This document shows positions 1-64,000 of a stretch of DNA of 64,000 bases, in pieces; positions within the stretch are counted from its first letter, which is position 1; every line of letters begins with the position of its first letter. The notes under the pieces are model-generated. The model saw nothing but the letters and a program-made list of their open reading frames with translations. It made no database searches and had not been told where the DNA came from. The DNA comes from an uncultured Bacillota bacterium. GTDB lineage: Bacteria > Sysuimicrobiota > Sysuimicrobiia > Sysuimicrobiales > Segetimicrobiaceae. The stretch is taken from assembly GCA_963804645.1 (NCBI GenBank), contig CAWDRG010000002.1, forward strand, positions 128,001 through 192,000. The letters are read 5' to 3'. The position numbers were made by a program, and so were the translations under genes.

Positions 1-1
1 G

Positions 2-487
2 CTCGTGCACCAGCTCAACGCGCGGCGGGTGATGATCGATCTGTCGCACCTGAACGAGCGCGGGTTCTGGGATGTGGCGCAGCTCAGCGACGCCCCGCTG
101 GTCGCGACGCACTCCAACGCGCACGCGCTGTGCCCGCACCCCCGGAACCTGACCGACCGGCAGCTCGACGCGATCCGGGATTCAGGCGGCGTCGTGGGCG
201 CCGTGTACGCCTGCGGCTTCCTGCGCGCCGACGGCCGGCGGGATACGAGCACGCCGCTCGAGACCCTCATGGACCACATTGACTACCTGGTGCGGCGGAT
301 GGGACTCGATCACGTGGCGCTCGGCTCGGACTTCGACGGCACGACGGTGCCCGACGAGCTGCGCGACGCCGCCGGGCTGCCTCGGGTCGCGGCCGCGCTC
401 CAGGCGCGCGGCTATCGGGGGGCAGATCTCCAGAAGCTGCTGGCGGGCAACTGGGTCCGCGTCCTACGCGAGACCTGGGGCGCCTGA
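2..487 (+). CDS. Membrane dipeptidase (peptidase M19) family, 5'-truncated by window edge
   Basis: IDLSH, ATHSN, RNLTD and LGSDFDG motifs, ending in GNWVRV. Confidence 0.9.
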   Translation, partial: LVHQLNARRVMIDLSHLNERGFWDVAQLSDAPLVATHSNAHALCPHPRNLTDRQLDAIRDSGGVVGAVYACGFLRADGRRDTSTPLETLMDHIDYLVRRMGLDHVALGSDFDGTTVPDELRDAAGLPRVAAALQARGYRGADLQKLLAGNWVRVLRETWGA

Positions 488-618
488 GCCGACCGCCGGC
501 CACAGGCGCGAATGGGGCCGCGCACTGACCGCGACCCGGGTGCGGCCGGTGCGCGAGGCTGGAGGAATCCGGAGTGGAATCCCCACGACGCGGTGCGCAC
601 GCGTGCGCTGAAGATCAA

Positions 619-2208
619 ATGAAAGGCCAACGCGGAGAGCCCACCGTACACGCAGCACGGTCTGTGAGGACGTGGCTCCGTATCGACGTCGCCCTTGCCG
701 CGCTGGCGTTTCTCGTGCACGCGGGATTCGCGAACCGGTACGATTTCTTCCGCGACGAGCTGTATTTCATTATCTGCGGACGCCATCCTGCGTTCGGGTA
801 CGTCGACCAGCCGCCGCTCGTCCCGTTGATCTCCGCCCTGACGCAGGCCGCCGGCGAGAACCTTGTTCTCCTCCGGCTCGTCCCCGCGCTTGCGGCGGGA
901 GCGACCGTCTTCGTTGCGTGCGCGATTGCTCGGCTGGCAGGTGGCGGCCGCTTCGCCCAGGTCGCGGCCGGGATCCCAACCGGACTCGCGCCGATGTTCC
1001 TCGGACTGTACGCGACGTTCAATACGACCGTCTTTGAGCCACTCGCGTGGACGCTCGTGGTCTACCTGGCCGCTCGTGCGATCGTCAAGGGCGACCACGC
1101 TGCGGTGCTCTGGCTCGGACTCGTCGCTGGCGTCGCGCTTGAAGTCAAGTATTCGATCCTGTTCTACCTTGGCGCCCTGGTCGTCGCGCTCTTGCTTCTC
1201 CCAGAGCGTCGCCTGCTGCGATTGCCGCAGGCGGGGATCGCGGCTGCGATGGCGCTCGCCCTTGCGGCGCCGAGCCTGGTCTGGCAGGCCATGCACGGCT
1301 GGCCGTTCGCCGAACTCCTCGCCGCCGCCCCCGGCAAGAATGTGGCAGTCGCCCCCGTGCCGTTCGTCCTCAATCAAATTGCCGTCATGAATCCGCTCTT
1401 CGCACCGGTGTGGATTGCGGGGGTGGTGTCGGGGTTTGTCGATCGCCGGCTCACGGCGTTTCGGGTCTTTGGCCTTGCGTTTCTGGTCGTCTTCGCCGAG
1501 ATCATCGCGCTGCACGGGAAAGACTACTACCTTGCGGCGGCGTATCCACCGATGTTTGCGCTCGGGAGCGTGGTGGTCGAGGGCGTCGTTCGCCAACGCG
1601 CGCTGCGCGCAGCCTACGTTGGACTAGCCGCCGCGGTGAGCGTCCTCGCGGCGCCGTTTTCGATGCCGATTCTCGATCCTCCGGCGACCGTGCGGTATAT
1701 GACGCGGCTCCATATCACTCTGCAGGGACGGGAGAATAACCTTGCCGCGAGGACGATGACGGTACAGGGCCGAGCCGATCGCAACACGGCAGCGGCCCTT
1801 CCGCAAATTTTCTCCGACCAGCTCGGGTGGCGCACATATGAACAGCAGATCGCGGGCGTGTATCATGCCCTCGGTTCCGAGCAACGCGACCGCGTCCCGA
1901 TCATCACCTCGAACTACGGCGAGGCTGCTGCGCTTGATTTTTACGGAGGGAGGGATGAGCTCCCTCCAGCCCTCAGCGGACACAACGAGTATTTCCTCTG
2001 GGGGACGCATGGATATGACGGGAGCGTCGTTCTGTTTGTCAACGGCAACATCACTCTCTACCGGTCGGCATGCCGCGAGGCGACGGTCGTCGGGACCTTC
2101 GGATCGACGTACGCGATGCCGTACGAGCGGAACGCGCCGATCATACTATGCCTGGGCTTGCGCAGACCGCTCCCACAGGTGTGGCCAAAGTTCAAGCACT
2201 ACGACTGA
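619..2208 (+). CDS. Glycosyltransferase family 39 / ArnT-like integral membrane protein
   Basis: RDELYF...GYVDQPPL motif, many TM segments, C-terminal NYGEA..SGHN.YFLWG; start uncertain (574 or 619). Confidence 0.85.
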   Translation: MKGQRGEPTVHAARSVRTWLRIDVALAALAFLVHAGFANRYDFFRDELYFIICGRHPAFGYVDQPPLVPLISALTQAAGENLVLLRLVPALAAGATVFVACAIARLAGGGRFAQVAAGIPTGLAPMFLGLYATFNTTVFEPLAWTLVVYLAARAIVKGDHAAVLWLGLVAGVALEVKYSILFYLGALVVALLLLPERRLLRLPQAGIAAAMALALAAPSLVWQAMHGWPFAELLAAAPGKNVAVAPVPFVLNQIAVMNPLFAPVWIAGVVSGFVDRRLTAFRVFGLAFLVVFAEIIALHGKDYYLAAAYPPMFALGSVVVEGVVRQRALRAAYVGLAAAVSVLAAPFSMPILDPPATVRYMTRLHITLQGRENNLAARTMTVQGRADRNTAAALPQIFSDQLGWRTYEQQIAGVYHALGSEQRDRVPIITSNYGEAAALDFYGGRDELPPALSGHNEYFLWGTHGYDGSVVLFVNGNITLYRSACREATVVGTFGSTYAMPYERNAPIILCLGLRRPLPQVWPKFKHYD

Positions 2209-2320
2209 CGTTGTCGGTACCCTCCAGGGGGGCGACCGCGCTGACTCGAGGGGAAGCACGCACGGCCCAGGACTTTTTCCTCTTATGGGTCTAACTCCGT
2301 TAAACGCTATCGCGCTTTGT

Positions 2321-2488
2321 TCATGGACGCCTGAGGAATCTCAAGTAGAAAGCTGCAAACACCAAGACAATGCCAATATTCACTGTCAGCCGTTCCCAGA
2401 ATCGGTCTCTGAAGAACACGAAATCTACACCGACGATGACGGCAGCCATCGCCACCACGTAAAGCACGACAGCTACCTGTCTGCCCAT
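2321..2488 (-). CDS. Small two-TM membrane protein
   Basis: MGRQVAVVLYVVAMAAVIVGVDFVFFRDRFWERLTVNIGIVLVFAAFYLRFLRRP; two hydrophobic helices; co-oriented with the ICMT gene. Confidence 0.65.
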   Translation of the reverse strand: MGRQVAVVLYVVAMAAVIVGVDFVFFRDRFWERLTVNIGIVLVFAAFYLRFLRRP

Positions 2489-2833
2489 TTCAGTTCGGAT
2501 ACCCGATTCCACAAACTCATGGCGTGAATCGCGCCGGCGCCGTCGTTAGAAGATCCCCGGTAACAGGTGCCAATGCACTTTGGCACAATATTCCGTATAG
2601 CCGGGCAGATTTTGGGCAAGGAATTCTTCTTCGTCGAAGAGCCGCCAGACGAAACCGAGGATCGTGAGCACGGAGGCGATCAGCCCCCAATAGGAACCGA
2701 GCGCCAACGACGTTCCAATGAAGTACACTGCCGCGCTCGCATACATCGGATTCCGCACGATGGCGTACGGACCAGTGGAGATCACTTTTTGACCATGAAC
2801 GATCTCGACGGTTGCGGAGCCAAAAGAGTTTTC

Positions 2834-4293
2834 GCCTCTACCGGCTTTCGAGTGGGTACAGGTCCAGCCCTCCGCAGTGAAAGTAGATGGCCGTCTTGAA
2901 ATTGTCGACGTTCCGGAAGCCGCGTGCGGTCTTCTTGACCCACTGGATCGTGGCGTTGACGGCCTCGAGCCCGGCATTCGTGATGCGGTGGCGATGGTAG
3001 GTCAGCACGTTCGGTAGGTGCCTGCGGATCAGCCACGCGACCTGCGCCATAGGCTTGAGCCGGCTGTGCGTGGCGCGCCAGAACCAGCGCGCGAAGAACG
3101 TCTCCGCGGACCGGCGGTAACTGTACTCCCAGAAATGTCGGAAGCGCTCCTTGAGTGCCCAGGCGCGTCCCACTTTCAGGTCATCGCCGAGCAAGAGCCG
3201 GAAGGTGCGCCGCTGTTCGGGCTTGAGCTCGCTCGGCCGGCGTAGCCAAAGGTATTTCGTCCCCGTCAACCGACGATCGGAGGAGCGGGACAACTCCCGG
3301 TGTTCGGTCCGCCGCACCTTGTCCACGGCCGTGTGGAGATGCTTCACGACATGGAACTTATCAAACACAATCTTGTCCACCCCGTCGGGCACGTGACTGG
3401 TGACCGAGTGTATGTAGGGCTCCCACATGTCCATCGCGACGGCGGCGATGCTCTCGCGCTGGGCCGGCGTGCAGGTGGGCCAGAAGGCGTCGAGGCTTTC
3501 CGCTTTGCGATCCTCGTTGACGAACAGCACCCGGTGGCGTTGCAGGTCCGCCACCACGGTCAAGTACCGGTGGCCTTTGGTGATTGCCTTCTCGTCCACG
3601 CCGACGTACGGGATCGGTTCCGCTGTCCGGCGCGCCAGCCCGCGCTTCACCGCCCGGCTCTTAATCCCCCACGCTTCATCCCAGGTGATCCGGAGTAGGG
3701 CCGCCGCGCCGGTGACCGAGCATTCCCGCAGAAAGTCGATCGCCAACCGCTCAAACAACTGCGTGAACTGGCTGCCCGGCTCGGCCCACGGGATGGTGAT
3801 CTGCTTGATCCCGTGCTGAGCGCACTGCACCCGCGGGACATCGGCTTCAATCCACGTGCGCAGCTGGAGCGTGTCCAGATGCCGCCACCGCCGCGGACGG
3901 CGATCATAGCCCGGCGACGGCGTCTGACATTCCGGACACGGAAACGGGCCCGGGCCCGCCTCGACTTTCACCGTCACTTGCTCGCCGGGGATATCCACCT
4001 CCACCCCGACCACCTTCCACGGTGGCGTGAGCCCCAGGATCGTAGCGTATAACTCGACATCGCGCACCAGACCAGCCTCCTCACGAAGCGTTCCCGCCCC
4101 GCGGGTCAGATTGCGCCTGCCGACCATAGTGGCAGGGGTGCACCCGCCCCCGACGGCGGTCAAGAAGCGCGCAGCGCGCCGAAGGCCATGTTCTTGACGG
4201 CCGGCGGGGGTAGGTGTCTGGCTTTGAGCTGGTCGGCAGGCGTTGGTTTCTACTGGTCTACGCTATTTCACCCACACAACTTCCCGAAGAGCC
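2834..4293 (-). mobile_element. ISL3-family insertion sequence, 1460 bp
   Basis: 8-bp direct repeat GAGTTTTC at 2826-2833 and 4294-4301; imperfect 24-bp terminal IRs GCCTCTACCGGCTTTCGAGTGGGT / GGCTCTTCGGGAAGTTGTGTGGGT (16/24). Confidence 0.93.
2838..4067 (-). CDS. ISL3-family transposase
   Basis: Zn-finger CPEC...WRHLD...C..HG, GVDE, AMDMW, FDKFHV and TNAGLEAVN motifs; GTG start with GAGGAGG RBS. Confidence 0.93.
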   Translation of the reverse strand: MRDVELYATILGLTPPWKVVGVEVDIPGEQVTVKVEAGPGPFPCPECQTPSPGYDRRPRRWRHLDTLQLRTWIEADVPRVQCAQHGIKQITIPWAEPGSQFTQLFERLAIDFLRECSVTGAAALLRITWDEAWGIKSRAVKRGLARRTAEPIPYVGVDEKAITKGHRYLTVVADLQRHRVLFVNEDRKAESLDAFWPTCTPAQRESIAAVAMDMWEPYIHSVTSHVPDGVDKIVFDKFHVVKHLHTAVDKVRRTEHRELSRSSDRRLTGTKYLWLRRPSELKPEQRRTFRLLLGDDLKVGRAWALKERFRHFWEYSYRRSAETFFARWFWRATHSRLKPMAQVAWLIRRHLPNVLTYHRHRITNAGLEAVNATIQWVKKTARGFRNVDNFKTAIYFHCGGLDLYPLESR

Positions 4294-4740
4294 GAGTTTT
4301 CTTTGAACACCCGGAATACCATCCACATTCCGACTATTACTAAAAGGTCGCCCGCTATGGAAAGCCAAATTGGCACATTCGACCAGCCAAAACGGCGATC
4401 AAGCGCGGGAACGATGAACGTGGCGATGGCCGGGATTCCCGCGCACAACACGATGATCTTTTGGATGGTCCGTTTCTCCGCCGCCGGCCCGTACCTAGTC
4501 CTGTTTTCAAGAAGGGTCGGGTTTTGTGTTGTGGAGAGCGTGAGAAGAACGCTTGATACGGCACCCACCCCGAGAAAGATCCACGCCTGCCAATAATCGA
4601 AAGTCCCCGCCGCAAGGAACAGCGCGAATCCCATAAGAACAAAAGTCACGACAAGCCCGCCCCACGTTTTTGCCTTGGGACTCTTCATGATCCAATAATC
4701 CTACACCACCTGCCATGTTGATACTATCCGAGATCTCCGT

Positions 4741-5913
4741 TTAGCCGACGCGATCCTCGAGCACGTCCCGGAGCACCGGGAGCCATCGCGCGCGCAGTTC
4801 CGGCGTGCTCAGGGCGAGGTGCCCCAGCGGGTGGTCGTACTCGTGGAGCTCGCTGTCGACCCCCGCGTCGCGCAGCGCCGCGTGCGCCTCGCGCGCGCCG
4901 ACGACCGGCACCAACAGATCGGACCGGCAGTGAAAGAACCGGACGCGCGCGCGGACGAGCCGGGCGGCCGCCTCGAGCGACCCGTGCCCGCGCGTCACGT
5001 CGTGCAGCGCGATTGCGCGGATGTTATAGAGGTACGCGTTCGGGTCGATCCCGCTGGCGGCGAACTCCTCGCCGCCCTGGCGCAGGGCCGCGGCACTCGC
5101 GAACCGGCCGTCGAGCACAGCGTAGGGGCTGCGCGCCGGGTCGGCCACCGCCCGGTTGAACGCGGCCGTGTACGCGTCCTGGCTCGTCGCGTACAGCCGA
5201 AGGATCATGCCCGCGATCGTCATGCCGGCGGTGGGAAACACCCCATCCTCCGCGTACCGGCCGCCCCGCCAGTTGGGGTCTGAGCGGATCGCCAGCGCCC
5301 GCGCCTCGGTGGTGGCCACCAGCAGATCGGGCGACCGGAAGTTGCCGCGGTCGATGACGATCCGGTCCGCGACGTCGGGGAGCGTCACGGCCCACTCCGC
5401 GGCCTGGAATCCACCCATCGAGACGCCGTACACCATCGCGAGGTGCCGGACCCCGAGGTGCCGGAGCAGGGCGTGGTCAGCGTGCACCATGTCGCGCAGC
5501 GTCGTGACGGGAAAGTCGAGCCCGTGCCGCGCTCCGGTGCGCGGGTCGATCTCATTGGGCCCGTCGGAGCCGTAGCTGCCGCACAGGCGGTTCGGGGCCA
5601 CGACGAAGTACCGGTCAGTGTCGAAGACCTTGCCCGGGCCGATCAGCGGGTCGAACGAGCCGGGTTCGGGATCGTCGGCGCGGTGCCGCCCCGCCGCGTG
5701 GGCGCTGCCGGTCGACCCGTGCAGCACGAGAATGGCGTTGCGGCCGTCCGGCGCCAGGCGGCCGTACGTCTCGAACGCGACGCGCAGGGACGGCAGGCGC
5801 GCCCCATTCTCGAACATCACCCCGTCCGTCGCCACCCGTGCGACTTGTGTCGTGACGATCCCGACGTTTGCGGCGTGCGGCACCTCGGATGTCCGCGGCC
5901 TCCACGAGGCCAT
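4741..5913 (-). CDS. Alpha/beta hydrolase, homoserine O-acetyltransferase (MetX)-like
   Basis: AFETYGRL...NAILVLHG, IGPGK.FDTDRYFVV, nucleophile GVSMGG, RSDLL, LGH. Confidence 0.85.
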   Translation of the reverse strand: MASWRPRTSEVPHAANVGIVTTQVARVATDGVMFENGARLPSLRVAFETYGRLAPDGRNAILVLHGSTGSAHAAGRHRADDPEPGSFDPLIGPGKVFDTDRYFVVAPNRLCGSYGSDGPNEIDPRTGARHGLDFPVTTLRDMVHADHALLRHLGVRHLAMVYGVSMGGFQAAEWAVTLPDVADRIVIDRGNFRSPDLLVATTEARALAIRSDPNWRGGRYAEDGVFPTAGMTIAGMILRLYATSQDAYTAAFNRAVADPARSPYAVLDGRFASAAALRQGGEEFAASGIDPNAYLYNIRAIALHDVTRGHGSLEAAARLVRARVRFFHCRSDLLVPVVGAREAHAALRDAGVDSELHEYDHPLGHLALSTPELRARWLPVLRDVLEDRVG

Positions 5914-5933
5914 AGGTCACCTCCCGATCGAGT

Positions 5934-6830
5934 CTACAGCTGCATCTTGGGATCGAACGCGTCCCGGATCCCGTCCCCAACGAGATTGAACGCCAGCACC
6001 GCCAGCAGCACGAAGACGCCGGGAAACAGCGAGATCCACCACCCCGAGAGCAGATAGTCACGTCCGTCGGCGATGATGGTGCCCCACGATGGTGTCGGCG
6101 GCTGCACGCCCAGCCCCAAGTACGACAGGCTGGCTTCTGCGAGGATCGCCAATCCGACCCGCAGGGTGACGGAGATCACGACGACGGCCACGACGTTCGG
6201 CAGCAGGTGCCGGACCATGATGCGGAGGTTTGAGGCGCCGAGCGCCCGCGTCGCCACGACGAACTCGCGCTGCCGCAACCGCAGGAACTCCGCGCGCACG
6301 AGCCGCGCCGACGGCGGCCACGAGGTCGCCGCCAGCACCCCCACCAGCGCGGGGATGCTGGGCCCGAAGACGGCCAGCACCATGACCGCGATGAAGAACA
6401 CCGGAAACGCGAGCACGACGTCGGTCGCGCGCATGATCGCGACGTCCACCCACCCGCCGAAGAACCCCGAGAGCCCCCCGAGGAGCAGGCCGAATGCGAC
6501 CGCGGCGGACGCGGACACCACGCCGATCAGGAGCGATGTGCGCGACGCCCAGATGACCCGGCTCAGCACGTCGCGCCCGAGGTGGTCCGTCCCGAGGAGA
6601 TGCGCCGCGCTCGGCGCCGCGAGGCGGTTCAGGAAGTCGGCGTGATCCGGGGCCGCGGGCGCGACGAGCGGCGCCAGCACGGCCACCACGCCGAGGATAA
6701 GCAGGACGCCCGCCCCGACGACGCCCCGCGGATTTCGCGCCAGGCGGTCGAGGGGATGCGCGCGCCGCCGCGCGCGGGCCCGGGACGGACGCGCGGGATG
6801 GCGGGCGGCGGGTGCGGTGTCCGCGGTCAT
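5934..6830 (-). CDS. Peptide/nickel ABC transporter permease (DppC/OppC-like)
   Basis: HLLGTDHLGRD, EFV.A.RALGAS, LSYLGLG.QPP.PSWG. Confidence 0.93.
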   Translation of the reverse strand: MTADTAPAARHPARPSRARARRRAHPLDRLARNPRGVVGAGVLLILGVVAVLAPLVAPAAPDHADFLNRLAAPSAAHLLGTDHLGRDVLSRVIWASRTSLLIGVVSASAAVAFGLLLGGLSGFFGGWVDVAIMRATDVVLAFPVFFIAVMVLAVFGPSIPALVGVLAATSWPPSARLVRAEFLRLRQREFVVATRALGASNLRIMVRHLLPNVVAVVVISVTLRVGLAILAEASLSYLGLGVQPPTPSWGTIIADGRDYLLSGWWISLFPGVFVLLAVLAFNLVGDGIRDAFDPKMQL

Positions 6831-6842
6831 CGTTGGGCGGGC

Positions 6843-7796
6843 TCAGTCAAACCGGATGCGCGGATCGAGCAGGGCGTACGACACATCGGTCGCCAGGTTG
6901 GTCAACAGGACGAGGATGGCGCCCACGACCGTGGTCGTCATGACCACGGGGTAGTCCCGCCCGAGCGCCCCGGCGACGGCCAGCCGCCCCAGGCCGGGGA
7001 TCGCGAAGATCGTCTCCACGACGAGCGCGCCGCTCAGGAGATTGGGGATCAGCAGCCCGACGACGGTCACGACGGGAATCATCGAGTTCCGGAAGACGTG
7101 CCGCCCGAGAATCCGTCCGGCCGTCAGCCCTTTCGCGCGCGCGACCAGCACGTGCTCCTCGTGCAGCGTCTCGAGCAGGGCCGAGCGCGCGTACCGGACC
7201 AGGAGCGGCAGGATTGAGAGGCAGAGCACGACCGTTGGCATCACGAGATACGGCCAGATCAGGCCCGGCGCGTACCCGGCCGCGCCGGCCGGGCGGAGCC
7301 CGCTGGCGGGGAGCCACGCGAGACGGTCGGTGAGCAGGAAGATGAGGACGAGCGCGACCCAGAAGCTCGGCAGCGCGATCCCGAACAGCGAGAGCGTCGT
7401 GACGGCGTGGTCCAGCGGCGTGTAGGGGCGCAGGGCCGAGACGAGCGCGATCGGGACGGACAGCGCGACGGCCAGGACCAGCGCGAGGCCGGCGAGGAGC
7501 CCGGTCGGGCCGAGCGCCTCGGCGGTCATCGCGAGGGTCGGACGGCGCTCCTGAAACGACCGCAGGCGCCCGGTCACGAGGTTGAGCATCATGACGCCGT
7601 ACTGGACCGGGAGCGGTCGGTTGAGTCCGAGTTGCGCGCGCAGCGCGCCGACGTCCGCGTTCGCCTGCTGTTCCGGGGCGATCAGGAGTGCCGCCGGATC
7701 GCCCGGCGCCGCCACCAGCACGGCGAACGTGAGCACCGTGACCCCGATGAGAATCGGGATCGCGTGCAGCAGGCGGCGACCGATGTACGACCCCAT
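6843..7796 (-). CDS. Peptide/nickel ABC transporter permease (DppB/OppB-like)
   Basis: PGDPA, ARAKGL...HVFRNS, VETIFAIPGLG, LDPRIR. Confidence 0.93.
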   Translation of the reverse strand: MGSYIGRRLLHAIPILIGVTVLTFAVLVAAPGDPAALLIAPEQQANADVGALRAQLGLNRPLPVQYGVMMLNLVTGRLRSFQERRPTLAMTAEALGPTGLLAGLALVLAVALSVPIALVSALRPYTPLDHAVTTLSLFGIALPSFWVALVLIFLLTDRLAWLPASGLRPAGAAGYAPGLIWPYLVMPTVVLCLSILPLLVRYARSALLETLHEEHVLVARAKGLTAGRILGRHVFRNSMIPVVTVVGLLIPNLLSGALVVETIFAIPGLGRLAVAGALGRDYPVVMTTTVVGAILVLLTNLATDVSYALLDPRIRFD

Positions 7797-7815
7797 CGCG
7801 GGGGTCCGCCCTGCC

Positions 7816-9546
7816 CTACGTCACCTTCCACTGGGAGACCGAGTCGTACAGCTGCGCGAGCTCGTGGACCGGGGGCATCGTGACGCGCCGGCGCACCGCC
7901 CACAGCTCGTCCGGCCGGAACAGGACCGCCCAGGCGACGTCGTTCTGCAGCACCTCCTGGAGGCGGAAGTAGATCGTCTTGAGCGCGCCCGCGTCGACGG
8001 CGCCGGCGGCCTGGCCGAGCAGCGCATCGACCTCCGGGTTCTGGTACTGCAGGCAGCGCGCCCACGACGACGTGCTGAGAAAGGCGCCCTCCAGTGACGC
8101 CTGCAGCGGCTCGATCGGCGGCAGTACGTAGAGCGACAGCCCGACCATCTCGATGTTCGCGGCGTTGGCGGGCTGCCAGTAGCGTCCGAAGAAATCGCCC
8201 CGCTCCAGCGGCTGCAGCGTGAGCGCGACCCCCACCTGCTGGAGGTACTGCTGCACGACGAGCGCGACGTCCTGGTATCGCTTCTCCGACAGGAAGTCGT
8301 AGCGCACCCGGAACGGGACGCCGTCTTTCTGCAAGACGCCGCCCGGGCCGGGCACGCACCCCGCCTCGCGCAAAAGTGTCTGGGCCTGGGTCGGGTTATA
8401 CGGGTAGCCTGGCAGCGACGTGTCGTACAGCGGGGAGCTCGGCGGGATGATGCTGTTGACGACGCGTCCGTAGCCCTTGGCGAGGGCGCGCACCATCGTG
8501 TCCCGGTCGACCGCCATCGCGAGCGCCTGACGCACCCGCACGTCCCTGAACAGCGGATGCTGGTGATTGAACGAAAACCAGTAGCAGTACTCCGCGGTCA
8601 TCTGGAGCGCGCGCACGCGGGGATCCTGCTGAAACGACGGGAAGTCGTCGGGCAGAATTGACGCGGCGTCGACGTTGCCCGCCCGCAGCTCCGCCTCGAG
8701 CGTGGACGGCTCCGGGATCCAGCGCACGACGGCGCGCTGGACCGTCGGGGCCCCGCGCCAGTAGCCGTCGAACGCCTCGAACGTCATGCTGTCGTTCTGC
8801 TTCCAGTCGGCGAGGCGATACGGCCCGGCCCCGATCGGCGCCCGCGCGTACGGCTGCTCCGTGATCCGGCTCATGTCGACGCCGGTCCACCCGTGCCGCG
8901 GCATGATGAAGTGATCGGATCCGAGGATGCTCTCCACAAAGAACGCGTAGTGTCGGTCGAGGGTGAACCGCACGGTTTTCGCATCGACGACCACGATGCC
9001 GCTGACGTCCTTGGTCTTCCCCTGCTTGTACGCCTGCGCGCCCTGGATCTGCAGCAGGTCCTCGTCGAGCAGCGGGTACTGCGGGTGCAGAAAGAACTCG
9101 TAGCTGAATTTCACGTCGTCCGCCGTCACCGGCTGGCCGTCTTGGAACCTGGCGCTTCGGAGCGACACGGTGTACGTCAGGCCGTCGCCGGACCGGACCC
9201 ACCGCTCGGCGAGCCTGGGGACGGGTTTTCCGGTGTTCCAATCCGGCCTGACGAGGACGTCGTGCACCAGCAGCAGCACGTAGAACGCGGTCACCTCGGT
9301 GGACCCGACGAGGCGTGTCGGCAAACCGAAGAGCGTCAGCACGACGGGACCGCCCGGCGTGGGCGCTGCGGCGGCGCCGAACGCCGCGGTGCCGAACCGA
9401 CGCGCCCATCCCTCCGCGAGCGACAGGGCGGCCGCGGTCGCCCCGGCCGCAAGGCCCGACCGCAGCAGGCGGCGCCGCGTCAGCGTGGGTCCGTGGGCGT
9501 TCGAGCCGATCGGGTCGACGGTCACCGCCGGGGTCTGTGTCTTCAT
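7816..9546 (-). CDS. Family 5 ABC substrate-binding protein with Tat signal
   Basis: TRRRLL twin-arginine motif; PRLAERW..S.DG..YT..LR...F.DG.PVTADDVKFS; PIGAGPY; GGAGG RBS before ATG 9546. Confidence 0.9.
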   Translation of the reverse strand: MKTQTPAVTVDPIGSNAHGPTLTRRRLLRSGLAAGATAAALSLAEGWARRFGTAAFGAAAAPTPGGPVVLTLFGLPTRLVGSTEVTAFYVLLLVHDVLVRPDWNTGKPVPRLAERWVRSGDGLTYTVSLRSARFQDGQPVTADDVKFSYEFFLHPQYPLLDEDLLQIQGAQAYKQGKTKDVSGIVVVDAKTVRFTLDRHYAFFVESILGSDHFIMPRHGWTGVDMSRITEQPYARAPIGAGPYRLADWKQNDSMTFEAFDGYWRGAPTVQRAVVRWIPEPSTLEAELRAGNVDAASILPDDFPSFQQDPRVRALQMTAEYCYWFSFNHQHPLFRDVRVRQALAMAVDRDTMVRALAKGYGRVVNSIIPPSSPLYDTSLPGYPYNPTQAQTLLREAGCVPGPGGVLQKDGVPFRVRYDFLSEKRYQDVALVVQQYLQQVGVALTLQPLERGDFFGRYWQPANAANIEMVGLSLYVLPPIEPLQASLEGAFLSTSSWARCLQYQNPEVDALLGQAAGAVDAGALKTIYFRLQEVLQNDVAWAVLFRPDELWAVRRRVTMPPVHELAQLYDSVSQWKVT

Positions 9547-9727
9547 CGCCTCCGCCTCCATCTGGTCTGTATCGTGTGCCTGGTTCGGCCCGCGGCGTCG
9601 AGACGTGCGGGCACCGCTCACGATCGTCGTGGGACCCCGCCCGCGTACGCTCGGTCGCGGGGGCGGGACGCTCCTCTTTGTGGTTGGAACGGCGGGTGAA
9701 ACGGGACGCGGAGGATGGGCCCCTCCG

Positions 9728-9781
9728 CTAGGGACAGATGCACTCTCGGGGACGCTGGGTGGATGAGCCTGCGGTGATCAT
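9728..9781 (-). CDS. Putative near-leaderless leader peptide MITAGSSTQRPRECICP
   Basis: ATG 10 nt after the -10 box; two Cys codons near the end; stop codon overlaps a 7-bp hairpin. Confidence 0.35.
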   Translation of the reverse strand: MITAGSSTQRPRECICP

Positions 9782-9791
9782 CGTAGTCGCG

Positions 9792-9820
9792 ATTCTAGCA
9801 GACGGCGGCCGTGCGTACAA
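9792..9820 (-). promoter_or_regulatory. Sigma70-type promoter of the peptide ABC operon
   Basis: TTGTAC-17 bp-TAGAAT with extended -10 TG. Confidence 0.65.
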
Positions 9821-9930
9821 CGGTGAGACGGACCGGCGCCGGGGCGCGTCGAACCGGAGCGCTGAGATGACGACGCGACGGTGGAGTGGGCGTCACCTGC
9901 GGGCGTGCGGCGCGGCCGGCGGCGCAGGGC

Positions 9931-10437
9931 TTAGGGCGGTGTGTCCGTGCGCTCCGCCGCGGCCCGGATCGGGCCGGCGAGGCGGTCGAACGTCGCGGTG
10001 AGATCCTCGGGCAGCACCTTGGTCTCGCCGAGGACCGGCATGAAGTTGGTGTCGCCGACCCATCGGGGCACGACGTGCAGATGGAGATGGTCGTCGATGC
10101 CGGCGCCGGCCGCGCGGCCGAGGTTCATCCCGGCGTTGTAGCCCTCGGGCCGGTACACTTCGGTGGCCGCCTGCATCGCGGCCGTCATGAGGTGGAACAC
10201 CTCGAGGCGCTCCTCGTCCGTCAGCTGATCGGGACGCGCCACGTGGCGGTGCGGCACGATCATCAAGTGGCCCGAGTTGTAGGGGAAGGCGTTCAGGATG
10301 ACGTAGGCGCGGCGGCCCTGATACAGGATCCCGTGCTCGCGGTCGCGCCCCTCGCGCGGCAGCGTGCAGAAGATGCATCCCTCGGTCCGCGCCGCCTTAA
10401 TGTACTGCAACCTCCAGGGCGCCCACAGGTGCTTCAC
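9931..10437 (-). CDS. HIT family (FHIT-like) nucleotide hydrolase
   Basis: [35 protein letters not shown]. Confidence 0.93.
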
Positions 10438-11156
10438 CCGGCCTGGCTGCGCCGGAGCTGCACGAGCGCCTCCTGCGCGGCCGCCTGCTCGGCCTCCTTC
10501 TTGCTGCGGCCCCGTCCCTCGCCCAGCACCCGCCCGCTCACCTCTACGACCGCGACGAACATCCGGCTGTGATCCGGACCTTCCTGGCCGGTGATGCGGT
10601 ACCGCGGCAGCCGCCGCTCGCGCTGCTGGACGAGTTCTTGTAATTGGCTCTTGTGGTCGCCCTCGCCGGGCTCCTCGAGCCGGGACAGGTCCTCCGCGAA
10701 CCAGCGCATCACGCAGTGATGCGCCACCCCATAGCCGGAATCGACGTACACCGCCCCGACCACCGCTTCCAGCACGTCGGCGAGCAGCGACGCGCGCGCC
10801 CGCCCGCCGCCTTTCTCTTCGCCGCGGCCGAGGACGAGGTACCGCCCGAGGTCGAGCTGGCGCGCGACGTGCGCGAGCGGGCCTTCGCTGACGACCGAGG
10901 CGCGCAGCCGGGCGAGGTCGCCTTCGAGGCGGGTCGGAAACACCCGGTACAGGTGGTCGCTGACCGCGAGGTTGAGGACGGCGTCGCCGAGGAACTCGAG
11001 GCGCTCATAGTTGTCGCCGTGTCGGCTCCGGGCCTCGGTACCGACCGAGCCGTGGACGAGGGCCGTGTGCAGGAGCGTGCGGTCGCGGAAGCGGATCTCG
11101 AGCCGGGTCTCCAACTCGACGAGTTGGGCCTCGCGCTCCGCCGACACCTCGGGCAC
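10434..11156 (-). CDS. rnc: Ribonuclease III
   Basis: [13 protein letters not shown] signature plus dsRBD (KSQLQE...[14 protein letters not shown]); GTG start after the fabF stop. Confidence 0.96.
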
Positions 11157-11158
11157 GA

Positions 11159-12397
11159 TCAGGACGGCCTCCGCGCAACCAGGATGGCGTTGTGGCCGCC
11201 GAACCCGAACGCGTTCGACATGGCGACGTCGATCTTCGCGGCCCGCGGGACGTTGGGGACGTAGTCCAGGTCGCAGGCGGGGTCCGGGACCTCGTAGTTG
11301 ATCGTTGGCGGGATCGTCCCCCGCTCGATCGCGAGCGCGCACGTGATCAGCTCGACGCCGCCCGCGGCCCCGAGCAGGTGCGCCGTCATCGACTTGGTCG
11401 AGCTCACCGGGATCCGCGGCGCCCATGACCCGAAGGCGCGCTTGATCGCCAGCGTCTCGAACTTGTCGTTGTACGGGGTGCTCGTCCCGTGCGCGTTGAT
11501 GTAGCCGACCTCGGCCGGCTCGATGCCGGCGTCCCGCAGCGCCATGTCGATGGCGACCACGGCGCCGTCACCCTCCGGATCCGGCATCGTGATGTGAAAC
11601 GCGTCGGCGCTCATCCCGTAGCCCGCGAGCTCCGCGTAAATTCGGGCGCCGCGGCGCTCGGCGTGCTCCCAAGCCTCGAGCACCACGACGCCGGCGCCCT
11701 CGCCCATCACGAACCCGTCGCGCCCGAGGTCGAACGGCCGCGAGGCGCGCGCCGGCGCGTCGTTGCGCAGGCTGAGCGCCTTCATGTTGCAGAATCCGGC
11801 GAGGCTGAGCGGCGTGATCGCCGCCTCCGACCCGCCGCAGATCATCGCGTCGGCGTCGCCGTGCTGGATGATCCGGGCCGCCTCGCCGACCGCGTGCCCG
11901 CCGGTCGCGCACGCGGACACCACGGAAAAATTCGGTCCGCGGGCGCCGACTTGGATGCTGACGATGCCCGACGCCATGTCGACGATCATCATCGGGGCGA
12001 AGAACGGGCTCACGCGGCTGGGCCCCCGCGTGCGGAGGATGTCGTACTGCTCTTCCCACGTGTGGGCGCCGCCGATCCCGGACCCGATCACGACCCCGAC
12101 CCGGTTCCGGTTCTGCGGGGTAATCGCGAGCTGCGTGTCCTCGAGCGCGAGGCGCGCCGCGGCGACCGCGAGATGCACGAACCGGTCGTTCCGCCGCACT
12201 TCCTTCTTGTCCAGGTACGCCGTCGCGTCGAAGTCCGTGCACTCGGCGCCGATCTTGCAGTCGTAGTCGGTCACGTCAAACGACGAGATCCGGGCCACGC
12301 CGCTTCGGCCCTCCATCAGCGCGTTCCAAAACGGATCCTTGCCGATGCCGATGGGGCTGACCACACCCACACCGGTGATCGCTACGCGTCGCCGCAT
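11159..12397 (-). CDS. fabF: 3-oxoacyl-ACP synthase II
   Basis: [46 protein letters not shown]. Confidence 0.97.
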
Positions 12398-12445
12398 CGC
12401 TGCTCCATCACTGAGGCGTCTCGCGGCGCGCCGCGCCGCGGGGAC

Positions 12446-12694
12446 CTACGTGGCGGGAGCCTCGGCGTGGCTTTCGATGTAGCTAACCGCTTCGCCGACG
12501 GTCGCGATCTTCTCCGCGTCCTCGTCGGGGATCTCCAGATCGAACTCTTCCTCGAGCGCCATCACGAGTTCGACGACGTCGAGCGAGTCCGCCCCAAGGT
12601 CCTCGACGAACTTCGACTGCGGCGTCACCGCGCTGGCCTCGACGCCCAACTGCTCCACCACGATCGCCTTCACTCGATCGAACACCGGTGCCAT
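12446..12694 (-). CDS. acpP: Acyl carrier protein
   Basis: [20 protein letters not shown]. Confidence 0.97.
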
Positions 12695-12770
12695 CCGCGA
12701 CCACCTCCGTAGTCTTCCGTCCCGCGGGGCGCGCCGCGCCCCGCGGGGGGGTCCCCCCGCGCCGGCGCCG

Positions 12771-13517
12771 CTACCGCATCACGGTTCCGCCGTCGACGTT
12801 CAACACCTGCCCCGTAATGTACGACGCCTCGTCCGATGCCAGAAACGCCACCGCGGCGGCGATCTCCTCCGGCCGCCCGGTCCGGCCCATCGCGCAGTTC
12901 CTGAGCACGCGGGTGCGCTGCTCCTCGGTCATCCCCGCGGTCAGCCCGGTTTCGATGTACCCGGGCGCGACGGCGTTGACGGTGATGCCGCGCCCCGCGA
13001 CCTCCCACGCCACCGCCTTGGTGAACCCGATCACCCCGGCCTTTGCCGCGATGTAGTTCGCCTGCCCGGGGTTTCCTACCTCTGCGACGATCGACGTGAT
13101 GTTGATGATCCGGCCGCGGCGCTGCCGCACCATCTCGCGCAGCACGGCGCGCGTGCAGTAAAAGGTGCCGTGCAGGTTGATCGCGACGATCTCGTGCCAG
13201 TCCTCGTCCTTCATCCGGAGCGCGAGCCCGTCCTTGGTCAGGCCGGCGTTGTTAACCAGCACGTCCAGCCGGCCCCGCCACTCCAGCGCCTCGGCGCACA
13301 TCGCCCGGCAGGACTCGGAGGATTCGATCTCGGCCTGCACCATGTGGCCCTCGGATCCGGCCGCTTCGATCTGCCGCAGCGTCTCCTCCACCCCGGGCAC
13401 GTTGCGGTGGTAGTGGGCGACCACCGCGGCGCCGTCCCGGGCGAGCCGGACGGCGATCGCGCGGCCGATGCCGCTCGAGGCGCCGGTCACCAGCGCCACA
13501 CGGGCGTCGGCGCTCAT
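12771..13517 (-). CDS. fabG: 3-oxoacyl-ACP reductase
   Basis: [32 protein letters not shown]. Confidence 0.95.
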
Positions 13518-14446
13518 CCGACGGCCTCCGCCGCGAGCGCGGCCGCGGTGGCATCGCGCGACTCGAGGTCCTCGACGTGGTACACGTCCGCGTCGACCGT
13601 CCGGCGGATCATGCCGCCGAGCGTCCGGCCCGGTCCCATCTCGACGAACCGGCGCACCCCGGCGGCGTACATCGCCCGCACGGACTGCTCCCACAGCACC
13701 GGCGAGGCCACCTGCGCGAGGAGGGACGCCCGGATGTCTTCCGGCGATTGGACCGGGAGGGCGGACGCGTTCGCAAACACGGGGATGCGTGCCCGGCGGA
13801 CCGGCAGCGCGGCCAGGGCCGGCGCGAGCCGATCGGCCGCCGGGCGCATCAGGCGTGTATGAAACGGCGCGCTCACGTCGAGCGACAGCGCCCGGCGCGC
13901 GCCCAGCCCGCGCGCCGTCTCGAGCGCCGCGCGCACCGCGGGCACCTCGCCGCCGATTACGACCTGTCCCGGACTGTTGAAGTTCGACGGCTCCACGACG
14001 CCCAGGTGCGCGTGCGGCGCGCACGCCTCGGCGACCTGCTCAAACGTCAGCCCCATCACGACCGCCATCATAGTCTCGCGCCCCGCGCACGCCTCCTGCA
14101 TGTACATCCCCCGCAGCCGAACCAGCCGCACGGCGTCCTCGAGGTCGATCGCCCCCGCGCACACACACGCGGAGTACTCTCCAAGGCTCAACCCGGCGGC
14201 GCACGCCGGTTCAAACGGAATCGCAGCCAGACACGCGAGGCTCGTGACGAGGATCGCCGGTTGGGTATTCGCGGTCGCGCGAAGGGCTTCCTTCGGTCCG
14301 TCGCTGCAGAGGGCCAGCAGGTCGATGCCGAGCGCCGCGCTCGCCCGGGTGAAGACGTCCCGCGAGGCGGCGCAGTGGTCCGCGAGTTCCCGTCCCATGC
14401 CGACGTACTGGGCCCCTTGACCGGGAAAGACCGCGGCGGTGCGCAC
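13514..14446 (-). CDS. fabD: Malonyl-CoA:ACP transacylase
   Basis: FPGQGAQ, GLSLGEY, VSAPFH, EMGPG. Confidence 0.95.
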
Positions 14447-14450
14447 CGAC

Positions 14451-15497
14451 TCAGTCAGCGGAACTGCCTTCGGAAGACGTCGCCGGCACCGCCAGGCGTC
14501 CGACCTCCTCGCGGATCGCCGCGACCATCCCCGCGCGGACCGTGTCCACGGCCAGCGCCACGGCGGCGCGCATCGCCTTCGCCCTCGAGCTGCCGTGTCC
14601 GATGATGCACACCCCGTTGACGCCGAGGAGCGGCGCCCCGCCGTATTCGGTATAGTCCATCCGCCGCCGGACCGCGTGCAGTCCCGGCAGGGCCAGGGCC
14701 GCGCCCAGCTTGACGCGCACCGTGCGCCGCAGCTCTTCCCGCAGCAGTGCGAAGATGCCGAGCGCCAGTCCCTCCCCGAACTTCAGCACGACGTTGCCGA
14801 CGAACCCGTCGCAGACCACCACGTCCGCGCTGTGATCGAAGAACTCGCGGCCCTCGACGTTGCCGATAAACCGCAGGCCCGACGCCCGCAGGAGTTCCGC
14901 GGCGCGAATCACGAGCTCGTTCCCTTTCGTCTCCTCGGCGCCGTTGCTGAGCACGCCGACCCGAGGAGACGCTACGCCGAGCACGCGCGCCGCGTACACG
15001 CTCCCCATTACCGCGAACTGCAGCAGGTGTTTCGGCCGGCAGTCGACGTTCGCGCCGACATCCACGAGGATGGCCCGGCCGCGGGTGGTCGGGAGCACCG
15101 CCGCGATCGCGGGCCGATCGATCCCTTCGATCCGTCCGAGGCCCAGGAGCGCGGCCGCCATCGCGGCGCCAGTGTTCCCGGCGCTGACCATCGCGTCGGC
15201 CTCGCCCCGCCGGACGAGTTCCACCGCGACCGGGATCGACGCCCGCCGCTTGCGGCGCAGCGCCATCGCCGGGGCTTCGGCCATGTCGATGACGTCGGGG
15301 GCTTCTTCGATCCGGACGTCCCGCTCGGCTTCGAGCGCGCGGACCTCCGCCTCGAGGATGCGCGTCGGTCCGACCAGGATCACCTCGACGTCAAGGTCCC
15401 GGGCCGCCTGCACCGCGCCCTGGACCACCTCCCGCGGGGCGTGATCGCCGCCCATCGCGTCGACCGCCACGCGCGGCCTGCTCCGCTCGGTGTCCAT
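14451..15497 (-). CDS. plsX: Phosphate acyltransferase PlsX
   Basis: VAVDAMGGDHAP, SAGNTGA, DVGAN, CDGFVGN, YGGAPLLG. Confidence 0.96.
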   Translation of the reverse strand: MDTERSRPRVAVDAMGGDHAPREVVQGAVQAARDLDVEVILVGPTRILEAEVRALEAERDVRIEEAPDVIDMAEAPAMALRRKRRASIPVAVELVRRGEADAMVSAGNTGAAMAAALLGLGRIEGIDRPAIAAVLPTTRGRAILVDVGANVDCRPKHLLQFAVMGSVYAARVLGVASPRVGVLSNGAEETKGNELVIRAAELLRASGLRFIGNVEGREFFDHSADVVVCDGFVGNVVLKFGEGLALGIFALLREELRRTVRVKLGAALALPGLHAVRRRMDYTEYGGAPLLGVNGVCIIGHGSSRAKAMRAAVALAVDTVRAGMVAAIREEVGRLAVPATSSEGSSAD

Positions 15498-15517
15498 CCC
15501 GCAGCGGGTCCCGCTCG

Positions 15518-15715
15518 TCAGGCGCCGGACCGTTCCTCGGTCCGCACGTCGATCACCTGGCGGCCCGCATACGAGCCGCACGTCGGGCACACGCGGTGGG
15601 GCCGCATCGGCGCGTGACACTTCGGGCAGTTCACGAGCGTCACGGGGTGCACCTTGAAGTTCGCCCGCCGCTTCGCCGTCCGTGCCTTGCTGAACCGCCG
15701 CTTGGTGAGTCCCAT
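15518..15715 (-). CDS. rpmF: 50S ribosomal protein L32 (Zn-ribbon form)
   Basis: KRRFSKART.KRR, CPKC...PHRVCPTCG.Y. Confidence 0.95.
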   Translation of the reverse strand: MGLTKRRFSKARTAKRRANFKVHPVTLVNCPKCHAPMRPHRVCPTCGSYAGRQVIDVRTEERSGA

Positions 15716-15729
15716 CGGTCACGCTCCTT

Positions 15730-16344
15730 TTATCGGTCCGCGCCGCGCCGCCGCGCGCCGGACTTGCCCGCGCGGTCGCCGCTCCGTCCGCTCCATCCTT
15801 CGAGCGCCTGCAGCCGGGGATCGATCCCCACGGTGTCGCAGCCGCACGTCCCCGCGTTCCGGTCCGCGCCGCATCGCGGGCACAGACCCCGACAGTCCGA
15901 TGAACAGCGCGGGGCGATCGGTAAGGCGAGGACGAGGTGCTGCCGCACGACCTCGGTCAGATCGATCATGTCGCCCGGCTCGATCGGCATCAGAAAGGCC
16001 TCGGGGCCGAGCGGCTCGCCCGACGGCGTGTGCTCGCCGGGGCCGCCGCGGGAGAACTCCTCATCGATGGTGACCTCGAGCGGCTGCTCAAACGGCCGCA
16101 GGCACGCCCCGCACACCAGCGCCACCCGCGTCGCGACGCGCCCGTCGACCCGGATCATCGGACCGGCGCGGCTCAGCACCAGTTCACCGCTCACCGGCTC
16201 GCTGGCCGCCGCGTCCTCGGCGAGCGTTCCCAGCCGCTCGGAGAACGCCACCGCCCGCGCCGTTTCTCGGCCCGCGAGCAGATCCCCGACATACGCGCGC
16301 ACGTCCCACCTCACGCCGCGTGCCCGGGCAGACACCCCGGGCAC
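15730..16344 (-). CDS. yceD: YceD/DUF177 family protein
   Basis: CGACL, IDLTE.VRQ...LALP, C..DCRGLCPRCG..RN...CGC, DPRL; upstream of rpmF; start approximate. Confidence 0.9.
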   Translation of the reverse strand: MPGVSARARGVRWDVRAYVGDLLAGRETARAVAFSERLGTLAEDAAASEPVSGELVLSRAGPMIRVDGRVATRVALVCGACLRPFEQPLEVTIDEEFSRGGPGEHTPSGEPLGPEAFLMPIEPGDMIDLTEVVRQHLVLALPIAPRCSSDCRGLCPRCGADRNAGTCGCDTVGIDPRLQALEGWSGRSGDRAGKSGARRRGADR

Positions 16345-16352
16345 ACCGGTTC

Positions 16353-16382
16353 ATTATACGGAGGCCATTTTCTCGTTGTCAA
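16353..16382 (-). promoter_or_regulatory. Consensus sigma70 promoter for yceD-rpmF-plsX-fab
   Basis: TTGACA-18 bp-TATAAT, embedded in the 3' end of the upstream ORF. Confidence 0.8.
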
Positions 16383-16875
16383 GGCGCGTCGACGTGCTGC
16401 CGCCGCCTGTGCGCTCGCCGAGAATCGCTTTGCCCCGCCGGACCGTCGTCACGACCCGCGAGACCTCGGCGTCGAGCCGCTCGAACACGCCAAGCGCGTA
16501 GACGTCCGCCGACCGGCGCATTTCGTCCGCTTCCCGATTCGCGACCGCGCGGATGTCCCGCGCCTCGCGCTCAGCCTCGCGGACGACGTCCGCGTCGGCG
16601 TTGGCGCGCGTGCGCTCCTGGGCGTCCGCCGTGAGGCGCCGCGCCTCCTCCTGCGCGCGCCGCAGCACCGCGTCGGCCTCCGCCTGCGCCTGGGCGAGCC
16701 GGCCCACCTCCTTGGCCAGCAGCGCGCGCGCTTCGTGCAGGACCTGGCGGGCTTCATCGCGCCGGCCCGAGCCGCCAAGGCCGAACCACGACCCGCGCGA
16801 GTCGAGTAGCGCCTCGAGCCGATCGAGGCAGTGGTCGACGGACGGGGTCGCCGGTCGATCAGTACGTAGGGGCAT
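16354..16875 (-). CDS. Conserved coiled-coil protein (DivIVA/ATP synthase b-like) between coaD and yceD
   Basis: AEAD.VL.RA.EEA heptads, ADVYA...F.RL; this syntenic position is typical of Firmicutes/Actinobacteria. Confidence 0.7.
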   Translation of the reverse strand: MPLRTDRPATPSVDHCLDRLEALLDSRGSWFGLGGSGRRDEARQVLHEARALLAKEVGRLAQAQAEADAVLRRAQEEARRLTADAQERTRANADADVVREAEREARDIRAVANREADEMRRSADVYALGVFERLDAEVSRVVTTVRRGKAILGERTGGGSTSTRLDNEKMASV

Positions 16876-16881
16876 CCACGC

Positions 16882-17379
16882 TCACCTCGCCTGTGGGTGT
16901 GTCATGCGGTGCAAACGCCTGGCCACGCCGTCGGGCACGAGGCCCGCGACGGAACCGCCAAATCCCGACACCTCGCGAATCAGGGTAGAGCTGAGGTACG
17001 CGAACTCCGGGCTCGTCATCATGAACACCGTCTCGATCTCCGGACGCAGCCGCTTGTTCATCGCCGCCATCTTGAGCTCGAACTCGAAATCCATCATCGC
17101 CCGGAGGCCCTTGACGATGACGCGGGCGCCGATCTGGTACGCAAACTCCACGGTCAGCCCGTCGAACCGCCGCACCTCTACGCGCGCGCGCCGGCCGACC
17201 GCCGCCCGCAGCATCGCGATGCGGTCCTCGACGGGAAACAGCGCCTGCTTCTCCACGTTCGTCGCGACCCCGATCACGACCTGACGGAACATCTCGCGGG
17301 CCCGGAAGATGATGTCGAGATGGCCGTTGTGCACGGGGTCGAAGCTCCCGGGGTACAGCACCGCCCCCGTTCGGATCAT
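16882..17379 (-). CDS. coaD: Phosphopantetheine adenylyltransferase
   Basis: LYPGSFDPVHNGHLDII, KGLRA..DFEFE, LSSTLIRE. Confidence 0.96.
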   Translation of the reverse strand: MIRTGAVLYPGSFDPVHNGHLDIIFRAREMFRQVVIGVATNVEKQALFPVEDRIAMLRAAVGRRARVEVRRFDGLTVEFAYQIGARVIVKGLRAMMDFEFELKMAAMNKRLRPEIETVFMMTSPEFAYLSSTLIREVSGFGGSVAGLVPDGVARRLHRMTHPQAR

Positions 17380-17936
17380 CACGACCCCTCGGCGGTCTCG
17401 TAGTACCAGACGGCGGTCTCTCCATAGCGGGCCGTCCGGGTGCGGCGGAGCCCCTCGATCTCGCCCGGGTCGTCGCGCCAATGGCCCTCCGCGACCGCGA
17501 CGCCGCCCGGGGCCAGCGCCCCCGACGCAGCGATCGCGCGCAGGGTCCGGCCGCCGAGTTCTTGGCCGTACGGCGGATCGAGCACGATCACATCGAACCG
17601 CGCGCCCGCGGCCGCGAGCGACGCCACCTCCGTCACCGCGTTGGCCCGGCGTACCTGGCCGCGCCCCTCGAGCCGCGCGGCGCGGAGGTTGTCCCGGATC
17701 GCCGCCGCGCTGCGCGCGTCGCGCTCCACGAACACCGCGGTGTCGGCGCCGCGGCTCAGCGCCTCGATGCCGAGCCCACCCGCCCCGGCGAACAGGTCTA
17801 GGACGCGCGCCCGCTCGAGGCGAGGCGCCAGGGCGTTGAACACGGCTTCCTTCACCATATCGGAGGTGGGACGGGTCGCGGCGCGCGACGCGGTCTTGAG
17901 GCGCGTGCCCTTCGCGAGACCGGCGGTGACGCGCAT
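17379..17936 (-). CDS. rsmD: 16S rRNA m2G966 methyltransferase
   Basis: MRVTAG.AKG, TRPTSD.VKEA.FN, LDLFAGAG, DPPY. Confidence 0.95.
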   Translation of the reverse strand: MRVTAGLAKGTRLKTASRAATRPTSDMVKEAVFNALAPRLERARVLDLFAGAGGLGIEALSRGADTAVFVERDARSAAAIRDNLRAARLEGRGQVRRANAVTEVASLAAAGARFDVIVLDPPYGQELGGRTLRAIAASGALAPGGVAVAEGHWRDDPGEIEGLRRTRTARYGETAVWYYETAEGS

Positions 17937-17939
17937 CGG

Positions 17940-20120
17940 CTACCCCACCCTCGCGTTTTCGGGCTGCGCCGCCCCGAATCGGATGCCCAGCGCCCACGCG
18001 ACGCCCCGGTGCTCCGGGTCCCGCAGCTCCGGGTCCGCGGCGAGCAACTCCGCCCCGTCGTGGCGGGCCCGCTCCAGCCAGACCCGGTCCCGGACGAGGT
18101 TGGCCACCCGCAGGTCGGACATCCCGTGCTGGCGGCGATCGCCGAGCAGCTCGCCGATGCCGCGGAGCTCCAGGTCGCGCTCGGCGATCCGGAAGCCGTC
18201 GGTGGTCTCCAGCATCGCGTCCAGCCGGGCCTGCCCGTCCTCGGTCTTCGGATCGCTGACGAGGATGCACGACGACTGCGCCGTGCCCCGTCCGACGCGG
18301 CCGCGGAGCTGGTGCAGCTGCGAGAGCCCGAAGCGGTCCGCGTCTTCGATCACCATCAGCGTTGCGTTCGGGACATCGATCCCGACCTCGATGACGGTGG
18401 TCGCGACGAGCACCTGCGTGCGCCCCTCCCGGAGCGCCTCCATCGCGCGCTCGCGCTCGTCCACCCTCATCCGCCCGTGCAGCACGTCGACGCGCACCCC
18501 GCGGAGGATCGTGGCGCCGAGGCGCGCCGCGAGCTCGGTCGCCGCCTCGGCCTGGAGGTTGTCCGACTCCTCGATCAGCGGGCAGACCACGTACGCCTGC
18601 CGGCCCTGGGTCACCTGGTCGCGCACGTACTCGTAGATCCGGGGCCGCTGCGCGGTGGGACGCGCGTGCGTACGGACCGGCGAGCGCCCCGGGGGCAGCT
18701 CGTCCAGCACGGACACGTCGAGGTCACCGTACAGCGTGAGGGCGAGCGTGCGCGGGATCGGGGTCGCGGTCATCACGAGCACGTCCGGCCGCTCCCCTTT
18801 GTAGCGCAGCGCGGCACGCTGGGTCACGCCGAACCGGTGCTGCTCGTCGACGACCACGAGCCCCAGGCGTTGAAACGCCACGGCGTCCTCGATGAGCGCG
18901 TGGGTGCCGATGACGATGTCGGCCGCGCCGTCGCGCACCTGCTCGAGCGCCTCCTGCCGCGCCGCCCGGCTGAGCCCGCCGATCAGCAGCACGACGGTGA
19001 CCCCGAGGGGTTCCAGCAGCCGGCGGAGCGTGAGGTAGTGCTGCCCCGCCAGGATCTCGGTGGGCGCCATCAGCGCCCCCTGCGCCCCGCCGCCGACGCA
19101 GCGCAGCAGCGCCGAGGCGGCGACCACGGTCTTGCCGGACCCGACGTCGCCCTGCAGCAGGCGGTTCATGGGATGCCGGCGGTCGAGATCGTGCAGAATC
19201 TCCGTCGTGACCCGGTACTGGGCACCCGTCAGCGTGTACGGGAGGCTGCGCCGGAACCGTTCGACGAGTTCGCGGGCGTCGCCGTAGACCACGCCCCGCG
19301 GCTCCGCCTCCCGCGCCGCCTTCTGCCGCAGGAGCAGGATCTGGAACAGCAGGAGCTCCTCGTACACCAACCGGCGGCGCGCGGCCTGGTAGGCGTCGTC
19401 GCTCTCCGGAAAATGCGCCTGCCGGATCGACGCCGCGAGCTCGGGAAGCGCGTGGCGCGCCCGGAGTGCCGGCGGCAGCCACTCCGGCAGCGCGTCAGCG
19501 TGGTCGTCGAGGGCGCGCGACACGATCGTCCGGAGCGCCCGCTGCGTGAGGCCTTCGGTGCTGGCGTAGACGGGCACGATCCGCCCGACGTGCAGCGTCT
19601 CCTCGCCGGGTTCGATCACCTCGAACTCTGGCGCGGCGATCTGCACCTCGCCGCCCTGCCGCTGTACCCGGCCGTGCAGCACGACGCGCGCGCCCGCCGG
19701 GAGCTGGCGCACGATGTACGGCTGGTTGTACCACACGGCGTGGAGGATGCCCGATCCGTCCTGCAGGACCGCTTTAATGATGACGAGGCGGCGTCCCCGC
19801 GGACGGAACTGCCGGACCTGGACGACGGTCGCCTCGACCGTTTCCACCTGGCCGTGCTGGAGATCGTAGATGCGCCGGAGGTGGCTGCGGTCTTCCACGC
19901 GGCGCGGCAGGCGGAAGAGCAGGTCGGTGACGGTCAGGATACCGAGGCGCTTGAGGAGCTCGGCGCGCGCCGGCCCGACGCCGCGAGCGTACTGCACGGG
20001 AGACCCGGGGCCGATCGCCGGCGCGGAGGATGCCGGTTCGCGGGGACGCACCGGCGCGGGAGACGCGGGGGCCGCCTGGCGGGGTGCTGCCAGGGCCCTG
20101 CCCCTGCGTGCGTTCGCCAT
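17940..20120 (-). CDS. recG: ATP-dependent DNA helicase RecG
   Basis: RLLQGDVGSGKT, DEQHRFG, TATPIPRT, QLHQLRGRVGRG. Confidence 0.96.
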   Translation of the reverse strand: MANARRGRALAAPRQAAPASPAPVRPREPASSAPAIGPGSPVQYARGVGPARAELLKRLGILTVTDLLFRLPRRVEDRSHLRRIYDLQHGQVETVEATVVQVRQFRPRGRRLVIIKAVLQDGSGILHAVWYNQPYIVRQLPAGARVVLHGRVQRQGGEVQIAAPEFEVIEPGEETLHVGRIVPVYASTEGLTQRALRTIVSRALDDHADALPEWLPPALRARHALPELAASIRQAHFPESDDAYQAARRRLVYEELLLFQILLLRQKAAREAEPRGVVYGDARELVERFRRSLPYTLTGAQYRVTTEILHDLDRRHPMNRLLQGDVGSGKTVVAASALLRCVGGGAQGALMAPTEILAGQHYLTLRRLLEPLGVTVVLLIGGLSRAARQEALEQVRDGAADIVIGTHALIEDAVAFQRLGLVVVDEQHRFGVTQRAALRYKGERPDVLVMTATPIPRTLALTLYGDLDVSVLDELPPGRSPVRTHARPTAQRPRIYEYVRDQVTQGRQAYVVCPLIEESDNLQAEAATELAARLGATILRGVRVDVLHGRMRVDERERAMEALREGRTQVLVATTVIEVGIDVPNATLMVIEDADRFGLSQLHQLRGRVGRGTAQSSCILVSDPKTEDGQARLDAMLETTDGFRIAERDLELRGIGELLGDRRQHGMSDLRVANLVRDRVWLERARHDGAELLAADPELRDPEHRGVAWALGIRFGAAQPENARVG

Positions 20121-20211
20121 GCCGCCCGCCTCCTGCGTCGAAGTGCGCCGTCTCTCCGGGGCGTGCCTGGCCGGATGCGCCTTATCGAAAGACAGTTCTA
20201 CACCGCCACCG

Positions 20212-20241
20212 TTGCCCCTGCTCGCGGTCCTGTGGTACACT
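20212..20241 (+). promoter_or_regulatory. Putative rpmB promoter
   Basis: TTGCCC-18 bp-TACACT with extended -10 TG. Confidence 0.5.
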
Positions 20242-20274
20242 CATCTTCGGCATACTTAAACGGAGGACACCCTG

Positions 20275-20466
20275 ATGGCCCGTCGTTGCGCCGTGTGCGG
20301 CAAAGAGCCCGTCACCGGCAATCGCGTCAGTCACTCGCACCACAAGACGAAGCGGCGCTTCCTGCCCAACCTGCAGCGCGTCCGGGTGCTCCTGGACGGG
20401 TCGCCCAAGCGGACGCTCGTCTGCACCGCGTGTCTCAAAGCGGGCAAGGTCAAGCGCGTCGCCTGA
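20275..20466 (+). CDS. rpmB: 50S ribosomal protein L28
   Basis: [10 protein letters not shown]...[18 protein letters not shown]...CTACLK. Confidence 0.97.
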
Positions 20467-20469
20467 GCG

Positions 20470-21369
20470 CTACATCACCCGCGGCGTTCCGGTCCTGAGC
20501 TCGGCGATCAGCGCCTCGACCTCGGGCCGGGCCAGCACGTAGCGGTCCCCGCAGAACCGGCACGTGATTTCGGCCTGCCCTTCCTGCGCGAGCAGCGCCT
20601 CGAGCTCGTCCGGCCCGAGCCCCAGCAGCATCCCCTCCACCCGCTGGCGGGTGCACCGGCAGTGGAACTCCACCGGGCTGACTTCCCCGAACGACGGGGT
20701 CAGCTCGCCGAGCGCGGCGCTGAGAATCTCCTCGGGCGTCCGGCCGTCGGCGATCAGCTGCGTGATCGGCGGCATCCGCCGGGCGCGCGCCTCGAGGTCG
20801 GCCACGACGTCCTCGGAGGCCCCCGGAAGCACCTGCACACAGAGCCCGCCCGCGGCGAGCACCCGGAGATCCGGAGCCACGAGCACCCCCAGCGAGACGA
20901 CCGACGGGAGCTGCTCGGATTTGACGAAGTAGCTCGCCAGATCCTCCGCGATCTCCCCGGACACGAGCGGCGCGGACCCGTGGTAGGGACTCTTGAGCCC
21001 GACGTCCCGGGTCACGTGCAGGGTGCCCTGCCGTCCGACGAGCCCGCCGACGTCGAGCTTGCGGGCGGGCGTCTCCGGCAGATCGGCCTGCGGGTTCACG
21101 GCGTAGCCGCGCACGCGCCCCCGCGCGTCGGCCTGCGCGACGATGGCCCCGATCGGGCCGTCGCCGAGCACGCGCAGCAGCACGGAGTGTCCGTCTTTGA
21201 GCCCGGCCCCGAGCAGCGCGGCCGCGGTCAGGCTGCGCCCGAGCGCCGCGGTGGCCGTGGCCGATGCCGCGTGGCGGATCCGTGCGTCCTCGACGGTCTG
21301 CGTCGTCACGGTCGCGAGCGCCCGGACCTGCTCGCCAGCGGCCGTCCCTCGAATCATATAGTCACCCAT
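20470..21369 (-). CDS. hslO: Hsp33 redox-regulated chaperone
   Basis: AALGR.LTA, GDGPIG, GEIAEDL..YF..SEQ, CRC...CRFC. Confidence 0.95.
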   Translation of the reverse strand: MGDYMIRGTAAGEQVRALATVTTQTVEDARIRHAASATATAALGRSLTAAALLGAGLKDGHSVLLRVLGDGPIGAIVAQADARGRVRGYAVNPQADLPETPARKLDVGGLVGRQGTLHVTRDVGLKSPYHGSAPLVSGEIAEDLASYFVKSEQLPSVVSLGVLVAPDLRVLAAGGLCVQVLPGASEDVVADLEARARRMPPITQLIADGRTPEEILSAALGELTPSFGEVSPVEFHCRCTRQRVEGMLLGLGPDELEALLAQEGQAEITCRFCGDRYVLARPEVEALIAELRTGTPRVM

Positions 21370-21379
21370 CGCGTGCCTC

Positions 21380-22180
21380 CTACGTGTCCACCGCGCCGGC
21401 GCCGTGCATCGGGTTCGCGGGCCCGTGCCCGCGGCCGAGCGGCAGCGCCGCCTCGATGGCTTTCGTAATAAACGCCTTTGCCGCGCGCACAGCGTCGGGC
21501 ACCTCGCTCCCCCGGGCGAGATAGGCCGTGATCGCCGCCGAGAACACACAGCCGGTTCCGTGCGTGTTCGCCGTCCAGACGCGCGCGGCGTGCAGCCACG
21601 TGATCGTGCCGCCGTCGTAGAGCACATCCAGCGGCGCGCCCTCGAGGTGCCCGCCCTTCACCACGACCGCGCGCGGTCCCATCGCGGCGATCGCGCGCGC
21701 CGCGTCCTCCATCTCCGCCGCCGTCCGAATCGTCCGGCCGGTGAGGGCTGCGGCCTCGTGGAGGTTCGGCGTGACGACGCGCGCGAGCGGCAGCAGATCC
21801 CGCCGCAGCGTCTCGATCGCGTCCTGCCGGAGGAGCGGCACGCCCGCCTTCGAGATCATGACCGGGTCGACGACCAGGGGGTCGATTCGATTCCGGACGA
21901 TCGCGGCCACGACCGCGTCGATGATCGGCACGCTGCTCAGCATGCCCGTCTTCGCCGCGTCGACGCCGATGTCGGACACGACCGCGTCGATCTGCGCCGC
22001 GACGACGTCTGGCGCGATCTCAGCGATCGCGGTCACCTGCGCCGTGTTCTGCGCCGTGACCGCCGTCACCGCGGTCATGCCGAATACTCCCAAGGCAGAG
22101 AACGTCTTGAGATCGGCCTGTATGCCCGCGCCGCCCCCGGAGTCGGACCCCGCGATCGACAGCGCGCGTGGAATCGGCAT
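21380..22180 (-). CDS. thiD: HMP/HMP-phosphate kinase
   Basis: SIAGSDSGGGAGIQADLKT, KTGML, THGTGC. Confidence 0.96.
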   Translation of the reverse strand: MPIPRALSIAGSDSGGGAGIQADLKTFSALGVFGMTAVTAVTAQNTAQVTAIAEIAPDVVAAQIDAVVSDIGVDAAKTGMLSSVPIIDAVVAAIVRNRIDPLVVDPVMISKAGVPLLRQDAIETLRRDLLPLARVVTPNLHEAAALTGRTIRTAAEMEDAARAIAAMGPRAVVVKGGHLEGAPLDVLYDGGTITWLHAARVWTANTHGTGCVFSAAITAYLARGSEVPDAVRAAKAFITKAIEAALPLGRGHGPANPMHGAGAVDT

Positions 22181-22219
22181 CGATGTCCCCTCTTCGACGG
22201 TCAGCCGGCCGCCGCCCGT

Positions 22220-23263
22220 TTATCTCGATCGCGCGAGGTGATCCCACCCGGCAGCCGCGAGCGGTCGGCGCCGCCCGCCGGCCCCGAGAATCCACCGCCC
22301 CGCGTCCAGGGGTACGATGTCGCCGATCCGGGTGACGGGGATGCCCGCGGTCCGCGCGACACTGGAGGCGAGCCGGGCAAACGCGGGGCGGGCCGTGAAC
22401 AACAGCTCGTAGTCCTCGCCCCCGCCGAGCGCCCACGCGAGCGGGTCGCGCCCCGCCGCGTGCGCGGCCGCCGCGAGGCCGTCGGGGAGCGGCAGGCGCG
22501 TTTCGTCGAGCAGCACGCCGACCCCCGAGGCGTCGGCCAGGTGCAGCGCGTCGGCGGCGGTGCCATCGCTCGTGTCGAGCGCCGCCGTCACGGCGCGGAG
22601 CTTCGCGAGCGCCCGGCCCGCCGCGAGCCGCGGACTGGGCCGCCGGTACGCGGCCCTCAGCGCGGCCGCGCCGCGCGTGCGCAGCGCCGGGCGGGACGCC
22701 AGAAACAGCCCGGCCGCGGCCTTGCCGGCCGTCCCGGTCATCCAGAGGCCGTCGCCCGGCCTCGCGCCGTCCCGTTCGAGGACCCGTCCCGCCTCCCCGA
22801 GGAGCGTCACGTCCACCACGACGCCGCCGGGGCTGCGGGAAACGTTGCCGCCCACCACCGACACCCGGTGCGCGCGGGCGGCCGCCGCGAGCCCGCGGTA
22901 GATCCCGTCGACGACGCGCACCGGCGTCTCGGGACGCACGAGGAGCGAGACGAGCGCGTAGCGCGGCGTGCCGCCCATCGCCGCGACGTCGCTGAGGTTC
23001 ACCGCGAGGGCGCGCCATCCAACGTCCGCGGGACGCGCGAGGTCGAAGCGGAAGTGCACGCCCTCCACCTGGACGTCGCACGTCGCCACGGCGCGGCCGT
23101 GAAACTCCAGCACCGCGGCGTCGTCGCCGATTCCGAGCACCACGCCGGGGCCCGTCGTCGGCACGAGCGTCGTCAGGCGCGCGATCAGCCCGAACTCTCC
23201 GAGCTCCGCGACTGTCCGCGTCCGGCCGCCGCGCCCCGCGCGGCTACCGCGCGAGCGCGGCAT
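22220..23263 (-). CDS. thiL: Thiamine-monophosphate kinase
   Basis: GEFGLI, GIGDDAA, EGVHF, VNLSDVAAMGG, GGEDYELLF, GWDH. Confidence 0.95.
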   Translation of the reverse strand: MPRSRGSRAGRGGRTRTVAELGEFGLIARLTTLVPTTGPGVVLGIGDDAAVLEFHGRAVATCDVQVEGVHFRFDLARPADVGWRALAVNLSDVAAMGGTPRYALVSLLVRPETPVRVVDGIYRGLAAAARAHRVSVVGGNVSRSPGGVVVDVTLLGEAGRVLERDGARPGDGLWMTGTAGKAAAGLFLASRPALRTRGAAALRAAYRRPSPRLAAGRALAKLRAVTAALDTSDGTAADALHLADASGVGVLLDETRLPLPDGLAAAAHAAGRDPLAWALGGGEDYELLFTARPAFARLASSVARTAGIPVTRIGDIVPLDAGRWILGAGGRRRPLAAAGWDHLARSR

Positions 23264-23894
23264 CAACCTCGTCCCGCAGCCGTCGCGTCGCCGCGACCAT
23301 GTCGTCGGCGAGCGTCACCGCGGTGATCACGGCCACCCCCGCCGCCCCGGCGCGGATGGTCGCCGCGGCGGTGTCGCGCGTGATGCCCCCGATCGCGACG
23401 ATCGGCAGCGCCGACGCGCGGCGCACGGCACCGATCCGCTCGAGCCCGACTGGCGCCCCCGCGTCCGCCTTCGTCGCCGTGGCGTAGATGGCCCCGACGC
23501 CGAGATAGTCGGCCCCGTCGCGCTCCGCCGCGGCGGCCTCCTCCGGGGTCGCGGCGGAGACGCCGAGCAGCGGTCCCGGCCCCAGGATCGCGCGCGCGGC
23601 CGCCGCCGGCAGATCGTCCTGCCCGACGTGCACGCCGTCCGCGCCACAGGCGAGCGCAAGATCCACGCGGTCGTTGAGCATCAGCGCCACGCCCGCGGCC
23701 CGGCAGGTCGCGGCGAGCGCGCGCGCGGTCTCCGCGATCACCCGCGCCGTCTCGTGCTTCATCCGGAGCTGGACCGCCGTGGCACCGCCGCGGACGGCGG
23801 CCTCCGCGATCTCGAGATGCGAGCGGCCGCGGGACCGTGCCGCGTCGGTAATCACGACCACGCGCCAGTCGCCGCGCCCGCGCGTGACCGTCAT
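23244..23894 (-). CDS. thiE: Thiamine-phosphate synthase
   Basis: [27 protein letters not shown]. Confidence 0.92.
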
Positions 23895-24724
23895 GAGTGC
23901 CGCGCCGGGTCCGTCGGCGGTGTCGCGGCGCCCTCGATCCGGCCGGCCATCGGGCTCGTCGGCTCGGCCAGCATGCGGCGCGGCATCCGGCCGGCCAGAA
24001 ACGCGTCGCGGCCGGCGTACGCCGCATGGCAGACCGCGCGGGCCATCCGCACCGGATCCTGCGCGCGCGCGATCGCCGAGTTCAGCAGCACCGCGTCGCA
24101 GCCCAGTTCGAAGACGATCGCCACATCCGACGCGGTCCCCACGCCCGCGTCCACCACGACCGGGACGCGCACGCGGCTGCGGATCAACTGGATGTTGTGC
24201 GGGTTGCGGATGCCGAGCCCGGACCCGATCGGCGCGGCCAGCGGCATGATCGCGGCACACCCGGCGTCTTCGAGCTTCTGCGCGGTGACCGGGTCGTCGT
24301 TCGTGTACGGCAGCACGACGAAGCCCGCGCGCACGAGGGTCCTCGCGGCGTCGAGCAGCTGCACCACATCCGGCAGCAGCGTCTCATCGTCGGCGATCAG
24401 TTCCAGCTTGATCAGGGACGTGCCGAGCGCCTCCCGGGCGAGCTCGGCCGTCAGCACGGCGTCCTTGACCGTGTAGCAGCCCGCGGTGTTCGGCAAGATG
24501 CGGTAGCCGCGGTCCGCGAGGACCCGGTACAGGTTTTCCTGGCCGGGCCCGGGGCTGACCCGCCGCAGCGCGACCGTGACCATCTCGGTGCCGGACGCGG
24601 CGAGTGCGTCGAGCATCACCTGCACGCTCGGATACCGTGCGGTCCCGACGAGCAGACGGGATCGCAACGTGATCCCCCCAAGATCCCACCGGTCCGCTTC
24701 CAGCTCCATCCGCCTCTCCTCCAT
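23891..24724 (-). CDS. thiG: Thiazole synthase
   Basis: [39 protein letters not shown]. Confidence 0.97.
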
Positions 24725-24727
24725 AGG

Positions 24728-24985
24728 TCAGCCCCCCTGCATCGGGCGCACAATCTCGACGCGGTCACCCGACGCGAGCCGAACGGCCGGCCACTCGACT
24801 TTCGGGACCACGTGCTCGTTGACGGCAACCGCCACCGCCGTCTCCCGATCCACCTGCAGCGCGTCGAGCACCTCGACCAGCGTGGCACGGGCCGGCAGCG
24901 GCCGCACCTCGCCGTTGACGGCGATCCAGGCGTCGTGCGGAGGCGTCGACCCGCTCATGGAATGCGTCCCGGCTCCCCCGCTCAT
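24728..24985 (-). CDS. thiS: Sulfur carrier protein ThiS
   Basis: IAVNGE...VAVAVN..VVP...GDRVEIV...QGG C-terminus; ATGA overlap with thiO. Confidence 0.92.
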   Translation of the reverse strand: MSGGAGTHSMSGSTPPHDAWIAVNGEVRPLPARATLVEVLDALQVDRETAVAVAVNEHVVPKVEWPAVRLASGDRVEIVRPMQGG

Positions 24986-26247
24986 GCCGGGGCGCCCCGG
25001 TGTCCCGCGGCGGGCTCGACCGACGGACCCGGGCCGCCGGCGTGCGCGCGCGCCGCGCTCGGCCGGAACGCCGTGAGGAGGGGGCTTTCGCGCCCCTCGA
25101 CGAGCAGATCCGCCACGAGCAGGGCCGTCGCGGGCGCCAGCAGCACCCCGTGCCGGAAATGGCCCGTGGCCACGTACAGGCCGGGCACCTCGGTCTCTCC
25201 GATCAGCGGGAGATGGTCGCGGGTCGCCGGGCGGAACCCGACGTTCATCTCGACGAGTTCCAAGTCGTACGTCGCCGGCACGGCCAGGCGCGCGCGCCAC
25301 AAGAGATCCATTGCCGCGCCCGCGGTCGCGGCGGCATCGAAGCCCTGCTCTTCCATCGTCGCCCCCACCACGAGCTCGCCGCCGCGCCGCGGCACGAGAT
25401 ACGCCTCGGGGGCGCGCACGACGTGCCGCAGCAGCACCGGGCCGCGCAGACGCACGACCTGCCCTTTGACCGGGCGGACCGCGATCGGCGAGGCGGGCCA
25501 CGCGATGTCGCTGGCGCTCCACGCGCCCGCGGCCAGCACGGCACGCTCGCACCGGACGGCGAACTCGGCACCGTCCGCGATCCGGCCCGCCGTGCCGTCC
25601 GCGTCGGGGACGGCGGGTCCCTCGAAGTGTCCGCGCACCCCGACGAGCCGGCCCGCCTGGGCCTCAACGCCGCCGACGCGCGCGTGCGTGACCACGCGGC
25701 CGCCGAGTGCCCGGACGCCGCCCGCCAGCGCGCGCAGCATGGCCCGTGGGTTCACCTGGTGATCTCCGGGCGCGAAAAGCGCCGCTGTTACCCGCGGGCT
25801 GAGCAGCGGCTCGCGCTCCCTCGCCTGGTCCCCATCCAACCAGCGACACGAGAGGCCGAGCCGCGACTGGAACCCCCGCACGCGCTGGAGTTCCTCCTCG
25901 TCGTCCCGCCCGAGCGCCACGGTCAGCGTCCCGTCCGCGAGCAGCTCGCAGCCGAGGCCGCTCGCGGCCTCGACGTTCCGCACGAACTCCGGATACCGGC
26001 GCTGGCTCTCGAGACCGAGGTCCGCAAGCTCGGGGGTCTCGTACTCGGCCTCCCCGGTCACCGCGAGCATGCCAGCCGCGACGCCCGCGGCCCCCGCGCC
26101 GACACGCGACCGTTCGAGGACCAGGACGTCGACCCCGCGGCGCGCGAGCGCGAAGGCGCAGCTGAGCCCGATGATGCCCGCGCCCACCACGACCACGGCC
26201 GCCGAGGGCGGGAGCGGCTCGCGCGGCGCCGGTCCGGCCTCAGCCAC
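24982..26247 (-). CDS. thiO: Glycine oxidase ThiO
   Basis: VVGAGIIG, AAGMLA, PVKGQ, GFRP, GHFRHGVLLAP. Confidence 0.93.
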   Translation of the reverse strand: MAEAGPAPREPLPPSAAVVVVGAGIIGLSCAFALARRGVDVLVLERSRVGAGAAGVAAGMLAVTGEAEYETPELADLGLESQRRYPEFVRNVEAASGLGCELLADGTLTVALGRDDEEELQRVRGFQSRLGLSCRWLDGDQAREREPLLSPRVTAALFAPGDHQVNPRAMLRALAGGVRALGGRVVTHARVGGVEAQAGRLVGVRGHFEGPAVPDADGTAGRIADGAEFAVRCERAVLAAGAWSASDIAWPASPIAVRPVKGQVVRLRGPVLLRHVVRAPEAYLVPRRGGELVVGATMEEQGFDAAATAGAAMDLLWRARLAVPATYDLELVEMNVGFRPATRDHLPLIGETEVPGLYVATGHFRHGVLLAPATALLVADLLVEGRESPLLTAFRPSAARAHAGGPGPSVEPAAGHRGAPA

Positions 26248-27022
26248 GAGGATCCTCCCCGGCGCGGACGGCGGGCTGCGGCGCGGGGCCGCGTGCCGGG
26301 CCCGCGGGAAATGGGCGATGGGGCCGCGGCCAGCCCGCCAGCGCTCGCCGGAATTCGCGCGCCGCCTCGGCGGGATCGGGAGCGCCCAAGATCGCTCCGA
26401 CCACCGCGATGCCCGCGCACCCGGTCGCGGCCAGTGCACCGGCGCGGTCCGGCGTGATGCCGCCGACGGCCAGGACGGGCACCGCAACCCGCTCGACGAC
26501 GCGCCGCAGCGCGGCGGTGCCGCGTGGGGGCACACCCGGATGCGAGGCCGTCGCGAAGACGTGTCCGAAGGTGACGTAGTCCGCGCCGTCCCGCGCGGCC
26601 GCCGACGCGTCGCCAAGCGCGTGCACGGAGCAGCCGATGATCCGCCGCGGGCCCACGAGCGCGCGCACCACCGCGGGGGCCAGGCTCGCCGCCGCGAGGT
26701 GCACGCCGTCCGCGCCGACCGCGAGCGCCACATCGACGCGGTCGTTGATGAGGAGGCCGGCGCCGCGCTCTCGGCAGCGCGGCGCGATCTCGCGCGCCAG
26801 CGCGTAGAGGTCGGCGGCGGAAACCGTGCGGGCGCGGATCTGCACCCAGTCCACGCCGCCCTCGAGCGCGCGGGCCGCCGCGCCGACGAGATCGTGCGGG
26901 AACCGTGCCCAGTCGAGGATCAGGTGGAGCTGCGCGCGTGCCGCGGGCTCGCTCCGCGGCGTCCCGACCCCCTCTCCCCGAAGCGCCGGGTCCGCGCCTG
27001 CGCGGCCGGGGTCCACCGTCAT
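26240..27022 (-). CDS. tenI: Thiazole tautomerase TenI (ThiE paralogue)
   Basis: INDRVD, GVHL, GCSVH, YVTFGHVFAT.SHPG are TenI-type motifs; lies between tenA and thiO as in Bacillus. Confidence 0.78.
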   Translation of the reverse strand: MTVDPGRAGADPALRGEGVGTPRSEPAARAQLHLILDWARFPHDLVGAAARALEGGVDWVQIRARTVSAADLYALAREIAPRCRERGAGLLINDRVDVALAVGADGVHLAAASLAPAVVRALVGPRRIIGCSVHALGDASAAARDGADYVTFGHVFATASHPGVPPRGTAALRRVVERVAVPVLAVGGITPDRAGALAATGCAGIAVVGAILGAPDPAEAAREFRRALAGWPRPHRPFPAGPARGPAPQPAVRAGEDPRG

Positions 27023-27687
27023 AGCGGCCAGCCCACCATCCGCCACGCCATCTCCCAGAAGAGATACTCGTAGCGCTGGCTCGCGAGGAAGATGTCCGCG
27101 AGCGCCGCTTCCCGCGACGGCGGGACGTCCGCGCCGATCCGGTCGAGCTGTGCCGCCATCCACTGCGCCATCGCCGCGTACTCGTCGGACGTGTACATCC
27201 GGATCCAGTTGGCGTAGAGCGGCGCCTCTTCCGGCAGCCCCGACCGGCGCAGGTGCACCGCGATCTCGTAGTAGCCGTGCGCGCACGGCAGCACGGCGGC
27301 CAGGATCGCGGCGAGATCGCCGGTCTCCGCGACCAGGCGCAGATGGTTGGTGTAGGCCGCGGTGGCCTGCGCCGGCACGGTGTCCTCCAGGGCCTCCGGC
27401 GAGATGCCGGCCGCCCAGCACACCTCGCGGTGCAGGTCCATCTCGACGTTCAGGGTCGCGTTGAGCACGTCGGCGAGGCGCGAGGCGGTCGCGAGCTCGT
27501 CCGCGCGCGCCACCGCGAGCGCGAGCACCCGGCAGTACTCGATGAGGAAGAGGTAGTCCTGGCGCAGGTAGAACTGGTAGCGGTCGCCTGGCAGGGTGCC
27601 GTCGCCGAGGCCCCGCACGAACGGGTGCCCCAGGATCCGCTCCCGGGTCGGCGCGGCGGCGTCCTGCAGCCGCTCAAACAACGTCAC
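27019..27687 (-). CDS. tenA: Thiaminase II / aminopyrimidine aminohydrolase
   Basis: HPFV..L.DG.L, YL.QDY.FL, LPC...Y, WI..Y, E..FW.MA. Confidence 0.93.
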   Translation of the reverse strand: MTLFERLQDAAAPTRERILGHPFVRGLGDGTLPGDRYQFYLRQDYLFLIEYCRVLALAVARADELATASRLADVLNATLNVEMDLHREVCWAAGISPEALEDTVPAQATAAYTNHLRLVAETGDLAAILAAVLPCAHGYYEIAVHLRRSGLPEEAPLYANWIRMYTSDEYAAMAQWMAAQLDRIGADVPPSREAALADIFLASQRYEYLFWEMAWRMVGWPL

Positions 27688-28976
27688 GCGCGGTCCCCCC
27701 CGTCCGTCCCGCACCACGCCGCGATCGTCCGCGCGTAGACGCGCGCACACCGCACGAGGTCGTCGACCGCGACGTACTCGTCCACCGCGTGCGCCTGCCC
27801 GAGCGGCCCCGGACCGTACACGGCGGTGGGAATGCCGCGGGCGGCGATCCAGCCGGCGTCCGACACGCCTGCCGACATCCGGCGCCGGGGCGCGGCGCCC
27901 CAGACCGCGGCGTGCGCCGCGGAGAGCACCGCGACGCCGGGATGGTCGGCCGCGGTCTCGAACGCGGGAAACACCTCCCCGCGATCCTCGATCATCGAGC
28001 GGCCGCCCCACCGGAACGCCGGCGGGTTCGCGCGGAGCCACGGGTCGGCGTCGGCGGCCGCGCGGACGGTGCGCTCGATCTCCGCCGTTACCGCCTCCTG
28101 CGTCTCGCCCGGGTAGAAATGCACCGTCACCCACAGCGCGCACCGGTCGGCGACGAAAGCGGGGTGCCGTCCGCCCTCGATCGCGGCGGGATTGATCGTG
28201 GTCGTGCCCGGCTCGAATCCCGGATGCGACTTCGTGACCGCCCAATGACGCTCGAGGCGTTCCAGCACCTGCAGCACCGGTACCATCTTCTCGATCGCGC
28301 TCGCCCCGAACACACCGCCGCCCGCGTGGATCATGCGCCGGCGCTGCGCGTCGTGAAACGTGACGGGGCTCTGGATCGTGATCCACCCCGTGACCACGCC
28401 GCCCTGCCCGAGCGACACCTCCCCGGCGGTCGGCTCGGGCACGAGCGCGAACTCCGCCGCGGGCGAGTGGTCGAGCGCCGTCGGCGTGCCCGCCTCGCCC
28501 ATCTCCTCACCGGTCACCGTCTGCACGATCACGTCCCCGCGCGGACGGCCGAGGGTCCGCACGACGGCCTCCAGGGCCGAGAGCATACACGCGAGCCCGC
28601 CCTTCATGTCGGCGGCGCCGCGGCCCGACAGGCGGCCGTCCCGGACGACCGGGGCGAACGGCGGGGTCGTCCACCGCTCCGCGCCGCCCGTCGTGGCGAC
28701 GTCGACGTGGCCGTTGAGCAGCAGCGTGCGCCCGCCCCCCCGTCCCCGCAGCACCGCGACCACCTGCGGATCGCCCGGGTACAGCGCGACCGTCCGCACC
28801 TCCGCGCCGAGCGCCTCGAGCCGGGCGGCGACGAACGCTTGGACCGCCTCGGTGTTGCGTCCGGGCGGGCACGGGGTCTCGAAGCGGACGAGCGCCTCGG
28901 CGAGCTGCACGACCTCCCGTGCGCGGCCGTCGAGGTGGGCGTCGAGCGCCTGCGCGGCGACGTCGGTCCCGATCAC
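27684..28976 (-). CDS. ylmB: ArgE/DapE (M20) amidohydrolase, probable formylaminopyrimidine deformylase
   Basis: LNGHVDV, GRGAADMKGG, GEE.GE.G, AHAVDE; lies between thiY and tenA. Confidence 0.8.
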   Translation of the reverse strand: MIGTDVAAQALDAHLDGRAREVVQLAEALVRFETPCPPGRNTEAVQAFVAARLEALGAEVRTVALYPGDPQVVAVLRGRGGGRTLLLNGHVDVATTGGAERWTTPPFAPVVRDGRLSGRGAADMKGGLACMLSALEAVVRTLGRPRGDVIVQTVTGEEMGEAGTPTALDHSPAAEFALVPEPTAGEVSLGQGGVVTGWITIQSPVTFHDAQRRRMIHAGGGVFGASAIEKMVPVLQVLERLERHWAVTKSHPGFEPGTTTINPAAIEGGRHPAFVADRCALWVTVHFYPGETQEAVTAEIERTVRAAADADPWLRANPPAFRWGGRSMIEDRGEVFPAFETAADHPGVAVLSAAHAAVWGAAPRRRMSAGVSDAGWIAARGIPTAVYGPGPLGQAHAVDEYVAVDDLVRCARVYARTIAAWCGTDGGDRA

Positions 28977-29947
28977 GGCAGCAGGTTCACGTAGAGGTCG
29001 TCGACCGGGACCGGCGCGGGGATGACCTTGTGCGCGGCCATCCAGTGGTCGAACGCGGTCCACCGCGCGGCGCTCTCGGTCTGGGTGCGCGCGTACGTCG
29101 GGAGCGTCGCCAGGAACGAGGCGCGGTTGAACGCGTCGTTGAGCGACGGGTTCAGGCGCACGTACTGCTGAAACGCGTCCTGCGGGTGCGCCTCGGTGAA
29201 CGCGATCCCGCGCGCCACCGCTCCGACGAATCGCCGCAGGACGGCCGGCCGGGTCGCGATCTGACGGTCGCCCGCGATCAGGACGAGTTCATAGAACGTC
29301 GGGACCCCGTACCGCTCGGGCTCGAACATCCCGACCGCCTGTCCCTGCTGTTCGATCTGGATCCGCTCGACGTTGCGGTAGGCGCCGACCACGGCGTCGA
29401 TCTTGTGCGAGAGCAGCGCCGGCACGAGGTCGAAGCCCACGTTGATCATCGTCAGGTTCGACTCCGAGGCGCCGTCGCTGCGGACGATCTGATCCAGCAG
29501 GGCGTCCTCGTACCCGTTCACGGCAAACCCGACGCGCCGACCGACCAGATCCTTCGGCGTCCGGATCCCCGAGCTCTTGAGAAACATGATCGTCGTGAGC
29601 GGCTGCCCGATGAGCACGCCGATGCTCTTCACCGGCAGGGTCTGGGCACGCGCCATGATCACGCTCGGCTCATAGTTGACGCCGACGTCCGCGCGGCCGA
29701 CAGCGACGAGCTTCAGCGGATCGTCGGCGTTCGCGGGCACCTGGAGGTTCACGTGCAGCCCCGCCTGGGTGAAGTAGCCCAGGCCGACGGCCGCGTACAG
29801 CGGCACGTGGTCAGGGTTCGGGAACCAATCCAGCATGAACGTCACCGTATCGGGCGCCGCCGCGACGGTCGCGCCCGGCGCGCACAACAGTGCGATCGCG
29901 ACCAGCGCCCCGAGCGCCGCCCCCCACCGCCGTCTCCTCTGTCTCAT
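28973..29947 (-). CDS. thiY: HMP/FAMP ABC substrate-binding protein (NMT1/THI5 family)
   Basis: Signal peptide; MLDWFPNPDH.PLY.A...GYF, YRNVE, YGVP.FYEL. Confidence 0.85.
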   Translation of the reverse strand: MRQRRRRWGAALGALVAIALLCAPGATVAAAPDTVTFMLDWFPNPDHVPLYAAVGLGYFTQAGLHVNLQVPANADDPLKLVAVGRADVGVNYEPSVIMARAQTLPVKSIGVLIGQPLTTIMFLKSSGIRTPKDLVGRRVGFAVNGYEDALLDQIVRSDGASESNLTMINVGFDLVPALLSHKIDAVVGAYRNVERIQIEQQGQAVGMFEPERYGVPTFYELVLIAGDRQIATRPAVLRRFVGAVARGIAFTEAHPQDAFQQYVRLNPSLNDAFNRASFLATLPTYARTQTESAARWTAFDHWMAAHKVIPAPVPVDDLYVNLLP

Positions 29948-29970
29948 CCGTTCCCCCTTTGCATCTCGAT

Positions 29971-30816
29971 CTACCGGCTTCCCGGCCCGGCCGCGCGGCG
30001 CCACGGCAGCGCGAGCCACTCCGCGGCGGAAACCGCCACGAAGAGCCCGAGCGCCATCACGCTCAGGTAGACGATCGCGGCAAAGACCACATCCACGTGC
30101 AGCTGTGCGTTCGCGTGGATCATCGTGAATCCAAGCCCGCGCGCCGCGCCGACCCACTCGCCGATCACGGCGCCGATGACGCTCGTCGCGACCGCGATGC
30201 GCGTTCCGGAGAACACGAACGGGAGGGCGGCGGGAATCCGGATCTTCGTGAGGATCTGCCGGGGTCGGGCGCCGAGGATGCGCAGCAGGTTGACCATGTC
30301 GGGGTCGGCCGCGCGGAGCCCGTCCACCGTGTTGACGACGATCGGGAAGAACACGATCAGCGCCGCCATGACCACCTTCGAGGCCATGCCGTAGCCGAAC
30401 CATACGATCAGGAGCGGGGCGATCGCGAACACCGGGACCGTCTGGCTGGCGATGATCAGCGGGTAGACGGCGCGCTCCACCGTCCGCGACGAGAAGATCG
30501 CGAGCGCGAGGCCGATGCCGACGACGAAGGCCACCGCGAACCCGGCGAACACCTCCTGCAGCGTCACCCCGGCGTCCGCGAGCAGCATCGCGTGGTCCGC
30601 GATCACAACGCCGGCGATCCGGCTCGGGGCCGGCAGGATGTAGAACGGCACCCCGAACGCTCGCACCGCCCACTCCCACAGGGCGAGCACCACGAGCAGG
30701 AGCGCCGCGGGCGGCCCCGCCCGCCCGGCCCACCGCGTCCACCGGTCGGCCCAGCGGGCCGTGCCGGCGGGGCGTGGCTCGGCCGCGGGCAGCGCGTGGT
30801 GGTCGATGGTGCTCAT
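29971..30816 (-). CDS. thiX: ABC permease (ThiX/SsuC-like)
   Basis: ILPAPS, QTVP.FAIAPL...WFG, GAVIGEWVGA..GLG. Confidence 0.85.
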   Translation of the reverse strand: MSTIDHHALPAAEPRPAGTARWADRWTRWAGRAGPPAALLLVVLALWEWAVRAFGVPFYILPAPSRIAGVVIADHAMLLADAGVTLQEVFAGFAVAFVVGIGLALAIFSSRTVERAVYPLIIASQTVPVFAIAPLLIVWFGYGMASKVVMAALIVFFPIVVNTVDGLRAADPDMVNLLRILGARPRQILTKIRIPAALPFVFSGTRIAVATSVIGAVIGEWVGAARGLGFTMIHANAQLHVDVVFAAIVYLSVMALGLFVAVSAAEWLALPWRRAAGPGSR

Positions 30817-31598
30817 CGGGACGCCTCGAGTAGTTCCGGCTGCAGCCACGCGAGGATCTGCGCCTTGCGCTCGACCACGCCCGCGTCCGTCGGACGGCGC
30901 GGACGCTCGAGCGGTACCGCCAGTTCGGCGCGCACCCGCCCGGGGCGCGCGGTCATGACGTAGATGCGGTCGGACAGCAGCACGGCCTCCTCGACGTCGT
31001 GGGTGATGAACAGCACCGTGCGGCCGAACTCCTCCCGCAGCCGGAGGAGGTAGTCCTGCATCGTCGAGCGCGTCATCGCGTCGAGCGCGCCGAACGGCTC
31101 GTCGAGCACCAGCAGGTCCCGGCGGCACAGCAGCGTCCGCACCAGCGCCACGCGCTGGCGCATGCCGCCCGACAGCGTGGCGGGATACGCGCGCTCGAAC
31201 CCCTCGAGTCCGAACGTCCGCAGCCACCCGAGCGCCTCCTCGCGCGCCTCGGCGCGGTCGACTCCCTGCACCTCGAGCCCGAGCGCGGCGTTGTCGACCA
31301 CCGTGCGCCACGGCAGCAGGAGGTCCTTCTGCTGCATGTAGGCCACGCGGCTGCCGGTGGCCCCGAGCGGGGTCCCGTCGATCGTGACGGTCCCCTCGTC
31401 GGCGGGCACGAGGCCGGCGACGATGTTGCACACCGTGCTCTTCCCGCACCCGCTCGGGCCGAGCAGCGTCACGAACTCGTGCTCCTCGACGTGCAGCGAT
31501 ACGCCGGTCAGCGCGTCCACCGACGCGGCCCCCCTGCCCCGCGCGGCCGATGCGGGAAAACGCTTCGTGACCCGTTCGATCCGGAGTTTCGTGGTCAT
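30813..31598 (-). CDS. thiZ: ABC ATPase (ThiZ/SsuB-like)
   Basis: GPSGCGKS, LSGGMRQR, LDEPFGALD, ITHD. Confidence 0.87.
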   Translation of the reverse strand: MTTKLRIERVTKRFPASAARGRGAASVDALTGVSLHVEEHEFVTLLGPSGCGKSTVCNIVAGLVPADEGTVTIDGTPLGATGSRVAYMQQKDLLLPWRTVVDNAALGLEVQGVDRAEAREEALGWLRTFGLEGFERAYPATLSGGMRQRVALVRTLLCRRDLLVLDEPFGALDAMTRSTMQDYLLRLREEFGRTVLFITHDVEEAVLLSDRIYVMTARPGRVRAELAVPLERPRRPTDAGVVERKAQILAWLQPELLEASR

Positions 31599-31673
31599 CG
31601 GGCCTCCCGTGTGCCCCGCGCGCATCCGCCGCGCAACGACAACGCGCCGCTCCCGGAACCGGGGCGGCGCGCC

Positions 31674-31772
31674 TCATACTCCCTCCGCTGGCATTACCCA
31701 GATCAGGTTCCGGGGTCGATGGCAGGCAGCCATCCTCTCAGCCTGGTATACCCAAGCTCCCCCACGCTATTC
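31674..31772 (-). promoter_or_regulatory. TPP riboswitch
   Basis: Minus strand GGGGAGC...GCTGAGAGG...GACCC.GAACCTGATCTGGGTAATGCCAGCGGAGGGA; followed by a GC hairpin (31643-31671) before thiZ. Confidence 0.96.
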
Positions 31773-31788
31773 AGTTGTTGGCCCATTC

Positions 31789-31816
31789 AGTATACCACAC
31801 AGCCGTGCGCCCGCAA
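31789..31816 (-). promoter_or_regulatory. Putative thi operon promoter
   Basis: TTGCGG-16 bp-TATACT with extended -10 TG, just upstream of the aptamer. Confidence 0.55.
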
Positions 31817-32029
31817 CCGCGGCGCCGGGCCGGGCAGCGATTTCGCAAATGGACAGGGGGAAGCCAGACGCCTGCTGGTCTCGGGGCGGCATACAAGCTG
31901 TCGAACAGTCTTGCGGTAGATTCGCAGGCGGCACGAGTGCGCGAACGGGAACGGTGGGACGTGATGACGGGGGGAGGACCTGAAGAGTCCGAGTCGCGAC
32001 TCCGGACCTGGGCATCCCGGCGCTGCCGG

Positions 32030-33294
32030 TCAGCTCGAGTCGCGGGTGCACCTGGGCGAACGCTGGGACGACTTGGCGCGCAACCTGGCAGAGCGTCGGC
32101 GGCGTGTGGCGGGCGTGACTCAGCACCTGGCGATGAAAGAACACCAGCAGCAGCGTATAGGCCAGGATGCGAATCATGGTGAGCACCACGAAGGCTTGAT
32201 CGTGCTGCTGGTGCACCGCCGGATGCTTGAGCTGGCACTCTTTCGTCAGCGTCTGGAAGACTTCCGTATCAATGCGCCACCGCGAGCGCCCCAGCGCCGC
32301 GAGCCCCACTGGGGAACAGGCCAGCCGTCGAGGCTGCTGGCGTAGAGGTTCGTGCTCTCTTCCCACACCACCGTTTTGTGCCGCGTCCGGTGGCCCCCCT
32401 CGCGCTGCGACGCACACGCGCGTCTGCGCGTCCCGCCGCACCTCCTTGACGCACCGCACGGACCGGTCTCCCGCCGCCCAGTGCACGTCGGGCACATGCC
32501 AGCAGGTGCGTCGCGACGTCGAGGCGTACCGTCTCCGCCGGCGTCACCTCACTCGTCCTGCGCGCCAGTTCCGCCACCAACTCGGCCTGATTGTCCTTGA
32601 TGGTGCACACCCAATCGAGGCCGAGCGCTTCGATGCGCGTCGATGAACGGCTTGCCGAAATAGAGCGCATCCGCCACCAGGACGTCCACGAACCGCCGCC
32701 CCAACTGGCCCACGAGCTCCTCCAGCAGGGCCTGCGCACACGGCGACTTCGCCTTCGCCCGGCGCCTGAAAGCGCAAGCCCCAGCGGAATCGGAAACGGC
32801 GTGCTCACAACGGCGACCGCCACGATGCGGTGATAGTATTGGACGGCGGTCTGCTGGACGCCGTCGACCATCCGCTCCACCGTCCGCTCCAGACAGGTGT
32901 CGCAGCAGCGGACGTAGGACTGGCAAATCTCGATCCCGTCCACCGCGGCCACGATCAAGCCTTGCGCGGCATCCGTGCGCAGCACCCCATTGCGCTTCAG
33001 CCGGCGCGCCACCTCGCAGCCCAGCGTCAACACCGCCTCAGGCGCCAGGCGCTCGAGGGTGTAGCGCAGCGTGTCCTCACTGAGCGGCCCGATGCGATGG
33101 CGCAGCCCGCCGGCCCGGCACTCATACTCCAACTGATGGAAGCTCGGGATCCGCCCAACCGCGCCCCAGAACACGGCGGCGAAGACCTTCTGGCACGAGT
33201 GCTGCGGGTGCTGCCGCCCCTCCGGCAGGCGGGCCAGCAGCGCCGACCAATCGAAGATTTTCTCCAAATACGCCTCGATCTCGTGCCGCCCCAC
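32030..33294 (-). pseudogene. DDE transposase of element A, multiple frameshifts
   Basis: AAVDG..I...CCDTC...YYH, DVLVADALY, K.NQ, RSRWRIDTE.F..L pieces spread over several frames. Confidence 0.8.
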
Positions 33295-33296
33295 CG

Positions 33297-33684
33297 CTAC
33301 GGGGCCTTCCGCCGTTGCTGGCGCGCCAGGACGAGCAACTGCACGTTCGCCGTCCAGCACCTCGCGCACCGCGTCCTGAAACGCCCGCCCCGCGTCCACC
33401 CGCTGGCGGATCGCGTCGGCCCAGCCCGCAGGAATATGGATCACCCGCGGGCGCCCCGTCTACGCGCACCTGAGGTGCCAGGCCGGATGGCCCACGCCGG
33501 TCGCACAGTGGCACGTCGGTTTCCCGCACCGGACATGGCTGAGCGACAGCGACCCCGGCAACATCTCGTCGACGGTCTCCGGCAGGTGCCACTGCCGCTC
33601 GAGCCCCGCCTTCCGCTGCCGCAGCCGCGCGGCCTCCGGACCTCGCGGCGCCGTGAAATCGACTCGCAACTTCGGTTTGCTCAT
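33297..33684 (-). pseudogene. DUF6788-like small Cys/His protein of element A, frameshifted
   Basis: MLPGSL....RCGKPTCHCATGVGHP; collinear with the intact homologue at 35183-35551. Confidence 0.75.
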
Positions 33685-33920
33685 CTTGCATCCGAGTATA
33701 ATATAAGATACGTAGAATGCAAGCCCGTCCGCAAATGCAAAAATGCTCCTTCAAGGGTGCCTACCGAAAACCCCGCTGCAGCGGGGCCTAGCCGTCACTC
33801 CAGCCCGCCGTTTACGAAATCACTGCCGGGCCGCGCAGGCATTTCGGAATACGGTCTGGGTCACAAGGAGCCCAGGATCCGACGCCTCCCCGAAGGGACA
33901 GGATTGAGCAAGCGGCTGGC

Positions 33921-35186
33921 CTACGAACGTCGGTACGGGTGCTGGAGGGGCGAATTTCGGGGGGTGCAGAGAGGTTGGCGACGCTGGCGGAGGGTCGGCA
34001 GAGCAGAGCCGAGTGGCGCTATGGCTGAACCGCTGTTGGCAACGGCCGGGGATAAGCCGAGATTGATCCGCAGCGCGCGCACGAACTGAATCGCTGTCCG
34101 CACACCGTGGCTGCCGCGATGCAGATGGCGCAGCCGATACAACCGCTCGATCGTCAACGCGAGGAACAGCAGGAGCCAGTTGGCAACGATGCTCGTGGCG
34201 TGATGGTGGCAGAGGTGTTCCATCCCATGCAGCGTCTTGGCCACGTTGAAGCCTTCGTTTTCAATCGCCCACCGGCTCTTCGCCATGAGGAACAGCGCCT
34301 GGCTCGGGACCTGCGCCATCGGCCAGTCGGTGAGCCACATCGCTTCGATGACCTTGCCCGTAGGTTTCGTCTGCCGATACAGGAGCACGCGCACCCGGGC
34401 CCAGCGCAGAGTCCCCCAGGGCGCGAAGTTCTCCGCATCCCACACCTCCACGACATCGCCGCGGTAGGTGAACCGGTGCGTGGGGGCATGCCCGCATAGC
34501 GTTGTCGCGCCGCCGCGTAGAGGTTCGGCAAGTTCTTCTTAAGGCGGACCACGGCATGCAGCCCCAGATCGCCGACCGTGTGCAGGAACGGCACCTTCGC
34601 AAAGTTGCCGTCCGCCACGACGTAATCGGCGAACCGCCGGCCCAGGGCCGCGATCCCCCGCGTCAGCACACGCAGCGCCGCCGCGTACTCACTATCGCGC
34701 GGCCCGTACAGCTCCACATCGCACGGCAAGGGCAGCGTGCTGCCCACAACGCTCAGCAGCACTACGTGATGCCGGTACCCAAGAAGCGGCAGCGCTGTTT
34801 CGTGTAACCCGACGTCGTCGTCCCGTCCACGGCCAGGCCGATCCACGGCGTGCCCGCGAAGGCCTTCGTGCGCTTGGCCCACCGCAGGACGCCGGCCAGA
34901 CCGCCCGAGTGCGCCCCGGATCCATGCGGGCCGTGAAATAGGCGAGAGCGTCATTCCCAAACGCGCGGCACACCGCCAGCGCGCGCCGCGCCCGTGACCG
35001 CACCAACGCTTCCACGCCCGCGAAAGAATCTTCCCGCAGCACATGGCCGACCACCAAGCCCCACACCAATGCGCGCGCAGGAATCCGCGGGCGGAGCCGG
35101 CCATCGCCCGGCCGCTCAAAAAAGTCGCCCAAACGAAGGATATGCGTGACGTACTTCCAGAGCCGACGGGGCGTCGGCCCGCTCAC
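33921..35186 (-). pseudogene. DDE transposase of element B, frameshifted
   Basis: GYRHH.V, DSEY.AA, DYVVADG.F, V.LKKNLP.L, KSRWAIENEGFN..K; GTGA overlap with the upstream ORF; true end probably near 34026. Confidence 0.8.
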
Positions 35187-35551
35187 CGCCGCCGCTTCCG
35201 CGCCAACACGAACTGCTCCGCGTTGGCCGTGAGCACGTCGCGCACCGCCTCCTGTAGCGCTCGCCCGGCCGCGACGCGCTGCGCCACTTCTTCCGCCCAT
35301 TCCTGCGGCACGCGCTCTGTGCGCTTCCGTCCCTTCACCGTGAAGCTCAATGTCCAGGCGGGATGCCCCGGGCCTGTCGCACAATGACACCCCGGCTGTC
35401 CGCACCGCGTCTCGCTCCGTGTGAGCGACCCGGGCAACATCGCCGTCACGCTCGCTGGCAGCTGAAAGCGGCGGATCAGCGCATGGCTACGCTGCCGCAG
35501 CTTTGCGGCCTCATCTCCGGTCAGCTCGCGTGGACTCATCGCGTCTCGCAT
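35183..35551 (-). CDS. DUF6788-like small Cys/His protein of element B
   Basis: MLPGSL....RCGQPGCHCATGPGHP.W.L; basic C-terminus; translationally coupled to the transposase. Confidence 0.8.
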   Translation of the reverse strand: MRDAMSPRELTGDEAAKLRQRSHALIRRFQLPASVTAMLPGSLTRSETRCGQPGCHCATGPGHPAWTLSFTVKGRKRTERVPQEWAEEVAQRVAAGRALQEAVRDVLTANAEQFVLARKRRR

Positions 35552-35720
35552 CTTGTAGGTATACTCCTACAAGATTCCCGCAAAGTCAAGGGGTCCTTAC
35601 CAAATGCGAAAATAGAACCCCCGATGTCTCTACACCGGGGGGTGGCTCAAATCCGCTCTGAAGACGTGCGCCTTACTTATGACCCTCGACTATTCCGAAA
35701 CTACGCGGGCCGCGGTAGTG

Positions 35721-36414
35721 TCAAGAGTTATGTGTAGATTCCCTTGAGAGAGAGCGCCTCGCCTGCCGGACGTTCAGGGCATAGACGATCGCATAAATAA
35801 TCCGATCACAGCTGGCTACGTTCGTGAAGCACGTATGGGGCGCGTGCGCCGGCGGACTTCGCGAAACACGCGTTCAATCGCATTTGTGGTGCGGACCCGG
35901 CGCCAGTCCGCCTCGGCGACGGATAGAAGCTGAGCAGGGCGTCCTCCTCGCGCGTCAGACAGGCGACCGCGGCGGGGGCGGTGGCCTGCCAGGCCTGGAC
36001 CCACTGGCGCAGGAGGCGGCGCGCGGCGTGGGTGGTCGGTGCCTGATAGATCCGGCGCGCCATGCGCAAACACGCCTCCCGGTCCTTGACCCGCAGCCGA
36101 TTGGCCACGTTGCGGAGGACATGGACCCAGCACGCTTGGCGCGGGATGACCGAATAGACCAAATCGAGGGCGGCATGGAGGCCCCGATGACCGTCCGTGG
36201 TAATCAGCTGCAACTGCTTCCCCACTAACCCCCGGCAGGCCAGCGTCGTGAGAAAGGCTTCCAGGTGGCTTGGGTCTCGTAGCGAGCCAGCCGGAAATCG
36301 ATCAGGTCCCGCTGCCCGGTGGGCCGAATGCCGTAGGCCACGAGAATCAAGCGGCGCTTGCTTCCGCGAGCCCTTTCACCCGGAGGCTGACGGCGTCGAG
36401 GAACAGATATTGAT
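35721..36414 (-). pseudogene. IS256 transposase, C-terminal part
   Basis: YLFLDAV, LVAYGI, ITTDG..GL, Q.CWVH.LRN, RTTNAIER.FREVRRRT; frameshifts. Confidence 0.87.
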
Positions 36415-36480
36415 TCGGATAACCCACTCGCTATAAACACGAGCTTTGACCACTAGCGACGAATCTCGAACGTGGTTGGC

Positions 36481-36981
36481 TTATGGCGAACCGATGACAC
36501 CGATTGCCTGCGCGTAACTGAGGTGGACACATTCGCCCGGCGAGCAGGCTGGCCCGCCCACGCCGCGCGGAATCGGCCGTGGGTCCAAGTAGCGTGCATC
36601 CACCTGTGCGTCTCCGTCAGAGATGAGGTAGTGACCCATGCGCGGATCGGGACCAGGAGCGCTGTAACCGTAGCGTGCGCCGGTGGGACTACCCGGTAAC
36701 GACCGGCACCTTCTTTAGATAGGTCGGAGTGAGTGCGTCGAGCGTCTTTGGATACGCGTTTTTGTGGTCGACAGCGTACTCTTCGAGCGCCGTCGCGATC
36801 GTCTTGAGAAACGCGAGATCGACGATCGTGTAGATGGCGCGCGGGTCGCGGCTGGGGTTCATGGCGCCGCGATCTGCACGTCGAGCAGGGGGACAGATAA
36901 CATAGACCCTGCGGCACGCGCCCCATCCGACAAGCACACAAGCGCGGCAATCGAGAGAACCGCGAATAGGCGTCGTCTCAT
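36481..36981 (-). pseudogene. Secreted pseudopilin/GspG-like protein, two frameshifts
   Basis: AAGGAG RBS, signal peptide MRRRLFAVLSIAALVCL, then LKTIATALEEYAVDH..AYP.TL.AL.P.YL..VP...YGY and a C-terminal Cys pair. Confidence 0.6.
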
Positions 36982-37013
36982 GATGCTCTCCTTTATGTCG
37001 AACACAGTCTAAA

Positions 37014-38536
37014 CCGGGATTTCCATTGTCTGTGTCTGAACACCTTGTGTTGAAGGAGTCCATCTGGCTCTTCAGGGACGAGTGTGACCGACGGCCCCAT
37101 GAAAGGCTGTTCGGGCCCGTCCGAAACCCCCAATCCCGGGCATGGTCGCGCTGGCCACCGATTTCTCAGACACGTCCCCCTCGGCCTCCTTCTCGTCCTT
37201 GTTGGCCGCGACGATCGCCGGCTGCTATCCCGCCGGCACCGACAGCGTCGTAAGCCGCTGCACGATCGCCCCGAACAGTTGCCGCGTGAGGTGCCCCTCC
37301 GCCAGCAGCAGCCAGTAGTATCGGGCGTGTTTCACGAGCCGGCCACCCGTCTTCATCAGCCGCTGCTGCAGACTCGTCAGCGACCAGCGTGTCGATCCGC
37401 TTCGGCAGCCCGAGCCGCCGCCAGAGGTTCCCCAGATTGTACGCAATGATGCTCAGCCACAACCGCACCTCATTCGCCCGGAACCGGTGGCAACTCAATC
37501 GCGTCATCTTCACTGCCTGTTTGCCCTCCTTGATCCACTGCTCCGCCGTCCCGCGTTTATTGTAGAACCGCACCACCGCCCGGCTGTCTGTCGCCAGGGT
37601 CGTCACGATGAAGCCCACTCGAGGAAACAGTTCCCCGCAGTGGAACTCGATCTTCGCCACCACGCGCCGCGCGATCTTCCAACTCGCGGCCTGGTACCGG
37701 AAGCTCGTGTACCGCACCACCGGCTTGTGACTGGGTCGCCCGACCGGCCGCGTGAGCAGCTCCGCGATGGCCCGCTCCAAGATGTCGTTGGAGGGGATGC
37801 GAATGGCGTACGTTGCGTTCCGCGTCTCCAGGGCTTCGTAGAGCTCCGGCTTGGCAAAACCGGCATCGGCCCGGACGACCACGTCCTTGCCCTGCCGCTG
37901 CTGCCGCTCGAGCTCGGGCAGCAGCACCTGGTCCCACTCCTCGGCGCTGTGGACGTTGCCCGGTCGCAGCTTTGCCGCCAGACAGTCGCCCTCCCGATTG
38001 AACAGCAGCAGCGGATGGTAGCAGGTCGACGCAAAGTGCCCGTTGTAGGCGCTCTGCTCCTGCTGGCCGTAGACAGGGATCTCGGTACTATCGAGATCGA
38101 GCACCACCCGCTGCGGGGTGTCCACGGGGTCCACCCGTGCGATCAGCTCCCGATTGATCGCGGCCAGCCCGGCGAGGTTCTCATCTTGGGTCAGCAACTC
38201 CGTCTCGAAGGAGTGCGCCCGGGACGTCAGGGCGGCCCCGCGCTCCCAGACGCTGCTCCGACCCGATCAGCCGGAAGGTCGGATCCTGGGAGAGGCGTTC
38301 AGCATCATTCACGTCCTCGTACCCCGCCAATCGGCGGTAGACCGATTGCCGGACCAGGTCGGCGAGCGGGAACTGCGTGTTCGTGCCCCGCGGATCGGTC
38401 AAGTGCTGTGCGATGAGGGTCGCTGAAGCCCAACCGCTCGTCCAGTTCGCGGACGAGGATCAGGCCGCCATCGGAGGTGACCCGCGCCCCCTGGAACTCG
38501 ATCTTCAACGCGGTGTTGAACGAGAGCTGAAAGGGC
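37014..38536 (-). mobile_element. IS1380-family element lacking its left end
   Basis: Transposase (about 37225-38536, frameshifted) with PFQLSFN..F.G.RVTSDGG, AGYEDVNDA, LDLDS, YNGH...CYHPL, RADAGF, YNKRG.AEQWIKE; probable right end CCGGGATTTCCATT at 37014. Confidence 0.85.
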
Positions 38537-39033
38537 TGATCGACTAGCGTCCGGTGGTGGAAGGCCGCTGCGGCTTGATCCAAGGTCTGGGTGATCGTCG
38601 AGACGGTCGTGGGACTGACCACGTCGTCGAGGAAATTGGCGAGGACGGGCCGACCTGGCGGGTGGAGAGGCCGCAGAGGAAGACGGCGCGGACGAGTGCG
38701 TTGACGTCACTGGTGCGGCGCTGGTAGCGGCCGAGCACCGAGGGCTGGACCCCGCTCTGGGGGCCCGGGGAATATGGAGATCGGGGATGGTGCCCCACGT
38801 CGTCACCAAACGGCGGCGGTAGACGCCATTCCGATACCCCGGCCGGTCCGGATTCCGAGTATACCGGCCAGCATTCAGATGGTTGATCAACTCGTCATGC
38901 ATCCGGTTCTCCAGCAAGAGCTTGACCGTGCCGAGCGTCTCCCGCGAGACGTCCCCCACAAGGTTCCTTCGTCCTTGACCTCTTTCCACAGATCGGTGAC
39001 CGTGAGATCGGTCAGTGGTCGCACACTGGCCAT
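38537..39033 (-). pseudogene. IS256 transposase, N-terminal part
   Basis: AAGGAGG RBS; RY.R...R.GYRNG.Y.R.L.T..G.I..L.IPR, GLSTRQV, VSPTTVS. Confidence 0.87.
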
Positions 39034-39313
39034 GGGCGTATCCCTCCTTTTCGTTGGTCAGGTCTGGGGTACGCTCTCTCCCTTGGGGTCCCTGCTTTTA
39101 CACACAACACCGTACACTGCCGGCCGCGGGCGCACGGATCACCCCGTCGCTGGCGCGGCCCGGCAGGCGGCGCCGATGCGGCACAGGAAAATGCGTCCGG
39201 CGCCATGAACTCAGACAGCGCCGAAGACGTTTCTGTACGCGATCTCACCATGCTGGGTGTGGACGGCGGGGACGGCTGCGGCTGGCCTGGACGCATGCGG
39301 GGAGGACGGCGAC

Positions 39314-39784
39314 ATGCTATCGCGATTCACCGAGTGGCGTGGACAGAAGGATAGTCGGGCGATCCGCGCCAGGTTCAAGCTTGCGCTCGTGGGACGGGTC
39401 TCGTTGTTCGCGGGGCTGAGCAAACGGGAAGTCGGCCTGATCGCCAATCTGATCAACGAGGCGGAGTTTCCGGCGGGGACCCAGCTGGTGAAAGCGGGAG
39501 AGCCCGGCACGGAGATGTTTATCATCGTCAGCGGCGACGCCGTCGTCAGGACGAAAGCGGGACGAACCATCCGGTTGAAGGCCGGAGATTTCTTTGGGGA
39601 GATGAGCGTGATCGACGGGGCCCCGCGGGCCGCGACCGTGGACGCCAGCACCCCGATTCGGGTGTTGGTGCTGGGGCAGCGCGACTTTTGGCGCGTGCTG
39701 GACGGGTCGAAAGCGATCGTGCGCAAGATCATGCACACGCTCTGCGAGCGCCTCCGGGAGACCGACAAATCGGCCTCGGAGTGA
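39314..39784 (+). CDS. Stand-alone cyclic nucleotide-binding domain protein
   Basis: LFAGL, GEPG.EMFIIVSG, GDFFGEMS.IDG.PRAATV; no HTH; GGAGG RBS. Confidence 0.9.
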   Translation: MLSRFTEWRGQKDSRAIRARFKLALVGRVSLFAGLSKREVGLIANLINEAEFPAGTQLVKAGEPGTEMFIIVSGDAVVRTKAGRTIRLKAGDFFGEMSVIDGAPRAATVDASTPIRVLVLGQRDFWRVLDGSKAIVRKIMHTLCERLRETDKSASE

Positions 39785-39887
39785 GCGGCGGCCCGCGACC
39801 GGCCGCCCGCCTGGTGATGCGCGGCCACCGCCGTCGAGAGCCCCGCGGGCGGTGTCGCACCGCTTCGCAGCGGAGCTAGTGGTTCGG

Positions 39888-42800
39888 ATGCAGTGCCCCG
39901 CCTGCGGTTTCGAAAGCCCCCCGGGCATGCGCTTCTGCGGTCAGTGCGGAGCGATGCTCGCTCCGCCCGCGCCGTCCGCCGAAGAACGCAAGCTGGTGAC
40001 CGTCCTGTTTGCCGACGTGGTCGGGTCCACCGCGCGCTCGGGCGCGGTCGATCCAGAGCAGGTGCGGCGGCAGATGTCGCGCTTCTTCGAAATCGCCAAT
40101 GAGGAGATCCGCCGGTACGGCGGGACCGTGGAGAAATTCATCGGGGACGCGGTCATGGCCGTCTTCGGGCTCCCCCTGATCCACGAGGACGATCCCGAGC
40201 GGGCGGTACGCACCGCGGCGGCACTCAAATCGCGGGTGGCCGCCGAGGTCGAGGCCGCGACGCTCCCCGAGATTCGGATCGGCATGAACACCGGGGAGGT
40301 CGTGGCCGATCCGCAGGCGACCGACAAGGGTGAGTTCCTGGTGACCGGTGAGGTGGTGAACCTTGCGGCCCGACTCCAGCAGCACGCCCAGCCGGGCCAG
40401 GTCCTCTTAGGCGAACGCACCGTGCGTGCGCTCGGCGACATCGCCTACGTGCGTCCGGTGACGCCGCTGACGGTGAAAGGCGCATCCGCTCCCCTCTTGG
40501 CCTGGGAACTGCTCGGGGTCGCCCCTCCGCGGGAACGCACGGTGCGAGCGACACCGTTTGTGGGTCGGGCCGAGGAACTCGACATGCTGCTGGGTCATGC
40601 CCGGCGGATACGGCGCGGGCGCCGGGGATTCATGATCAGCATCCTGGGACCGGCCGGGGTGGGCAAAACGCGCCTGGTGAGGGAGTTGTGTGCCCGGATT
40701 GAGGGCGTCCGCGTCCTCCGCGGTCGGGCGCTGCCCTACGGGACCGGGGTGCCGTTCTGGGCGCTCGGGGAAGTGATCCGCGAGGAATCCGGCATTTTGA
40801 TGGGAGACCCGCTGAGCCGCGCGCGCCGGAAGCTCCAGGACACGACCGACCGCCTGGGGATCCCGGACGCCGCCCCCGCGCTGCTGGCGGTCTTGGGGCT
40901 CGGTCCGGACGGACACGGATTGCCTCGGGACGCGCTCTTTTCCGGCGTGCGCGCGTTCTTCCAGGCCGTGGCCCGAACTGGACCGCTCCTGATGATTGTC
41001 GAGGACGTGCACTCCGCCGAGGACGTCACGTTAGACTTTTTCGAGCAGATGACGCTTTGGGTCCGCGAGACGCCGGTGCTGCTGCTGGTGCTCGCGCGGC
41101 CCGAGCTGCTCGAGCGGCGCCCGATGTGGGTGGTCGGCACGCGCACCTCCACGACGCTCTTTCTTGATCCCCTGCTTGGCGAGGAGAGCCGCGCGCTGGT
41201 GCAGGGGATCCTGGACGGCAAGCCGGCACCCGGTCCGCTCGTGGAACGGCTGCTGGAGCGGTCGGAGGGCAACGTGCTCTTCGTGGAAGAGATGCTGCGG
41301 TCGCTGCTCGACCGCGGGGCCCTGACGAAAGAGGCCGATCGGTGGGTCCTCACGGTGCCGCTCGACGAGATGGCGATCCCCGATACCGTCCACGCGGTGA
41401 TCGCGGCGCGCATCGATGCCCTGCCGGGGTCGGAGAAGCTCGTCCTGCAGACGGCGTCCGTCATGGGGCAGGTCTTCTGGCTCGGGGCCGTGCGTGTCAT
41501 CGCCGGCGAGACCCAGGTGGACGATGCGCTCTGGGCGCTGGTCGTGAAGAACCTGTTGGTCCTCAATCAGCGGTCCGCCCTCGAAGGCGAGGACGAGTTC
41601 AGCTTCCGAAACATTCTGATCCGTGACGTCGCCTATGCGATGCAGCCCAAATCTGTGCGGTGGCCCAAACACCGACGCGCGGCGGAATGGATGCAGGAGA
41701 TCGGCGGGGACCGCCAGGACGAACTGGCCGACGTGATCGCCTATCACTGGCTGCAGGTGATGGCGCTGCGCGAGGACTTGGGGCTGCCGCCCGAGGCGCG
41801 GGCACGCGAGCACGCGATCGCGAACCTGCTGCTGGCGGGAGACCGGGCGGCGGCGCTGTACGCGAATACGACGGCGCTCGACCACTTTACGCGCGCGCTG
41901 GAGCTGGAGCCCCCGCCCACCGCGCGCCTGCGGGTCCTGCTCGGCCGCGGGGAGGTCCGGATGCTGCTCGGACAGCACGAGCCGGCGCGCGACGACTTTG
42001 CCGCGGTGCGCGCCCTCGCGCGGGAGGCGGACGCGCCGCGGTGGGAAGCGATCGCGCTCGATCGCCTGGGCTACTCGTACGGGCGGCAGGACCAGATCAC
42101 CCAAGCGCTGGAGCACCTCGAGCCGGCCCTGACGCTGAGCCGCGCGGTGAACGATCCGTCCCTCACCGGGCGCGTGCTCAACCATATGGGGTTTGCGTAC
42201 TTCCACCAGTCCAAGCACGGCGAAGCGTTCACCATGCACGAAGAGGCCCGCCGGCTCCTCGACGCATGCGGAGACACGGCCGGCCTCGCCGAGAGCCTGC
42301 ACGGATTGGGGGACACCTGCGGCTTCTTGGGCCGGTTCCAGGAAGCGATCGAGTGGTACCAGCAGGCGGTCGACGTGAGCGAGCGGATCGGGCAACGCTC
42401 GCTCGCCGGCGAGAGCCGGTACATGATCGCCTGGCTTCGCAAGAAGCAGGGCGCCTACGCGGACGCCCAGGCGGAGGCCCAGCGCAGCGTCGCCGAGCTG
42501 ACGGAGATCGGCGACGTGTGGAACACGTCCTTCGCGCTCACGCGCCTCGCGGAGATCGCGAATACCCTGGGCCAGTTTGGCGACGCGCTGAAGCTCACCG
42601 CGCAGTCGCTGGGCCTCGCGCGGGAGATCGACGCCGGCCGGCAGGCGGTGTCCAGCCTGCTGGAGAGCGGCACGACACGTCGCGAGCTGGAAGACCACCG
42701 GGGGGCCTGGGCGGCCGATCGCGAGGCGATTGAACTCGCGCACGCGGGTGAAGTCGCCGCGTATTGGATGCCGCTCGTCCTATCCTCGCTGGCCCTGGAC

Positions 42801-43322
42801 AGCGCGGGGCTCGGCCGAGCGAGCGCGGCGCGGTCGTACATCGAGTACGCTCGGCGCGCCCTCGCCGAAGGGCCGAACCGCGCGGACTATCGACAGCAAG
42901 TGACCTATGCGCAGGGACGGGTGCAGTTGACACTGGAGCAACCCGCCGACGCGCGAGCCACAGCGGACCAGCTCCTGGCCATGGCGGTGACCACCGAGAC
43001 GTTGCACTGGCGCGTGCCCGCGATGCTGCTCGCGGCCGACGCGACCGCCGCGCTCGGGGACCCGTCGGCCGCGCGGGTCACGTACGAGTTGACGGCCGCA
43101 GACGCGGAGCGCCTGGGCCTCGCGCCGGCCCTCTGGCGGGCGCTCGCCGGGCTGGCCGAGGTGCAGCGGGCGTTGGGGCAGGCGCAGGCGTCAGTCGGGA
43201 GCGCGACGCGGGCCCGAGAGATCATCGATCGCCTGGCCGCGACCGTGGCCGATCCTGAGCTGCGCGCAACGTTCCTGCACTCGGCGAAGGTCCAGCGGGT
43301 CACGGCGCTCGCGGGCGCCTGA
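39888..43322 (+). CDS. Zn-ribbon + class III adenylate/guanylate cyclase + STAND-type AAA ATPase + TPR protein
   Basis: CPACG...FCGQCG; TVLFADVVGST, EKFIGDAVMA, VN.AARLQ; GPAGVGKT, IVEDVH, EGN.LF.EE; helical repeats. Confidence 0.92.
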   Translation: MQCPACGFESPPGMRFCGQCGAMLAPPAPSAEERKLVTVLFADVVGSTARSGAVDPEQVRRQMSRFFEIANEEIRRYGGTVEKFIGDAVMAVFGLPLIHEDDPERAVRTAAALKSRVAAEVEAATLPEIRIGMNTGEVVADPQATDKGEFLVTGEVVNLAARLQQHAQPGQVLLGERTVRALGDIAYVRPVTPLTVKGASAPLLAWELLGVAPPRERTVRATPFVGRAEELDMLLGHARRIRRGRRGFMISILGPAGVGKTRLVRELCARIEGVRVLRGRALPYGTGVPFWALGEVIREESGILMGDPLSRARRKLQDTTDRLGIPDAAPALLAVLGLGPDGHGLPRDALFSGVRAFFQAVARTGPLLMIVEDVHSAEDVTLDFFEQMTLWVRETPVLLLVLARPELLERRPMWVVGTRTSTTLFLDPLLGEESRALVQGILDGKPAPGPLVERLLERSEGNVLFVEEMLRSLLDRGALTKEADRWVLTVPLDEMAIPDTVHAVIAARIDALPGSEKLVLQTASVMGQVFWLGAVRVIAGETQVDDALWALVVKNLLVLNQRSALEGEDEFSFRNILIRDVAYAMQPKSVRWPKHRRAAEWMQEIGGDRQDELADVIAYHWLQVMALREDLGLPPEARAREHAIANLLLAGDRAAALYANTTALDHFTRALELEPPPTARLRVLLGRGEVRMLLGQHEPARDDFAAVRALAREADAPRWEAIALDRLGYSYGRQDQITQALEHLEPALTLSRAVNDPSLTGRVLNHMGFAYFHQSKHGEAFTMHEEARRLLDACGDTAGLAESLHGLGDTCGFLGRFQEAIEWYQQAVDVSERIGQRSLAGESRYMIAWLRKKQGAYADAQAEAQRSVAELTEIGDVWNTSFALTRLAEIANTLGQFGDALKLTAQSLGLAREIDAGRQAVSSLLESGTTRRELEDHRGAWAADREAIELAHAGEVAAYWMPLVLSSLALDSAGLGRASAARSYIEYARRALAEGPNRADYRQQVTYAQGRVQLTLEQPADARATADQLLAMAVTTETLHWRVPAMLLAADATAALGDPSAARVTYELTAADAERLGLAPALWRALAGLAEVQRALGQAQASVGSATRAREIIDRLAATVADPELRATFLHSAKVQRVTALAGA

Positions 43323-43507
43323 GCGAGTCGCCCCGCGCGCAGCGTCACGGCGTCCTGCTCGGCATGGCGGGACGCGGTTCCAGGGTGGCCGCGACACTCC
43401 GGGCCACGCGCACGCGACGGTGCGTCCACCTCGGGTCCCGGGTTCGCGTGCGACCGAGAGTGTATAATACGGTCCATCAGCCCCAACCCAGTGGTGGAGG
43501 CGACCTC

Positions 43508-43936
43508 ATGGTGTTCGGCCCGTCGAGCAAGGTGCAGATGCTCGAAAAAGTGCCGCTGTTCAGCGGTCTCTCGCGAAAACAGCTCCAGCAGGTCGCCCGG
43601 GTCGTCGACGAAGTCGACGTCCCGGCGGGCAGGCGATTGGCAACCGCCGGCGAGAGCGGTGACGAGCTGTTCGTGATCGTGGAAGGGACCGCCACGGTGC
43701 GGACGCCGCGGGGGCGCGCGGTGCGCCTCGGCCCCGGAGAGTTTTTCGGCGAGATGAGCCTCGTCGACGGTGGTCCCCGATCGGCCGACGTCGACGCGGG
43801 CACCGCAATGCGGCTCCTCGTGGTCGACCGACGCGCCTTCTGGGGGCTGCTGGCCGCGGCGCCCCCGCTCGTTCCCAAAATCATGAGCACGCTGTCGCGC
43901 CGACTGCGCGACGCGCAGGGTTCGATCTCGTCCTGA
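43508..43936 (+). CDS. Second stand-alone cyclic nucleotide-binding domain protein
   Basis: VPLFSGL, GESGDELFVIVEG, GEFFGEMSLVDGGPRSA; GGAGG RBS; TATAAT at 43463-43468. Confidence 0.9.
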   Translation: MVFGPSSKVQMLEKVPLFSGLSRKQLQQVARVVDEVDVPAGRRLATAGESGDELFVIVEGTATVRTPRGRAVRLGPGEFFGEMSLVDGGPRSADVDAGTAMRLLVVDRRAFWGLLAAAPPLVPKIMSTLSRRLRDAQGSISS

Positions 43937-43993
43937 TGCCGGAGTCACGGCGCACGACCCGACCGGCCGACGCCGGCCGGTCGCGAGGAGGGT

Positions 43994-44278
43994 GTGGTGA
44001 ACGCGGTGTGGCGCGGTCAGGTGATTGCGGCGAGCGATCGAACGCTCGAGGTCGGCGGCTACCGGTACTTCCCGCGCGAGGACGTCCGCATGGACCTGCT
44101 GCGGCCGACCCCGAAGACCCAGCGTGATCTCGCCTGCCCGCACGGGGTGCAGTTCTTCGACGTCGTCGAGGGCACGGCGCGCAGCCCACGGGCTGCATGG
44201 TCGTACGAAGCGCCCCGTCCGTCGATGACGCAGGTCGATCGGTGGATCGGCTTCTGGGAGGACGTGCAGTTCGAATGA
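43994..44278 (+). CDS. DUF427-like protein
   Basis: AVWRG.VIA.SD.T..V.G..YFP..DV, CP, AAWSY..P, IGFW. Confidence 0.75.
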   Translation: MVNAVWRGQVIAASDRTLEVGGYRYFPREDVRMDLLRPTPKTQRDLACPHGVQFFDVVEGTARSPRAAWSYEAPRPSMTQVDRWIGFWEDVQFE

Positions 44279-44446
44279 AGGCGTCCCGCGGCGCGGCGCG
44301 CGTCCGACTCGTCGCACGACCCCGCGTGTAACCGCGTGCGGGCGGCCTGCGGGGCTCGGATGGCCCGCACGGAGCTCGCGCCGGCGTCCCGCAGGCCGCC
44401 CGCGGCGCCGGCCGCGTGTGGGTCCCGACGATAACGTACATCCGAC

Positions 44447-45382
44447 GTGATGCCGATGGAGATGCTCCTCGAGGTGCACGACCTCGTCAAGGTATTCGGA
44501 CGCGCCCGGGCCGTGGACGGCGTGTCGTTCACCATTCCGAAAGGCCGCATCGTGGGCCTCCTCGGGCCGAACGGCGCCGGGAAGACCACCACGATCCACA
44601 TGCTGCTCGGCCTCATCACGCCGACGGCGGGGCGCATCGTGTACTTCGGGCGGGAGTTTCCCCGACACCGATCCGCGTGCCTTCAGCGGATCAACTTTGC
44701 GTCCTCGTTCAACACGCTCCAGGGCCGGATCTCCGTGTGGGAAAACCTCGCGGTGTTCGCCCGGCTGTACGGACTCCGCGCGCCGCGCGCGAAGATCGAG
44801 TCGCTGGCCGCGTACTTCGGGGTGACCGCGCTGCTGCATGCGCGGTATTGGGACCTCTCGGCGGGTGAGCGCACCCGCGTCAACCTCATCAAGGCGCTGC
44901 TGAACGACCCCGAGCTCATTCTGATGGACGAGCCGACGGCGGCGCTCGATCCGGACATCGCCGACAAGACGCTCGCGCTGATCGAGGAGATCCGCCGCGT
45001 GTCCGGGGTCTCGATTCTGTACACCAGCCACGACATGCACGAGGTCACCCGGATCTGCGACGACGTCATCTTTCTCGACCGCGGCCGGATCTTCGCCCAC
45101 GACACGCCGCTCGGGCTGACGAAGCGCATTCGCACGGCGACGCTCGCGCTCACGTTCGACGGCGACCGGGCCGTCGTCGAACGCTTCCTCACCGAGCGCG
45201 GGGCGCGGTTCCGGTTCACGCACCCGTTCTCGGTGTCGATCGAGACGACCGAGCAGGCGCTCCCGAGTCTCATTTTTGACGTCGCCACGACCGGCGTGTG
45301 GATCACCGACGTCGACGTCAAGAAGCCCACCCTGGAGGACGTGTTTCTCACGATCGCGCGGGGGCCGCGCCGTGTCGACTGA
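44447..45382 (+). CDS. ABC-2 type exporter ATPase
   Basis: [31 protein letters not shown]. Confidence 0.9.
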   Translation: MMPMEMLLEVHDLVKVFGRARAVDGVSFTIPKGRIVGLLGPNGAGKTTTIHMLLGLITPTAGRIVYFGREFPRHRSACLQRINFASSFNTLQGRISVWENLAVFARLYGLRAPRAKIESLAAYFGVTALLHARYWDLSAGERTRVNLIKALLNDPELILMDEPTAALDPDIADKTLALIEEIRRVSGVSILYTSHDMHEVTRICDDVIFLDRGRIFAHDTPLGLTKRIRTATLALTFDGDRAVVERFLTERGARFRFTHPFSVSIETTEQALPSLIFDVATTGVWITDVDVKKPTLEDVFLTIARGPRRVD

Positions 45383-46160
45383 CCGAATCGCCGGGGTGCT
45401 GCTGCAGGAGGTCTACATCACGCGGCGGTCGCTCGAAGTGATCGTGGACCTATTCTACACGTCCGCGGTCACCGTCGTGGTTTTCGGCTTCGTCTCGCGG
45501 TTCCTCGTCGGCGTCACGCATCAGAACGCGGGCTCGTACCTGATCCTGGGCCTGCTCCTGTGGGAGGTCATCCGCGTCAATCAATACTCCCTGACCGTCG
45601 GCAGCCTGTGGAACATCTGGTCGCACAACCTGAGCAACATGTTTGTGGCGCCGCTCACCGTCACCGAATACATCGTGGCCCACCTGCTGTCGGCGCTCCT
45701 CAAGACGTTCGTGATCTTCTGCGGGATCTCGGCCGTCGCGGCCTGGGGATTTCACTTCGACATCTTGCGGCTGGGCGTCCTCAACGTGGCCCTGTTCTTC
45801 GCGAACCTGACCGTGTTCGCGTGGTCGGTCGGGCTCGTGCTGCTGGGCGTGATCTTCCAGGTGGGCACTCGCATCCAGGCGCTGGCGTGGGGCATGATCT
45901 TCCTGTTCCAGCCGCTGACCGCGGCGTTTTTCCCGGTCACGGCGCTGCCGCCGGTGGTCCGCGCGGTCGCCTATGCCCTGCCCCCGACGTACGTGTTCGA
46001 GGCCGCGCGGCGCGCGCTCGACGTGCCCGGGGTGAACTGGACGTCGATCGGCATCGCGAGCGCCGAGAATCTCGTCTACCTGGTCGCGGCCGTCGGGACG
46101 TTTTCGTGGATGGTGGCCCGGTCGCGCAGCAGCGGCCGGCTCGCCCGCGCCGAGGGCTGA
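45372..46160 (+). CDS. ABC-2 type exporter permease
   Basis: Six TM helices, WSHNL.N.FVAPL, FFPV..LP, PPTYVFE. Confidence 0.85.
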   Translation: MSTDRIAGVLLQEVYITRRSLEVIVDLFYTSAVTVVVFGFVSRFLVGVTHQNAGSYLILGLLLWEVIRVNQYSLTVGSLWNIWSHNLSNMFVAPLTVTEYIVAHLLSALLKTFVIFCGISAVAAWGFHFDILRLGVLNVALFFANLTVFAWSVGLVLLGVIFQVGTRIQALAWGMIFLFQPLTAAFFPVTALPPVVRAVAYALPPTYVFEAARRALDVPGVNWTSIGIASAENLVYLVAAVGTFSWMVARSRSSGRLARAEG

Positions 46161-46170
46161 CGGCGCCCGG

Positions 46171-47178
46171 TTAGTCCGGCGCCTCCTCGAGGACTCGCCA
46201 GAGCTCGTCGCGGGCGGCCGGGACGAGCGGGGACGTCCGTCCGGCGTGCTGGACCACCGGGGGCGCGCCCGCGCCGAGGAACTCGCCGATCTCCGCGACC
46301 GGCGCCCCGGTCGCGCGCACCGCCTCGGCGGTGCGCGCCGGGTCCGGCGTGGCGATCAGCAGCGCCCCGCTGCCGATCAGCGCGAGCGGATTCGCGCCCA
46401 GCACCCGGCAGATCGCCGCGGTCTCGTCCGGGACGGGGATGCGGTCCGCGTCCACGCGGACCCCCACGCCCGAGGCGGTCGCGATCTCGTGCGCGGCGGT
46501 CAGGACGCCCCCCTCGGTCACGTCGTGCATCGCACGGGCCCCCGCCCCGGCCGCGGCGCGTCCCTCCGGGAGCACGCTCAGGCGATCCCGGAACGCCTGC
46601 GCGCGGGCGAGCAGCGCATCCCCCAGCGCCGGCCGCAGCCGTGCCGCGAGGTCGGTGGCGAGGATCGCGGTGCCCTCGATGCCGGCGCCCTTCGTCACGA
46701 GCAGCCGGTCTCCCGGTTGGGCCCCGCCGCTGCGCACCAGACGCGCGCGCGGCGCCCGCCCAACCGCGGTCATCACCACGATGGTCCGGTCGATTCCCCG
46801 GGTAACCTCGCTGTGTCCGCCGACGATCTCCACGCCGATCGACGACGCCGCGGCGCCGGCATCGTGCATCACGCGGGCCATGTCGCCGCCGGGATCGTCT
46901 TCGCTGAGCAGCAGCGTCAGCATAAGCGCGACCGGTTCCGCGCCCGCGGCCGCGAGGTCGTTCGTCGCGACGAACACCGCGTACCAGCCAGCGTGATGCC
47001 CGGCGCCCGTGATGGGGTCGGTCGTCAGCACCGCCGCCTCGTCGCCGAACGCGATCGCCGCGCAGTCCTCTCCCACGGCGGCGTGAACCAGCACGTCCGG
47101 CCGGCGCGTGCCGAGGTGCGCGTACGCGAGCGTGCGCAGGAGCTCGGGCGGCACCTTGCCGACGGGCAGCCGCGTCAC
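46171..47178 (-). CDS. AIR synthase-related (PurM/HypE/ThiL-like) protein
   Basis: GKVP, GEDCA, TTDPI, NDLAA.GA.P, GGHSE, MHDVTEGG. Confidence 0.85.
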   Translation of the reverse strand: MTRLPVGKVPPELLRTLAYAHLGTRRPDVLVHAAVGEDCAAIAFGDEAAVLTTDPITGAGHHAGWYAVFVATNDLAAAGAEPVALMLTLLLSEDDPGGDMARVMHDAGAAASSIGVEIVGGHSEVTRGIDRTIVVMTAVGRAPRARLVRSGGAQPGDRLLVTKGAGIEGTAILATDLAARLRPALGDALLARAQAFRDRLSVLPEGRAAAGAGARAMHDVTEGGVLTAAHEIATASGVGVRVDADRIPVPDETAAICRVLGANPLALIGSGALLIATPDPARTAEAVRATGAPVAEIGEFLGAGAPPVVQHAGRTSPLVPAARDELWRVLEEAPD

Positions 47179-47243
47179 GACGGATCCCCGGGGCGGGGCG
47201 CCGAGTAGGAGTTCGCGGGACCGTGGAGAATCACGACGGCGGG

Positions 47244-47480
47244 ATGCCCGAAACCGCGTTTCTGCTGATCAAGATCGATCACAACACGCCGGCCGAAGTC
47301 ACCCGATTGCTGCGCGCATTGCCCGGCATCGATGAGGCGCACGCGATCATGGGGGAGTTCGACGTGCTCGCCGTGGTCCGCACGAACGCGACGCGCGAAG
47401 TCACCGCGCTGGTCGACGCGCACGTCCGCACGATCCACGGGGTCTCGCGGGTCGTGACCTGCATCACGGTGCCGGTGTAG
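47244..47480 (+). CDS. Lrp/AsnC ligand-binding-domain-only protein
   Basis: AFLLI...V...L..LPGI.EAH.I.GEFDVLA.V...I.GV....T; no HTH. Confidence 0.8.
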   Translation: MPETAFLLIKIDHNTPAEVTRLLRALPGIDEAHAIMGEFDVLAVVRTNATREVTALVDAHVRTIHGVSRVVTCITVPV

Positions 47481-47529
47481 GCGCGGCCCGGCCCACCCGC
47501 CCGAGCCGCCGCGGGGGCTCCGCGGCCGG

Positions 47530-48459
47530 CTAGACGGCAACGCGGGGCGTGATCATCGTCATGCGCCCCAGGATCTGCTGGGCGACCTCGAGGGCGCGGA
47601 GTCCGTGCTCGCCGGGGACCAGCGGCCGCGCCTCGCCCCGCACGCAGTCCAGAAAGTGCGCGAGTTCCGCCCGGAGCGGCTCCTCGCCCTTGAGCAGCGT
47701 CTTCCGCTCGACGCCGCGGCGCACCACGGTCATCTGCTGGGTCAGATAGTTCAGGTGCACCAGCCCGTCGTGCAGCGTGATCTCGAGCTCGGCCGCTTTG
47801 ACCGGCGAGACCCGGCTCGCCACGAAGCTCGCGAGACATCCGTTCTCCAGACTGAGATGCGCGACCGCGAGGTCCTCGTCGTCCCCGTGAATCGCCGCGC
47901 CGATCGCGCTGACGCGGGACACGGGCGACCGCATGAGCGTGAGGATGATGTCGAGGTCGTGGATCATCAAGTCGAGCACGACGCCGACATCCATGACCCG
48001 CCGCGGATTCCAGGGACGCACGCGGCGGACCTGCACGAACAGCGGCTCGGTCACGTATTCCCGCAGCGCCTGCACCGACGGCTTGAAGCGCTCGACGTGC
48101 CCCACGAGCAGCGTCACGCCCTGACGCGCCGCAATCTCGATCAGGTCGGCCGCCTGGTCCACCGTGGTCGTGATCGGCTTCTCCACGAGCAAGTGCACGC
48201 CGTGCTGCAGGAACTCACGCGCAACCTCGTAGTGCAGCGCCGTCGGGACCACGAGGCTGACCGCGTCCACCTTGCCGAACAACTCGCGGTAGTCCTGGTA
48301 GCCCGCGGTTTGGTAGCGCCGCGCAAACGCGCTCGTCTCCCGCGCGGCGGTGTCCACAACGCCCACGAGGTCGACGCCCGGCATGTGCTTGTAGATCCGC
48401 ACGTGATGCTGCCCCCACTGACCGAGGCCCACCACGCCGACGCGGATGCGGGTGTTCAT
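47530..48459 (-). CDS. Gfo/Idh/MocA oxidoreductase (WbpB/GnnA-like)
   Basis: VGVVGLG.WG..H, VPT..H, VEKP, GHVERF, VVLDLMIHDLD, EEPL..EL. Confidence 0.88.
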   Translation of the reverse strand: MNTRIRVGVVGLGQWGQHHVRIYKHMPGVDLVGVVDTAARETSAFARRYQTAGYQDYRELFGKVDAVSLVVPTALHYEVAREFLQHGVHLLVEKPITTTVDQAADLIEIAARQGVTLLVGHVERFKPSVQALREYVTEPLFVQVRRVRPWNPRRVMDVGVVLDLMIHDLDIILTLMRSPVSRVSAIGAAIHGDDEDLAVAHLSLENGCLASFVASRVSPVKAAELEITLHDGLVHLNYLTQQMTVVRRGVERKTLLKGEEPLRAELAHFLDCVRGEARPLVPGEHGLRALEVAQQILGRMTMITPRVAV

Positions 48460-48469
48460 CGGCCCCCCC

Positions 48470-49588
48470 TCACCCGCGTGCGTCGAAGCTGCGCACCGCG
48501 CGGATGACCCGTTCCACCGCGTCGTCGGTGAGCGCCGGATGCACCGGAATGCTCACGACCTCGTCGGCGGCGCGCTCGGCCTCGGGGCACCGGACCGTCC
48601 CGTAGCCCTCGCGCTCGTACAGCGGGCTCTTGTGAATCGGCGTCGGATAGTAGACACGCGTGCCGATCCCGTGCGCGTCGAGGTGGCGGACCAGGCGGTC
48701 GCGCACGCGCGGCACGCGGAGCGTGTATTGATGGTAGACGTGCAGGCATCCGGGGGGCTCGTAGGGCAGTACCAGCCAGTCCAGATCCCCGAGCCCCGCG
48801 GACAGCCGGGCGGCGTGCTCGCGCCGGCGGGCGTTCCGGCCTTCGAGCAGGGGGAGCTGCGTCGCGCCGAGCGCGCCCTCAATCTCGTTCATCCGGAAGT
48901 TGTACCCGAGCGTCTCGTAGACATAGCGCTCCCGGGTACCGCAGTCGATCAGCAGCCGGGCGCGATCGGCCACGGCCGCGTCGTTCGTCGTGAGCATGCC
49001 GCCTTCGCCGGTCATCAGATTCTTCGTCGGATAGAAGCTGAACATGGCGGCCGCGCCGAACGTGCCGACGCGACGGCCCCCAAACGCCGCCCCGTGGGCC
49101 TGGGCGGCATCCTCGATCACGGTCAGGCCGTGGGTCCGCGCGATGCGGTCCAGCGCGTCCATCTGACACGGCAGGCCGTACAGATGCACCGGCAGGATTC
49201 CCTGCACGTCCGGCGTCCGACGCACGGCCTCATCGACCGCGTCGGGATCGAGATTGTAGGTGCGCGGATCGATGTCGACGAACACGGGACGGGCGCCCCG
49301 ATGGAGCAGCGCGTTCGCGGTCGCCCCGAACGAGAACGGCGTGGTGATGACCCGCGCGCCCGGCCGAATCCCGACGGCCTCGACCGCCACCATCAACGCC
49401 GTCGTGCCGGACGAGGCCGCGACGGCGTGCGCCGCCCCCAGGTACTCGGCGAACGCCCGCTCAAACTCTCGCACCCAGCGCCCGGCAACAAGGTGGCCCG
49501 ATTCGAGCACCTCGAGGACCCGGCGCTTCTCCTCCTCGGTGATTTGGGGTTGAGCGATCGGTACGGTCTGCTGCGATGTGGTAGGCAT
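48470..49588 (-). CDS. DegT/DnrJ/EryC1/StrS aminotransferase (WbpE/GnnB-like)
   Basis: SSGTTAL, PVHLYG, IEDAAQAHGA, FSFYPTKN..TGEGG, GYNFRM. Confidence 0.92.
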   Translation of the reverse strand: MPTTSQQTVPIAQPQITEEEKRRVLEVLESGHLVAGRWVREFERAFAEYLGAAHAVAASSGTTALMVAVEAVGIRPGARVITTPFSFGATANALLHRGARPVFVDIDPRTYNLDPDAVDEAVRRTPDVQGILPVHLYGLPCQMDALDRIARTHGLTVIEDAAQAHGAAFGGRRVGTFGAAAMFSFYPTKNLMTGEGGMLTTNDAAVADRARLLIDCGTRERYVYETLGYNFRMNEIEGALGATQLPLLEGRNARRREHAARLSAGLGDLDWLVLPYEPPGCLHVYHQYTLRVPRVRDRLVRHLDAHGIGTRVYYPTPIHKSPLYEREGYGTVRCPEAERAADEVVSIPVHPALTDDAVERVIRAVRSFDARG

Positions 49589-49786
49589 GCGCACCTTTAG
49601 GTGTGTCGTCCCCGGGCCGTCGCGGCAAACATTCTGCACCCCGGGGGGATTTCCTCTCGCGCCGCCGGGCGCTCGGGCCTCTCTGCGTATCGGATCTCTC
49701 TGCTTAATCGTTGCCGGCGTCTCGGGGGTTCCGCGGCGTCCCGCCTGCGCGGCCGCGCGCGCCGGCCGATCGGCGCGCGGCGGACG

Positions 49787-50230
49787 TCAGCGCGGGGCTT
49801 CGAGCTCTCCCCGCAGCGCGGTGAGCATGCCGTCCAGGTTTTCCTTCATCTTGATGCGCAGCAGCTGGCTCAAGAGCCCGCCGATGAGGGGAATGCCGAA
49901 CTCGAACTCCACCACGATCGCGGTGCGCGTGCCGTCGCCCTCGGGAAGAAACGACCACTCGCCCTCGTAGCGTTCGAAGTCCCCGTCGCGCTGCCGGAAC
50001 CGGCAGACGTGCCGGGCGTCGTCCCACGCGTCCTCCTCGATCCAGTGGATCCGGCGTCCCTCTACCAGGCCGACCCACTCGGTGGCCGTGGGGACATCGC
50101 CCGCGCGCTCAAGCACGGTCACCCGCTCGAGGTCAGGCATGAACCGCGGAAAATCCTCGACCCGCTTGGCCACCGCGTACACCGCGTCGAGCGGTGCGCG
50201 GATGACCGTGGACGCCTCAACGCGTGCCAT
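49787..50230 (-). CDS. SRPBCC / polyketide cyclase-like (START fold) protein
   Basis: I.APL..VY.V...VE.FP.FMP, W.E.D.W, GDF..YEG.W.F. Confidence 0.8.
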   Translation of the reverse strand: MARVEASTVIRAPLDAVYAVAKRVEDFPRFMPDLERVTVLERAGDVPTATEWVGLVEGRRIHWIEEDAWDDARHVCRFRQRDGDFERYEGEWSFLPEGDGTRTAIVVEFEFGIPLIGGLLSQLLRIKMKENLDGMLTALRGELEAPR

Positions 50231-50256
50231 CCGTGTGTGTCCCCCCGCTGCGCGGC

Positions 50257-51231
50257 TCACGTATGCAGCTCGAGAATGTCGCCGTCCGAGAGCACGTGCT
50301 CGCGCTGGACCATCTGGCCCTCAAACGTCTGCGCGCCCCAGATGCGCGCGTACTTCAGCCGCTCCGCAAAGTCCTTGTGGACGGCGGCCGACGCGTCCTG
50401 CACCGTGGCACCCTGCGGCAGGACGAACGGGACCGCGCGGTCCGCGCGTCGTCCCGGCGCCTTCGTGTACACTCGGATGACGCGGAGGAGTTCGAACAGC
50501 GCGCGCGGCAGCGCGTCCACCCCCTCGCCAGTCTCGGCCGAGACCGCGAGGATCGGGAACCGTTCCCCGTAGACCTCACGCACGATCTCGAGGCGACCGG
50601 CCGCCCCCTCGGCGTCGGCCTTGGTCGCGACCAGAATCGTGGGCACGATGCCCTCCCCCGCCCCGAGCTGTCCGAGCTGCACGCGGGACCGGGCCGTGAT
50701 CTCGAGCGTCGCCTCGAGCGCGGAGAGCACGTCGTCGTCGCCCAGGTCGGCGATCAGGAGCGCTCCGTTCGCCTGGCGGATCAACGCGAACAGCCAGGGT
50801 TCCTCGGTCTCCGGGGCGATCGGGGGCAGGTCGAGCAGCTGGACCTGGACGTCCTCGAACGGCACCATGCCGGGCAGCGGGGCGCGCGTGGAGAATGGAT
50901 ACGCGGCGACGACCGGGCTCGCATGGGTGAGGGCCGCGAGCAGGCGCGACTTCCCGGTGTTGGGCGCCCCGACCAGCACGACCTGGCCCGCGCCCTCGCG
51001 CGGGACGTGATGCCACGTCGGCCCCTTCGCGCTCGCGGTCTTCTGGCGGGCGGCCTCCGTGCGCACCTTCGCCATGCGGCGGCGGATGTCGGCCCGCATG
51101 TGCTCGGTGCCCTTGTGCTTGGGGATCGTGGCCATCATCTCCTCGAGGGCCGCGAGCTGCTCCTCGGGGGTGGTGGCCTGCCGGTACCGGCGGTCGGCCT
51201 CGAGATACTGGGGTGTCAGGTTTGCTGGCAT
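50257..51231 (-). CDS. OBG-superfamily DRG-like GTPase with C-terminal TGS domain
   Basis: MPANLTPQY...IPKHKGTE; G1 GAPNTGKS, G2 YPFST, G3 DLPP, G4 TKAD, G5 VSA; IRVYTK...VHKD...YARIWG...H.L.DGDI.ELH. Confidence 0.88.
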   Translation of the reverse strand: MPANLTPQYLEADRRYRQATTPEEQLAALEEMMATIPKHKGTEHMRADIRRRMAKVRTEAARQKTASAKGPTWHHVPREGAGQVVLVGAPNTGKSRLLAALTHASPVVAAYPFSTRAPLPGMVPFEDVQVQLLDLPPIAPETEEPWLFALIRQANGALLIADLGDDDVLSALEATLEITARSRVQLGQLGAGEGIVPTILVATKADAEGAAGRLEIVREVYGERFPILAVSAETGEGVDALPRALFELLRVIRVYTKAPGRRADRAVPFVLPQGATVQDASAAVHKDFAERLKYARIWGAQTFEGQMVQREHVLSDGDILELHT

Positions 51232-51376
51232 AGGGTACGCGCCTATTGTAACAGAGCCCGCCGATGCAGGAAACGGCGCGTGTTGGTCCAAGTAGGGTCG
51301 GACAGCCGGGACGGTGAGCGTGGGGGGACGCCGCCCGGCGAGCAGGCCTCACCATGCAGTGAGGGAGGGATCATCG

Positions 51377-52606
51377 ATGAAGCGATGGGCAGGACGATGT
51401 GCAGTGGTGGCGACGGCGCTCCTCCTGATCACGGCGGGGATCCAAGGGACCGCCGCCCCGCAGGACACGAGCCACGTGATCCGGCTCGGAGCGGCGATCT
51501 CCAATACCGGCAGCCTGGCGGGGGCCGGCAAGCTTACGGTGGACGGCTACAACTTCGCCGTCGACTGGATCAACGCGCACGGCGGGGTGAAGATCAACGG
51601 CGTAGTCTACACGATCGCCCCGATCAAGTACTACGACGACGAGAGCAAGCCCGCCGAGTCCGCCGCGCTGGTCGAGAAGCTCGTGACCCAGGACCACATC
51701 AACCTGATCCTCGGGCCGTACTCGTCCGACAACACGATCGCGGCGGCGGCGATCAGCAGCAAGCTCGGCGCGGTCATGATGGCCGACGAGGGCGTCGCGA
51801 AGGTCATCTGGACGTCCGGCAACAAGGGCGTGATCGGCCCGATCATGTACGACTACCAGTACATGTATCCAATCATCGACGCGCTGCTCGCGAAGCAGAC
51901 CGGCATCAAGACCGTGGTCGTGACGCACGCCGACGACTCGTTCAGCGTCGGCGTGGCCGAGGGCGTCGTCGCGTACATGAAGGAGAGGGGCATCCAGGTG
52001 CTCGGGGACTTCCAGTACCCGTCCGCGACGACGGACGTCTCCTCGATCATCGCCCAGGTCAAGCCGCTGAACGCGGATGTCCTGCTGAGCTCCGGCCACA
52101 TCACTGACGCGATCCTGATCACCAAGCAGGCGAAGCAGAACGGCCTCAACTTCAAGGCGCTGGCCTTCACGGTGGCGCCGCCCACGCCCGACTTTGTCAA
52201 AGCGCTCGGCAAGGACGCCGAGTACGTGATCGGCCCTGCGCCGTGGGTCCCGCAGGAAAACTTCACGGACCCGTACTTCGGGAATACCGCGAAGTATGTG
52301 GCCGGGTTCAAGGAGAAGTACAAGTACGACCCGGACTACCATGTGGGGGACGCCTCGGAAGGCGTCGAGCTGCTGATCGAAGGGATCGCGAAGGCCGGCA
52401 GCACCGATCCCGCCAAGGTCGGCCCGGCCTTCCTCAACACCACCTACGCGACCATCGCCGGGTTTGTCGCCTTCGATAACAACTGGCACGAGAACAATCA
52501 GCTCGGCTCCGCGATCCAGATCCAGAACGGCGTGCCCGTGCCGATCTGGCCGATCAAGTACCTCAACAACTTCAAGTTCCCCACGCCCAGCTGGGCGCAG
52601 CGCTGA
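51377..52606 (+). CDS. LIV-family (HAAT) ABC substrate-binding protein
   Basis: Signal peptide; IRLGA.IS.TG, IN..GG, YYDDES, ILGPYSS. Confidence 0.88.
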   Translation: MKRWAGRCAVVATALLLITAGIQGTAAPQDTSHVIRLGAAISNTGSLAGAGKLTVDGYNFAVDWINAHGGVKINGVVYTIAPIKYYDDESKPAESAALVEKLVTQDHINLILGPYSSDNTIAAAAISSKLGAVMMADEGVAKVIWTSGNKGVIGPIMYDYQYMYPIIDALLAKQTGIKTVVVTHADDSFSVGVAEGVVAYMKERGIQVLGDFQYPSATTDVSSIIAQVKPLNADVLLSSGHITDAILITKQAKQNGLNFKALAFTVAPPTPDFVKALGKDAEYVIGPAPWVPQENFTDPYFGNTAKYVAGFKEKYKYDPDYHVGDASEGVELLIEGIAKAGSTDPAKVGPAFLNTTYATIAGFVAFDNNWHENNQLGSAIQIQNGVPVPIWPIKYLNNFKFPTPSWAQR

Positions 52607-52720
52607 TTCGGCGCCGAGACTTGAGCGTCCGGCTTCCGGGGCGTTCGCCGCACGACGGCGGCGGACGCCCCCGGGCCGGGCGCGTGCGCGGTGCGCGGCA
52701 GGGCCCGTAGCACACGGACG

Positions 52721-53590
52721 ATGGGGATCTGGCCTCAGATCGTCATCAACGGCCTCCTGCTCGGGGGGGTGTACGCCCTCAGCGCGCTCGCGTTCTCGCT
52801 GGAGTGGGGGATCCTCAACATCGTCAACCTGGCGCACGGGTCGTTCATCATGCTCGGCGCCTACATCACCTGGATGCTGCTGACGTCCCCGCTGCACCTC
52901 GACCCGCTGCTCAGCATTCCGATCGACTTCGCGATCCTCGCCGTCCTCGGGTTCCTGATGCAGCGGTACCTGCTCAACCGGGTGATGCGCGGCCCGTTCT
53001 TCCTGACGCTGCTCCTGACGTTCGGCATCGACTACGTCCTCGTCAACATCGGGATCCTCTTGTGGACCGCGGACCCGCAGTCCGTCAGCGTGTCGTACAG
53101 CGCGGTGAGCCTCGCGATCGGCGCGCTGACGATCCCGTACACGCGGATCGCCGTGGTCGCGGCGGCCGTCATTCTGACCGTGGCGCTCGCGCGGTTCATG
53201 CACCGCACCCGGTTGGGCCGCGCGATCAACGCCACGGGCATGGATCTGGACGCGGCCAGCCTCATGGGCGTCCGGCTCCCGATCGTGTTCGCGCTGACGA
53301 TGGGCCTCGGCTGCGGCCTCGCGGGGATCGCCGGCGCACTATACAGCATCAACTTCCCCTTCGATCCCCAGATCGGCGGGAGCCTGACGCTCCGGGCGTT
53401 TGTCGTGACGTGCCTCGGCGGCCTCGGCAACGTGTACGGCCCCCTTCTCGGCGGGCTCGTCCTCGGCATGGTGGAGTCGGTCGCGTCCGTGCTCATCGGT
53501 TCCGGGGCCGTCGACGCCGCCGCCTTCGTCATGCTCGTGCTCATCTTGGCGCTCCGCCCGCGCGGGATCGGGGGCCGCGCGACCGCGTGA
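52721..53590 (+). CDS. LIV-type ABC permease (LivH-like)
   Basis: NGLLLGGVYAL, VNLAHG, TRLGRAI.A, LGGLG. Confidence 0.9.
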   Translation: MGIWPQIVINGLLLGGVYALSALAFSLEWGILNIVNLAHGSFIMLGAYITWMLLTSPLHLDPLLSIPIDFAILAVLGFLMQRYLLNRVMRGPFFLTLLLTFGIDYVLVNIGILLWTADPQSVSVSYSAVSLAIGALTIPYTRIAVVAAAVILTVALARFMHRTRLGRAINATGMDLDAASLMGVRLPIVFALTMGLGCGLAGIAGALYSINFPFDPQIGGSLTLRAFVVTCLGGLGNVYGPLLGGLVLGMVESVASVLIGSGAVDAAAFVMLVLILALRPRGIGGRATA

Positions 53591-54606
53591 GCCTGCCCGC
53601 GAGATCGCCCGCGGACGTGCTGGCTCCGGCGGCCGGCACGGTGAGCCGGGCTCGGCGCTCGGGCGCGCTGCGCGTCGCGCTGCCGCTCGTGTTCGGGATC
53701 GCGGTCCTCGCGACCCCGCTCGCCGCCTCCGGCTATCCCCTTCGGGAAGCCACCACCATCCTGATGTACATGGCGCTCGCGCTGTCCTGGAACCTGATCG
53801 GCGGGCTGTGCGGCTACCCGTCCGTCGGGCAGGTGGCGTTTTTCGGCATCGGGGCGTACGTGACGGCCGCGATGGTGGTGCACCTACACTGGACGTTTTT
53901 CGCGGCGCTCGGGGCTTCGGCGCTCGCCGCGTTCGCGTTCGCCGCGATCATCGGGCCGATCATCCTGCGGCTGAACGGGCACTACTTCGCGATCGCCACG
54001 CTCGGGACGGCGCAGGCGCTCGGCCAGATCGTCATCATGGTCCCGTTCGTCGGCGGCCCGAACGGCATCATTCTCCAGTTGCCGTTCACGGACGTCCATA
54101 TTTACTATCTGATGGCCGGCGCGGTGGGGCTGGGGCTCCTCATCACCTACGTGATCCTCCGGGGCTCATGGGGCTATGCCTGCCGGATGATCAGGCAGGA
54201 CGAGCACGCCGCGGCGGCGTGCGGCGTCAACGCCACGTTCTACAAGACCGCCTGCTGGGGGCTGTCCGCCGTCGTGGCCGCCGTCGTCGGCAGCGTGTAC
54301 GCGGTGTGGATCACCTTCCTCAATCCCCCGTCCGTGTTCGACCCGCTGTTCAGCCTCACGATGGTGGTGCTCACGATGGTCGGCGGTGCGGGGTCCCTGT
54401 GGGGACCGGTCATCGGCGCGTTTCTCGTCGAGATCGTCGATCAGTATCTGTGGGCGAATCTCCTGACCGCGCACACCATGTTTCTCGGCCTCGTCATCGT
54501 CGTGATTGTCTTGTTCCTGCCGCGCGGCATCTGGCCGTACCTGACGGGACAGCAGGGGCTGTCATGGCGCTCGCTGTTCGCGGGCACCCGGCAGTACCGC
54601 ATATGA
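53587..54606 (+). CDS. LIV-type ABC permease (LivM-like)
   Basis: [38 protein letters not shown]. Confidence 0.9.
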
Positions 54607-55406
54607 GCGCGGCGCTGCGGCTCGAGAGCGTGTCCAAGTCCTTCGGCGGCCTGCGGGCCGTCCACGAGGTGTCGCTGGAACTCAATGACGGCGAGATCCT
54701 CGGGCTGATCGGCCCGAACGGCGCGGGGAAGACCACGCTGATGAACCTGATCGCCGGTGCGTACCGGCCAACGGCCGGACGCATCTTCTTGGGCGACCGC
54801 GAAGTCACCGGCCGGCCGCCGTTCGTGATCGTGCACATGGGGATCGCCCGGACGTTTCAGATCGTGCGCGTCTTCAAGGAAATGACCGTACGCGAGAACG
54901 TGCTCGTGGGCGCGCTGTTCGGCGGGCGCACCGACCGCGGCGCCGCCTCGGAGCGGGCCGACGAGGTGCTGGAGTTCGTCGGGCTGCGCGGACTCGCGCA
55001 CCGGACGACCGGCGACATCGGTCTGGCGGAGCAGAAGCGCGTCCAGCTCGCGCGCGCGCTCGCAATCCGGCCGTCCGTGCTGCTGCTGGACGAGGCGATG
55101 GCGGGCCTGAATCCCGGCGAGATCGAGGCGGCGCTCGAGCTCGTGCGCGCCGTGCACCGTAGCGGAGTCTCCCTCATCGTCATCGAGCACCTGATGAAGG
55201 TCGTGATGGGCCTCTCGCACCGGATCGTCGTCATGCACCACGGACGGCTCCTCGCGCAGGGCAGCCCGGCGGACGTGGTGAACGACCGGCAGGTCGTCGC
55301 CGCGTACTTTGGGGAGCACTACTCGCGCCGCCGGGAGGCGGGGGTCTCGCGGGCGGCGCGGGCGCCCGAACCGTCCGCCGGGAGGGACGGCGATCGCCCT
55401 TCTTGA
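54603..55406 (+). CDS. LIV-type ABC ATPase (LivG-like)
   Basis: [35 protein letters not shown]. Confidence 0.9.
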
Positions 55407-56100
55407 GATCCGGGACCTCACGGCCGGCTACGGGGCGATCCAGGTCCTGTGGGACGTGACCATGGATGTCGACCGCGGCGAAATCGTGACGCTGCTCGGC
55501 AACAACGGGGCCGGCAAGACCACGACGATGCTCGCGCTCACCGGCTTGGTGCCACGCTGGGGCGGTACGATCTCGCTTGCCGGCCAAGCCATTGGAGGAC
55601 TCCAGCCCCCGGACGTCACCGGACGCGGGCTGACGCTCGTCCCGCAGGGACGGCGGCTGTTCGGTTCGATGACCGTGGAAGAGAATCTGCTGATGGGTGC
55701 GTACCTCCGGCGCGACGACGGCATCCCGGCGACGCTCGCGCACATCTACGAGATCCTGCCCCGGCTGCAGGAGCGGCGGCGGCAGCTGGCCGGCACCCTC
55801 TCCGGGGGCGAGCAGCAGATGTGCGCGATCGGACGGGCGTTGATGTCCCAGCCGAAAGTGCTCTGCATCGACGAGCTGTCGTTTGGGCTCTCTCCGCTCG
55901 TCACTGCGGCGATGCTGGATGTGCTGGTGCAGATCCGCGGCGAGGGCGTGAGCGTGCTGCTGGTCGAACAGGACGTCGAGAACGCCCTTGCCGTCGCGGA
56001 CCGGGCGTACGTGATGGACGGCGGCCGCATCGCGCTGTCCGGGACGGCGGAGGCCGTCTACGACGACCCGGGCGTGCGCGCCGCCTACATGGGGCTGTAG
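55393..56100 (+). CDS. LIV-type ABC ATPase (LivF-like); apparent start is ATC
   Basis: [41 protein letters not shown]. Confidence 0.88.
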   Translation: MALLEIRDLTAGYGAIQVLWDVTMDVDRGEIVTLLGNNGAGKTTTMLALTGLVPRWGGTISLAGQAIGGLQPPDVTGRGLTLVPQGRRLFGSMTVEENLLMGAYLRRDDGIPATLAHIYEILPRLQERRRQLAGTLSGGEQQMCAIGRALMSQPKVLCIDELSFGLSPLVTAAMLDVLVQIRGEGVSVLLVEQDVENALAVADRAYVMDGGRIALSGTAEAVYDDPGVRAAYMGL

Positions 56101-56134
56101 GCACGGCCGACCGTCTCGTCAAGAAGGGATCCGC

Positions 56135-56893
56135 ATGAACGACGACACCCGTCGCCTCAATCGGGCGCGCTTCACCGACACCGCGTCGGACTACGCGGCC
56201 AGCCGCGCGGCCGCGCGCGCCGCGCAGGTGCAGGCCCTCTGGGATCTCGCGTCTCCGCTGCCGGACGACCGGGTCCTGGATGTCGCGTGCGGGCCCGGGG
56301 CGCTGCTCGCCACGCTCGCGCCCCGCGTGCGGCACGCGGCAGGCTTGGATCTCACCCCCGCGATGCTCGCGCTCGCGCGGAGCGCCGCGCCCGGCGCGTG
56401 GCTCGTGTGCGGGGCCGCCGAGCGGCTGCCGTTCGACGATGACGCGTTCTCGCTGGTCGTGTGCACCTGGGCGTTTCATCATTTCGCCGCCCCGCCGCGG
56501 GTCCTGTCGGAGATGGCGCGCGTCTGCGTACCGGGCGGCCGGGTGGCGGTTGGGGATCTGATCGGGTCCGAGGATGACGCCGTGCGGGCACGCCAAAATG
56601 AGATTGAGCGGCTTCGGGACCCCGCGCACGTGGCGCTCAACAGCGCCAGCGGCCTGGCCGGCCTGCTGGGGAGCGTCGGGATCTCCGTGAGCGCCAAGAC
56701 CGACGGGGACGAGTTGCGGGACCTCGACGAATGGTGCCGCATGTCCAGGACACCGCCGGATGTGACGGCCCGCGTCCGCGCGATGCTCACGGACACGATC
56801 CCCGGGGACCTCGCGGGCATGACCCCGACCCTCGCCGGCGGGCGGCTCCGGTTCGTGCACCGCTGGGTGATGCTGATCGGCCGCAAGGTCTGA
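56135..56893 (+). CDS. Class I SAM-dependent methyltransferase
   Basis: VLDVACGPG, GLDLTPAML, AE.LPF.D..F.LV, AFHHF, RDPAH. Confidence 0.88.
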   Translation: MNDDTRRLNRARFTDTASDYAASRAAARAAQVQALWDLASPLPDDRVLDVACGPGALLATLAPRVRHAAGLDLTPAMLALARSAAPGAWLVCGAAERLPFDDDAFSLVVCTWAFHHFAAPPRVLSEMARVCVPGGRVAVGDLIGSEDDAVRARQNEIERLRDPAHVALNSASGLAGLLGSVGISVSAKTDGDELRDLDEWCRMSRTPPDVTARVRAMLTDTIPGDLAGMTPTLAGGRLRFVHRWVMLIGRKV

Positions 56894-56977
56894 CGGTCCC
56901 GCCCCGCGACCAGCGCCCTCGCGAGGGACCGGGACCGATTCGACCGACTCGCCAGCTCTCCGCCGCGCCCCGCCGCG

Positions 56978-58849
56978 TTATCGGTGGGCGCCGTCTCCGT
57001 CGCGCTGCGGCGTGCCGCGGGAGCGCAATCCCACGTCTCCCCCCTCCGCCTCGTCGTCGGCCCAGACGACCACCGCCTCGGGCGGGATCGTGAGCCGCAG
57101 CCGGGCGCCCGCCGCCACAGCCGCCGTGGTCCGCAGCCTCAGGTCGATCCCCGCGTTCAGCGACACGAGCGCTTCCCGGATGCCGCCGAGTTCGACGACG
57201 TCCTGCACGACGGCCGGTACGGTCCCGTCGGCGGTGATCTGGACGTCCTCCGGGCGGACGCACCAGGTCACCCGCTGTCCCGGGCGGAGCGCGCCGCGCG
57301 ACACCGCGAGCACGACCGAGGACGTCTCGATGAGGCCGGGCGCGAGCGCGCGCCCCGCGTGCACGTTCGGGATGCCGAGGAGCCGTGCGATCTCGGGCGA
57401 GGCGGGGTGGCCGAACACCGTGGCGACCGGCCCGGCCTGCAGAAACCTCCCGTTCGCGATGACCAGGATCTCGTCCGCCAGAAACGCCGCATCCGACGGA
57501 TCGTGGGTGACCAGCAGCGACGCCAGGCCCGTATCGCGCTGCAGCGCGCGGACATCCCGGAGCACCGCGTGACGGGTCGGGGCGTCCAGCGAGGAGAACG
57601 GCTCGTCGAGCAGGACCCACCGCGGGTTCACGGCCAGCGCCCGCCCGAGCGCGACCCGCTGCCGCTGCCCGGTGGAAAGACGCGACGGCAGGCGGTGCTC
57701 GAGCCCCTCGAGCCCCAGACGATCGAGCCAGTACCGCGCGACCCCGGGGTCGGTGCCGACGCCGAACGTGAGATGCTGCCACACGGTGAGGTGGGGAAAC
57801 AACCCATGCTCCTGCGGTGCGTATCCGAGGTGCCGCGCCTCCGCGGGCACGGCGTCGAGCGCCTTCCCGTCAAACTGGATCGTGCCGCCGTCCGGGCGGT
57901 CGAGCCCGGCCAGCAGCCTGAGCGTGACGGTCTTCCCCGACCCGGAGGGACCGACGATCGCGATGCGCCGCACGGCGGCCGTGTACGCCACGTCCAGGGA
58001 AAAACTTCCGAGGCGCTTGCGGAGCTCAAACCGGAGCGGCGGCGCGGCGGGCGCGGCAGGGTGCGCCGCGGGCCTGCGCGACGCCGGCAGCGGATGCGCC
58101 TGGAGCCGGGGCCGGGGGCGCCACTGGTTCAGCAGCAGAAAGAGGAGCGCGACGAGAACCGCCAGCAGCACCGGCGCGAGGGTGGTCGCGAGGCCGGTGC
58201 TGCCAAACTGCACGTACGTGAACACGGGCAGCGAGTACGGGTGGTAGGCGACCATCGCGGTCGCGCCGAACTCGCCGAACGCACGGACCCACGCGAGCAG
58301 GAGGCCCGAGCGAATGCCGGGCCACGCGACCGGCAGGCTGATCCGCCAGAAGCGCGCCCACCGGCCGTGTCCGAGCGTGGCGGCGACGCCCTCAAGCGCA
58401 CGGTCCACGCCGGCGAAGGACGAGCGCCCGGCGACCACCAAAAACGGCGACGCGACGAACGTCTGGGCCAGGACGATGCCGGCCAGCGAGTCGGTCAGAT
58501 GCCCGCCCGCCAGCCGCCCGATCAGCGTGTAGGGGCCGACGAGAAATAGAAGCAGAATGCCCGCGGCGAGCGGCGGCATCGCGAGCGGCAGTTGGACGAC
58601 CGCGCCGAGGAGCCCGATCGCACGGCCCTGGCCGTGCGCGAGCACGTACGCGAGCGGGATCCCCGCGATCGCGATGAGCGCACACGAGATCGTGGCCGCG
58701 CCCGCCGACACCTCCAGCGCGCCGAACAGCCCGGGCGATTGGAGGCCCCCCACCCCGGAGATCCCGAGCTGCACGACGAGCGCGCACAGCGGCGCCACCA
58801 AGTACAGCGCCAGCAGGCCGCCGAGCCACGGCAGCGGGCTCCGGCTCAT
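56978..58849 (-). CDS. Fused molybdate/tungstate ABC permease + ATPase + TOBE (ModB-ModC fusion)
   Basis: LPLAMPP..AG, FVASPF, AATLG, RAFGEFGAT, then GPSGSGKT, LSTGQRQRV, LDEPFS, VTHD in one frame. Confidence 0.88.
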   Translation of the reverse strand: MSRSPLPWLGGLLALYLVAPLCALVVQLGISGVGGLQSPGLFGALEVSAGAATISCALIAIAGIPLAYVLAHGQGRAIGLLGAVVQLPLAMPPLAAGILLLFLVGPYTLIGRLAGGHLTDSLAGIVLAQTFVASPFLVVAGRSSFAGVDRALEGVAATLGHGRWARFWRISLPVAWPGIRSGLLLAWVRAFGEFGATAMVAYHPYSLPVFTYVQFGSTGLATTLAPVLLAVLVALLFLLLNQWRPRPRLQAHPLPASRRPAAHPAAPAAPPLRFELRKRLGSFSLDVAYTAAVRRIAIVGPSGSGKTVTLRLLAGLDRPDGGTIQFDGKALDAVPAEARHLGYAPQEHGLFPHLTVWQHLTFGVGTDPGVARYWLDRLGLEGLEHRLPSRLSTGQRQRVALGRALAVNPRWVLLDEPFSSLDAPTRHAVLRDVRALQRDTGLASLLVTHDPSDAAFLADEILVIANGRFLQAGPVATVFGHPASPEIARLLGIPNVHAGRALAPGLIETSSVVLAVSRGALRPGQRVTWCVRPEDVQITADGTVPAVVQDVVELGGIREALVSLNAGIDLRLRTTAAVAAGARLRLTIPPEAVVVWADDEAEGGDVGLRSRGTPQRDGDGAHR

Positions 58850-58850
58850 G

Positions 58851-59741
58851 CTACTGAACGAGCTTCCGGAGCGCCGCGGGGATCGCGGAGGAATCGCCCG
58901 CGAGCTTCGGGATGAGCACCGTCAGCCCGCTCTGCGCCAGGAGGCGCTTCCCCTGCGGGCCGAGCAGAAACTGGACGAACGCGGCCGCGCCGTCCGGATT
59001 CGGCGCGTTCTGCAGCACGGTCACCGTAAACTCGGCGTTGAGATCGATCGCCGCGGGCGGTACGATCACCGGGATGTGAGTCTGGACCGCTTCCATCGAA
59101 TAGAAGAATCCGGCATCGAGCTGTCCCGCTTCCAGGCGTCCGACCAGGGTCTCCTCGGGGAACACCTGTGCCGGGTTGTCGTCCGGCCCGAGGACCCGCA
59201 TCGCCAGGTCCGGCTGATGATAGTAGGCCGCCGCCTTCTGCATGAACTGGATCGTGAGCGCCCCCTTCGGGTCGAGCTTCGGGTCGGTCCGGCCGAGCCG
59301 GAAGCCCGGTCGGGTCATGACCCCGTACCACGCGCTGGACTTGAGGTCGGCCGCGAACGCACTCTGTGGATTATAGCCGATCACAAGCGGCGCCGTGGCG
59401 AAGCTCGTGTACCAGCGGACCCAGTCGCCGTTCGCCTGCCCCATGAGGGTGTCGTTCACGGATGGGACCGCGCTGATGAAGACGTCGCCCTGCCTGAGCT
59501 TCCCTTTGATCTGATTCGCGACGGCACCCGACCCCGCGCCGTACCCCTGGTACTGATAGCCGCTCGCGGATGAGAACGCCGGTCCCATCGCGTGCTCCAT
59601 GATATTCACCAGCGACCCGGCGTAGAGGACCGAGACCGGCCCCCCCGTGGCGCCCGCGGGCGCCTCGGCGATCCCGTCCCCGGCCGCCAGCCCCAGCACC
59701 AGCACGAGCGCCCACACCCGAATGACCCGAGACCACTGCAT
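58851..59741 (-). CDS. Molybdate/tungstate ABC substrate-binding protein (ModA/WtpA-like)
   Basis: Signal peptide; VLYAGSL, GAGS, DVFISA, GRTDP.LDPKG, GQLDAGFFY. Confidence 0.85.
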   Translation of the reverse strand: MQWSRVIRVWALVLVLGLAAGDGIAEAPAGATGGPVSVLYAGSLVNIMEHAMGPAFSSASGYQYQGYGAGSGAVANQIKGKLRQGDVFISAVPSVNDTLMGQANGDWVRWYTSFATAPLVIGYNPQSAFAADLKSSAWYGVMTRPGFRLGRTDPKLDPKGALTIQFMQKAAAYYHQPDLAMRVLGPDDNPAQVFPEETLVGRLEAGQLDAGFFYSMEAVQTHIPVIVPPAAIDLNAEFTVTVLQNAPNPDGAAAFVQFLLGPQGKRLLAQSGLTVLIPKLAGDSSAIPAALRKLVQ

Positions 59742-59779
59742 CGCTGCTCCCTCCGTCTGCGAGGTGCCGCGCACGCCGC

Positions 59780-60913
59780 TCAGGACAGGAGCGGCTGCGG
59801 CGCACCGACCTCGCTGGTGTCGTACCCGCCCGCCGCCTCGAGATCACGCCGGACGGCCTGGCGCTGCACCGTGTCCAAGAAGGCCTCGATCGGCGGGTAT
59901 CCGACGAGCGCCCGCGGGATCACGAGGTCGTAGTGCTCGCGCTGCAGCGGCACGAACGCGAGGTCGTGCGCCCGTGCGGCCGCCCCGATCCCGATGCCCG
60001 CGTCGACGAACCCGAGCGCCACCGCCTGCGCCACGTCCAGGTGGGTGGAGGCCTCGCGCTCGTAGCCGCGCACGTCCGCCGGGGACACGCCGCAGCGGGC
60101 GAGCTCCGCGTCAAGGAGCGCGCGGGCCCCGCTGCCCCGCTCCCGGTTCACGATGCGCACGCCGCGCCGTGCGAGGTCCGCGACCTCGTGGATGCCCCGC
60201 GGATTGCGCGGTGCCACGATGAGACCCTGCTCCCACGTGACGAACCGAACGGCGACCGCGTCGCTGCCCCGCAGCGCGCGGCGGACTCCCGCCATGCCCT
60301 CCGGCCCCATCCGGTCGCCGCGCAGGTGCATCCCGGCTATGTGCGCCGCACCGCTGCGCAGCCATCGGAGTGCCTGCAGGCTCCCGGCCGGAAGCCACCG
60401 CAACCCGAACGCGGGATACGCGCGCCGCAGGTGCCCGGCCACGACGGGGATGGTCGGGTCGCACCCCGCGATGACCAGCGTCTGACCGGCGCGGTCGTTC
60501 GGCGCCGTCAGCGTGACCCGGACGGCCGAGCCGCGCCGGCCGGCGACGATCCCGTCCGCTTCGGGCAGGCCCGCCGTGGCCCCGAGCGGCCCCACGAGCG
60601 GCACCGCGATCGACCGGCTGCCGATCGTCGAGAGCTGCACGCGTGTCCCGTCGGCGACCTCCCCGGCCTCGCCGGCGAGGGTCGCGGTCACCTCCACATC
60701 CGGCTCCGGGACCTGAAACAGGTCCTCCACGCGGCACGAAAGGACGGCCGCCAGCCGCAGCGCTAGAACCGTGGCGGGCGCCGTCCGTCCGGCCTCGATC
60801 GCGTTCACGGTTTGCCGTGAGGCCGCGATCCGCAGCGCGAGCGTCTGCTGTGACCATCCCCGCCGTTCCCGCCACTCCCGCACGCGATTCGTGAGCGGAC
60901 ACCGTTGCCTCAC
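59780..60913 (-). CDS. XRE-HTH + periplasmic-binding-fold (molybdate-sensing) transcriptional regulator
   Basis: SQ..LA..I..SRQTVNAIE.G; AGCDP, GS..AL, NRE.GSG.R, E.YDLV. Confidence 0.85.
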   Translation of the reverse strand: MRQRCPLTNRVREWRERRGWSQQTLALRIAASRQTVNAIEAGRTAPATVLALRLAAVLSCRVEDLFQVPEPDVEVTATLAGEAGEVADGTRVQLSTIGSRSIAVPLVGPLGATAGLPEADGIVAGRRGSAVRVTLTAPNDRAGQTLVIAGCDPTIPVVAGHLRRAYPAFGLRWLPAGSLQALRWLRSGAAHIAGMHLRGDRMGPEGMAGVRRALRGSDAVAVRFVTWEQGLIVAPRNPRGIHEVADLARRGVRIVNRERGSGARALLDAELARCGVSPADVRGYEREASTHLDVAQAVALGFVDAGIGIGAAARAHDLAFVPLQREHYDLVIPRALVGYPPIEAFLDTVQRQAVRRDLEAAGGYDTSEVGAPQPLLS

Positions 60914-60952
60914 CGGCAGAACCCCCAGGGCGAGCGTACGTGATACGTGCTG

Positions 60953-61528
60953 TTACGTGCCCGCCGTGCGCATTTCGATGCGGACGATGTTATCGACATA
61001 CCGGCCCCCGCGCTTGTCCTGGGGCACGACGAGCCGGGCCATGCCTTCGTCCGCTCCCAGCGGGGCGGCGTCAGTTTGATATGCCACAAGGATCTGTTGA
61101 TGTCCGTAGTCCGGCAGGATCTCCGCCAGGGCGATCACCGCCTGATACCCGTCGCTCCCGGTGACCACGACGTACTTGCTGAGGATGTCGTTCTTCCGGC
61201 GTGTGTTGGTCTGCACTCCGGCCGCGTTGAGGAGCGTCCACAACAAGACCCCGGTGTACGTGGCGTGCATTGACGCCTTTCCGGCGAGAAAGGTCACGTG
61301 CACCGTCGAGGGAGGGTACCGCTGCAAGTCGGGACGGGTCAGATGTGCCGGGTGATCGACGAGACCACGCACATCGAACCCCGGGGCGTAGCCTCCCGAT
61401 TGGGCTCCTGCGAGGGGCGTGCCTCCGGTCCCGACCGCGCCCAGGAGCAGCGAGGCGCAGATGATCGCGAGCTGCCGAAGCCGACGCGAACGTGCATGGT
61501 GACGGACGGAGTGCGCGACGGTGGTCAC
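60953..61528 (-). CDS. Secreted molybdopterin-oxidoreductase-like (sulfite oxidase fold) single-domain protein
   Basis: V.G.V..P..LT..DL, YTGV.L..LL, G.DGY, RLVVP....GGRYV..I..IE. Confidence 0.75.
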   Translation of the reverse strand: MTTVAHSVRHHARSRRLRQLAIICASLLLGAVGTGGTPLAGAQSGGYAPGFDVRGLVDHPAHLTRPDLQRYPPSTVHVTFLAGKASMHATYTGVLLWTLLNAAGVQTNTRRKNDILSKYVVVTGSDGYQAVIALAEILPDYGHQQILVAYQTDAAPLGADEGMARLVVPQDKRGGRYVDNIVRIEMRTAGT

Positions 61529-61542
61529 GAGGTCCCCGCCGC

Positions 61543-61749
61543 TCAGGGCCGGCCGACCATGACTTCGGTCGCCTTGATGACCGCGACCACGTTATCTCCG
61601 ACCTGAATGTTCAGCCGCTGGACGGACTCCTTGGTGACCGCGGCGACGAGTTCCTGATCGCCCACCGTCATCCGCACCTCGGCCATGATGTTGCCGAGTG
61701 ACACGCCCGTGACCTTGGCGCGAAGCTGATTGCGTGCGCTGAGTTGCAT
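61543..61749 (-). CDS. TOBE-domain molbindin (Mop-like)
   Basis: MQLSARNQL.AKV..V..G...AEV......T..SV.RL....GD.V.AVIKA.EV. Confidence 0.92.
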   Translation of the reverse strand: MQLSARNQLRAKVTGVSLGNIMAEVRMTVGDQELVAAVTKESVQRLNIQVGDNVVAVIKATEVMVGRP

Positions 61750-61811
61750 CGTGTGCCCCCCGATCTCGTATCGTCTGTGAGCGAGCCGCGCCCACCGTAT
61801 AGCAACACTAT

Positions 61812-61825
61812 TTGTCAAATGACAA
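61812..61825. promoter_or_regulatory. Palindromic operator in the molybdate operon promoter
   Basis: TTGTCA-AA-TGACAA overlapping a minus-strand TTGTCA-18 bp-TATACG (extended TG) promoter. Confidence 0.6.
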
Positions 61826-62064
61826 GATTCCTTTCCTCCACGCGAAATCCCTCCTGACGCCGCGAGTTCGGCGAACCCCCTCACGTGTCCGGGAGGTCCC
61901 TCGGCATCCCGGCCAAGCAGGACGAACCTGTGGGCGCCGCGTAGTGTAGGCGCAGATCCGCACGATGGGCTCGAGCCGGGGCCGCGACGCCTCCCACAGA
62001 TCGGATGGGAGGCGTTGTGTGTTTCCCGACCGCCGGGTCGAGCCGGCAGGGAGGCCGTGCCGAC

Positions 62065-63615
62065 ATGGACACGCATCACCCCACCTCGGAAGATGAGATG
62101 CGCCGCTCGGGCGGCGCCCCCGCCGACCGGCTCGAGTTTTCGCCCGGGACGCGCGCCCGGTGGGAGTGGTCGGCCGAGGAGATCCGCCGCGTCGGGCACC
62201 GGGTCGTGGACCTGATCGCCGAGTACCTCACCACGCTCCCGGACCGCCCGGTGTTCCGCCCGTACCCGCGGGCGGAGGCCGACGCGATGCTCGAGGCGCC
62301 GATGCCGACCGGCGGCGCCGATTCGACCGCGATCCTCGATGAGTTTGCCGCCGCGATCGCCCCCTATCCGTTTGGCAACGGGCATCCGCGGTTTTACGGA
62401 TGGGTGAACTCACCGCCCACGGTGATCGGCGTGTTCGCCGAGGCGCTGGCCGCGGCGATGAACCCGAGCTGCGCCGGCGGCAATCACGCCGCCGTGTACG
62501 TCGAGCACCAGGTGCTGCGCTGGATCGCGGCGATGCTCGGATTCCCGGCAGGCTGCGGCGGGCTCCTCGTGAGCGGGACCTCCATGGCGACCGTGACGGC
62601 GCTCGCGGTCGCGCGGCACGCGGCGACCGGCGGGACCGTGCGGGCGCGCGGACTGCAGGGGACGGACGCGCCGCTTGTCGTGTACACGAGCCGCGAAGGC
62701 CACGGCTGCGTCCAGAAGGCGGTCGAGCTCCTCGGGATCGGCTCCGACCACCTACGCACGATCGCGTGCGACGGCGCGTTCCGGCTTGACGTCCCCGACC
62801 TTGAGCGCGCGATTGCGCGCGACCGCGCCGCGGGGCTGCGGCCGATGGCCGTGGCCGCGAGCGCGGGGACCGTGAACACCGGCGCGATCGACCCGCTCGC
62901 CGAGATCGCCGCGGTGTGCCGCCGCTGCGGGCTCTGGCTGCACGTCGACGGCGCGTACGGCGCTCCCGCGATCCTCACCGCCGGGTACCGCGACCCCCTC
63001 GAGGCGATCGGGCTCGCCGACAGCGTCGCGGTCGATCCCCACAAGTGGCTGTACGTGCCCGTGGAGGCCGGGGTCGTGCTCGTGCGAGACGCGGCCGCGA
63101 TGCGCGACGCGTTCAGCCTGGTCCCGCCCTACCTCCGCACCGACGGCCTCGCAGCGGGCGTCGGCGGGCCGCCGTGGTTCAGCGAGTTCGGAGTGCAGCA
63201 GACGCGCGGGTTCCGCGCCCTCAAGATCTGGATGGCGCTCAAGCATCACGGCCGGGCGGGCTATGCGGAGGCGATCACGCGGGACACGGCGTTGGCGCGC
63301 TACCTGGCGTCGCGCGTCGAGGCGGCGGACGATCTGGAGCTCGCGGCGCCGCAGAGCCTGAGTATTGTCTGTTTTCGGTATGCGCCGCCGGCCCTGCGGG
63401 ATAATCCCGAGCGGGTCGACGCCGTCAACCGTGCGGTGCTGGAAACGCTCCAACTCGGCGGCCGCGCGTTTCTGTCGAGCACGACCCTGCACGGACGGTT
63501 TGTGCTGCGCGCCTGCATCGTCAACCCCCGCGCCTCCCGCGCGGACCTCGACCTTCTGGTGGACATGGTCCGAACGATCGGGCGGCGAGTCCTCGACCCC
63601 GATGGCACACCATAA
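62065..63615 (+). CDS. Group II PLP-dependent decarboxylase (aromatic-L-amino-acid decarboxylase-like)
   Basis: HPRFYGW, SGTSMA, AGTVNTGAIDPL, WLHVDGAYG, DPHKWL, RGFRALK.W. Confidence 0.92.
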   Translation: MDTHHPTSEDEMRRSGGAPADRLEFSPGTRARWEWSAEEIRRVGHRVVDLIAEYLTTLPDRPVFRPYPRAEADAMLEAPMPTGGADSTAILDEFAAAIAPYPFGNGHPRFYGWVNSPPTVIGVFAEALAAAMNPSCAGGNHAAVYVEHQVLRWIAAMLGFPAGCGGLLVSGTSMATVTALAVARHAATGGTVRARGLQGTDAPLVVYTSREGHGCVQKAVELLGIGSDHLRTIACDGAFRLDVPDLERAIARDRAAGLRPMAVAASAGTVNTGAIDPLAEIAAVCRRCGLWLHVDGAYGAPAILTAGYRDPLEAIGLADSVAVDPHKWLYVPVEAGVVLVRDAAAMRDAFSLVPPYLRTDGLAAGVGGPPWFSEFGVQQTRGFRALKIWMALKHHGRAGYAEAITRDTALARYLASRVEAADDLELAAPQSLSIVCFRYAPPALRDNPERVDAVNRAVLETLQLGGRAFLSSTTLHGRFVLRACIVNPRASRADLDLLVDMVRTIGRRVLDPDGTP

Positions 63616-63639
63616 CGTCGGCGCTCCCGGGCCCGACCG

Positions 63640-63975
63640 CTAGTGCGAGCCCTGGATCTCCGTCGTCATGATGACCTGGGCGTATGGATTCCAGGTCGCC
63701 ATCGTGTAAAACGAATAGCCGAGATCGGCGGCCACCAACCCGTATCGCGTCGCCGTTTGGTTGACGGTCGGCTTCGGAGGACGGAACGATCGATCCATCT
63801 CGCCGGTCACTTGGCAGATCTTCCGCGTGGAGCCGGCGACATACGTGATGCCGCCGGCCGGCGGCGCGGGGGCGGCGCTTGCGCCGTTCGCCGGTACCCC
63901 GCCTGACGGCACCAGGGCGCTGACGGCGAACAACGAGACCGCGACCGCAGTTGTGAGTGGTGTTTTCATGGGCAT
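63640..63975 (-). pseudogene. Secreted DUF4185-like protein with apparent large in-frame internal deletion
   Basis: Signal peptide, KICQVTG, T..RYGL...DLGYSF joined directly to YTMATWNPY.QVIMTTEI. Confidence 0.5.
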
Positions 63976-64000
63976 CCCTCCCGAGACCGGATCCACACAT

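Follow-up and report, generated by a model that had tools for sequence, protein, structure and literature searches.

Within the window, that is, the whole 64,000-nt stretch of DNA that was analysed, a TPP riboswitch scoring at the Rfam gathering score (54.5 versus 54.3 bits) heads an ABC-transporter operon, in which an ATPase gene (30813-31625) is followed by genes for a permease and an NMT1/THI5-like binding protein, as assigned with the Pfam models ABC_tran, BPD_transp_1 and NMT1. The start of the riboswitch model is 16 nt downstream of the -10 box of the thi promoter, which is preceded by TGG (an extended -10), and the promoter is intact despite the insertions that lie beside it. These comprise two DUF6788+DDE (IS4-like) elements, A and B, and an IS256-family element split by an IS1380-family element, all of them decayed and arranged head to tail (31835-39120), with copies of a single 8-10-bp target repeated between the stacked elements (Table 1). 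The original prediction, made from the sequence of the window, had placed the four target copies at these same coordinates and had described the transposases as pointing in one direction, which is correct since every remnant is on the minus strand; its tally of three insertion sequences (IS) from two families requires revision to four elements from three families, owing to the interruption of the IS256-family element by the IS1380-family element.

Table 1. Features of the thi promoter region and of the adjoining IS stack (window positions; a full stop denotes no strand)
Feature	Position	Strand	Remarks
TPP riboswitch	31663..31773	-	Rfam RF00059, 54.5 bits
thi promoter, -10 TATACT (31789-31794), -35-like GTTGCG (31812-31817)	31789..31817	-	sequence reading
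Target copy 1 (CCGGGCCGGG)	31825..31834	.	closest copy to promoter
Element A, DUF6788+DDE_Tnp_1 IS, 1991 bp, frameshifted	31835..33825	-	
Target copy 2 (CCGGGCCGCG)	33826..33835	.	
Element B, second DUF6788+DDE element, different subfamily	33836..35705	-	
Target copy 3 (CGGGCCGCG)	35706..35714	.	
IS256-family element, frameshifted, with nested insertion	35714/5..39120	-	ends GGTAGTGTC...GTACACTGCC
Nested IS1380-family element, ~2.1 kb	~36421..38545	-	ends approximate
Target copy 4 (CGGCCGCG, one G short)	39121..39128	.	
Right arm of 12-bp inverted repeat	39126..39137	.	absent from other target sites

All of the stack copies carry many frameshifts, and they share 86-94% identity with other copies in the genome. 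Element A is bounded by the inverted repeats CAGCGATTTCGCAAA / CAGTGATTTCGTAAA and faces the promoter with the 3' end of its transposase gene; four further genomic copies (86-88% identity) are flanked by 10-bp target duplications. Element B has an intact orfA (35183-35551), closely resembling the orfA of locus L019 in genome G005, and a broken orfB that is spread over at least three frames, the pieces of the element being 51-62% identical to P0001. The small DUF6788 protein (PF20586) was recognised with 54.4 and 62.3 bits against a gathering score of 27.2, and an S, a C-G-x3-C-x-C motif and an H are invariant among 12 sequences. At least 482 relatives of the DUF6788 family were confirmed in a scan of species genomes, and no paper on the family was found in the literature.

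Assignment of the third element to the IS256 family follows from an intact sister transposase, which scores 303.8 bits with NF033543 (cut-off 150) and 2.7e-85 with Pfam Transposase_mut, and from a length of ~1.29 kb with imperfect terminal repeats flanked by target duplications of the 8-9 bp that define the family. Duplications of 9 bp are clear in four of the eight copies in genome G000, the rest being ambiguous by 1 nt or mismatched. In the stack itself the right-hand target copy lacks one or two bases, such that the exact duplication is unreadable, and the final G of target copy 3 is probably the first base of the element. The largest fragment of the nested transposase scores 246.4 bits with NF033539 (cut-off 180), as expected of the IS1380 family, with a DDE_Tnp_1_4 match of 1.9e-79. 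Some 0.8 kb of this nested element carries a small ORF (36689-37063) that belongs to no known family; the element as a whole has a 94% copy at C21:14952-17054 and corresponds to a segment (36414-38537) that is skipped by public contigs of other IS256 copies. The empty allele that had been predicted for the stack as a whole does exist: 31827 and 39122 are directly connected in a public contig (run X2), giving exactly AACCGCGGCGCCGGGCCGCGGGCGCACGG, and in genome G004, of the same genus, both flanks are adjacent around a single CCGGGTCGCG.

Distances to promoters were counted outward from the IS end, with the first base of a TAnnnT hexamer taken as the start of the -10. By this measure the thi -10 starts at nt 41 from element A, and a sigma-70-type promoter pointing away from the element is common to nearly all sites. 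Among DUF6788-family insertions in this phylum, TAnnnT begins at nt 41-43 beyond the transposase-3' end in 22 of 23, and at the same distance in none of the 18 flanks on the 5' side; given a genome background of 0.00185 per position the binomial P is ~5e-49, with the insertions taken as independent and the interval set post hoc. A TTG or nTGA start at nt 17-19 accompanies 18 of the 23, versus 1 of 18 on the opposite side. The family is also present in Acidobacteriota, Planctomycetota, Nitrospiraceae, Eisenbacteria and Micromonosporaceae, where 36 of 78 loci had ends that could be defined by inverted repeat plus target duplication, the remaining 42 being left out. There, TAnnnT was located at nt 41-43 in 25 of 36 insertions versus 1 of 36 on the opposite side, and at exactly nt 41 in 21. 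Column counts for the 35 of these with 9-bp duplications peak at the two boxes (T18, 29; T19, 21; G20, 26; T41, 24; A42, 30; T46, 27), with no conserved position within nt 1-17. The promoters look real: the TPP riboswitch is driven by one, and the tRNA genes for Pro, Arg and Ser by three others. Exceptions were encountered: the -10 is at nt 51 at locus L038, and TAnnnT at nt 39-43 is absent from 9 of the 36 other-phyla insertions, four of which (L106, L110, L150 and L178) have, by eye, no promoter-like sequence at all.

A comparable analysis of the IS256 clade placed a -10 start at nt 38-43 on one side of 16 of 22 copies, the side being transposase-3' in 6 and transposase-5' in 10; expressed per flank, 16 of 36 assessable flanks are positive (P ~3e-22). 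The clade is located 1 nt nearer to the promoter than the DUF6788 family, and the copy in the stack conforms, its -10 lying at nt 40 if A and B are taken out. In one copy (G000 C9) the -10 is at nt 33, another (L074) has no -10 on either side, and in four copies with one assessable side each the -10 is absent there. In the same genome, nine other repeat or IS families, represented by 35 copies with 70 flanks, lack a fixed-distance TAnnnT: the hexamer occurs anywhere within nt 36-48 in just 5 of the flanks and at no fixed place. Two further stacks in this genome conform to the same geometry, with the order D2, D, IS256 and then promoter on C13, and D2, IS256-like element and then promoter on C15, and in both the target duplications of the two families are offset by 1 nt.

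Collectively, these positions suggest, with a probability of about 0.8, that promoter-anchored transposition, occurring repeatedly, produced the stack. Each of two unrelated DDE families would select its target according to how far the site lies from a sigma-70-type promoter, and not according to sequence or fold. The DUF6788 family, which encodes a small zinc protein (orfA) and an IS4-like DDE transposase (orfB), would make a 9-10-bp staggered cut that leaves 8 nt between the duplicated target and the -35 box downstream of it; counted from the IS end, this gives starts of nt 18-19 for the -35 and nt 41-43 for the -10, with the 3' end of the transposase gene always facing the promoter. For the IS256 clade the cut would be shifted 1 nt towards the promoter, with starts of nt 17 (-35) and nt 40 (-10), and in either orientation. 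Since insertion leaves the promoter intact, the promoter-side target copy keeps its distance, and the next element would therefore hit the same bases and displace older elements outward, resulting in a stack with the newest element nearest to the promoter. On this basis the order of insertion at the thi promoter would have been IS256, then B, then A, with the IS1380 element entering IS256 at some later time. The proposal that a single ~10-bp site had served both DUF6788-type elements as well as the unrelated IS256-family element, forming a tandem array in a harmless place, or safe harbour, is borne out.

The landmark is somewhat more probably than otherwise the promoter-bound RNA polymerase holoenzyme, acting via a protein contact or a bend imposed on the upstream DNA, because only the holoenzyme reads the -35 and -10 together. 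An unlikely alternative is that the transposases read the promoter boxes, or a TTGAC-like hexamer, directly at a fixed spacing and without RNA polymerase, insertions beside chance hexamers inside genes having later been removed by selection. The TTG at nt 17-19 is indeed the sharpest signal in the column counts, and where the spacer varies it is mostly the -35 that stays at nt 18 while the -10 shifts (18/41, 18/42, 18/40, 18/38). However, both boxes matter, given that the -10 is retained at nt 39-43 in 21 of the 26 insertions whose -35 is poor (fewer than 4 matches out of 6), no base is conserved in the target duplication or the adjoining 8 nt, and two unrelated transposases would each have to read a bipartite site 20-45 bp from the cut.

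Selection acting alone on random insertions, with copies surviving or being favoured just upstream of promoters (for example where an A/T-richer IS end acts like an UP element), is more improbable still. All of the insertion positions are those of survivors, standing copies in genomes in which target choice and post-insertion selection are not separated, and insertions less than ~17 nt from the -35 box would destroy the promoter. Yet such selection sets a lower bound and not a single base, as found at exactly nt 41 in more than half of the other-phyla insertions; nor would it be expected to spare the nine control families, which show no peak under the same selection in the same genome, or to yield the strictly one-way placement of the DUF6788 family.

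The original prediction had attributed the repeated use of the site to a GC-rich stem-loop, recognised as a structure by the elements. The arms of its perfect 12-bp inverted repeat are present (CCGTGCGCCCGC, 31803-31814, and GCGGGCGCACGG), the left one overlapping the promoter within the spacer and -35 box, as is the inner CCGCGGC/GCCGCGG pair (31817-23 / 39123-29); the 12-bp pair extends to 17 nt at 88% in a repeat search. The repeat is uncommon, with 256 loci having perfect 12-bp arms and a loop of 3-30 nt in this genome (~1 per 20.7 kb), and the target is within its loop. The other copies, however, have unrelated, unstructured flanks. The 10-bp targets of element A elsewhere (ACTGATCCAA, CCCGCGGGAG, GGCCAGCGGC and GGTTTCGGTA) are without sequence kinship, no hairpin is present at 13 other reconstructed DUF6788-family empty sites, where the longest perfect inverted repeat is 4-7 bp and folding z-scores range from -1.8 to +1.5, the stability of the thi site as reconstructed is nothing unusual given its composition (z 0.54), and the G004 empty site retains the repeat only imperfectly. 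Structure-directed targeting was rejected since no hairpin is common to the independent target sites, and is accorded a negligible probability. Equally hard to credit is misjoining of repeats in a metagenome-assembled genome: continuity of the stack is supported by one 222-kb contig alone, no public contig was found to bridge a junction with at least 31 letters on each side, and single-base indels abound in the stack copies, but the expected target copy is in register at each junction, element B is unique in the genome, which excludes a collapsed repeat in its case, four IS256 copies in the same assembly encode an identical intact protein (100%, 399 residues), indicating good consensus quality, and the same logic holds in the two other stacks.

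Promoter-anchored transposition provides a simple, testable rule for the piling up of IS at one spot, namely that the landmark outlives each insertion, and suggests that the transcription machinery has been exploited convergently as a safe harbour. More tentatively, and with odds somewhat below even, the RNA polymerase-occupied promoter may be a generic docking landmark adopted independently by unrelated DDE transposases, whose cuts, ~44-53 nt ahead of the start site, differ by no more than one base; the cue would then be structural, for instance the bend that upstream DNA takes in the promoter complex, as opposed to a family-specific adaptor protein. If so, promoters would gather layered IS arrays that record the order of invasion, and element flanks could provide a natural promoter map for uncultured phyla. 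In phyla whose promoters are hardly known, real ones are marked by the outward flank of the elements, the -35 being at nt 17-19 and the -10 at nt 40-43, and genome engineering could benefit from an enzyme whose insertions lie immediately ahead of promoters and leave them intact. The short list of promoter-homing bacterial transposons in the literature gains two groups, a widespread two-gene IS4-like family and a clade of the classical IS256 family.

The TnGBS conjugative elements, ISLre2 (p-MULT 3) and the ISKra4 group (p-MULT 4) are promoter-targeting Mutator-like DDE transposons, and at sigma-A promoters their insertions lie a fixed 15-17 bp ahead of the -35 box (Guerillot et al. 2014, PMC3942029, where Brochet et al. 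2009 is cited). Both groups described here likewise insert at a fixed distance upstream of the -35 (IS256 clade, 16 nt; DUF6788 family, 17-18 nt), with 8-10-bp duplications and without a conserved target sequence. Neither has a p-MULT 3 or p-MULT 4 transposase: the DUF6788 family combines a DDE_Tnp_1, weakly IS4-like orfB with a separate small zinc protein and is not Mutator-like, and the other element belongs to IS256, i.e. p-MULT 1. The IS256 family as a whole is reported to insert at random (PMC3942029), in contrast to the 16 of 22 copies found here at a fixed promoter distance. Orientation has been proposed to be fixed if the two inverted repeats differ and free if they are alike (PMC3942029); here, the DUF6788 family is one-way (0/18 and 1/36 on the opposite side) and the IS256 clade inserts both ways (6 versus 10). 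Tandem stacks of different families at one promoter are not described in that part of PMC3942029. As in IS4 and IS701, orfB matches Pfam DDE_Tnp_1 above the cut-off (40 and 26.4 bits versus 23), the ends are CA...TG and the duplications are 9-10 bp; unlike them, the DUF6788 family has two overlapping genes (ATGA), the first encoding the DUF6788 protein, and its targeting appears promoter-anchored, with orfB proteins scoring 50.3 and 21.9 bits against an NCBIfam equivalog cut-off of 115 for IS4 and 31 bits against 150 for IS701. Hairpin- or REP-targeting IS of the IS110/IS1111 type (such as ISPpu9 in REP sequences) similarly reuse one short site, whereas the targets here share no hairpin or sequence and the transposases are DDE, not DEDD. 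A parallel, drawn as an analogy in PMC3942029, is Ty3 of yeast, whose integration at Pol III start sites is mediated by TFIIIB/TFIIIC; Ty3 is, unlike the DDE elements here, a eukaryotic retroelement with a different enzyme, but position is set there, and would be set here, by a bound transcription machine and not by target sequence.

Within the window (C2:128001-192000 of the source genome), positions 31835-39120 were found to contain four mobile elements, the transposase remnants of which all lie on the minus strand; a shared direction of the transposases was noted in the original prediction. That prediction had counted three elements of two families, whereas four elements of three families are present, the additional one being an IS1380-family insertion nested in the IS256 reading frame. 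All four are decayed, with many frameshifts, and share 86-88% (element A), 92-94% (IS256) and 94% (IS1380) identity with other copies in the source genome, in which a close copy of element B is absent. Compared with sister copies in metagenome contigs, the stack IS256 lacks single C's in C-runs at 35834, 35922, 36260, 36362, 38649 and 38760, a difference due to genuine decay or else to assembly errors in homopolymers; four sister IS256 copies in the same assembly share one identical intact protein. The IS1380-family element (36421-38545, ∼2.1 kb) includes, besides its transposase, a lower-GC stretch of ∼0.8 kb; a 124-aa ORF in this stretch (36689-37063, minus strand) has no Pfam match. This DNA is considered part of the element since a second copy on contig C21 of the source genome (C21:14952-17054, 94%) retains it. 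Elsewhere in the window, a 1460-bp repeat (2834-4293; C2:130834-132293), termed family F5 and present in four genome copies, is flanked by short AT-rich duplications rather than promoters.

Coordinates and composition of the stacked elements, the genes of an intact DUF6788 element and two further stacks (C numbers denote contigs of the source genome)
Feature	Position	Strand	Size	Content or order	Protein
Element A	31835-33825	-		DUF6788 small ORF, then DDE_Tnp_1 transposase	
Element B	33836-35705	-		DUF6788 small ORF, then DDE_Tnp_1 transposase	
IS256-family element	35714/5-39120	-		Transposase_mut	
IS1380-family element inside IS256 reading frame	about 36420-38540	-		DDE_Tnp_1_4, 1.9e-79	
orfA			129 aa	DUF6788	P0002
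orfB			399 aa	DDE_Tnp_1	P0001
C13 stack	C13:50811-56294			GTTCGGCGA-[D2]-GTTCGGCGA-[D]-ATTCGGCGA-A-[IS256]-TTCGGCGAA, then TATAAT at nt 41	
C15 stack	C15:173132-176600			[D2]-CGTTACGCC-A-[IS256-like], then TTGACA N16 TATAAT	

The stack is flanked on the left by a minus-strand TPP riboswitch (31663-31773), at the head of an ABC transporter operon that includes an NMT1/THI5-like binding protein, and on the right by a plus-strand gene for a cNMP-binding protein. In a related genome of the same genus the two flanks are adjacent, with a single CCGGGTCGCG in place of the repeated target of the window. Furthermore, contigs from a public peat-metagenome run (X2) join 31827 to 39122 and contain the exact sequence of the predicted empty allele, while a second, more divergent empty join, from 31818 to 39167, is present in runs X1 and X2. 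Among the records listed from four public runs, none crosses any stack junction with at least 31 letters on each side, so support for the stack comes from its 222-kb contig alone. Element B is barely covered in the public-run contigs, and these runs seem to carry empty-site relatives as opposed to this strain.

Intact DUF6788 elements are present in the source genome, as in the identical 1941-bp pair at C6:71896-73836 and C19:242433-244373, and consist of two genes with an ATGA overlap. The orfB product is weakly IS4-like, scoring under every NCBIfam cut-off. In the orfA product, S, C-G-x3-C-x-C and H residues are invariant, and the predicted structure of this protein (pLDDT 84.3) combines a small sheet with a long C-terminal helix, for which a fold search against the PDB returned no match at E <= 0.001. 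Three subfamilies, designated A, B/B' and D/D2, occur in the source genome. A search for relatives with one protein located a single locus and a closer A-type alignment four loci; an orfA alignment located at least 79 loci, with at least 482 confirmed relatives, in Acidobacteriota, Planctomycetota, Nitrospiraceae, Eisenbacteria, Micromonosporaceae and other hosts.

Examination of the flanks of these elements revealed that most insertions stand at a set distance from a promoter that points away from the element. Proceeding outwards from the transposase-3' end, the 9-10-nt target is followed by 8 unconserved nt, a −35-like hexamer, ∼17 nt and a −10-like hexamer. Within the phylum of the source genome (that genome plus relatives), a TAnnnT hexamer starts at nt 41-43 from the element end in 22 of 23 insertions, as against none of 18 opposite flanks, and a TTG or nTGA begins at nt 17-19 in 18 of the 23, compared with 1 of 18. 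The sole miss, locus L038, has its hexamer at nt 51, following a 10-nt string that is repeated in tandem. These counts include element A as the only stack member, and were made without the truncated C22 copy, loci L013, L043, L047 and L052 (ends undefinable or cut by the contig), L031 (a contig consisting of the element only) and all of genome G078. Since L010 and L011 have homologous flanks, this pair is not fully independent. For other phyla, elements were required to have CA...TG ends, at least 10/16 inverted-repeat matches and a 9-10-bp duplication with at most one mismatch. This filter defined the ends in 36 of 78 new loci, to which the counts apply, the other 42 being left out. TAnnnT was present at nt 41-43 in 25 of the 36 (at exactly 41 in 21), as opposed to 1 of 36 on the other side, and the only conserved columns in these flanks are T18, T19, G20, T41, A42 and T46.

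The IS256 copies obey a similar rule. Those in the source genome have ends GGTAGTGTC...GTACACTACC and 9-bp duplications that are unrelated in sequence, and the protein of intact copies, such as that at C17:490840-492131, is a clear member of the IS256 family. Measured from the true ends, the −10 begins at nt 38-43 on one flank in 16 of 22 copies from the source genome and 13 other genomes of the phylum; 6 of these have the promoter on the transposase-3' side and 10 on the 5' side. Two copies with both flanks readable have no −10 at either, and four are readable on one side only, with no −10 there. Nine other repeat or IS families of the source genome (35 copies, 70 flanks), analysed as controls, have no hexamer at a fixed position, with 5 flanks having one anywhere in nt 36-48. 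The target promoters are judged to be real by context, since one drives the TPP riboswitch and three directly precede tRNA genes. A further ∼1.4-kb repeat, F4 (e.g. C6:45263-46685 and C9:313876-315298), often has a −10-like hexamer near one end, at a variable distance of 22-41 nt, and may have a looser promoter-side preference.

Promoter anchoring would also account for the stacking. A cut upstream of the −35 box would leave both the promoter and the promoter-side target copy intact, and since these survive, the next arrival, measured from the same promoter, would land in the same bases. The newest element would then be expected closest to the promoter, with a 1-nt offset between the target duplications of the two families. 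Both features are observed at the thi site, i.e. that of the riboswitch promoter, and in the C13 and C15 mixed-family stacks, where the duplications are offset by 1 nt as in the window. With A and B removed, the end of the stack IS256 is 40 nt from the thi −10, matching its sisters, while element A lies at 41 nt, 1 nt farther away. At C13, the D2 element farthest from the promoter is broken; IS256, the innermost element, shares 98% identity with the intact protein. As the newest element is expected nearest the promoter, insertion at the thi site would have begun with IS256, followed by B and finally A.

Extra tandem copies of the 9-10-nt target string were noted beside an A copy near C6 40830 (5' flank, ACTGATCCAA CTGATCCAA) and at L038, where CGCCGGGACG occurs twice in the 3' flank. 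Such copies could be footprints of an earlier, departed element at the same promoter-anchored site, less clearly so at L038, the 5' flank of which has no match. Additionally, B-like elements at L010 (genome G006) and L011 (G005) lie upstream of the same ∼60-nt promoter-plus-leader (TTTGTCTCCC...TATACTACGTCA.GACTTTCGCACGCTCCAGGGAC) with differing adjoining target strings, representing either independent insertions at a single preferred promoter or one ancient insertion that both species share.

We infer that the landmark is the whole promoter, since of 26 insertions where the −35 is weak, 21 still have the −10 at its usual position. No factor other than the sigma-A holoenzyme is known to recognise the two boxes jointly. 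The cuts of the two unrelated enzymes differ by no more than 1 nt, from which it may be speculated that the cue is structural (upstream DNA that is bent, for instance, or the border of the polymerase footprint) as much as a specific contact. The DUF6788 protein is probably not the targeting factor, because IS256 homes without it, which would favour a regulatory role. Homing of IS256 to DUF6788 ends, or the reverse, was considered in view of the 1-nt offset at three junctions and rejected, since solo copies of both follow the promoter rule by themselves. A promoter within the IS256 end was rejected as the target of element D, its boxes lying at the wrong distance.

The short target strings and 12-bp inverted repeat (31803-31814/39126-39137) on which the original prediction was built are all present where it placed them. 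However, its proposal that a GC stem-loop directs insertion is rejected: in 13 reconstructed empty sites the longest perfect inverted repeats measure only 4-7 bp, and these sites fold with ordinary energies (z −1.8 to +1.5; 0.54 for thi site DNA). The target duplications are unrelated among four other A copies (exact, 10 bp) and among B' and D copies (9 bp). Repeats like that of the thi site are uncommon (256 loci in 5.3 Mb), yet it is not common to the elements' targets and is imperfect at the same-genus empty site (G004:C3 near 31060-31110). It spans the thi promoter −35 box and upstream DNA, and may either serve a regulator in the divergent intergenic region or have arisen by chance in GC-rich DNA. 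The observation is confirmed, and the reading of repeated, safe-harbour use of one site is kept, with promoter-anchored insertion in place of a hairpin as its explanation.

In Guerillot et al. (2014; PMC3942029), TnGBS/ISLre2 (p-MULT 3) and the ISKra4 group (p-MULT 4) are described as inserting 15-17 bp, most often 16 bp, upstream of the −35 box of sigma-A promoters, in an orientation that follows inverted-repeat asymmetry, and a contact with the initiation complex is proposed, for which Ty3 is the analogy. The same text gives no promoter-upstream enrichment for the IS256 family (p-MULT 1). Elsewhere, hot spots ahead of a reporter gene are described as AT-rich, not as lying at a fixed distance (PMC8024623), and IS-to-gene distance sets apart only ISLre2 and ISKra4 (PMC9208149). 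Literature searches found no paper on 'DUF6788', and no report of promoter homing in IS4-like or IS256-family elements. The distances reported here, 16 nt from the −35 for the IS256 clade and 17-18 nt for the IS4-like DUF6788 family, resemble those of TnGBS, ISLre2 and ISKra4, although neither carrier is a member of those families. Targeting of this kind is already known, and the two carriers and their mixed-family stacks are new variants of it.

Follow-up and report, generated by a model that had tools for sequence, protein, structure and literature searches.

Two diverged mobile elements lie one behind the other in the window (the whole 64,000 nt stretch of DNA that was analysed), each with a small gene for a Cys/His protein ahead of its transposase gene. 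The locus raises the question of what such a protein does for an insertion sequence (IS). The sequence-only reading had taken it to be a dedicated partner of the transposase, either a target selector or a repressor, and had seen in the shared insertion site of the two elements the sign of a candidate targeting system.

Two relics at one target

Elements A and B, both on the minus strand (Table 1), are two diverged copies of one IS family. Family members have 15-bp CAG...TTTCG inverted ends, a 9–10 bp target duplication and a ~190-nt tail, and carry, in this order, genes for a ~125-aa DUF6788 Cys3His protein (ORF1) and a ~400-aa Tn5-fold DDE transposase. All parts of the layout first described for the two elements (termini, ORF1, tail and internal motif) were found. 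The CAGNNNTTTCG terminus is present at 31835 (+), 33825 (−) and 33836 (+), and the fourth end, the left tip of B, is degenerate, reading ...ATTCCGAAACTAC where ...ATTCCGAAATGCCTG is expected; CAG-N3-TTTCG ends with one imperfect end in B had indeed been claimed. Five matches to CAGNNNTTTCG occur in the window against 1.33 expected, a number reached in 0 of 100 shuffles. The internal motif CAAATGCRAAA is located at 33732 and 35601, as reported earlier (2 matches, 0.01 expected). Tails of ~190–200 nt in A and B agree with the ~190 nt originally given and with the family range of 176–224 nt, into which 38 of the 40 tails measured fall.

Both elements are relics, arranged head-to-tail, and intact copies of the family are present elsewhere in the same genome. 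Element A has 86–88 % identity to four further copies in the genome. Its transposase aligns by tblastn with the intact C6 copy at low identity, in pieces in at least two frames (−2 and −3), and the in-frame TAG in its ORF1 leaves 74 aa that still score 34.4 bits to DUF6788. Intact relatives of B (L034 and L049) are found in genomes of the same genus. The B transposase has suffered at least three frameshifts, since an intact relative aligns in four pieces and three frames; the broken piece retains a weak match to DDE_Tnp_1 (17.9 bits).

Table 1. Positions of the parts of elements A and B and of the target copies around them
Feature	Position	Strand	Remarks
Target copy 1, CCGGGCCGGG	31825..31834	.	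Flanks right end of A; 1 of 10 positions differs from 33826–33835
Element A, decayed A-type IS	31835..33825 (1991 bp)	−	Ends set by aligning 5 copies
Right inverted repeat of A	31835..31849	−	Plus strand CAGCGATTTCGCAAA
Non-coding 3′ tail of A	31850..32042	−	Last transposase match stops at 32043
Transposase pseudogene of A, frameshifted	32043..33294	−	tblastn with intact C6 copy and three-frame read
ORF1 (DUF6788) of A, broken	33300..33684	−	TAG at 33460–33462, frameshift near 33370
Subterminal motif of A, variant form	33732..33746	−	Minus strand GCATTTTTGCATTTG
Left inverted repeat of A	33811..33825	−	Minus strand CAGTGATTTCGTAAA
Target copy 2, CCGGGCCGCG	33826..33835	.	Sole DNA between A and B
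Element B, decayed B-type IS	33836..35703 (~1868 bp)	−	
Right inverted repeat of B	33836..33850	−	Plus strand CAGGCATTTCGGAAT
Non-coding 3′ tail of B	33851..34028	−	Last transposase match stops at 34029
Transposase pseudogene of B	34029..35186	−	GTG start overlaps ORF1 stop as GTGA
ORF1 of B, intact, 122 aa, DUF6788	35183..35551	−	Cys50, Cys55, Cys57, His63
Palindrome CTTGTAGGA-GTAT-ACCTACAAG of B	35552..35573	−	Adjoins ORF1 ATG, spans −10-like hexamer
−35-like hexamer TTGACT of B	35584..35589	−	TTG column conserved in alignment; putative function
Subterminal motif CTATTTTCGCATTTGG of B	35600..35615	−	
GC-rich hairpin then T-run, terminator-like	35618..35641	−	B/C subclade only
Left inverted repeat of B	35689..35703	−	Tip degenerate
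Target copy 3, GCGGGCCGCG	35704..35713	.	

Three near-identical copies of one 10-mer flank and separate A and B, so the shared insertion site is a single 10-bp target. Family ends and target duplications were derived from five A-type and two C-type copies, all ends of which start with CAG; the duplications are 10 bp at the four intact A-type copies and 9–10 bp at the two C-type copies. Among the seven insertions in this genome the duplications show no sequence relationship, the six beyond the present site (TTGGATCAGT, CTCCCGCGGG, GCCGCTGGCC, TACCGAAACC, CCGCCGCCG and GCGGTGCCA) having nothing in common, and a sequence-specific targeting system is accordingly not borne out. A more plausible account of the site shared by A and B is that one element inserted next to the end of a relative already in place. 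Head-to-tail family pairs are also present in three further genomes: in L111 the 9-bp spacer is the duplication of the second element, in L084 the spacer is 9 bp and in L070 it is 17 nt. Such pairs make up 3 of the 47 loci with full flanks, a count that is not de-duplicated.

These pairs, the exact coincidence of A and B at one target and the fact that some family members have a subterminal site at each end could suggest that ORF1 selects targets, toward a sequence or toward the ends of relatives already in place, perhaps by way of contacts between its long helix and ORF1 bound at such an end. This role is nevertheless distinctly unlikely. Besides the unrelated duplications, most copies are solitary, the L084 spacer differs from its outer flanks, and no observation assigns target choice to ORF1 instead of the transposase. 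Four pairs are also few, and recombination could yield pairs of like elements.

The transposase and its junction with ORF1

Public data hold at least 1565 relatives of the transposase and at least 1055 of ORF1, and the two sets of matches apparently fall on the same contigs. In a co-occurrence survey of 79 loci with ORF1 relatives, spread over several phyla, a transposase follows directly downstream in 76, the others being L118, L135 and L130, the last of which has just 470 nt of room. Pairing is near-obligate, and the two-gene layout seen in A and B is a conserved one.

Pfam DDE_Tnp_1 (PF01609; gathering cut-off 23 bits) is reached by the intact transposases, with 40.0 bits for the A-type and 26.4 bits for the C-type. 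The enzyme was modelled with AlphaFold2 (pLDDT 86.5), and the model aligns with Tn5 transposase over 436 columns (E 6.2e-11, TMq 0.58). On the strength of this model the enzyme is a DDE transposase with the full-length Tn5 fold, not one of the ISAs1-like type named at first. Residues D119 and D208, which are invariant, and D/E341 would be catalytic judging from the Tn5-fold match. In source annotations the protein is named only ‘hypothetical protein’, ‘Transposase DDE domain’ or ‘DDE family transposase’.

De Palmenaer, Siguier and Mahillon 2008 (PMC2266710) characterise the IS4 family by a single ORF, given as a hallmark, the Y(2)R(3)E(6)K signature, D(60–110)D(100–150)E spacing, a target duplication of ~10 bp and 5′-CA ends. 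The present family resembles Tn5/IS50 and IS4 in its full Tn5 fold, catalytic spacing (88 and 132, within the IS4 range), 5′-CA ends and target duplications close to one helical turn in length (9–10 bp). It departs from the single-ORF IS4 pattern of that source in having two genes, as the sequence-only reading had held, and in two further respects. The YREK signature is incomplete: the A-type (GRSRWRIDTEVFQTLT) and C-type (YRMAKSRWEIENQIFNVAK) retain R(3)D/E without Tyr at −3 and without Lys at +6. The NCBIfam models score below their curated cut-offs, the best being IS4_1 (50.3 vs 115), followed by IS701 (31.0 vs 150) and IS1634 (11.7 vs 100); the IS1380 equivalog model likewise remains below its cut-off. 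The same paper assigns duplications of 4–6 bp to the ‘emerging families’ IS701, ISH3 and IS1634 (PMC2266710); the 9–10 bp duplications of the present family fall outside this range. By analogy with Tn5, transposition would probably proceed by cut and paste, generating the 9–10 bp duplication.

Among 51 distinct junctions, TGA is the ORF1 stop in 48, and in 47 the transposase is read in the −1 frame. An ATG, GTG or TTG overlaps the ORF1 TGA in 37 (12, 15 and 10, respectively), and CTG occupies this position in 8. Element B has GTGA, which together with its 122-aa ORF1 fits the earlier description of a ~120-aa ORF abutting or overlapping the transposase start; the C-type has ATGA, and intact A-type copies read TAG-CG-GTG or TAA-GCG-GTG. 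The A-type transposase start is therefore a GTG 2–3 nt past the ORF1 stop, in either frame (−1 in C6 and C10, the same frame behind TAA in C17). Because the transposase start mostly overlaps the ORF1 stop as NTGA, translational coupling rather than frameshifting is suggested: ORF1 would be translated first, and the transposase by re-initiation at the NTG overlapping the ORF1 TGA.

The small first ORFs of IS1 (InsA) and of the IS3 family (OrfA, as in IS911 OrfA and IS2 InsA) encode regulators that bind the promoter or the element ends and dampen transposition; a zinc finger is present in InsA and a leucine-zipper helix in OrfA, and the first ORF doubles as the N-terminus of a frameshift fusion transposase. 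A small upstream ORF, a catalytic ORF in the −1 frame and the role proposed below for ORF1 are similar here. Programmed frameshifting (−1) where ORF1 stops, which would fuse DUF6788 to the DDE domain and leave ORF1 alone as a truncated regulator, would account for the predominance of the −1 frame and for the eight junctions, multi-copy elements included, that offer only CTG at the start position. It is, however, very unlikely. No slippery heptamer is conserved among the 51 junctions, the last sense codons vary (CAG, CGG, CGA, CGT, GGT, CCA, CCG, AAA and AGA), and the near-universal TGA, in which TG is preserved, matches the needs of an NTG start codon overlapping it. The GTG of intact A-type copies follows the stop in one frame or the other, ORF1 relatives longer than 300 aa are absent from the best 150 of 619, and the Tn5-fold model already has its own N-terminal helical domain of ~100 residues. 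In an IS1634-type element, moreover, ORF1 is on the opposite strand. Unlike in IS1 and IS3, the products appear to be separate proteins, with an NTG–stop overlap and a DUF6788 fold.

A further point in favour of frameshifting is the ISMich2 group (ISKra4/p-MULT 4 family), for which Guerillot et al. 2014 (PMC3942029) describe two ORFs in a conserved order, the second of them in the −1 frame, as in the present family, and propose programmed frameshifting. ISMich2 is, however, Mutator-type (PMC3942029), whereas the elements studied here are Tn5-type and their junctions argue for re-initiation.

The small protein was correctly recognized as DUF6788-like: against a Pfam gathering cut-off of 27.2 bits (PF20586), B ORF1 scores 62.2, intact C-type ORF1 54.4 and intact A-type ORF1 56.4 bits. 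In its Cys3His cluster, all of 44 sequences compared have Cys55 and His63, and almost all have Cys50 and Cys57. The AlphaFold2 model of B ORF1 (mean pLDDT 92.1) has strands at residues 42–48, 63–72 and 75–81 and a helix at 83–121. The protein is predicted to comprise an N-terminal helix and a three-stranded sheet bearing the Cys3His zinc knuckle, followed by a C-terminal helix of 39 residues that has a basic tail, and it appears to be a stand-alone folded protein, separate from the transposase. Foldseek against the PDB gave no match for ORF1 at E ≤ 0.001; integrase arm-binding domains headed the list with a weak E of 0.24. In a wide structural search the highest score, Z 4.6, came from the long helix alone. 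No paper naming DUF6788, PF20586 or DUF5372 was found in the literature searched.

DUF6788 proteins and their recombinase partners

DUF6788 is matched 24 times in this genome, next to IS4-like, IS1380 and IS1634 transposases and large serine recombinases. Overall, its neighbours are IS1380, IS1634 (divergent), ISNCY, near-IS1182 and a second IS4-like clade, as well as large serine recombinases identified by their Resolvase, Recombinase and Zn_ribbon_recom domains. Partners above curated cut-offs are IS1380 (282.8 vs 180 bits), IS1634 (283 vs 100 bits) and ISNCY (422.6 vs 325 bits). Divergent transcription in the IS1634-type element makes it less likely that ORF1 is just a translational leader. 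On Burkholderiaceae plasmids, RefSeq annotation shows DUF5372/DUF6788/large serine recombinase trios, in which a protein of the same small family is likewise encoded directly upstream of a recombinase, and the serine-recombinase-linked ORF1 L025, from the phylum of the window, groups with these trios (support 99/99). The trios differ in their serine recombinase, in an extra small gene (Y4bD/Y4pK family) before ORF1 and in a 136-nt gap, in contrast to the DDE enzyme and stop–start overlap of the present family.

The ORF1 tree requires 12 changes of partner label against 21.0 with shuffled labels, and 0 of 200 shuffles gave as low a number, although this clustering overstates independence because kin share labels on the tree. 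ORF1 subfamilies thus appear to track recombinase type, each staying with its own partner. The proposal of a dedicated partner holds in so far as pairing is conserved and ORF1 clusters by partner, and fails in so far as DUF6788 also accompanies many other recombinases; the same kind of protein has been adopted by other DDE families as well as by large serine recombinases.

Alternatively, ORF1 may act on the transposase protein and not on DNA, as a stoichiometric partner that folds, inhibits or escorts the enzyme and would be synthesized just before it by the same ribosome. Stop–start coupling sets the order and ratio of synthesis, ORF1 subfamilies follow the recombinase lineage, and the long C-terminal helix, exposed in the model, could dock on a partner. 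This alternative is unlikely, however, as mechanistically unrelated serine recombinases and one divergent case are among the partners, which makes a common protein–protein interface hard to picture, and a basic tail with a sheet-plus-helix head would be commoner in nucleic-acid binders. Portability across recombinase classes and PDB searches without a recognizable DNA-binding fold would also suit a passenger whose benefit to the element is indirect, by way of a host process for instance, with no part in the chemistry or control of transposition. Yet cargo genes come and go, whereas the upstream position overlapping the recombinase start is conserved across phyla and ORF1 co-clusters with partner type; a passenger is highly improbable.

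The putative left-end control region

Two features of the left end are candidate sites for ORF1. The palindrome over the −10-like hexamer and ATG has 83.3 % standard pairs across 30 elements; shuffles give 69.8 %, with none of 500 reaching the observed value, and slid controls give 30–51 %. Double-change cells number 41 against 14.3 in shuffles, and both sides have changed in 6 of the 10 pairs. In 28 of 30 left ends the near-invariant CTATTTTCG motif is situated 79–93 nt from the tip, and an inverted copy is present in 14 of 35 tails, ending 79–92 nt from the right tip (90–92 in 13). A sigma-70 consensus scan of 31700–35800 found no promoter, so the promoter reading is drawn solely from the family consensus. 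With the ATG directly 3′ of the palindrome embedded in the putative promoter, the mRNA is probably leaderless.

In the left ends of IS10 and IS50, fold-back inhibition depends on an inverted repeat that pairs only in transcripts entering from outside. The repeat described here would likewise pair only in transcripts of this kind and also covers the start of the first gene, but in addition it spans the −10-like hexamer and could equally be a palindromic operator. Equally compatible with the covariation would be a protein-free alternative, in which an RNA or single-strand hairpin masks the start codon of read-through transcripts. As for the near-invariant motif, its ligand could be the transposase, a host factor or RNA polymerase, for which it would be an UP-like element. 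Its right-end copy occurs in only a minority of tails, and the motif is absent near the other DUF6788 types of this genome.

Given the observed anatomy, conservation, coupling signal, covariation and portability, the best reading of ORF1 is that of a putative zinc-dependent DNA-binding regulator or accessory factor. A zinc-dependent dimer would bind DNA inside its own element, at the covarying palindrome over −10/ATG and/or the CTATTTTCGCATTCG motif ~91 bp inside the ends; binding would keep expression of the orf1-tnp operon low and possibly aid or restrain assembly of the transposition complex. Taken as a whole, this explanation (decayed copies of a two-gene family, coupled translation, a DNA-binding ORF1 and putative repression) has about even prospects of being correct.

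A bolder and decidedly improbable extension would make DUF6788 a portable zinc-dependent DNA-binding module that combines fixed-site operon shutdown with helix-tethered homing to resident ends. If so, Tn5-like, IS1380, IS1634, IS5-like DDE and large serine recombinase elements would all have adopted and kept it; ORF1 on a fixed site ~91 bp inside each end would silence a leaderless orf1-tnp operon, and its long helix would link the incoming complex to a resident end. Kin would then land on the resident target duplication and head-to-tail arrays would build up, a homing rule opposite to target immunity.

The covarying palindrome at the start codon and the near-invariant 15-mer provide concrete candidate sites at the left end. 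The compact control region appears to have no need of a ribosome-binding site, which may explain function in diverse hosts, and as a whole it could serve Tn5-like tools as a small host-independent control cassette. IS of the IS4/Tn5 type are the textbook single-gene elements; here, a large multi-phylum lineage is near-obligately associated with a second, coupled gene. Since at least five other recombinase lineages carry DUF6788, the job of ORF1 is probably a general solution to a problem common to these elements, either self-restraint or end assembly.

Elements A and B and their surroundings

Elements A and B, two decayed IS copies, have the layout that the sequence-only reading had described; the termini, ORF1, the transposase and the internal motif are all present. 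The inverted repeat CAG-N3-TTTCG bounds both elements and is exact at three of the four tips, the left (ORF1-side) tip of B being degenerate; the window contains 5 matches to this pattern against 1.33 expected. The motif CAAATGCRAAA occurs twice, at 33732 and 35601, where 0.01 matches are expected. The resemblance of ORF1 to DUF6788 (PF20586) was borne out by the Pfam profile, which matched ORF1 of B (122 aa) at 62.2 bits and ORF1 of A, which a TAG truncates to 74 aa, at 34.4 bits. The transposase follows directly after ORF1 in both elements. Searches with intact relatives (tblastn) recovered the transposase of B as four pieces in three frames and that of A in at least two frames, the latter also seen in three-frame reads. 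The transposases of A and B are relics.

The only Rfam match in 31500-36000 is a TPP riboswitch outside A and B; no Rfam family was found in the tails within that interval. The riboswitch is located 61 nt (31774-31834) beyond the right end of A (31835) and upstream of a same-strand NitT/TauT-type ABC transporter operon. A and B occupy the expected promoter place of this operon. The region is an IS graveyard, with further transposase remains beyond B: two IS256-family fragments (77.3 and 24.2 bits, each below cut-off) and an IS1380-family gene (242.9 bits, cut-off 180).

Features of the window, and copies of a second two-gene IS type on contigs (C1, C9 and so on) of its genome, G000
Feature	Position	Strand	Description
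Element A	31835-33825	minus	IS copy, DUF6788 ORF then DDE transposase
Element B	33836-35703	minus	IS copy, DUF6788 ORF then DDE transposase
TPP riboswitch	31663-31773	minus	Rfam 54.5 bits against gathering score 54.3
NitT/TauT-type operon, ATPase	30813-31625	minus	
NitT/TauT-type operon, permease		minus	
NitT/TauT-type operon, binding protein	28973-30742	minus	
Transposase remains beyond B	35806-36225, 37166-38197, 38399-38989	minus	
Second IS4-like two-gene type	G000 C1:169822, C15:173385, C13:51064, C9:1176031, C13:53159, C17:397624, C17:489800		

Intact copies, transposase class and head-to-tail pairs

The host genome (5.3 Mb, 68.6% G+C) contains four further A-type copies at 86-88% identity, and two copies, identical to each other, of a third type, the C-type. 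Alignment of the copies together with their flanks defined the ends and the duplications. The ends are 15 bp (CAGCGATTTCGCAAA and its inverse); a full A-type copy measures 1994 bp and a full C-type copy 1941 bp. Clean 10-bp target duplications flank four A-type copies (TTGGATCAGT, CTCCCGCGGG, GCCGCTGGCC and TACCGAAACC), and those of the two C-type copies are 9-10 bp. Intact ORF1 is 129 aa and the intact transposase 399-419 aa.

Intact transposases score above the threshold of Pfam DDE_Tnp_1 but below those of the NCBIfam IS families, among which IS4_1 scored highest (50.3 bits; cut-off 115). When modelled with AlphaFold2 (pLDDT 86.5), the transposase aligns with Tn5 transposase along its full length (E 6.2e-11, TMq 0.58, 436 columns). 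Residues D119 and D208 are invariant; position 341 is mostly Asp, with Glu in the C-type. De Palmenaer et al. (PMC2266710) define IS4 by a single orf, a YREK motif, and set ends, duplication and DDE spacing. By that definition the ends, duplication length and DDE spacing of the present family agree with IS4, whereas its YREK motif is incomplete and its two genes break the 'single orf' hallmark; the 4-6 bp duplications listed there for IS701, ISH3 and IS1634 disagree with its 9-10 bp. Given this partial fit to IS4 and misfit to the other three, the two-gene family is, judged by the NCBIfam models and the IS4 definition, an unplaced branch of the Tn5-like group. A literature search on two-ORF IS4-like elements, or on small zinc proteins with serine recombinases, found nothing relevant; within the literature searched, neither the two-gene Tn5-like family nor a role of DUF6788 appears to have been described in print.

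A cluster of invariant or nearly invariant cysteines (C124, C130, C131 and C134; residues 124-134 of the intact A-type copy on contig C6, transposase alignment A2) stands after the first catalytic Asp, and suggests that the transposase itself may contain a zinc site. Plasmids searched with the transposase (tblastn) gave no match.

Read along the plus strand, the sequence runs CCGGGCCGGG, A, CCGGGCCGCG, B, GCGGGCCGCG. Thus, one of the two elements inserted into the target duplication of the other, duplicating the target again. The sequence-only reading had taken the shared site as a sign of a targeting system; the other target duplications in the genome have no common sequence, so the shared site is not attributable to sequence-specific targeting and that proposal is unsupported. 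Head-to-tail pairs of family members were also found in three other genomes (loci L111, L084 and L070). At L111 (5208-5218) the 9-bp spacer is identical to the other flank of the second element; L084 (about 5200-5230) likewise has a 9-bp spacer, with outer flanks that do not match, and L070 (5221-5240) has a 17-nt spacer. The downstream element is A-like in two of these pairs (L084 and L070), as in the window. The simplest reading of the pairs is insertion next to the end of a resident relative.

ORF1, its junction with the transposase and the left end

The AlphaFold2 model of ORF1, built with a 44-row alignment, has a pLDDT of 92.1. It begins with a helix (13-29), a second short helix and a strand (42-48), followed by a loop bearing Cys50, Cys55, Cys57 and His63, all invariant or nearly so. 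Strands 63-72 and 75-81 then lead to a single 39-residue helix that runs into a basic tail. Foldseek gave no match to the model in the PDB at E <= 0.001, a wide structural search gave no convincing relative (top Z 4.6, to the long helix only), and a protein atlas search scored at most 0.88, to unnamed clusters. ORF1 is inferred to bind zinc and DNA and to dimerise via the long helix.

Public data contain at least 1565 relatives of the transposase and 1055 of ORF1, and matches to the two are frequently on equally long contigs. A 13-row ORF1 alignment used as query against species-representative genomes yielded 331 confirmed relatives. The best 79 of these loci come mostly from Acidobacteriota, and also from Dehalococcoidia and other Chloroflexi, Eisenbacteria, Micromonosporaceae, Planctomycetota, Gemmatimonadales and a Shimia MAG. 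The co-occurrence proposed from A and B extends to these loci; a same-strand transposase is located directly 3' of ORF1 in 76 of the 79. The others are L118, L135 and L130, the last on a contig with 470 nt left after ORF1.

Among 51 distinct ORF1/transposase junctions, ORF1 ends in TGA in 48 and the transposase is in the -1 frame in 47. A start codon overlaps the TGA in 37 (ATG 12, GTG 15, TTG 10). The overlap is GTGA in B and ATGA in the C-type; in the A-type the transposase starts at a GTG 2 or 3 bases past the ORF1 stop, two copies using the -1 frame and another keeping the frame of ORF1. A further eight junctions, multi-copy elements included, have CTG at the overlap position (L072, L079, L087, L088, L092, L108, L109 and L137), and the vicinity of the conserved transposase N-terminus offers no ATG, GTG or TTG. 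Several identical copies of some of these elements occur within one genome, which argues that they were recently active. The CTG-only junctions keep alive the alternative that a -1 frameshift fuses ORF1 to the transposase. However, no slippery sequence is conserved among the 51 junctions, and no relative longer than 300 aa is found in the best 150 of 619 ORF1 relatives from an all-against-all search; a frameshift fusion is thus improbable, and we read the junction as probable stop-start coupling. Prediction of a complex of ORF1 and transposase, both given as alignments, returned a score of 0.00 against a mark of 0.32, and weighs neither way on binding.

An alignment of 30 left ends shows a constant order: the tip CAGnnGTTTCGGAA, a variable stretch of ~75 nt, the near-invariant CTATTTTCGCATTCG, a -35-like hexamer containing TTG, about 17 nt, a TATAAT-like hexamer and the ORF1 ATG. 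The TATAAT-like hexamer is within a palindrome, CTTGTAGTA-TAAT-TACTACAAG, and the ATG follows the palindrome immediately. The distance from this hexamer to the ATG suggests that the orf1 mRNA may be leaderless or near-leaderless. A sigma-70 promoter scan of 31700-35800 returned 0 promoters. Pairing within the palindrome is present in 83.3% of cells against 69.8% when shuffled (0/500 as high) and 30-51% in slid controls. Changes on both sides occur in 41 cells against 14.3 in shuffles, and in 6 of 10 pairs. The palindrome is maintained by compensating changes. A palindromic operator bound by a dimer would account for this pattern, and so, equally well, would a hairpin formed only in transcripts arriving from outside.

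In 28 of 30 left ends the 9-mer CTATTTTCG begins 79-93 nt from the tip, the two A-type rows having a variant; in 14 of 35 tails its inverse is present and ends 79-92 nt (90-92 in 13) from the right tip. Part of the family therefore has it as a subterminal inverted repeat. Apart from the terminal repeat and, in a subset, the inverted motif, the aligned tails are not conserved. Two wider roles were rejected. In this genome CTATTTTCG adjoins B- and C-type copies only and is not a general DUF6788 site. A terminator-like hairpin ahead of the motif is seen in B, the C-type and L060 and is not family-wide, with z < -2 against shuffles in 3 of 28 left ends (median -0.2).

DUF6788 across element types

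The Pfam model finds DUF6788 in 21 of 94 genomes of the phylum, a tally that takes in the unpublished genome G025, which enters no other result; the genome of the window has 24 matches. Eight loci there belong to the A, B and C elements and seven to a second IS4-like clade; DUF6788 also neighbours an IS1380 transposase (282.8 bits, cut-off 180; ATGA overlap) and, at three loci, large serine recombinases with Resolvase, Recombinase and Zn_ribbon_recom domains. Additionally, a 2277-bp repeat has ORF1 and an IS1634 transposase (283 bits, cut-off 100) in divergent orientation.

The second IS4-like clade is a two-gene IS type with seven copies, combining a DUF6788 ORF of 117-120 aa with a transposase of ~440 aa, which matched no curated family (top NCBIfam score about 30 bits). 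A T-rich ...TTTTCTTCGCAGCAGGA... stretch precedes ORF1 by ~100-115 nt in both subtypes. At L057 (G000 C15:238294-242556), one copy of the 2277-bp IS1634-type element is interrupted by a 4263-bp insert with a large serine recombinase and a DUF6788 gene that has an internal TGA; the insertion point is in the transposase gene, 20 codons ahead of the YVEKRF glutamate codon. L054 (G000 C5:309917-310195) is a lone DUF6788 gene, after which comes a decayed ORF faintly resembling IS66 (18.9 bits, cut-off 180).

Downstream ORFs of relatives were scanned against Pfam (n=23). Thirteen are DDE_Tnp_1-clan transposases, 12 reaching DDE_Tnp_1 or DDE_Tnp_1_4 and one (L030) DUF772 only; one is a serine recombinase, six are without a Pfam match, and three belong to other families (an IstB_IS21 fragment, a DDE_Tnp_ISAZ013 fragment and RibD_C). 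By NCBIfam, one partner transposase is ISNCY (422.6 bits against 325) and another is slightly below the IS1182 cut-off (247.3 against 270). On Burkholderiaceae plasmids, DUF5372, DUF6788 and a 'recombinase family protein' are consecutive.

In a tree of 38 ORF1 sequences (three fragments, L027, L035 and L038, left out), the partner label changes 12 times, against a minimum of 9 and a shuffle mean of 21.0 (0/200 shuffles as low), a statistic that overstates independence since kin share partner labels. The serine-recombinase-linked ORF1 of the phylum and those of Burkholderiaceae form one group (99/99 support). The suggestion that ORF1 is a dedicated partner of its transposase is upheld by the tree labels within each lineage, but not for the DUF6788 family, which is common to many element types. 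Judged from these sequences, each ORF1 lineage appears to keep to its own recombinase lineage.
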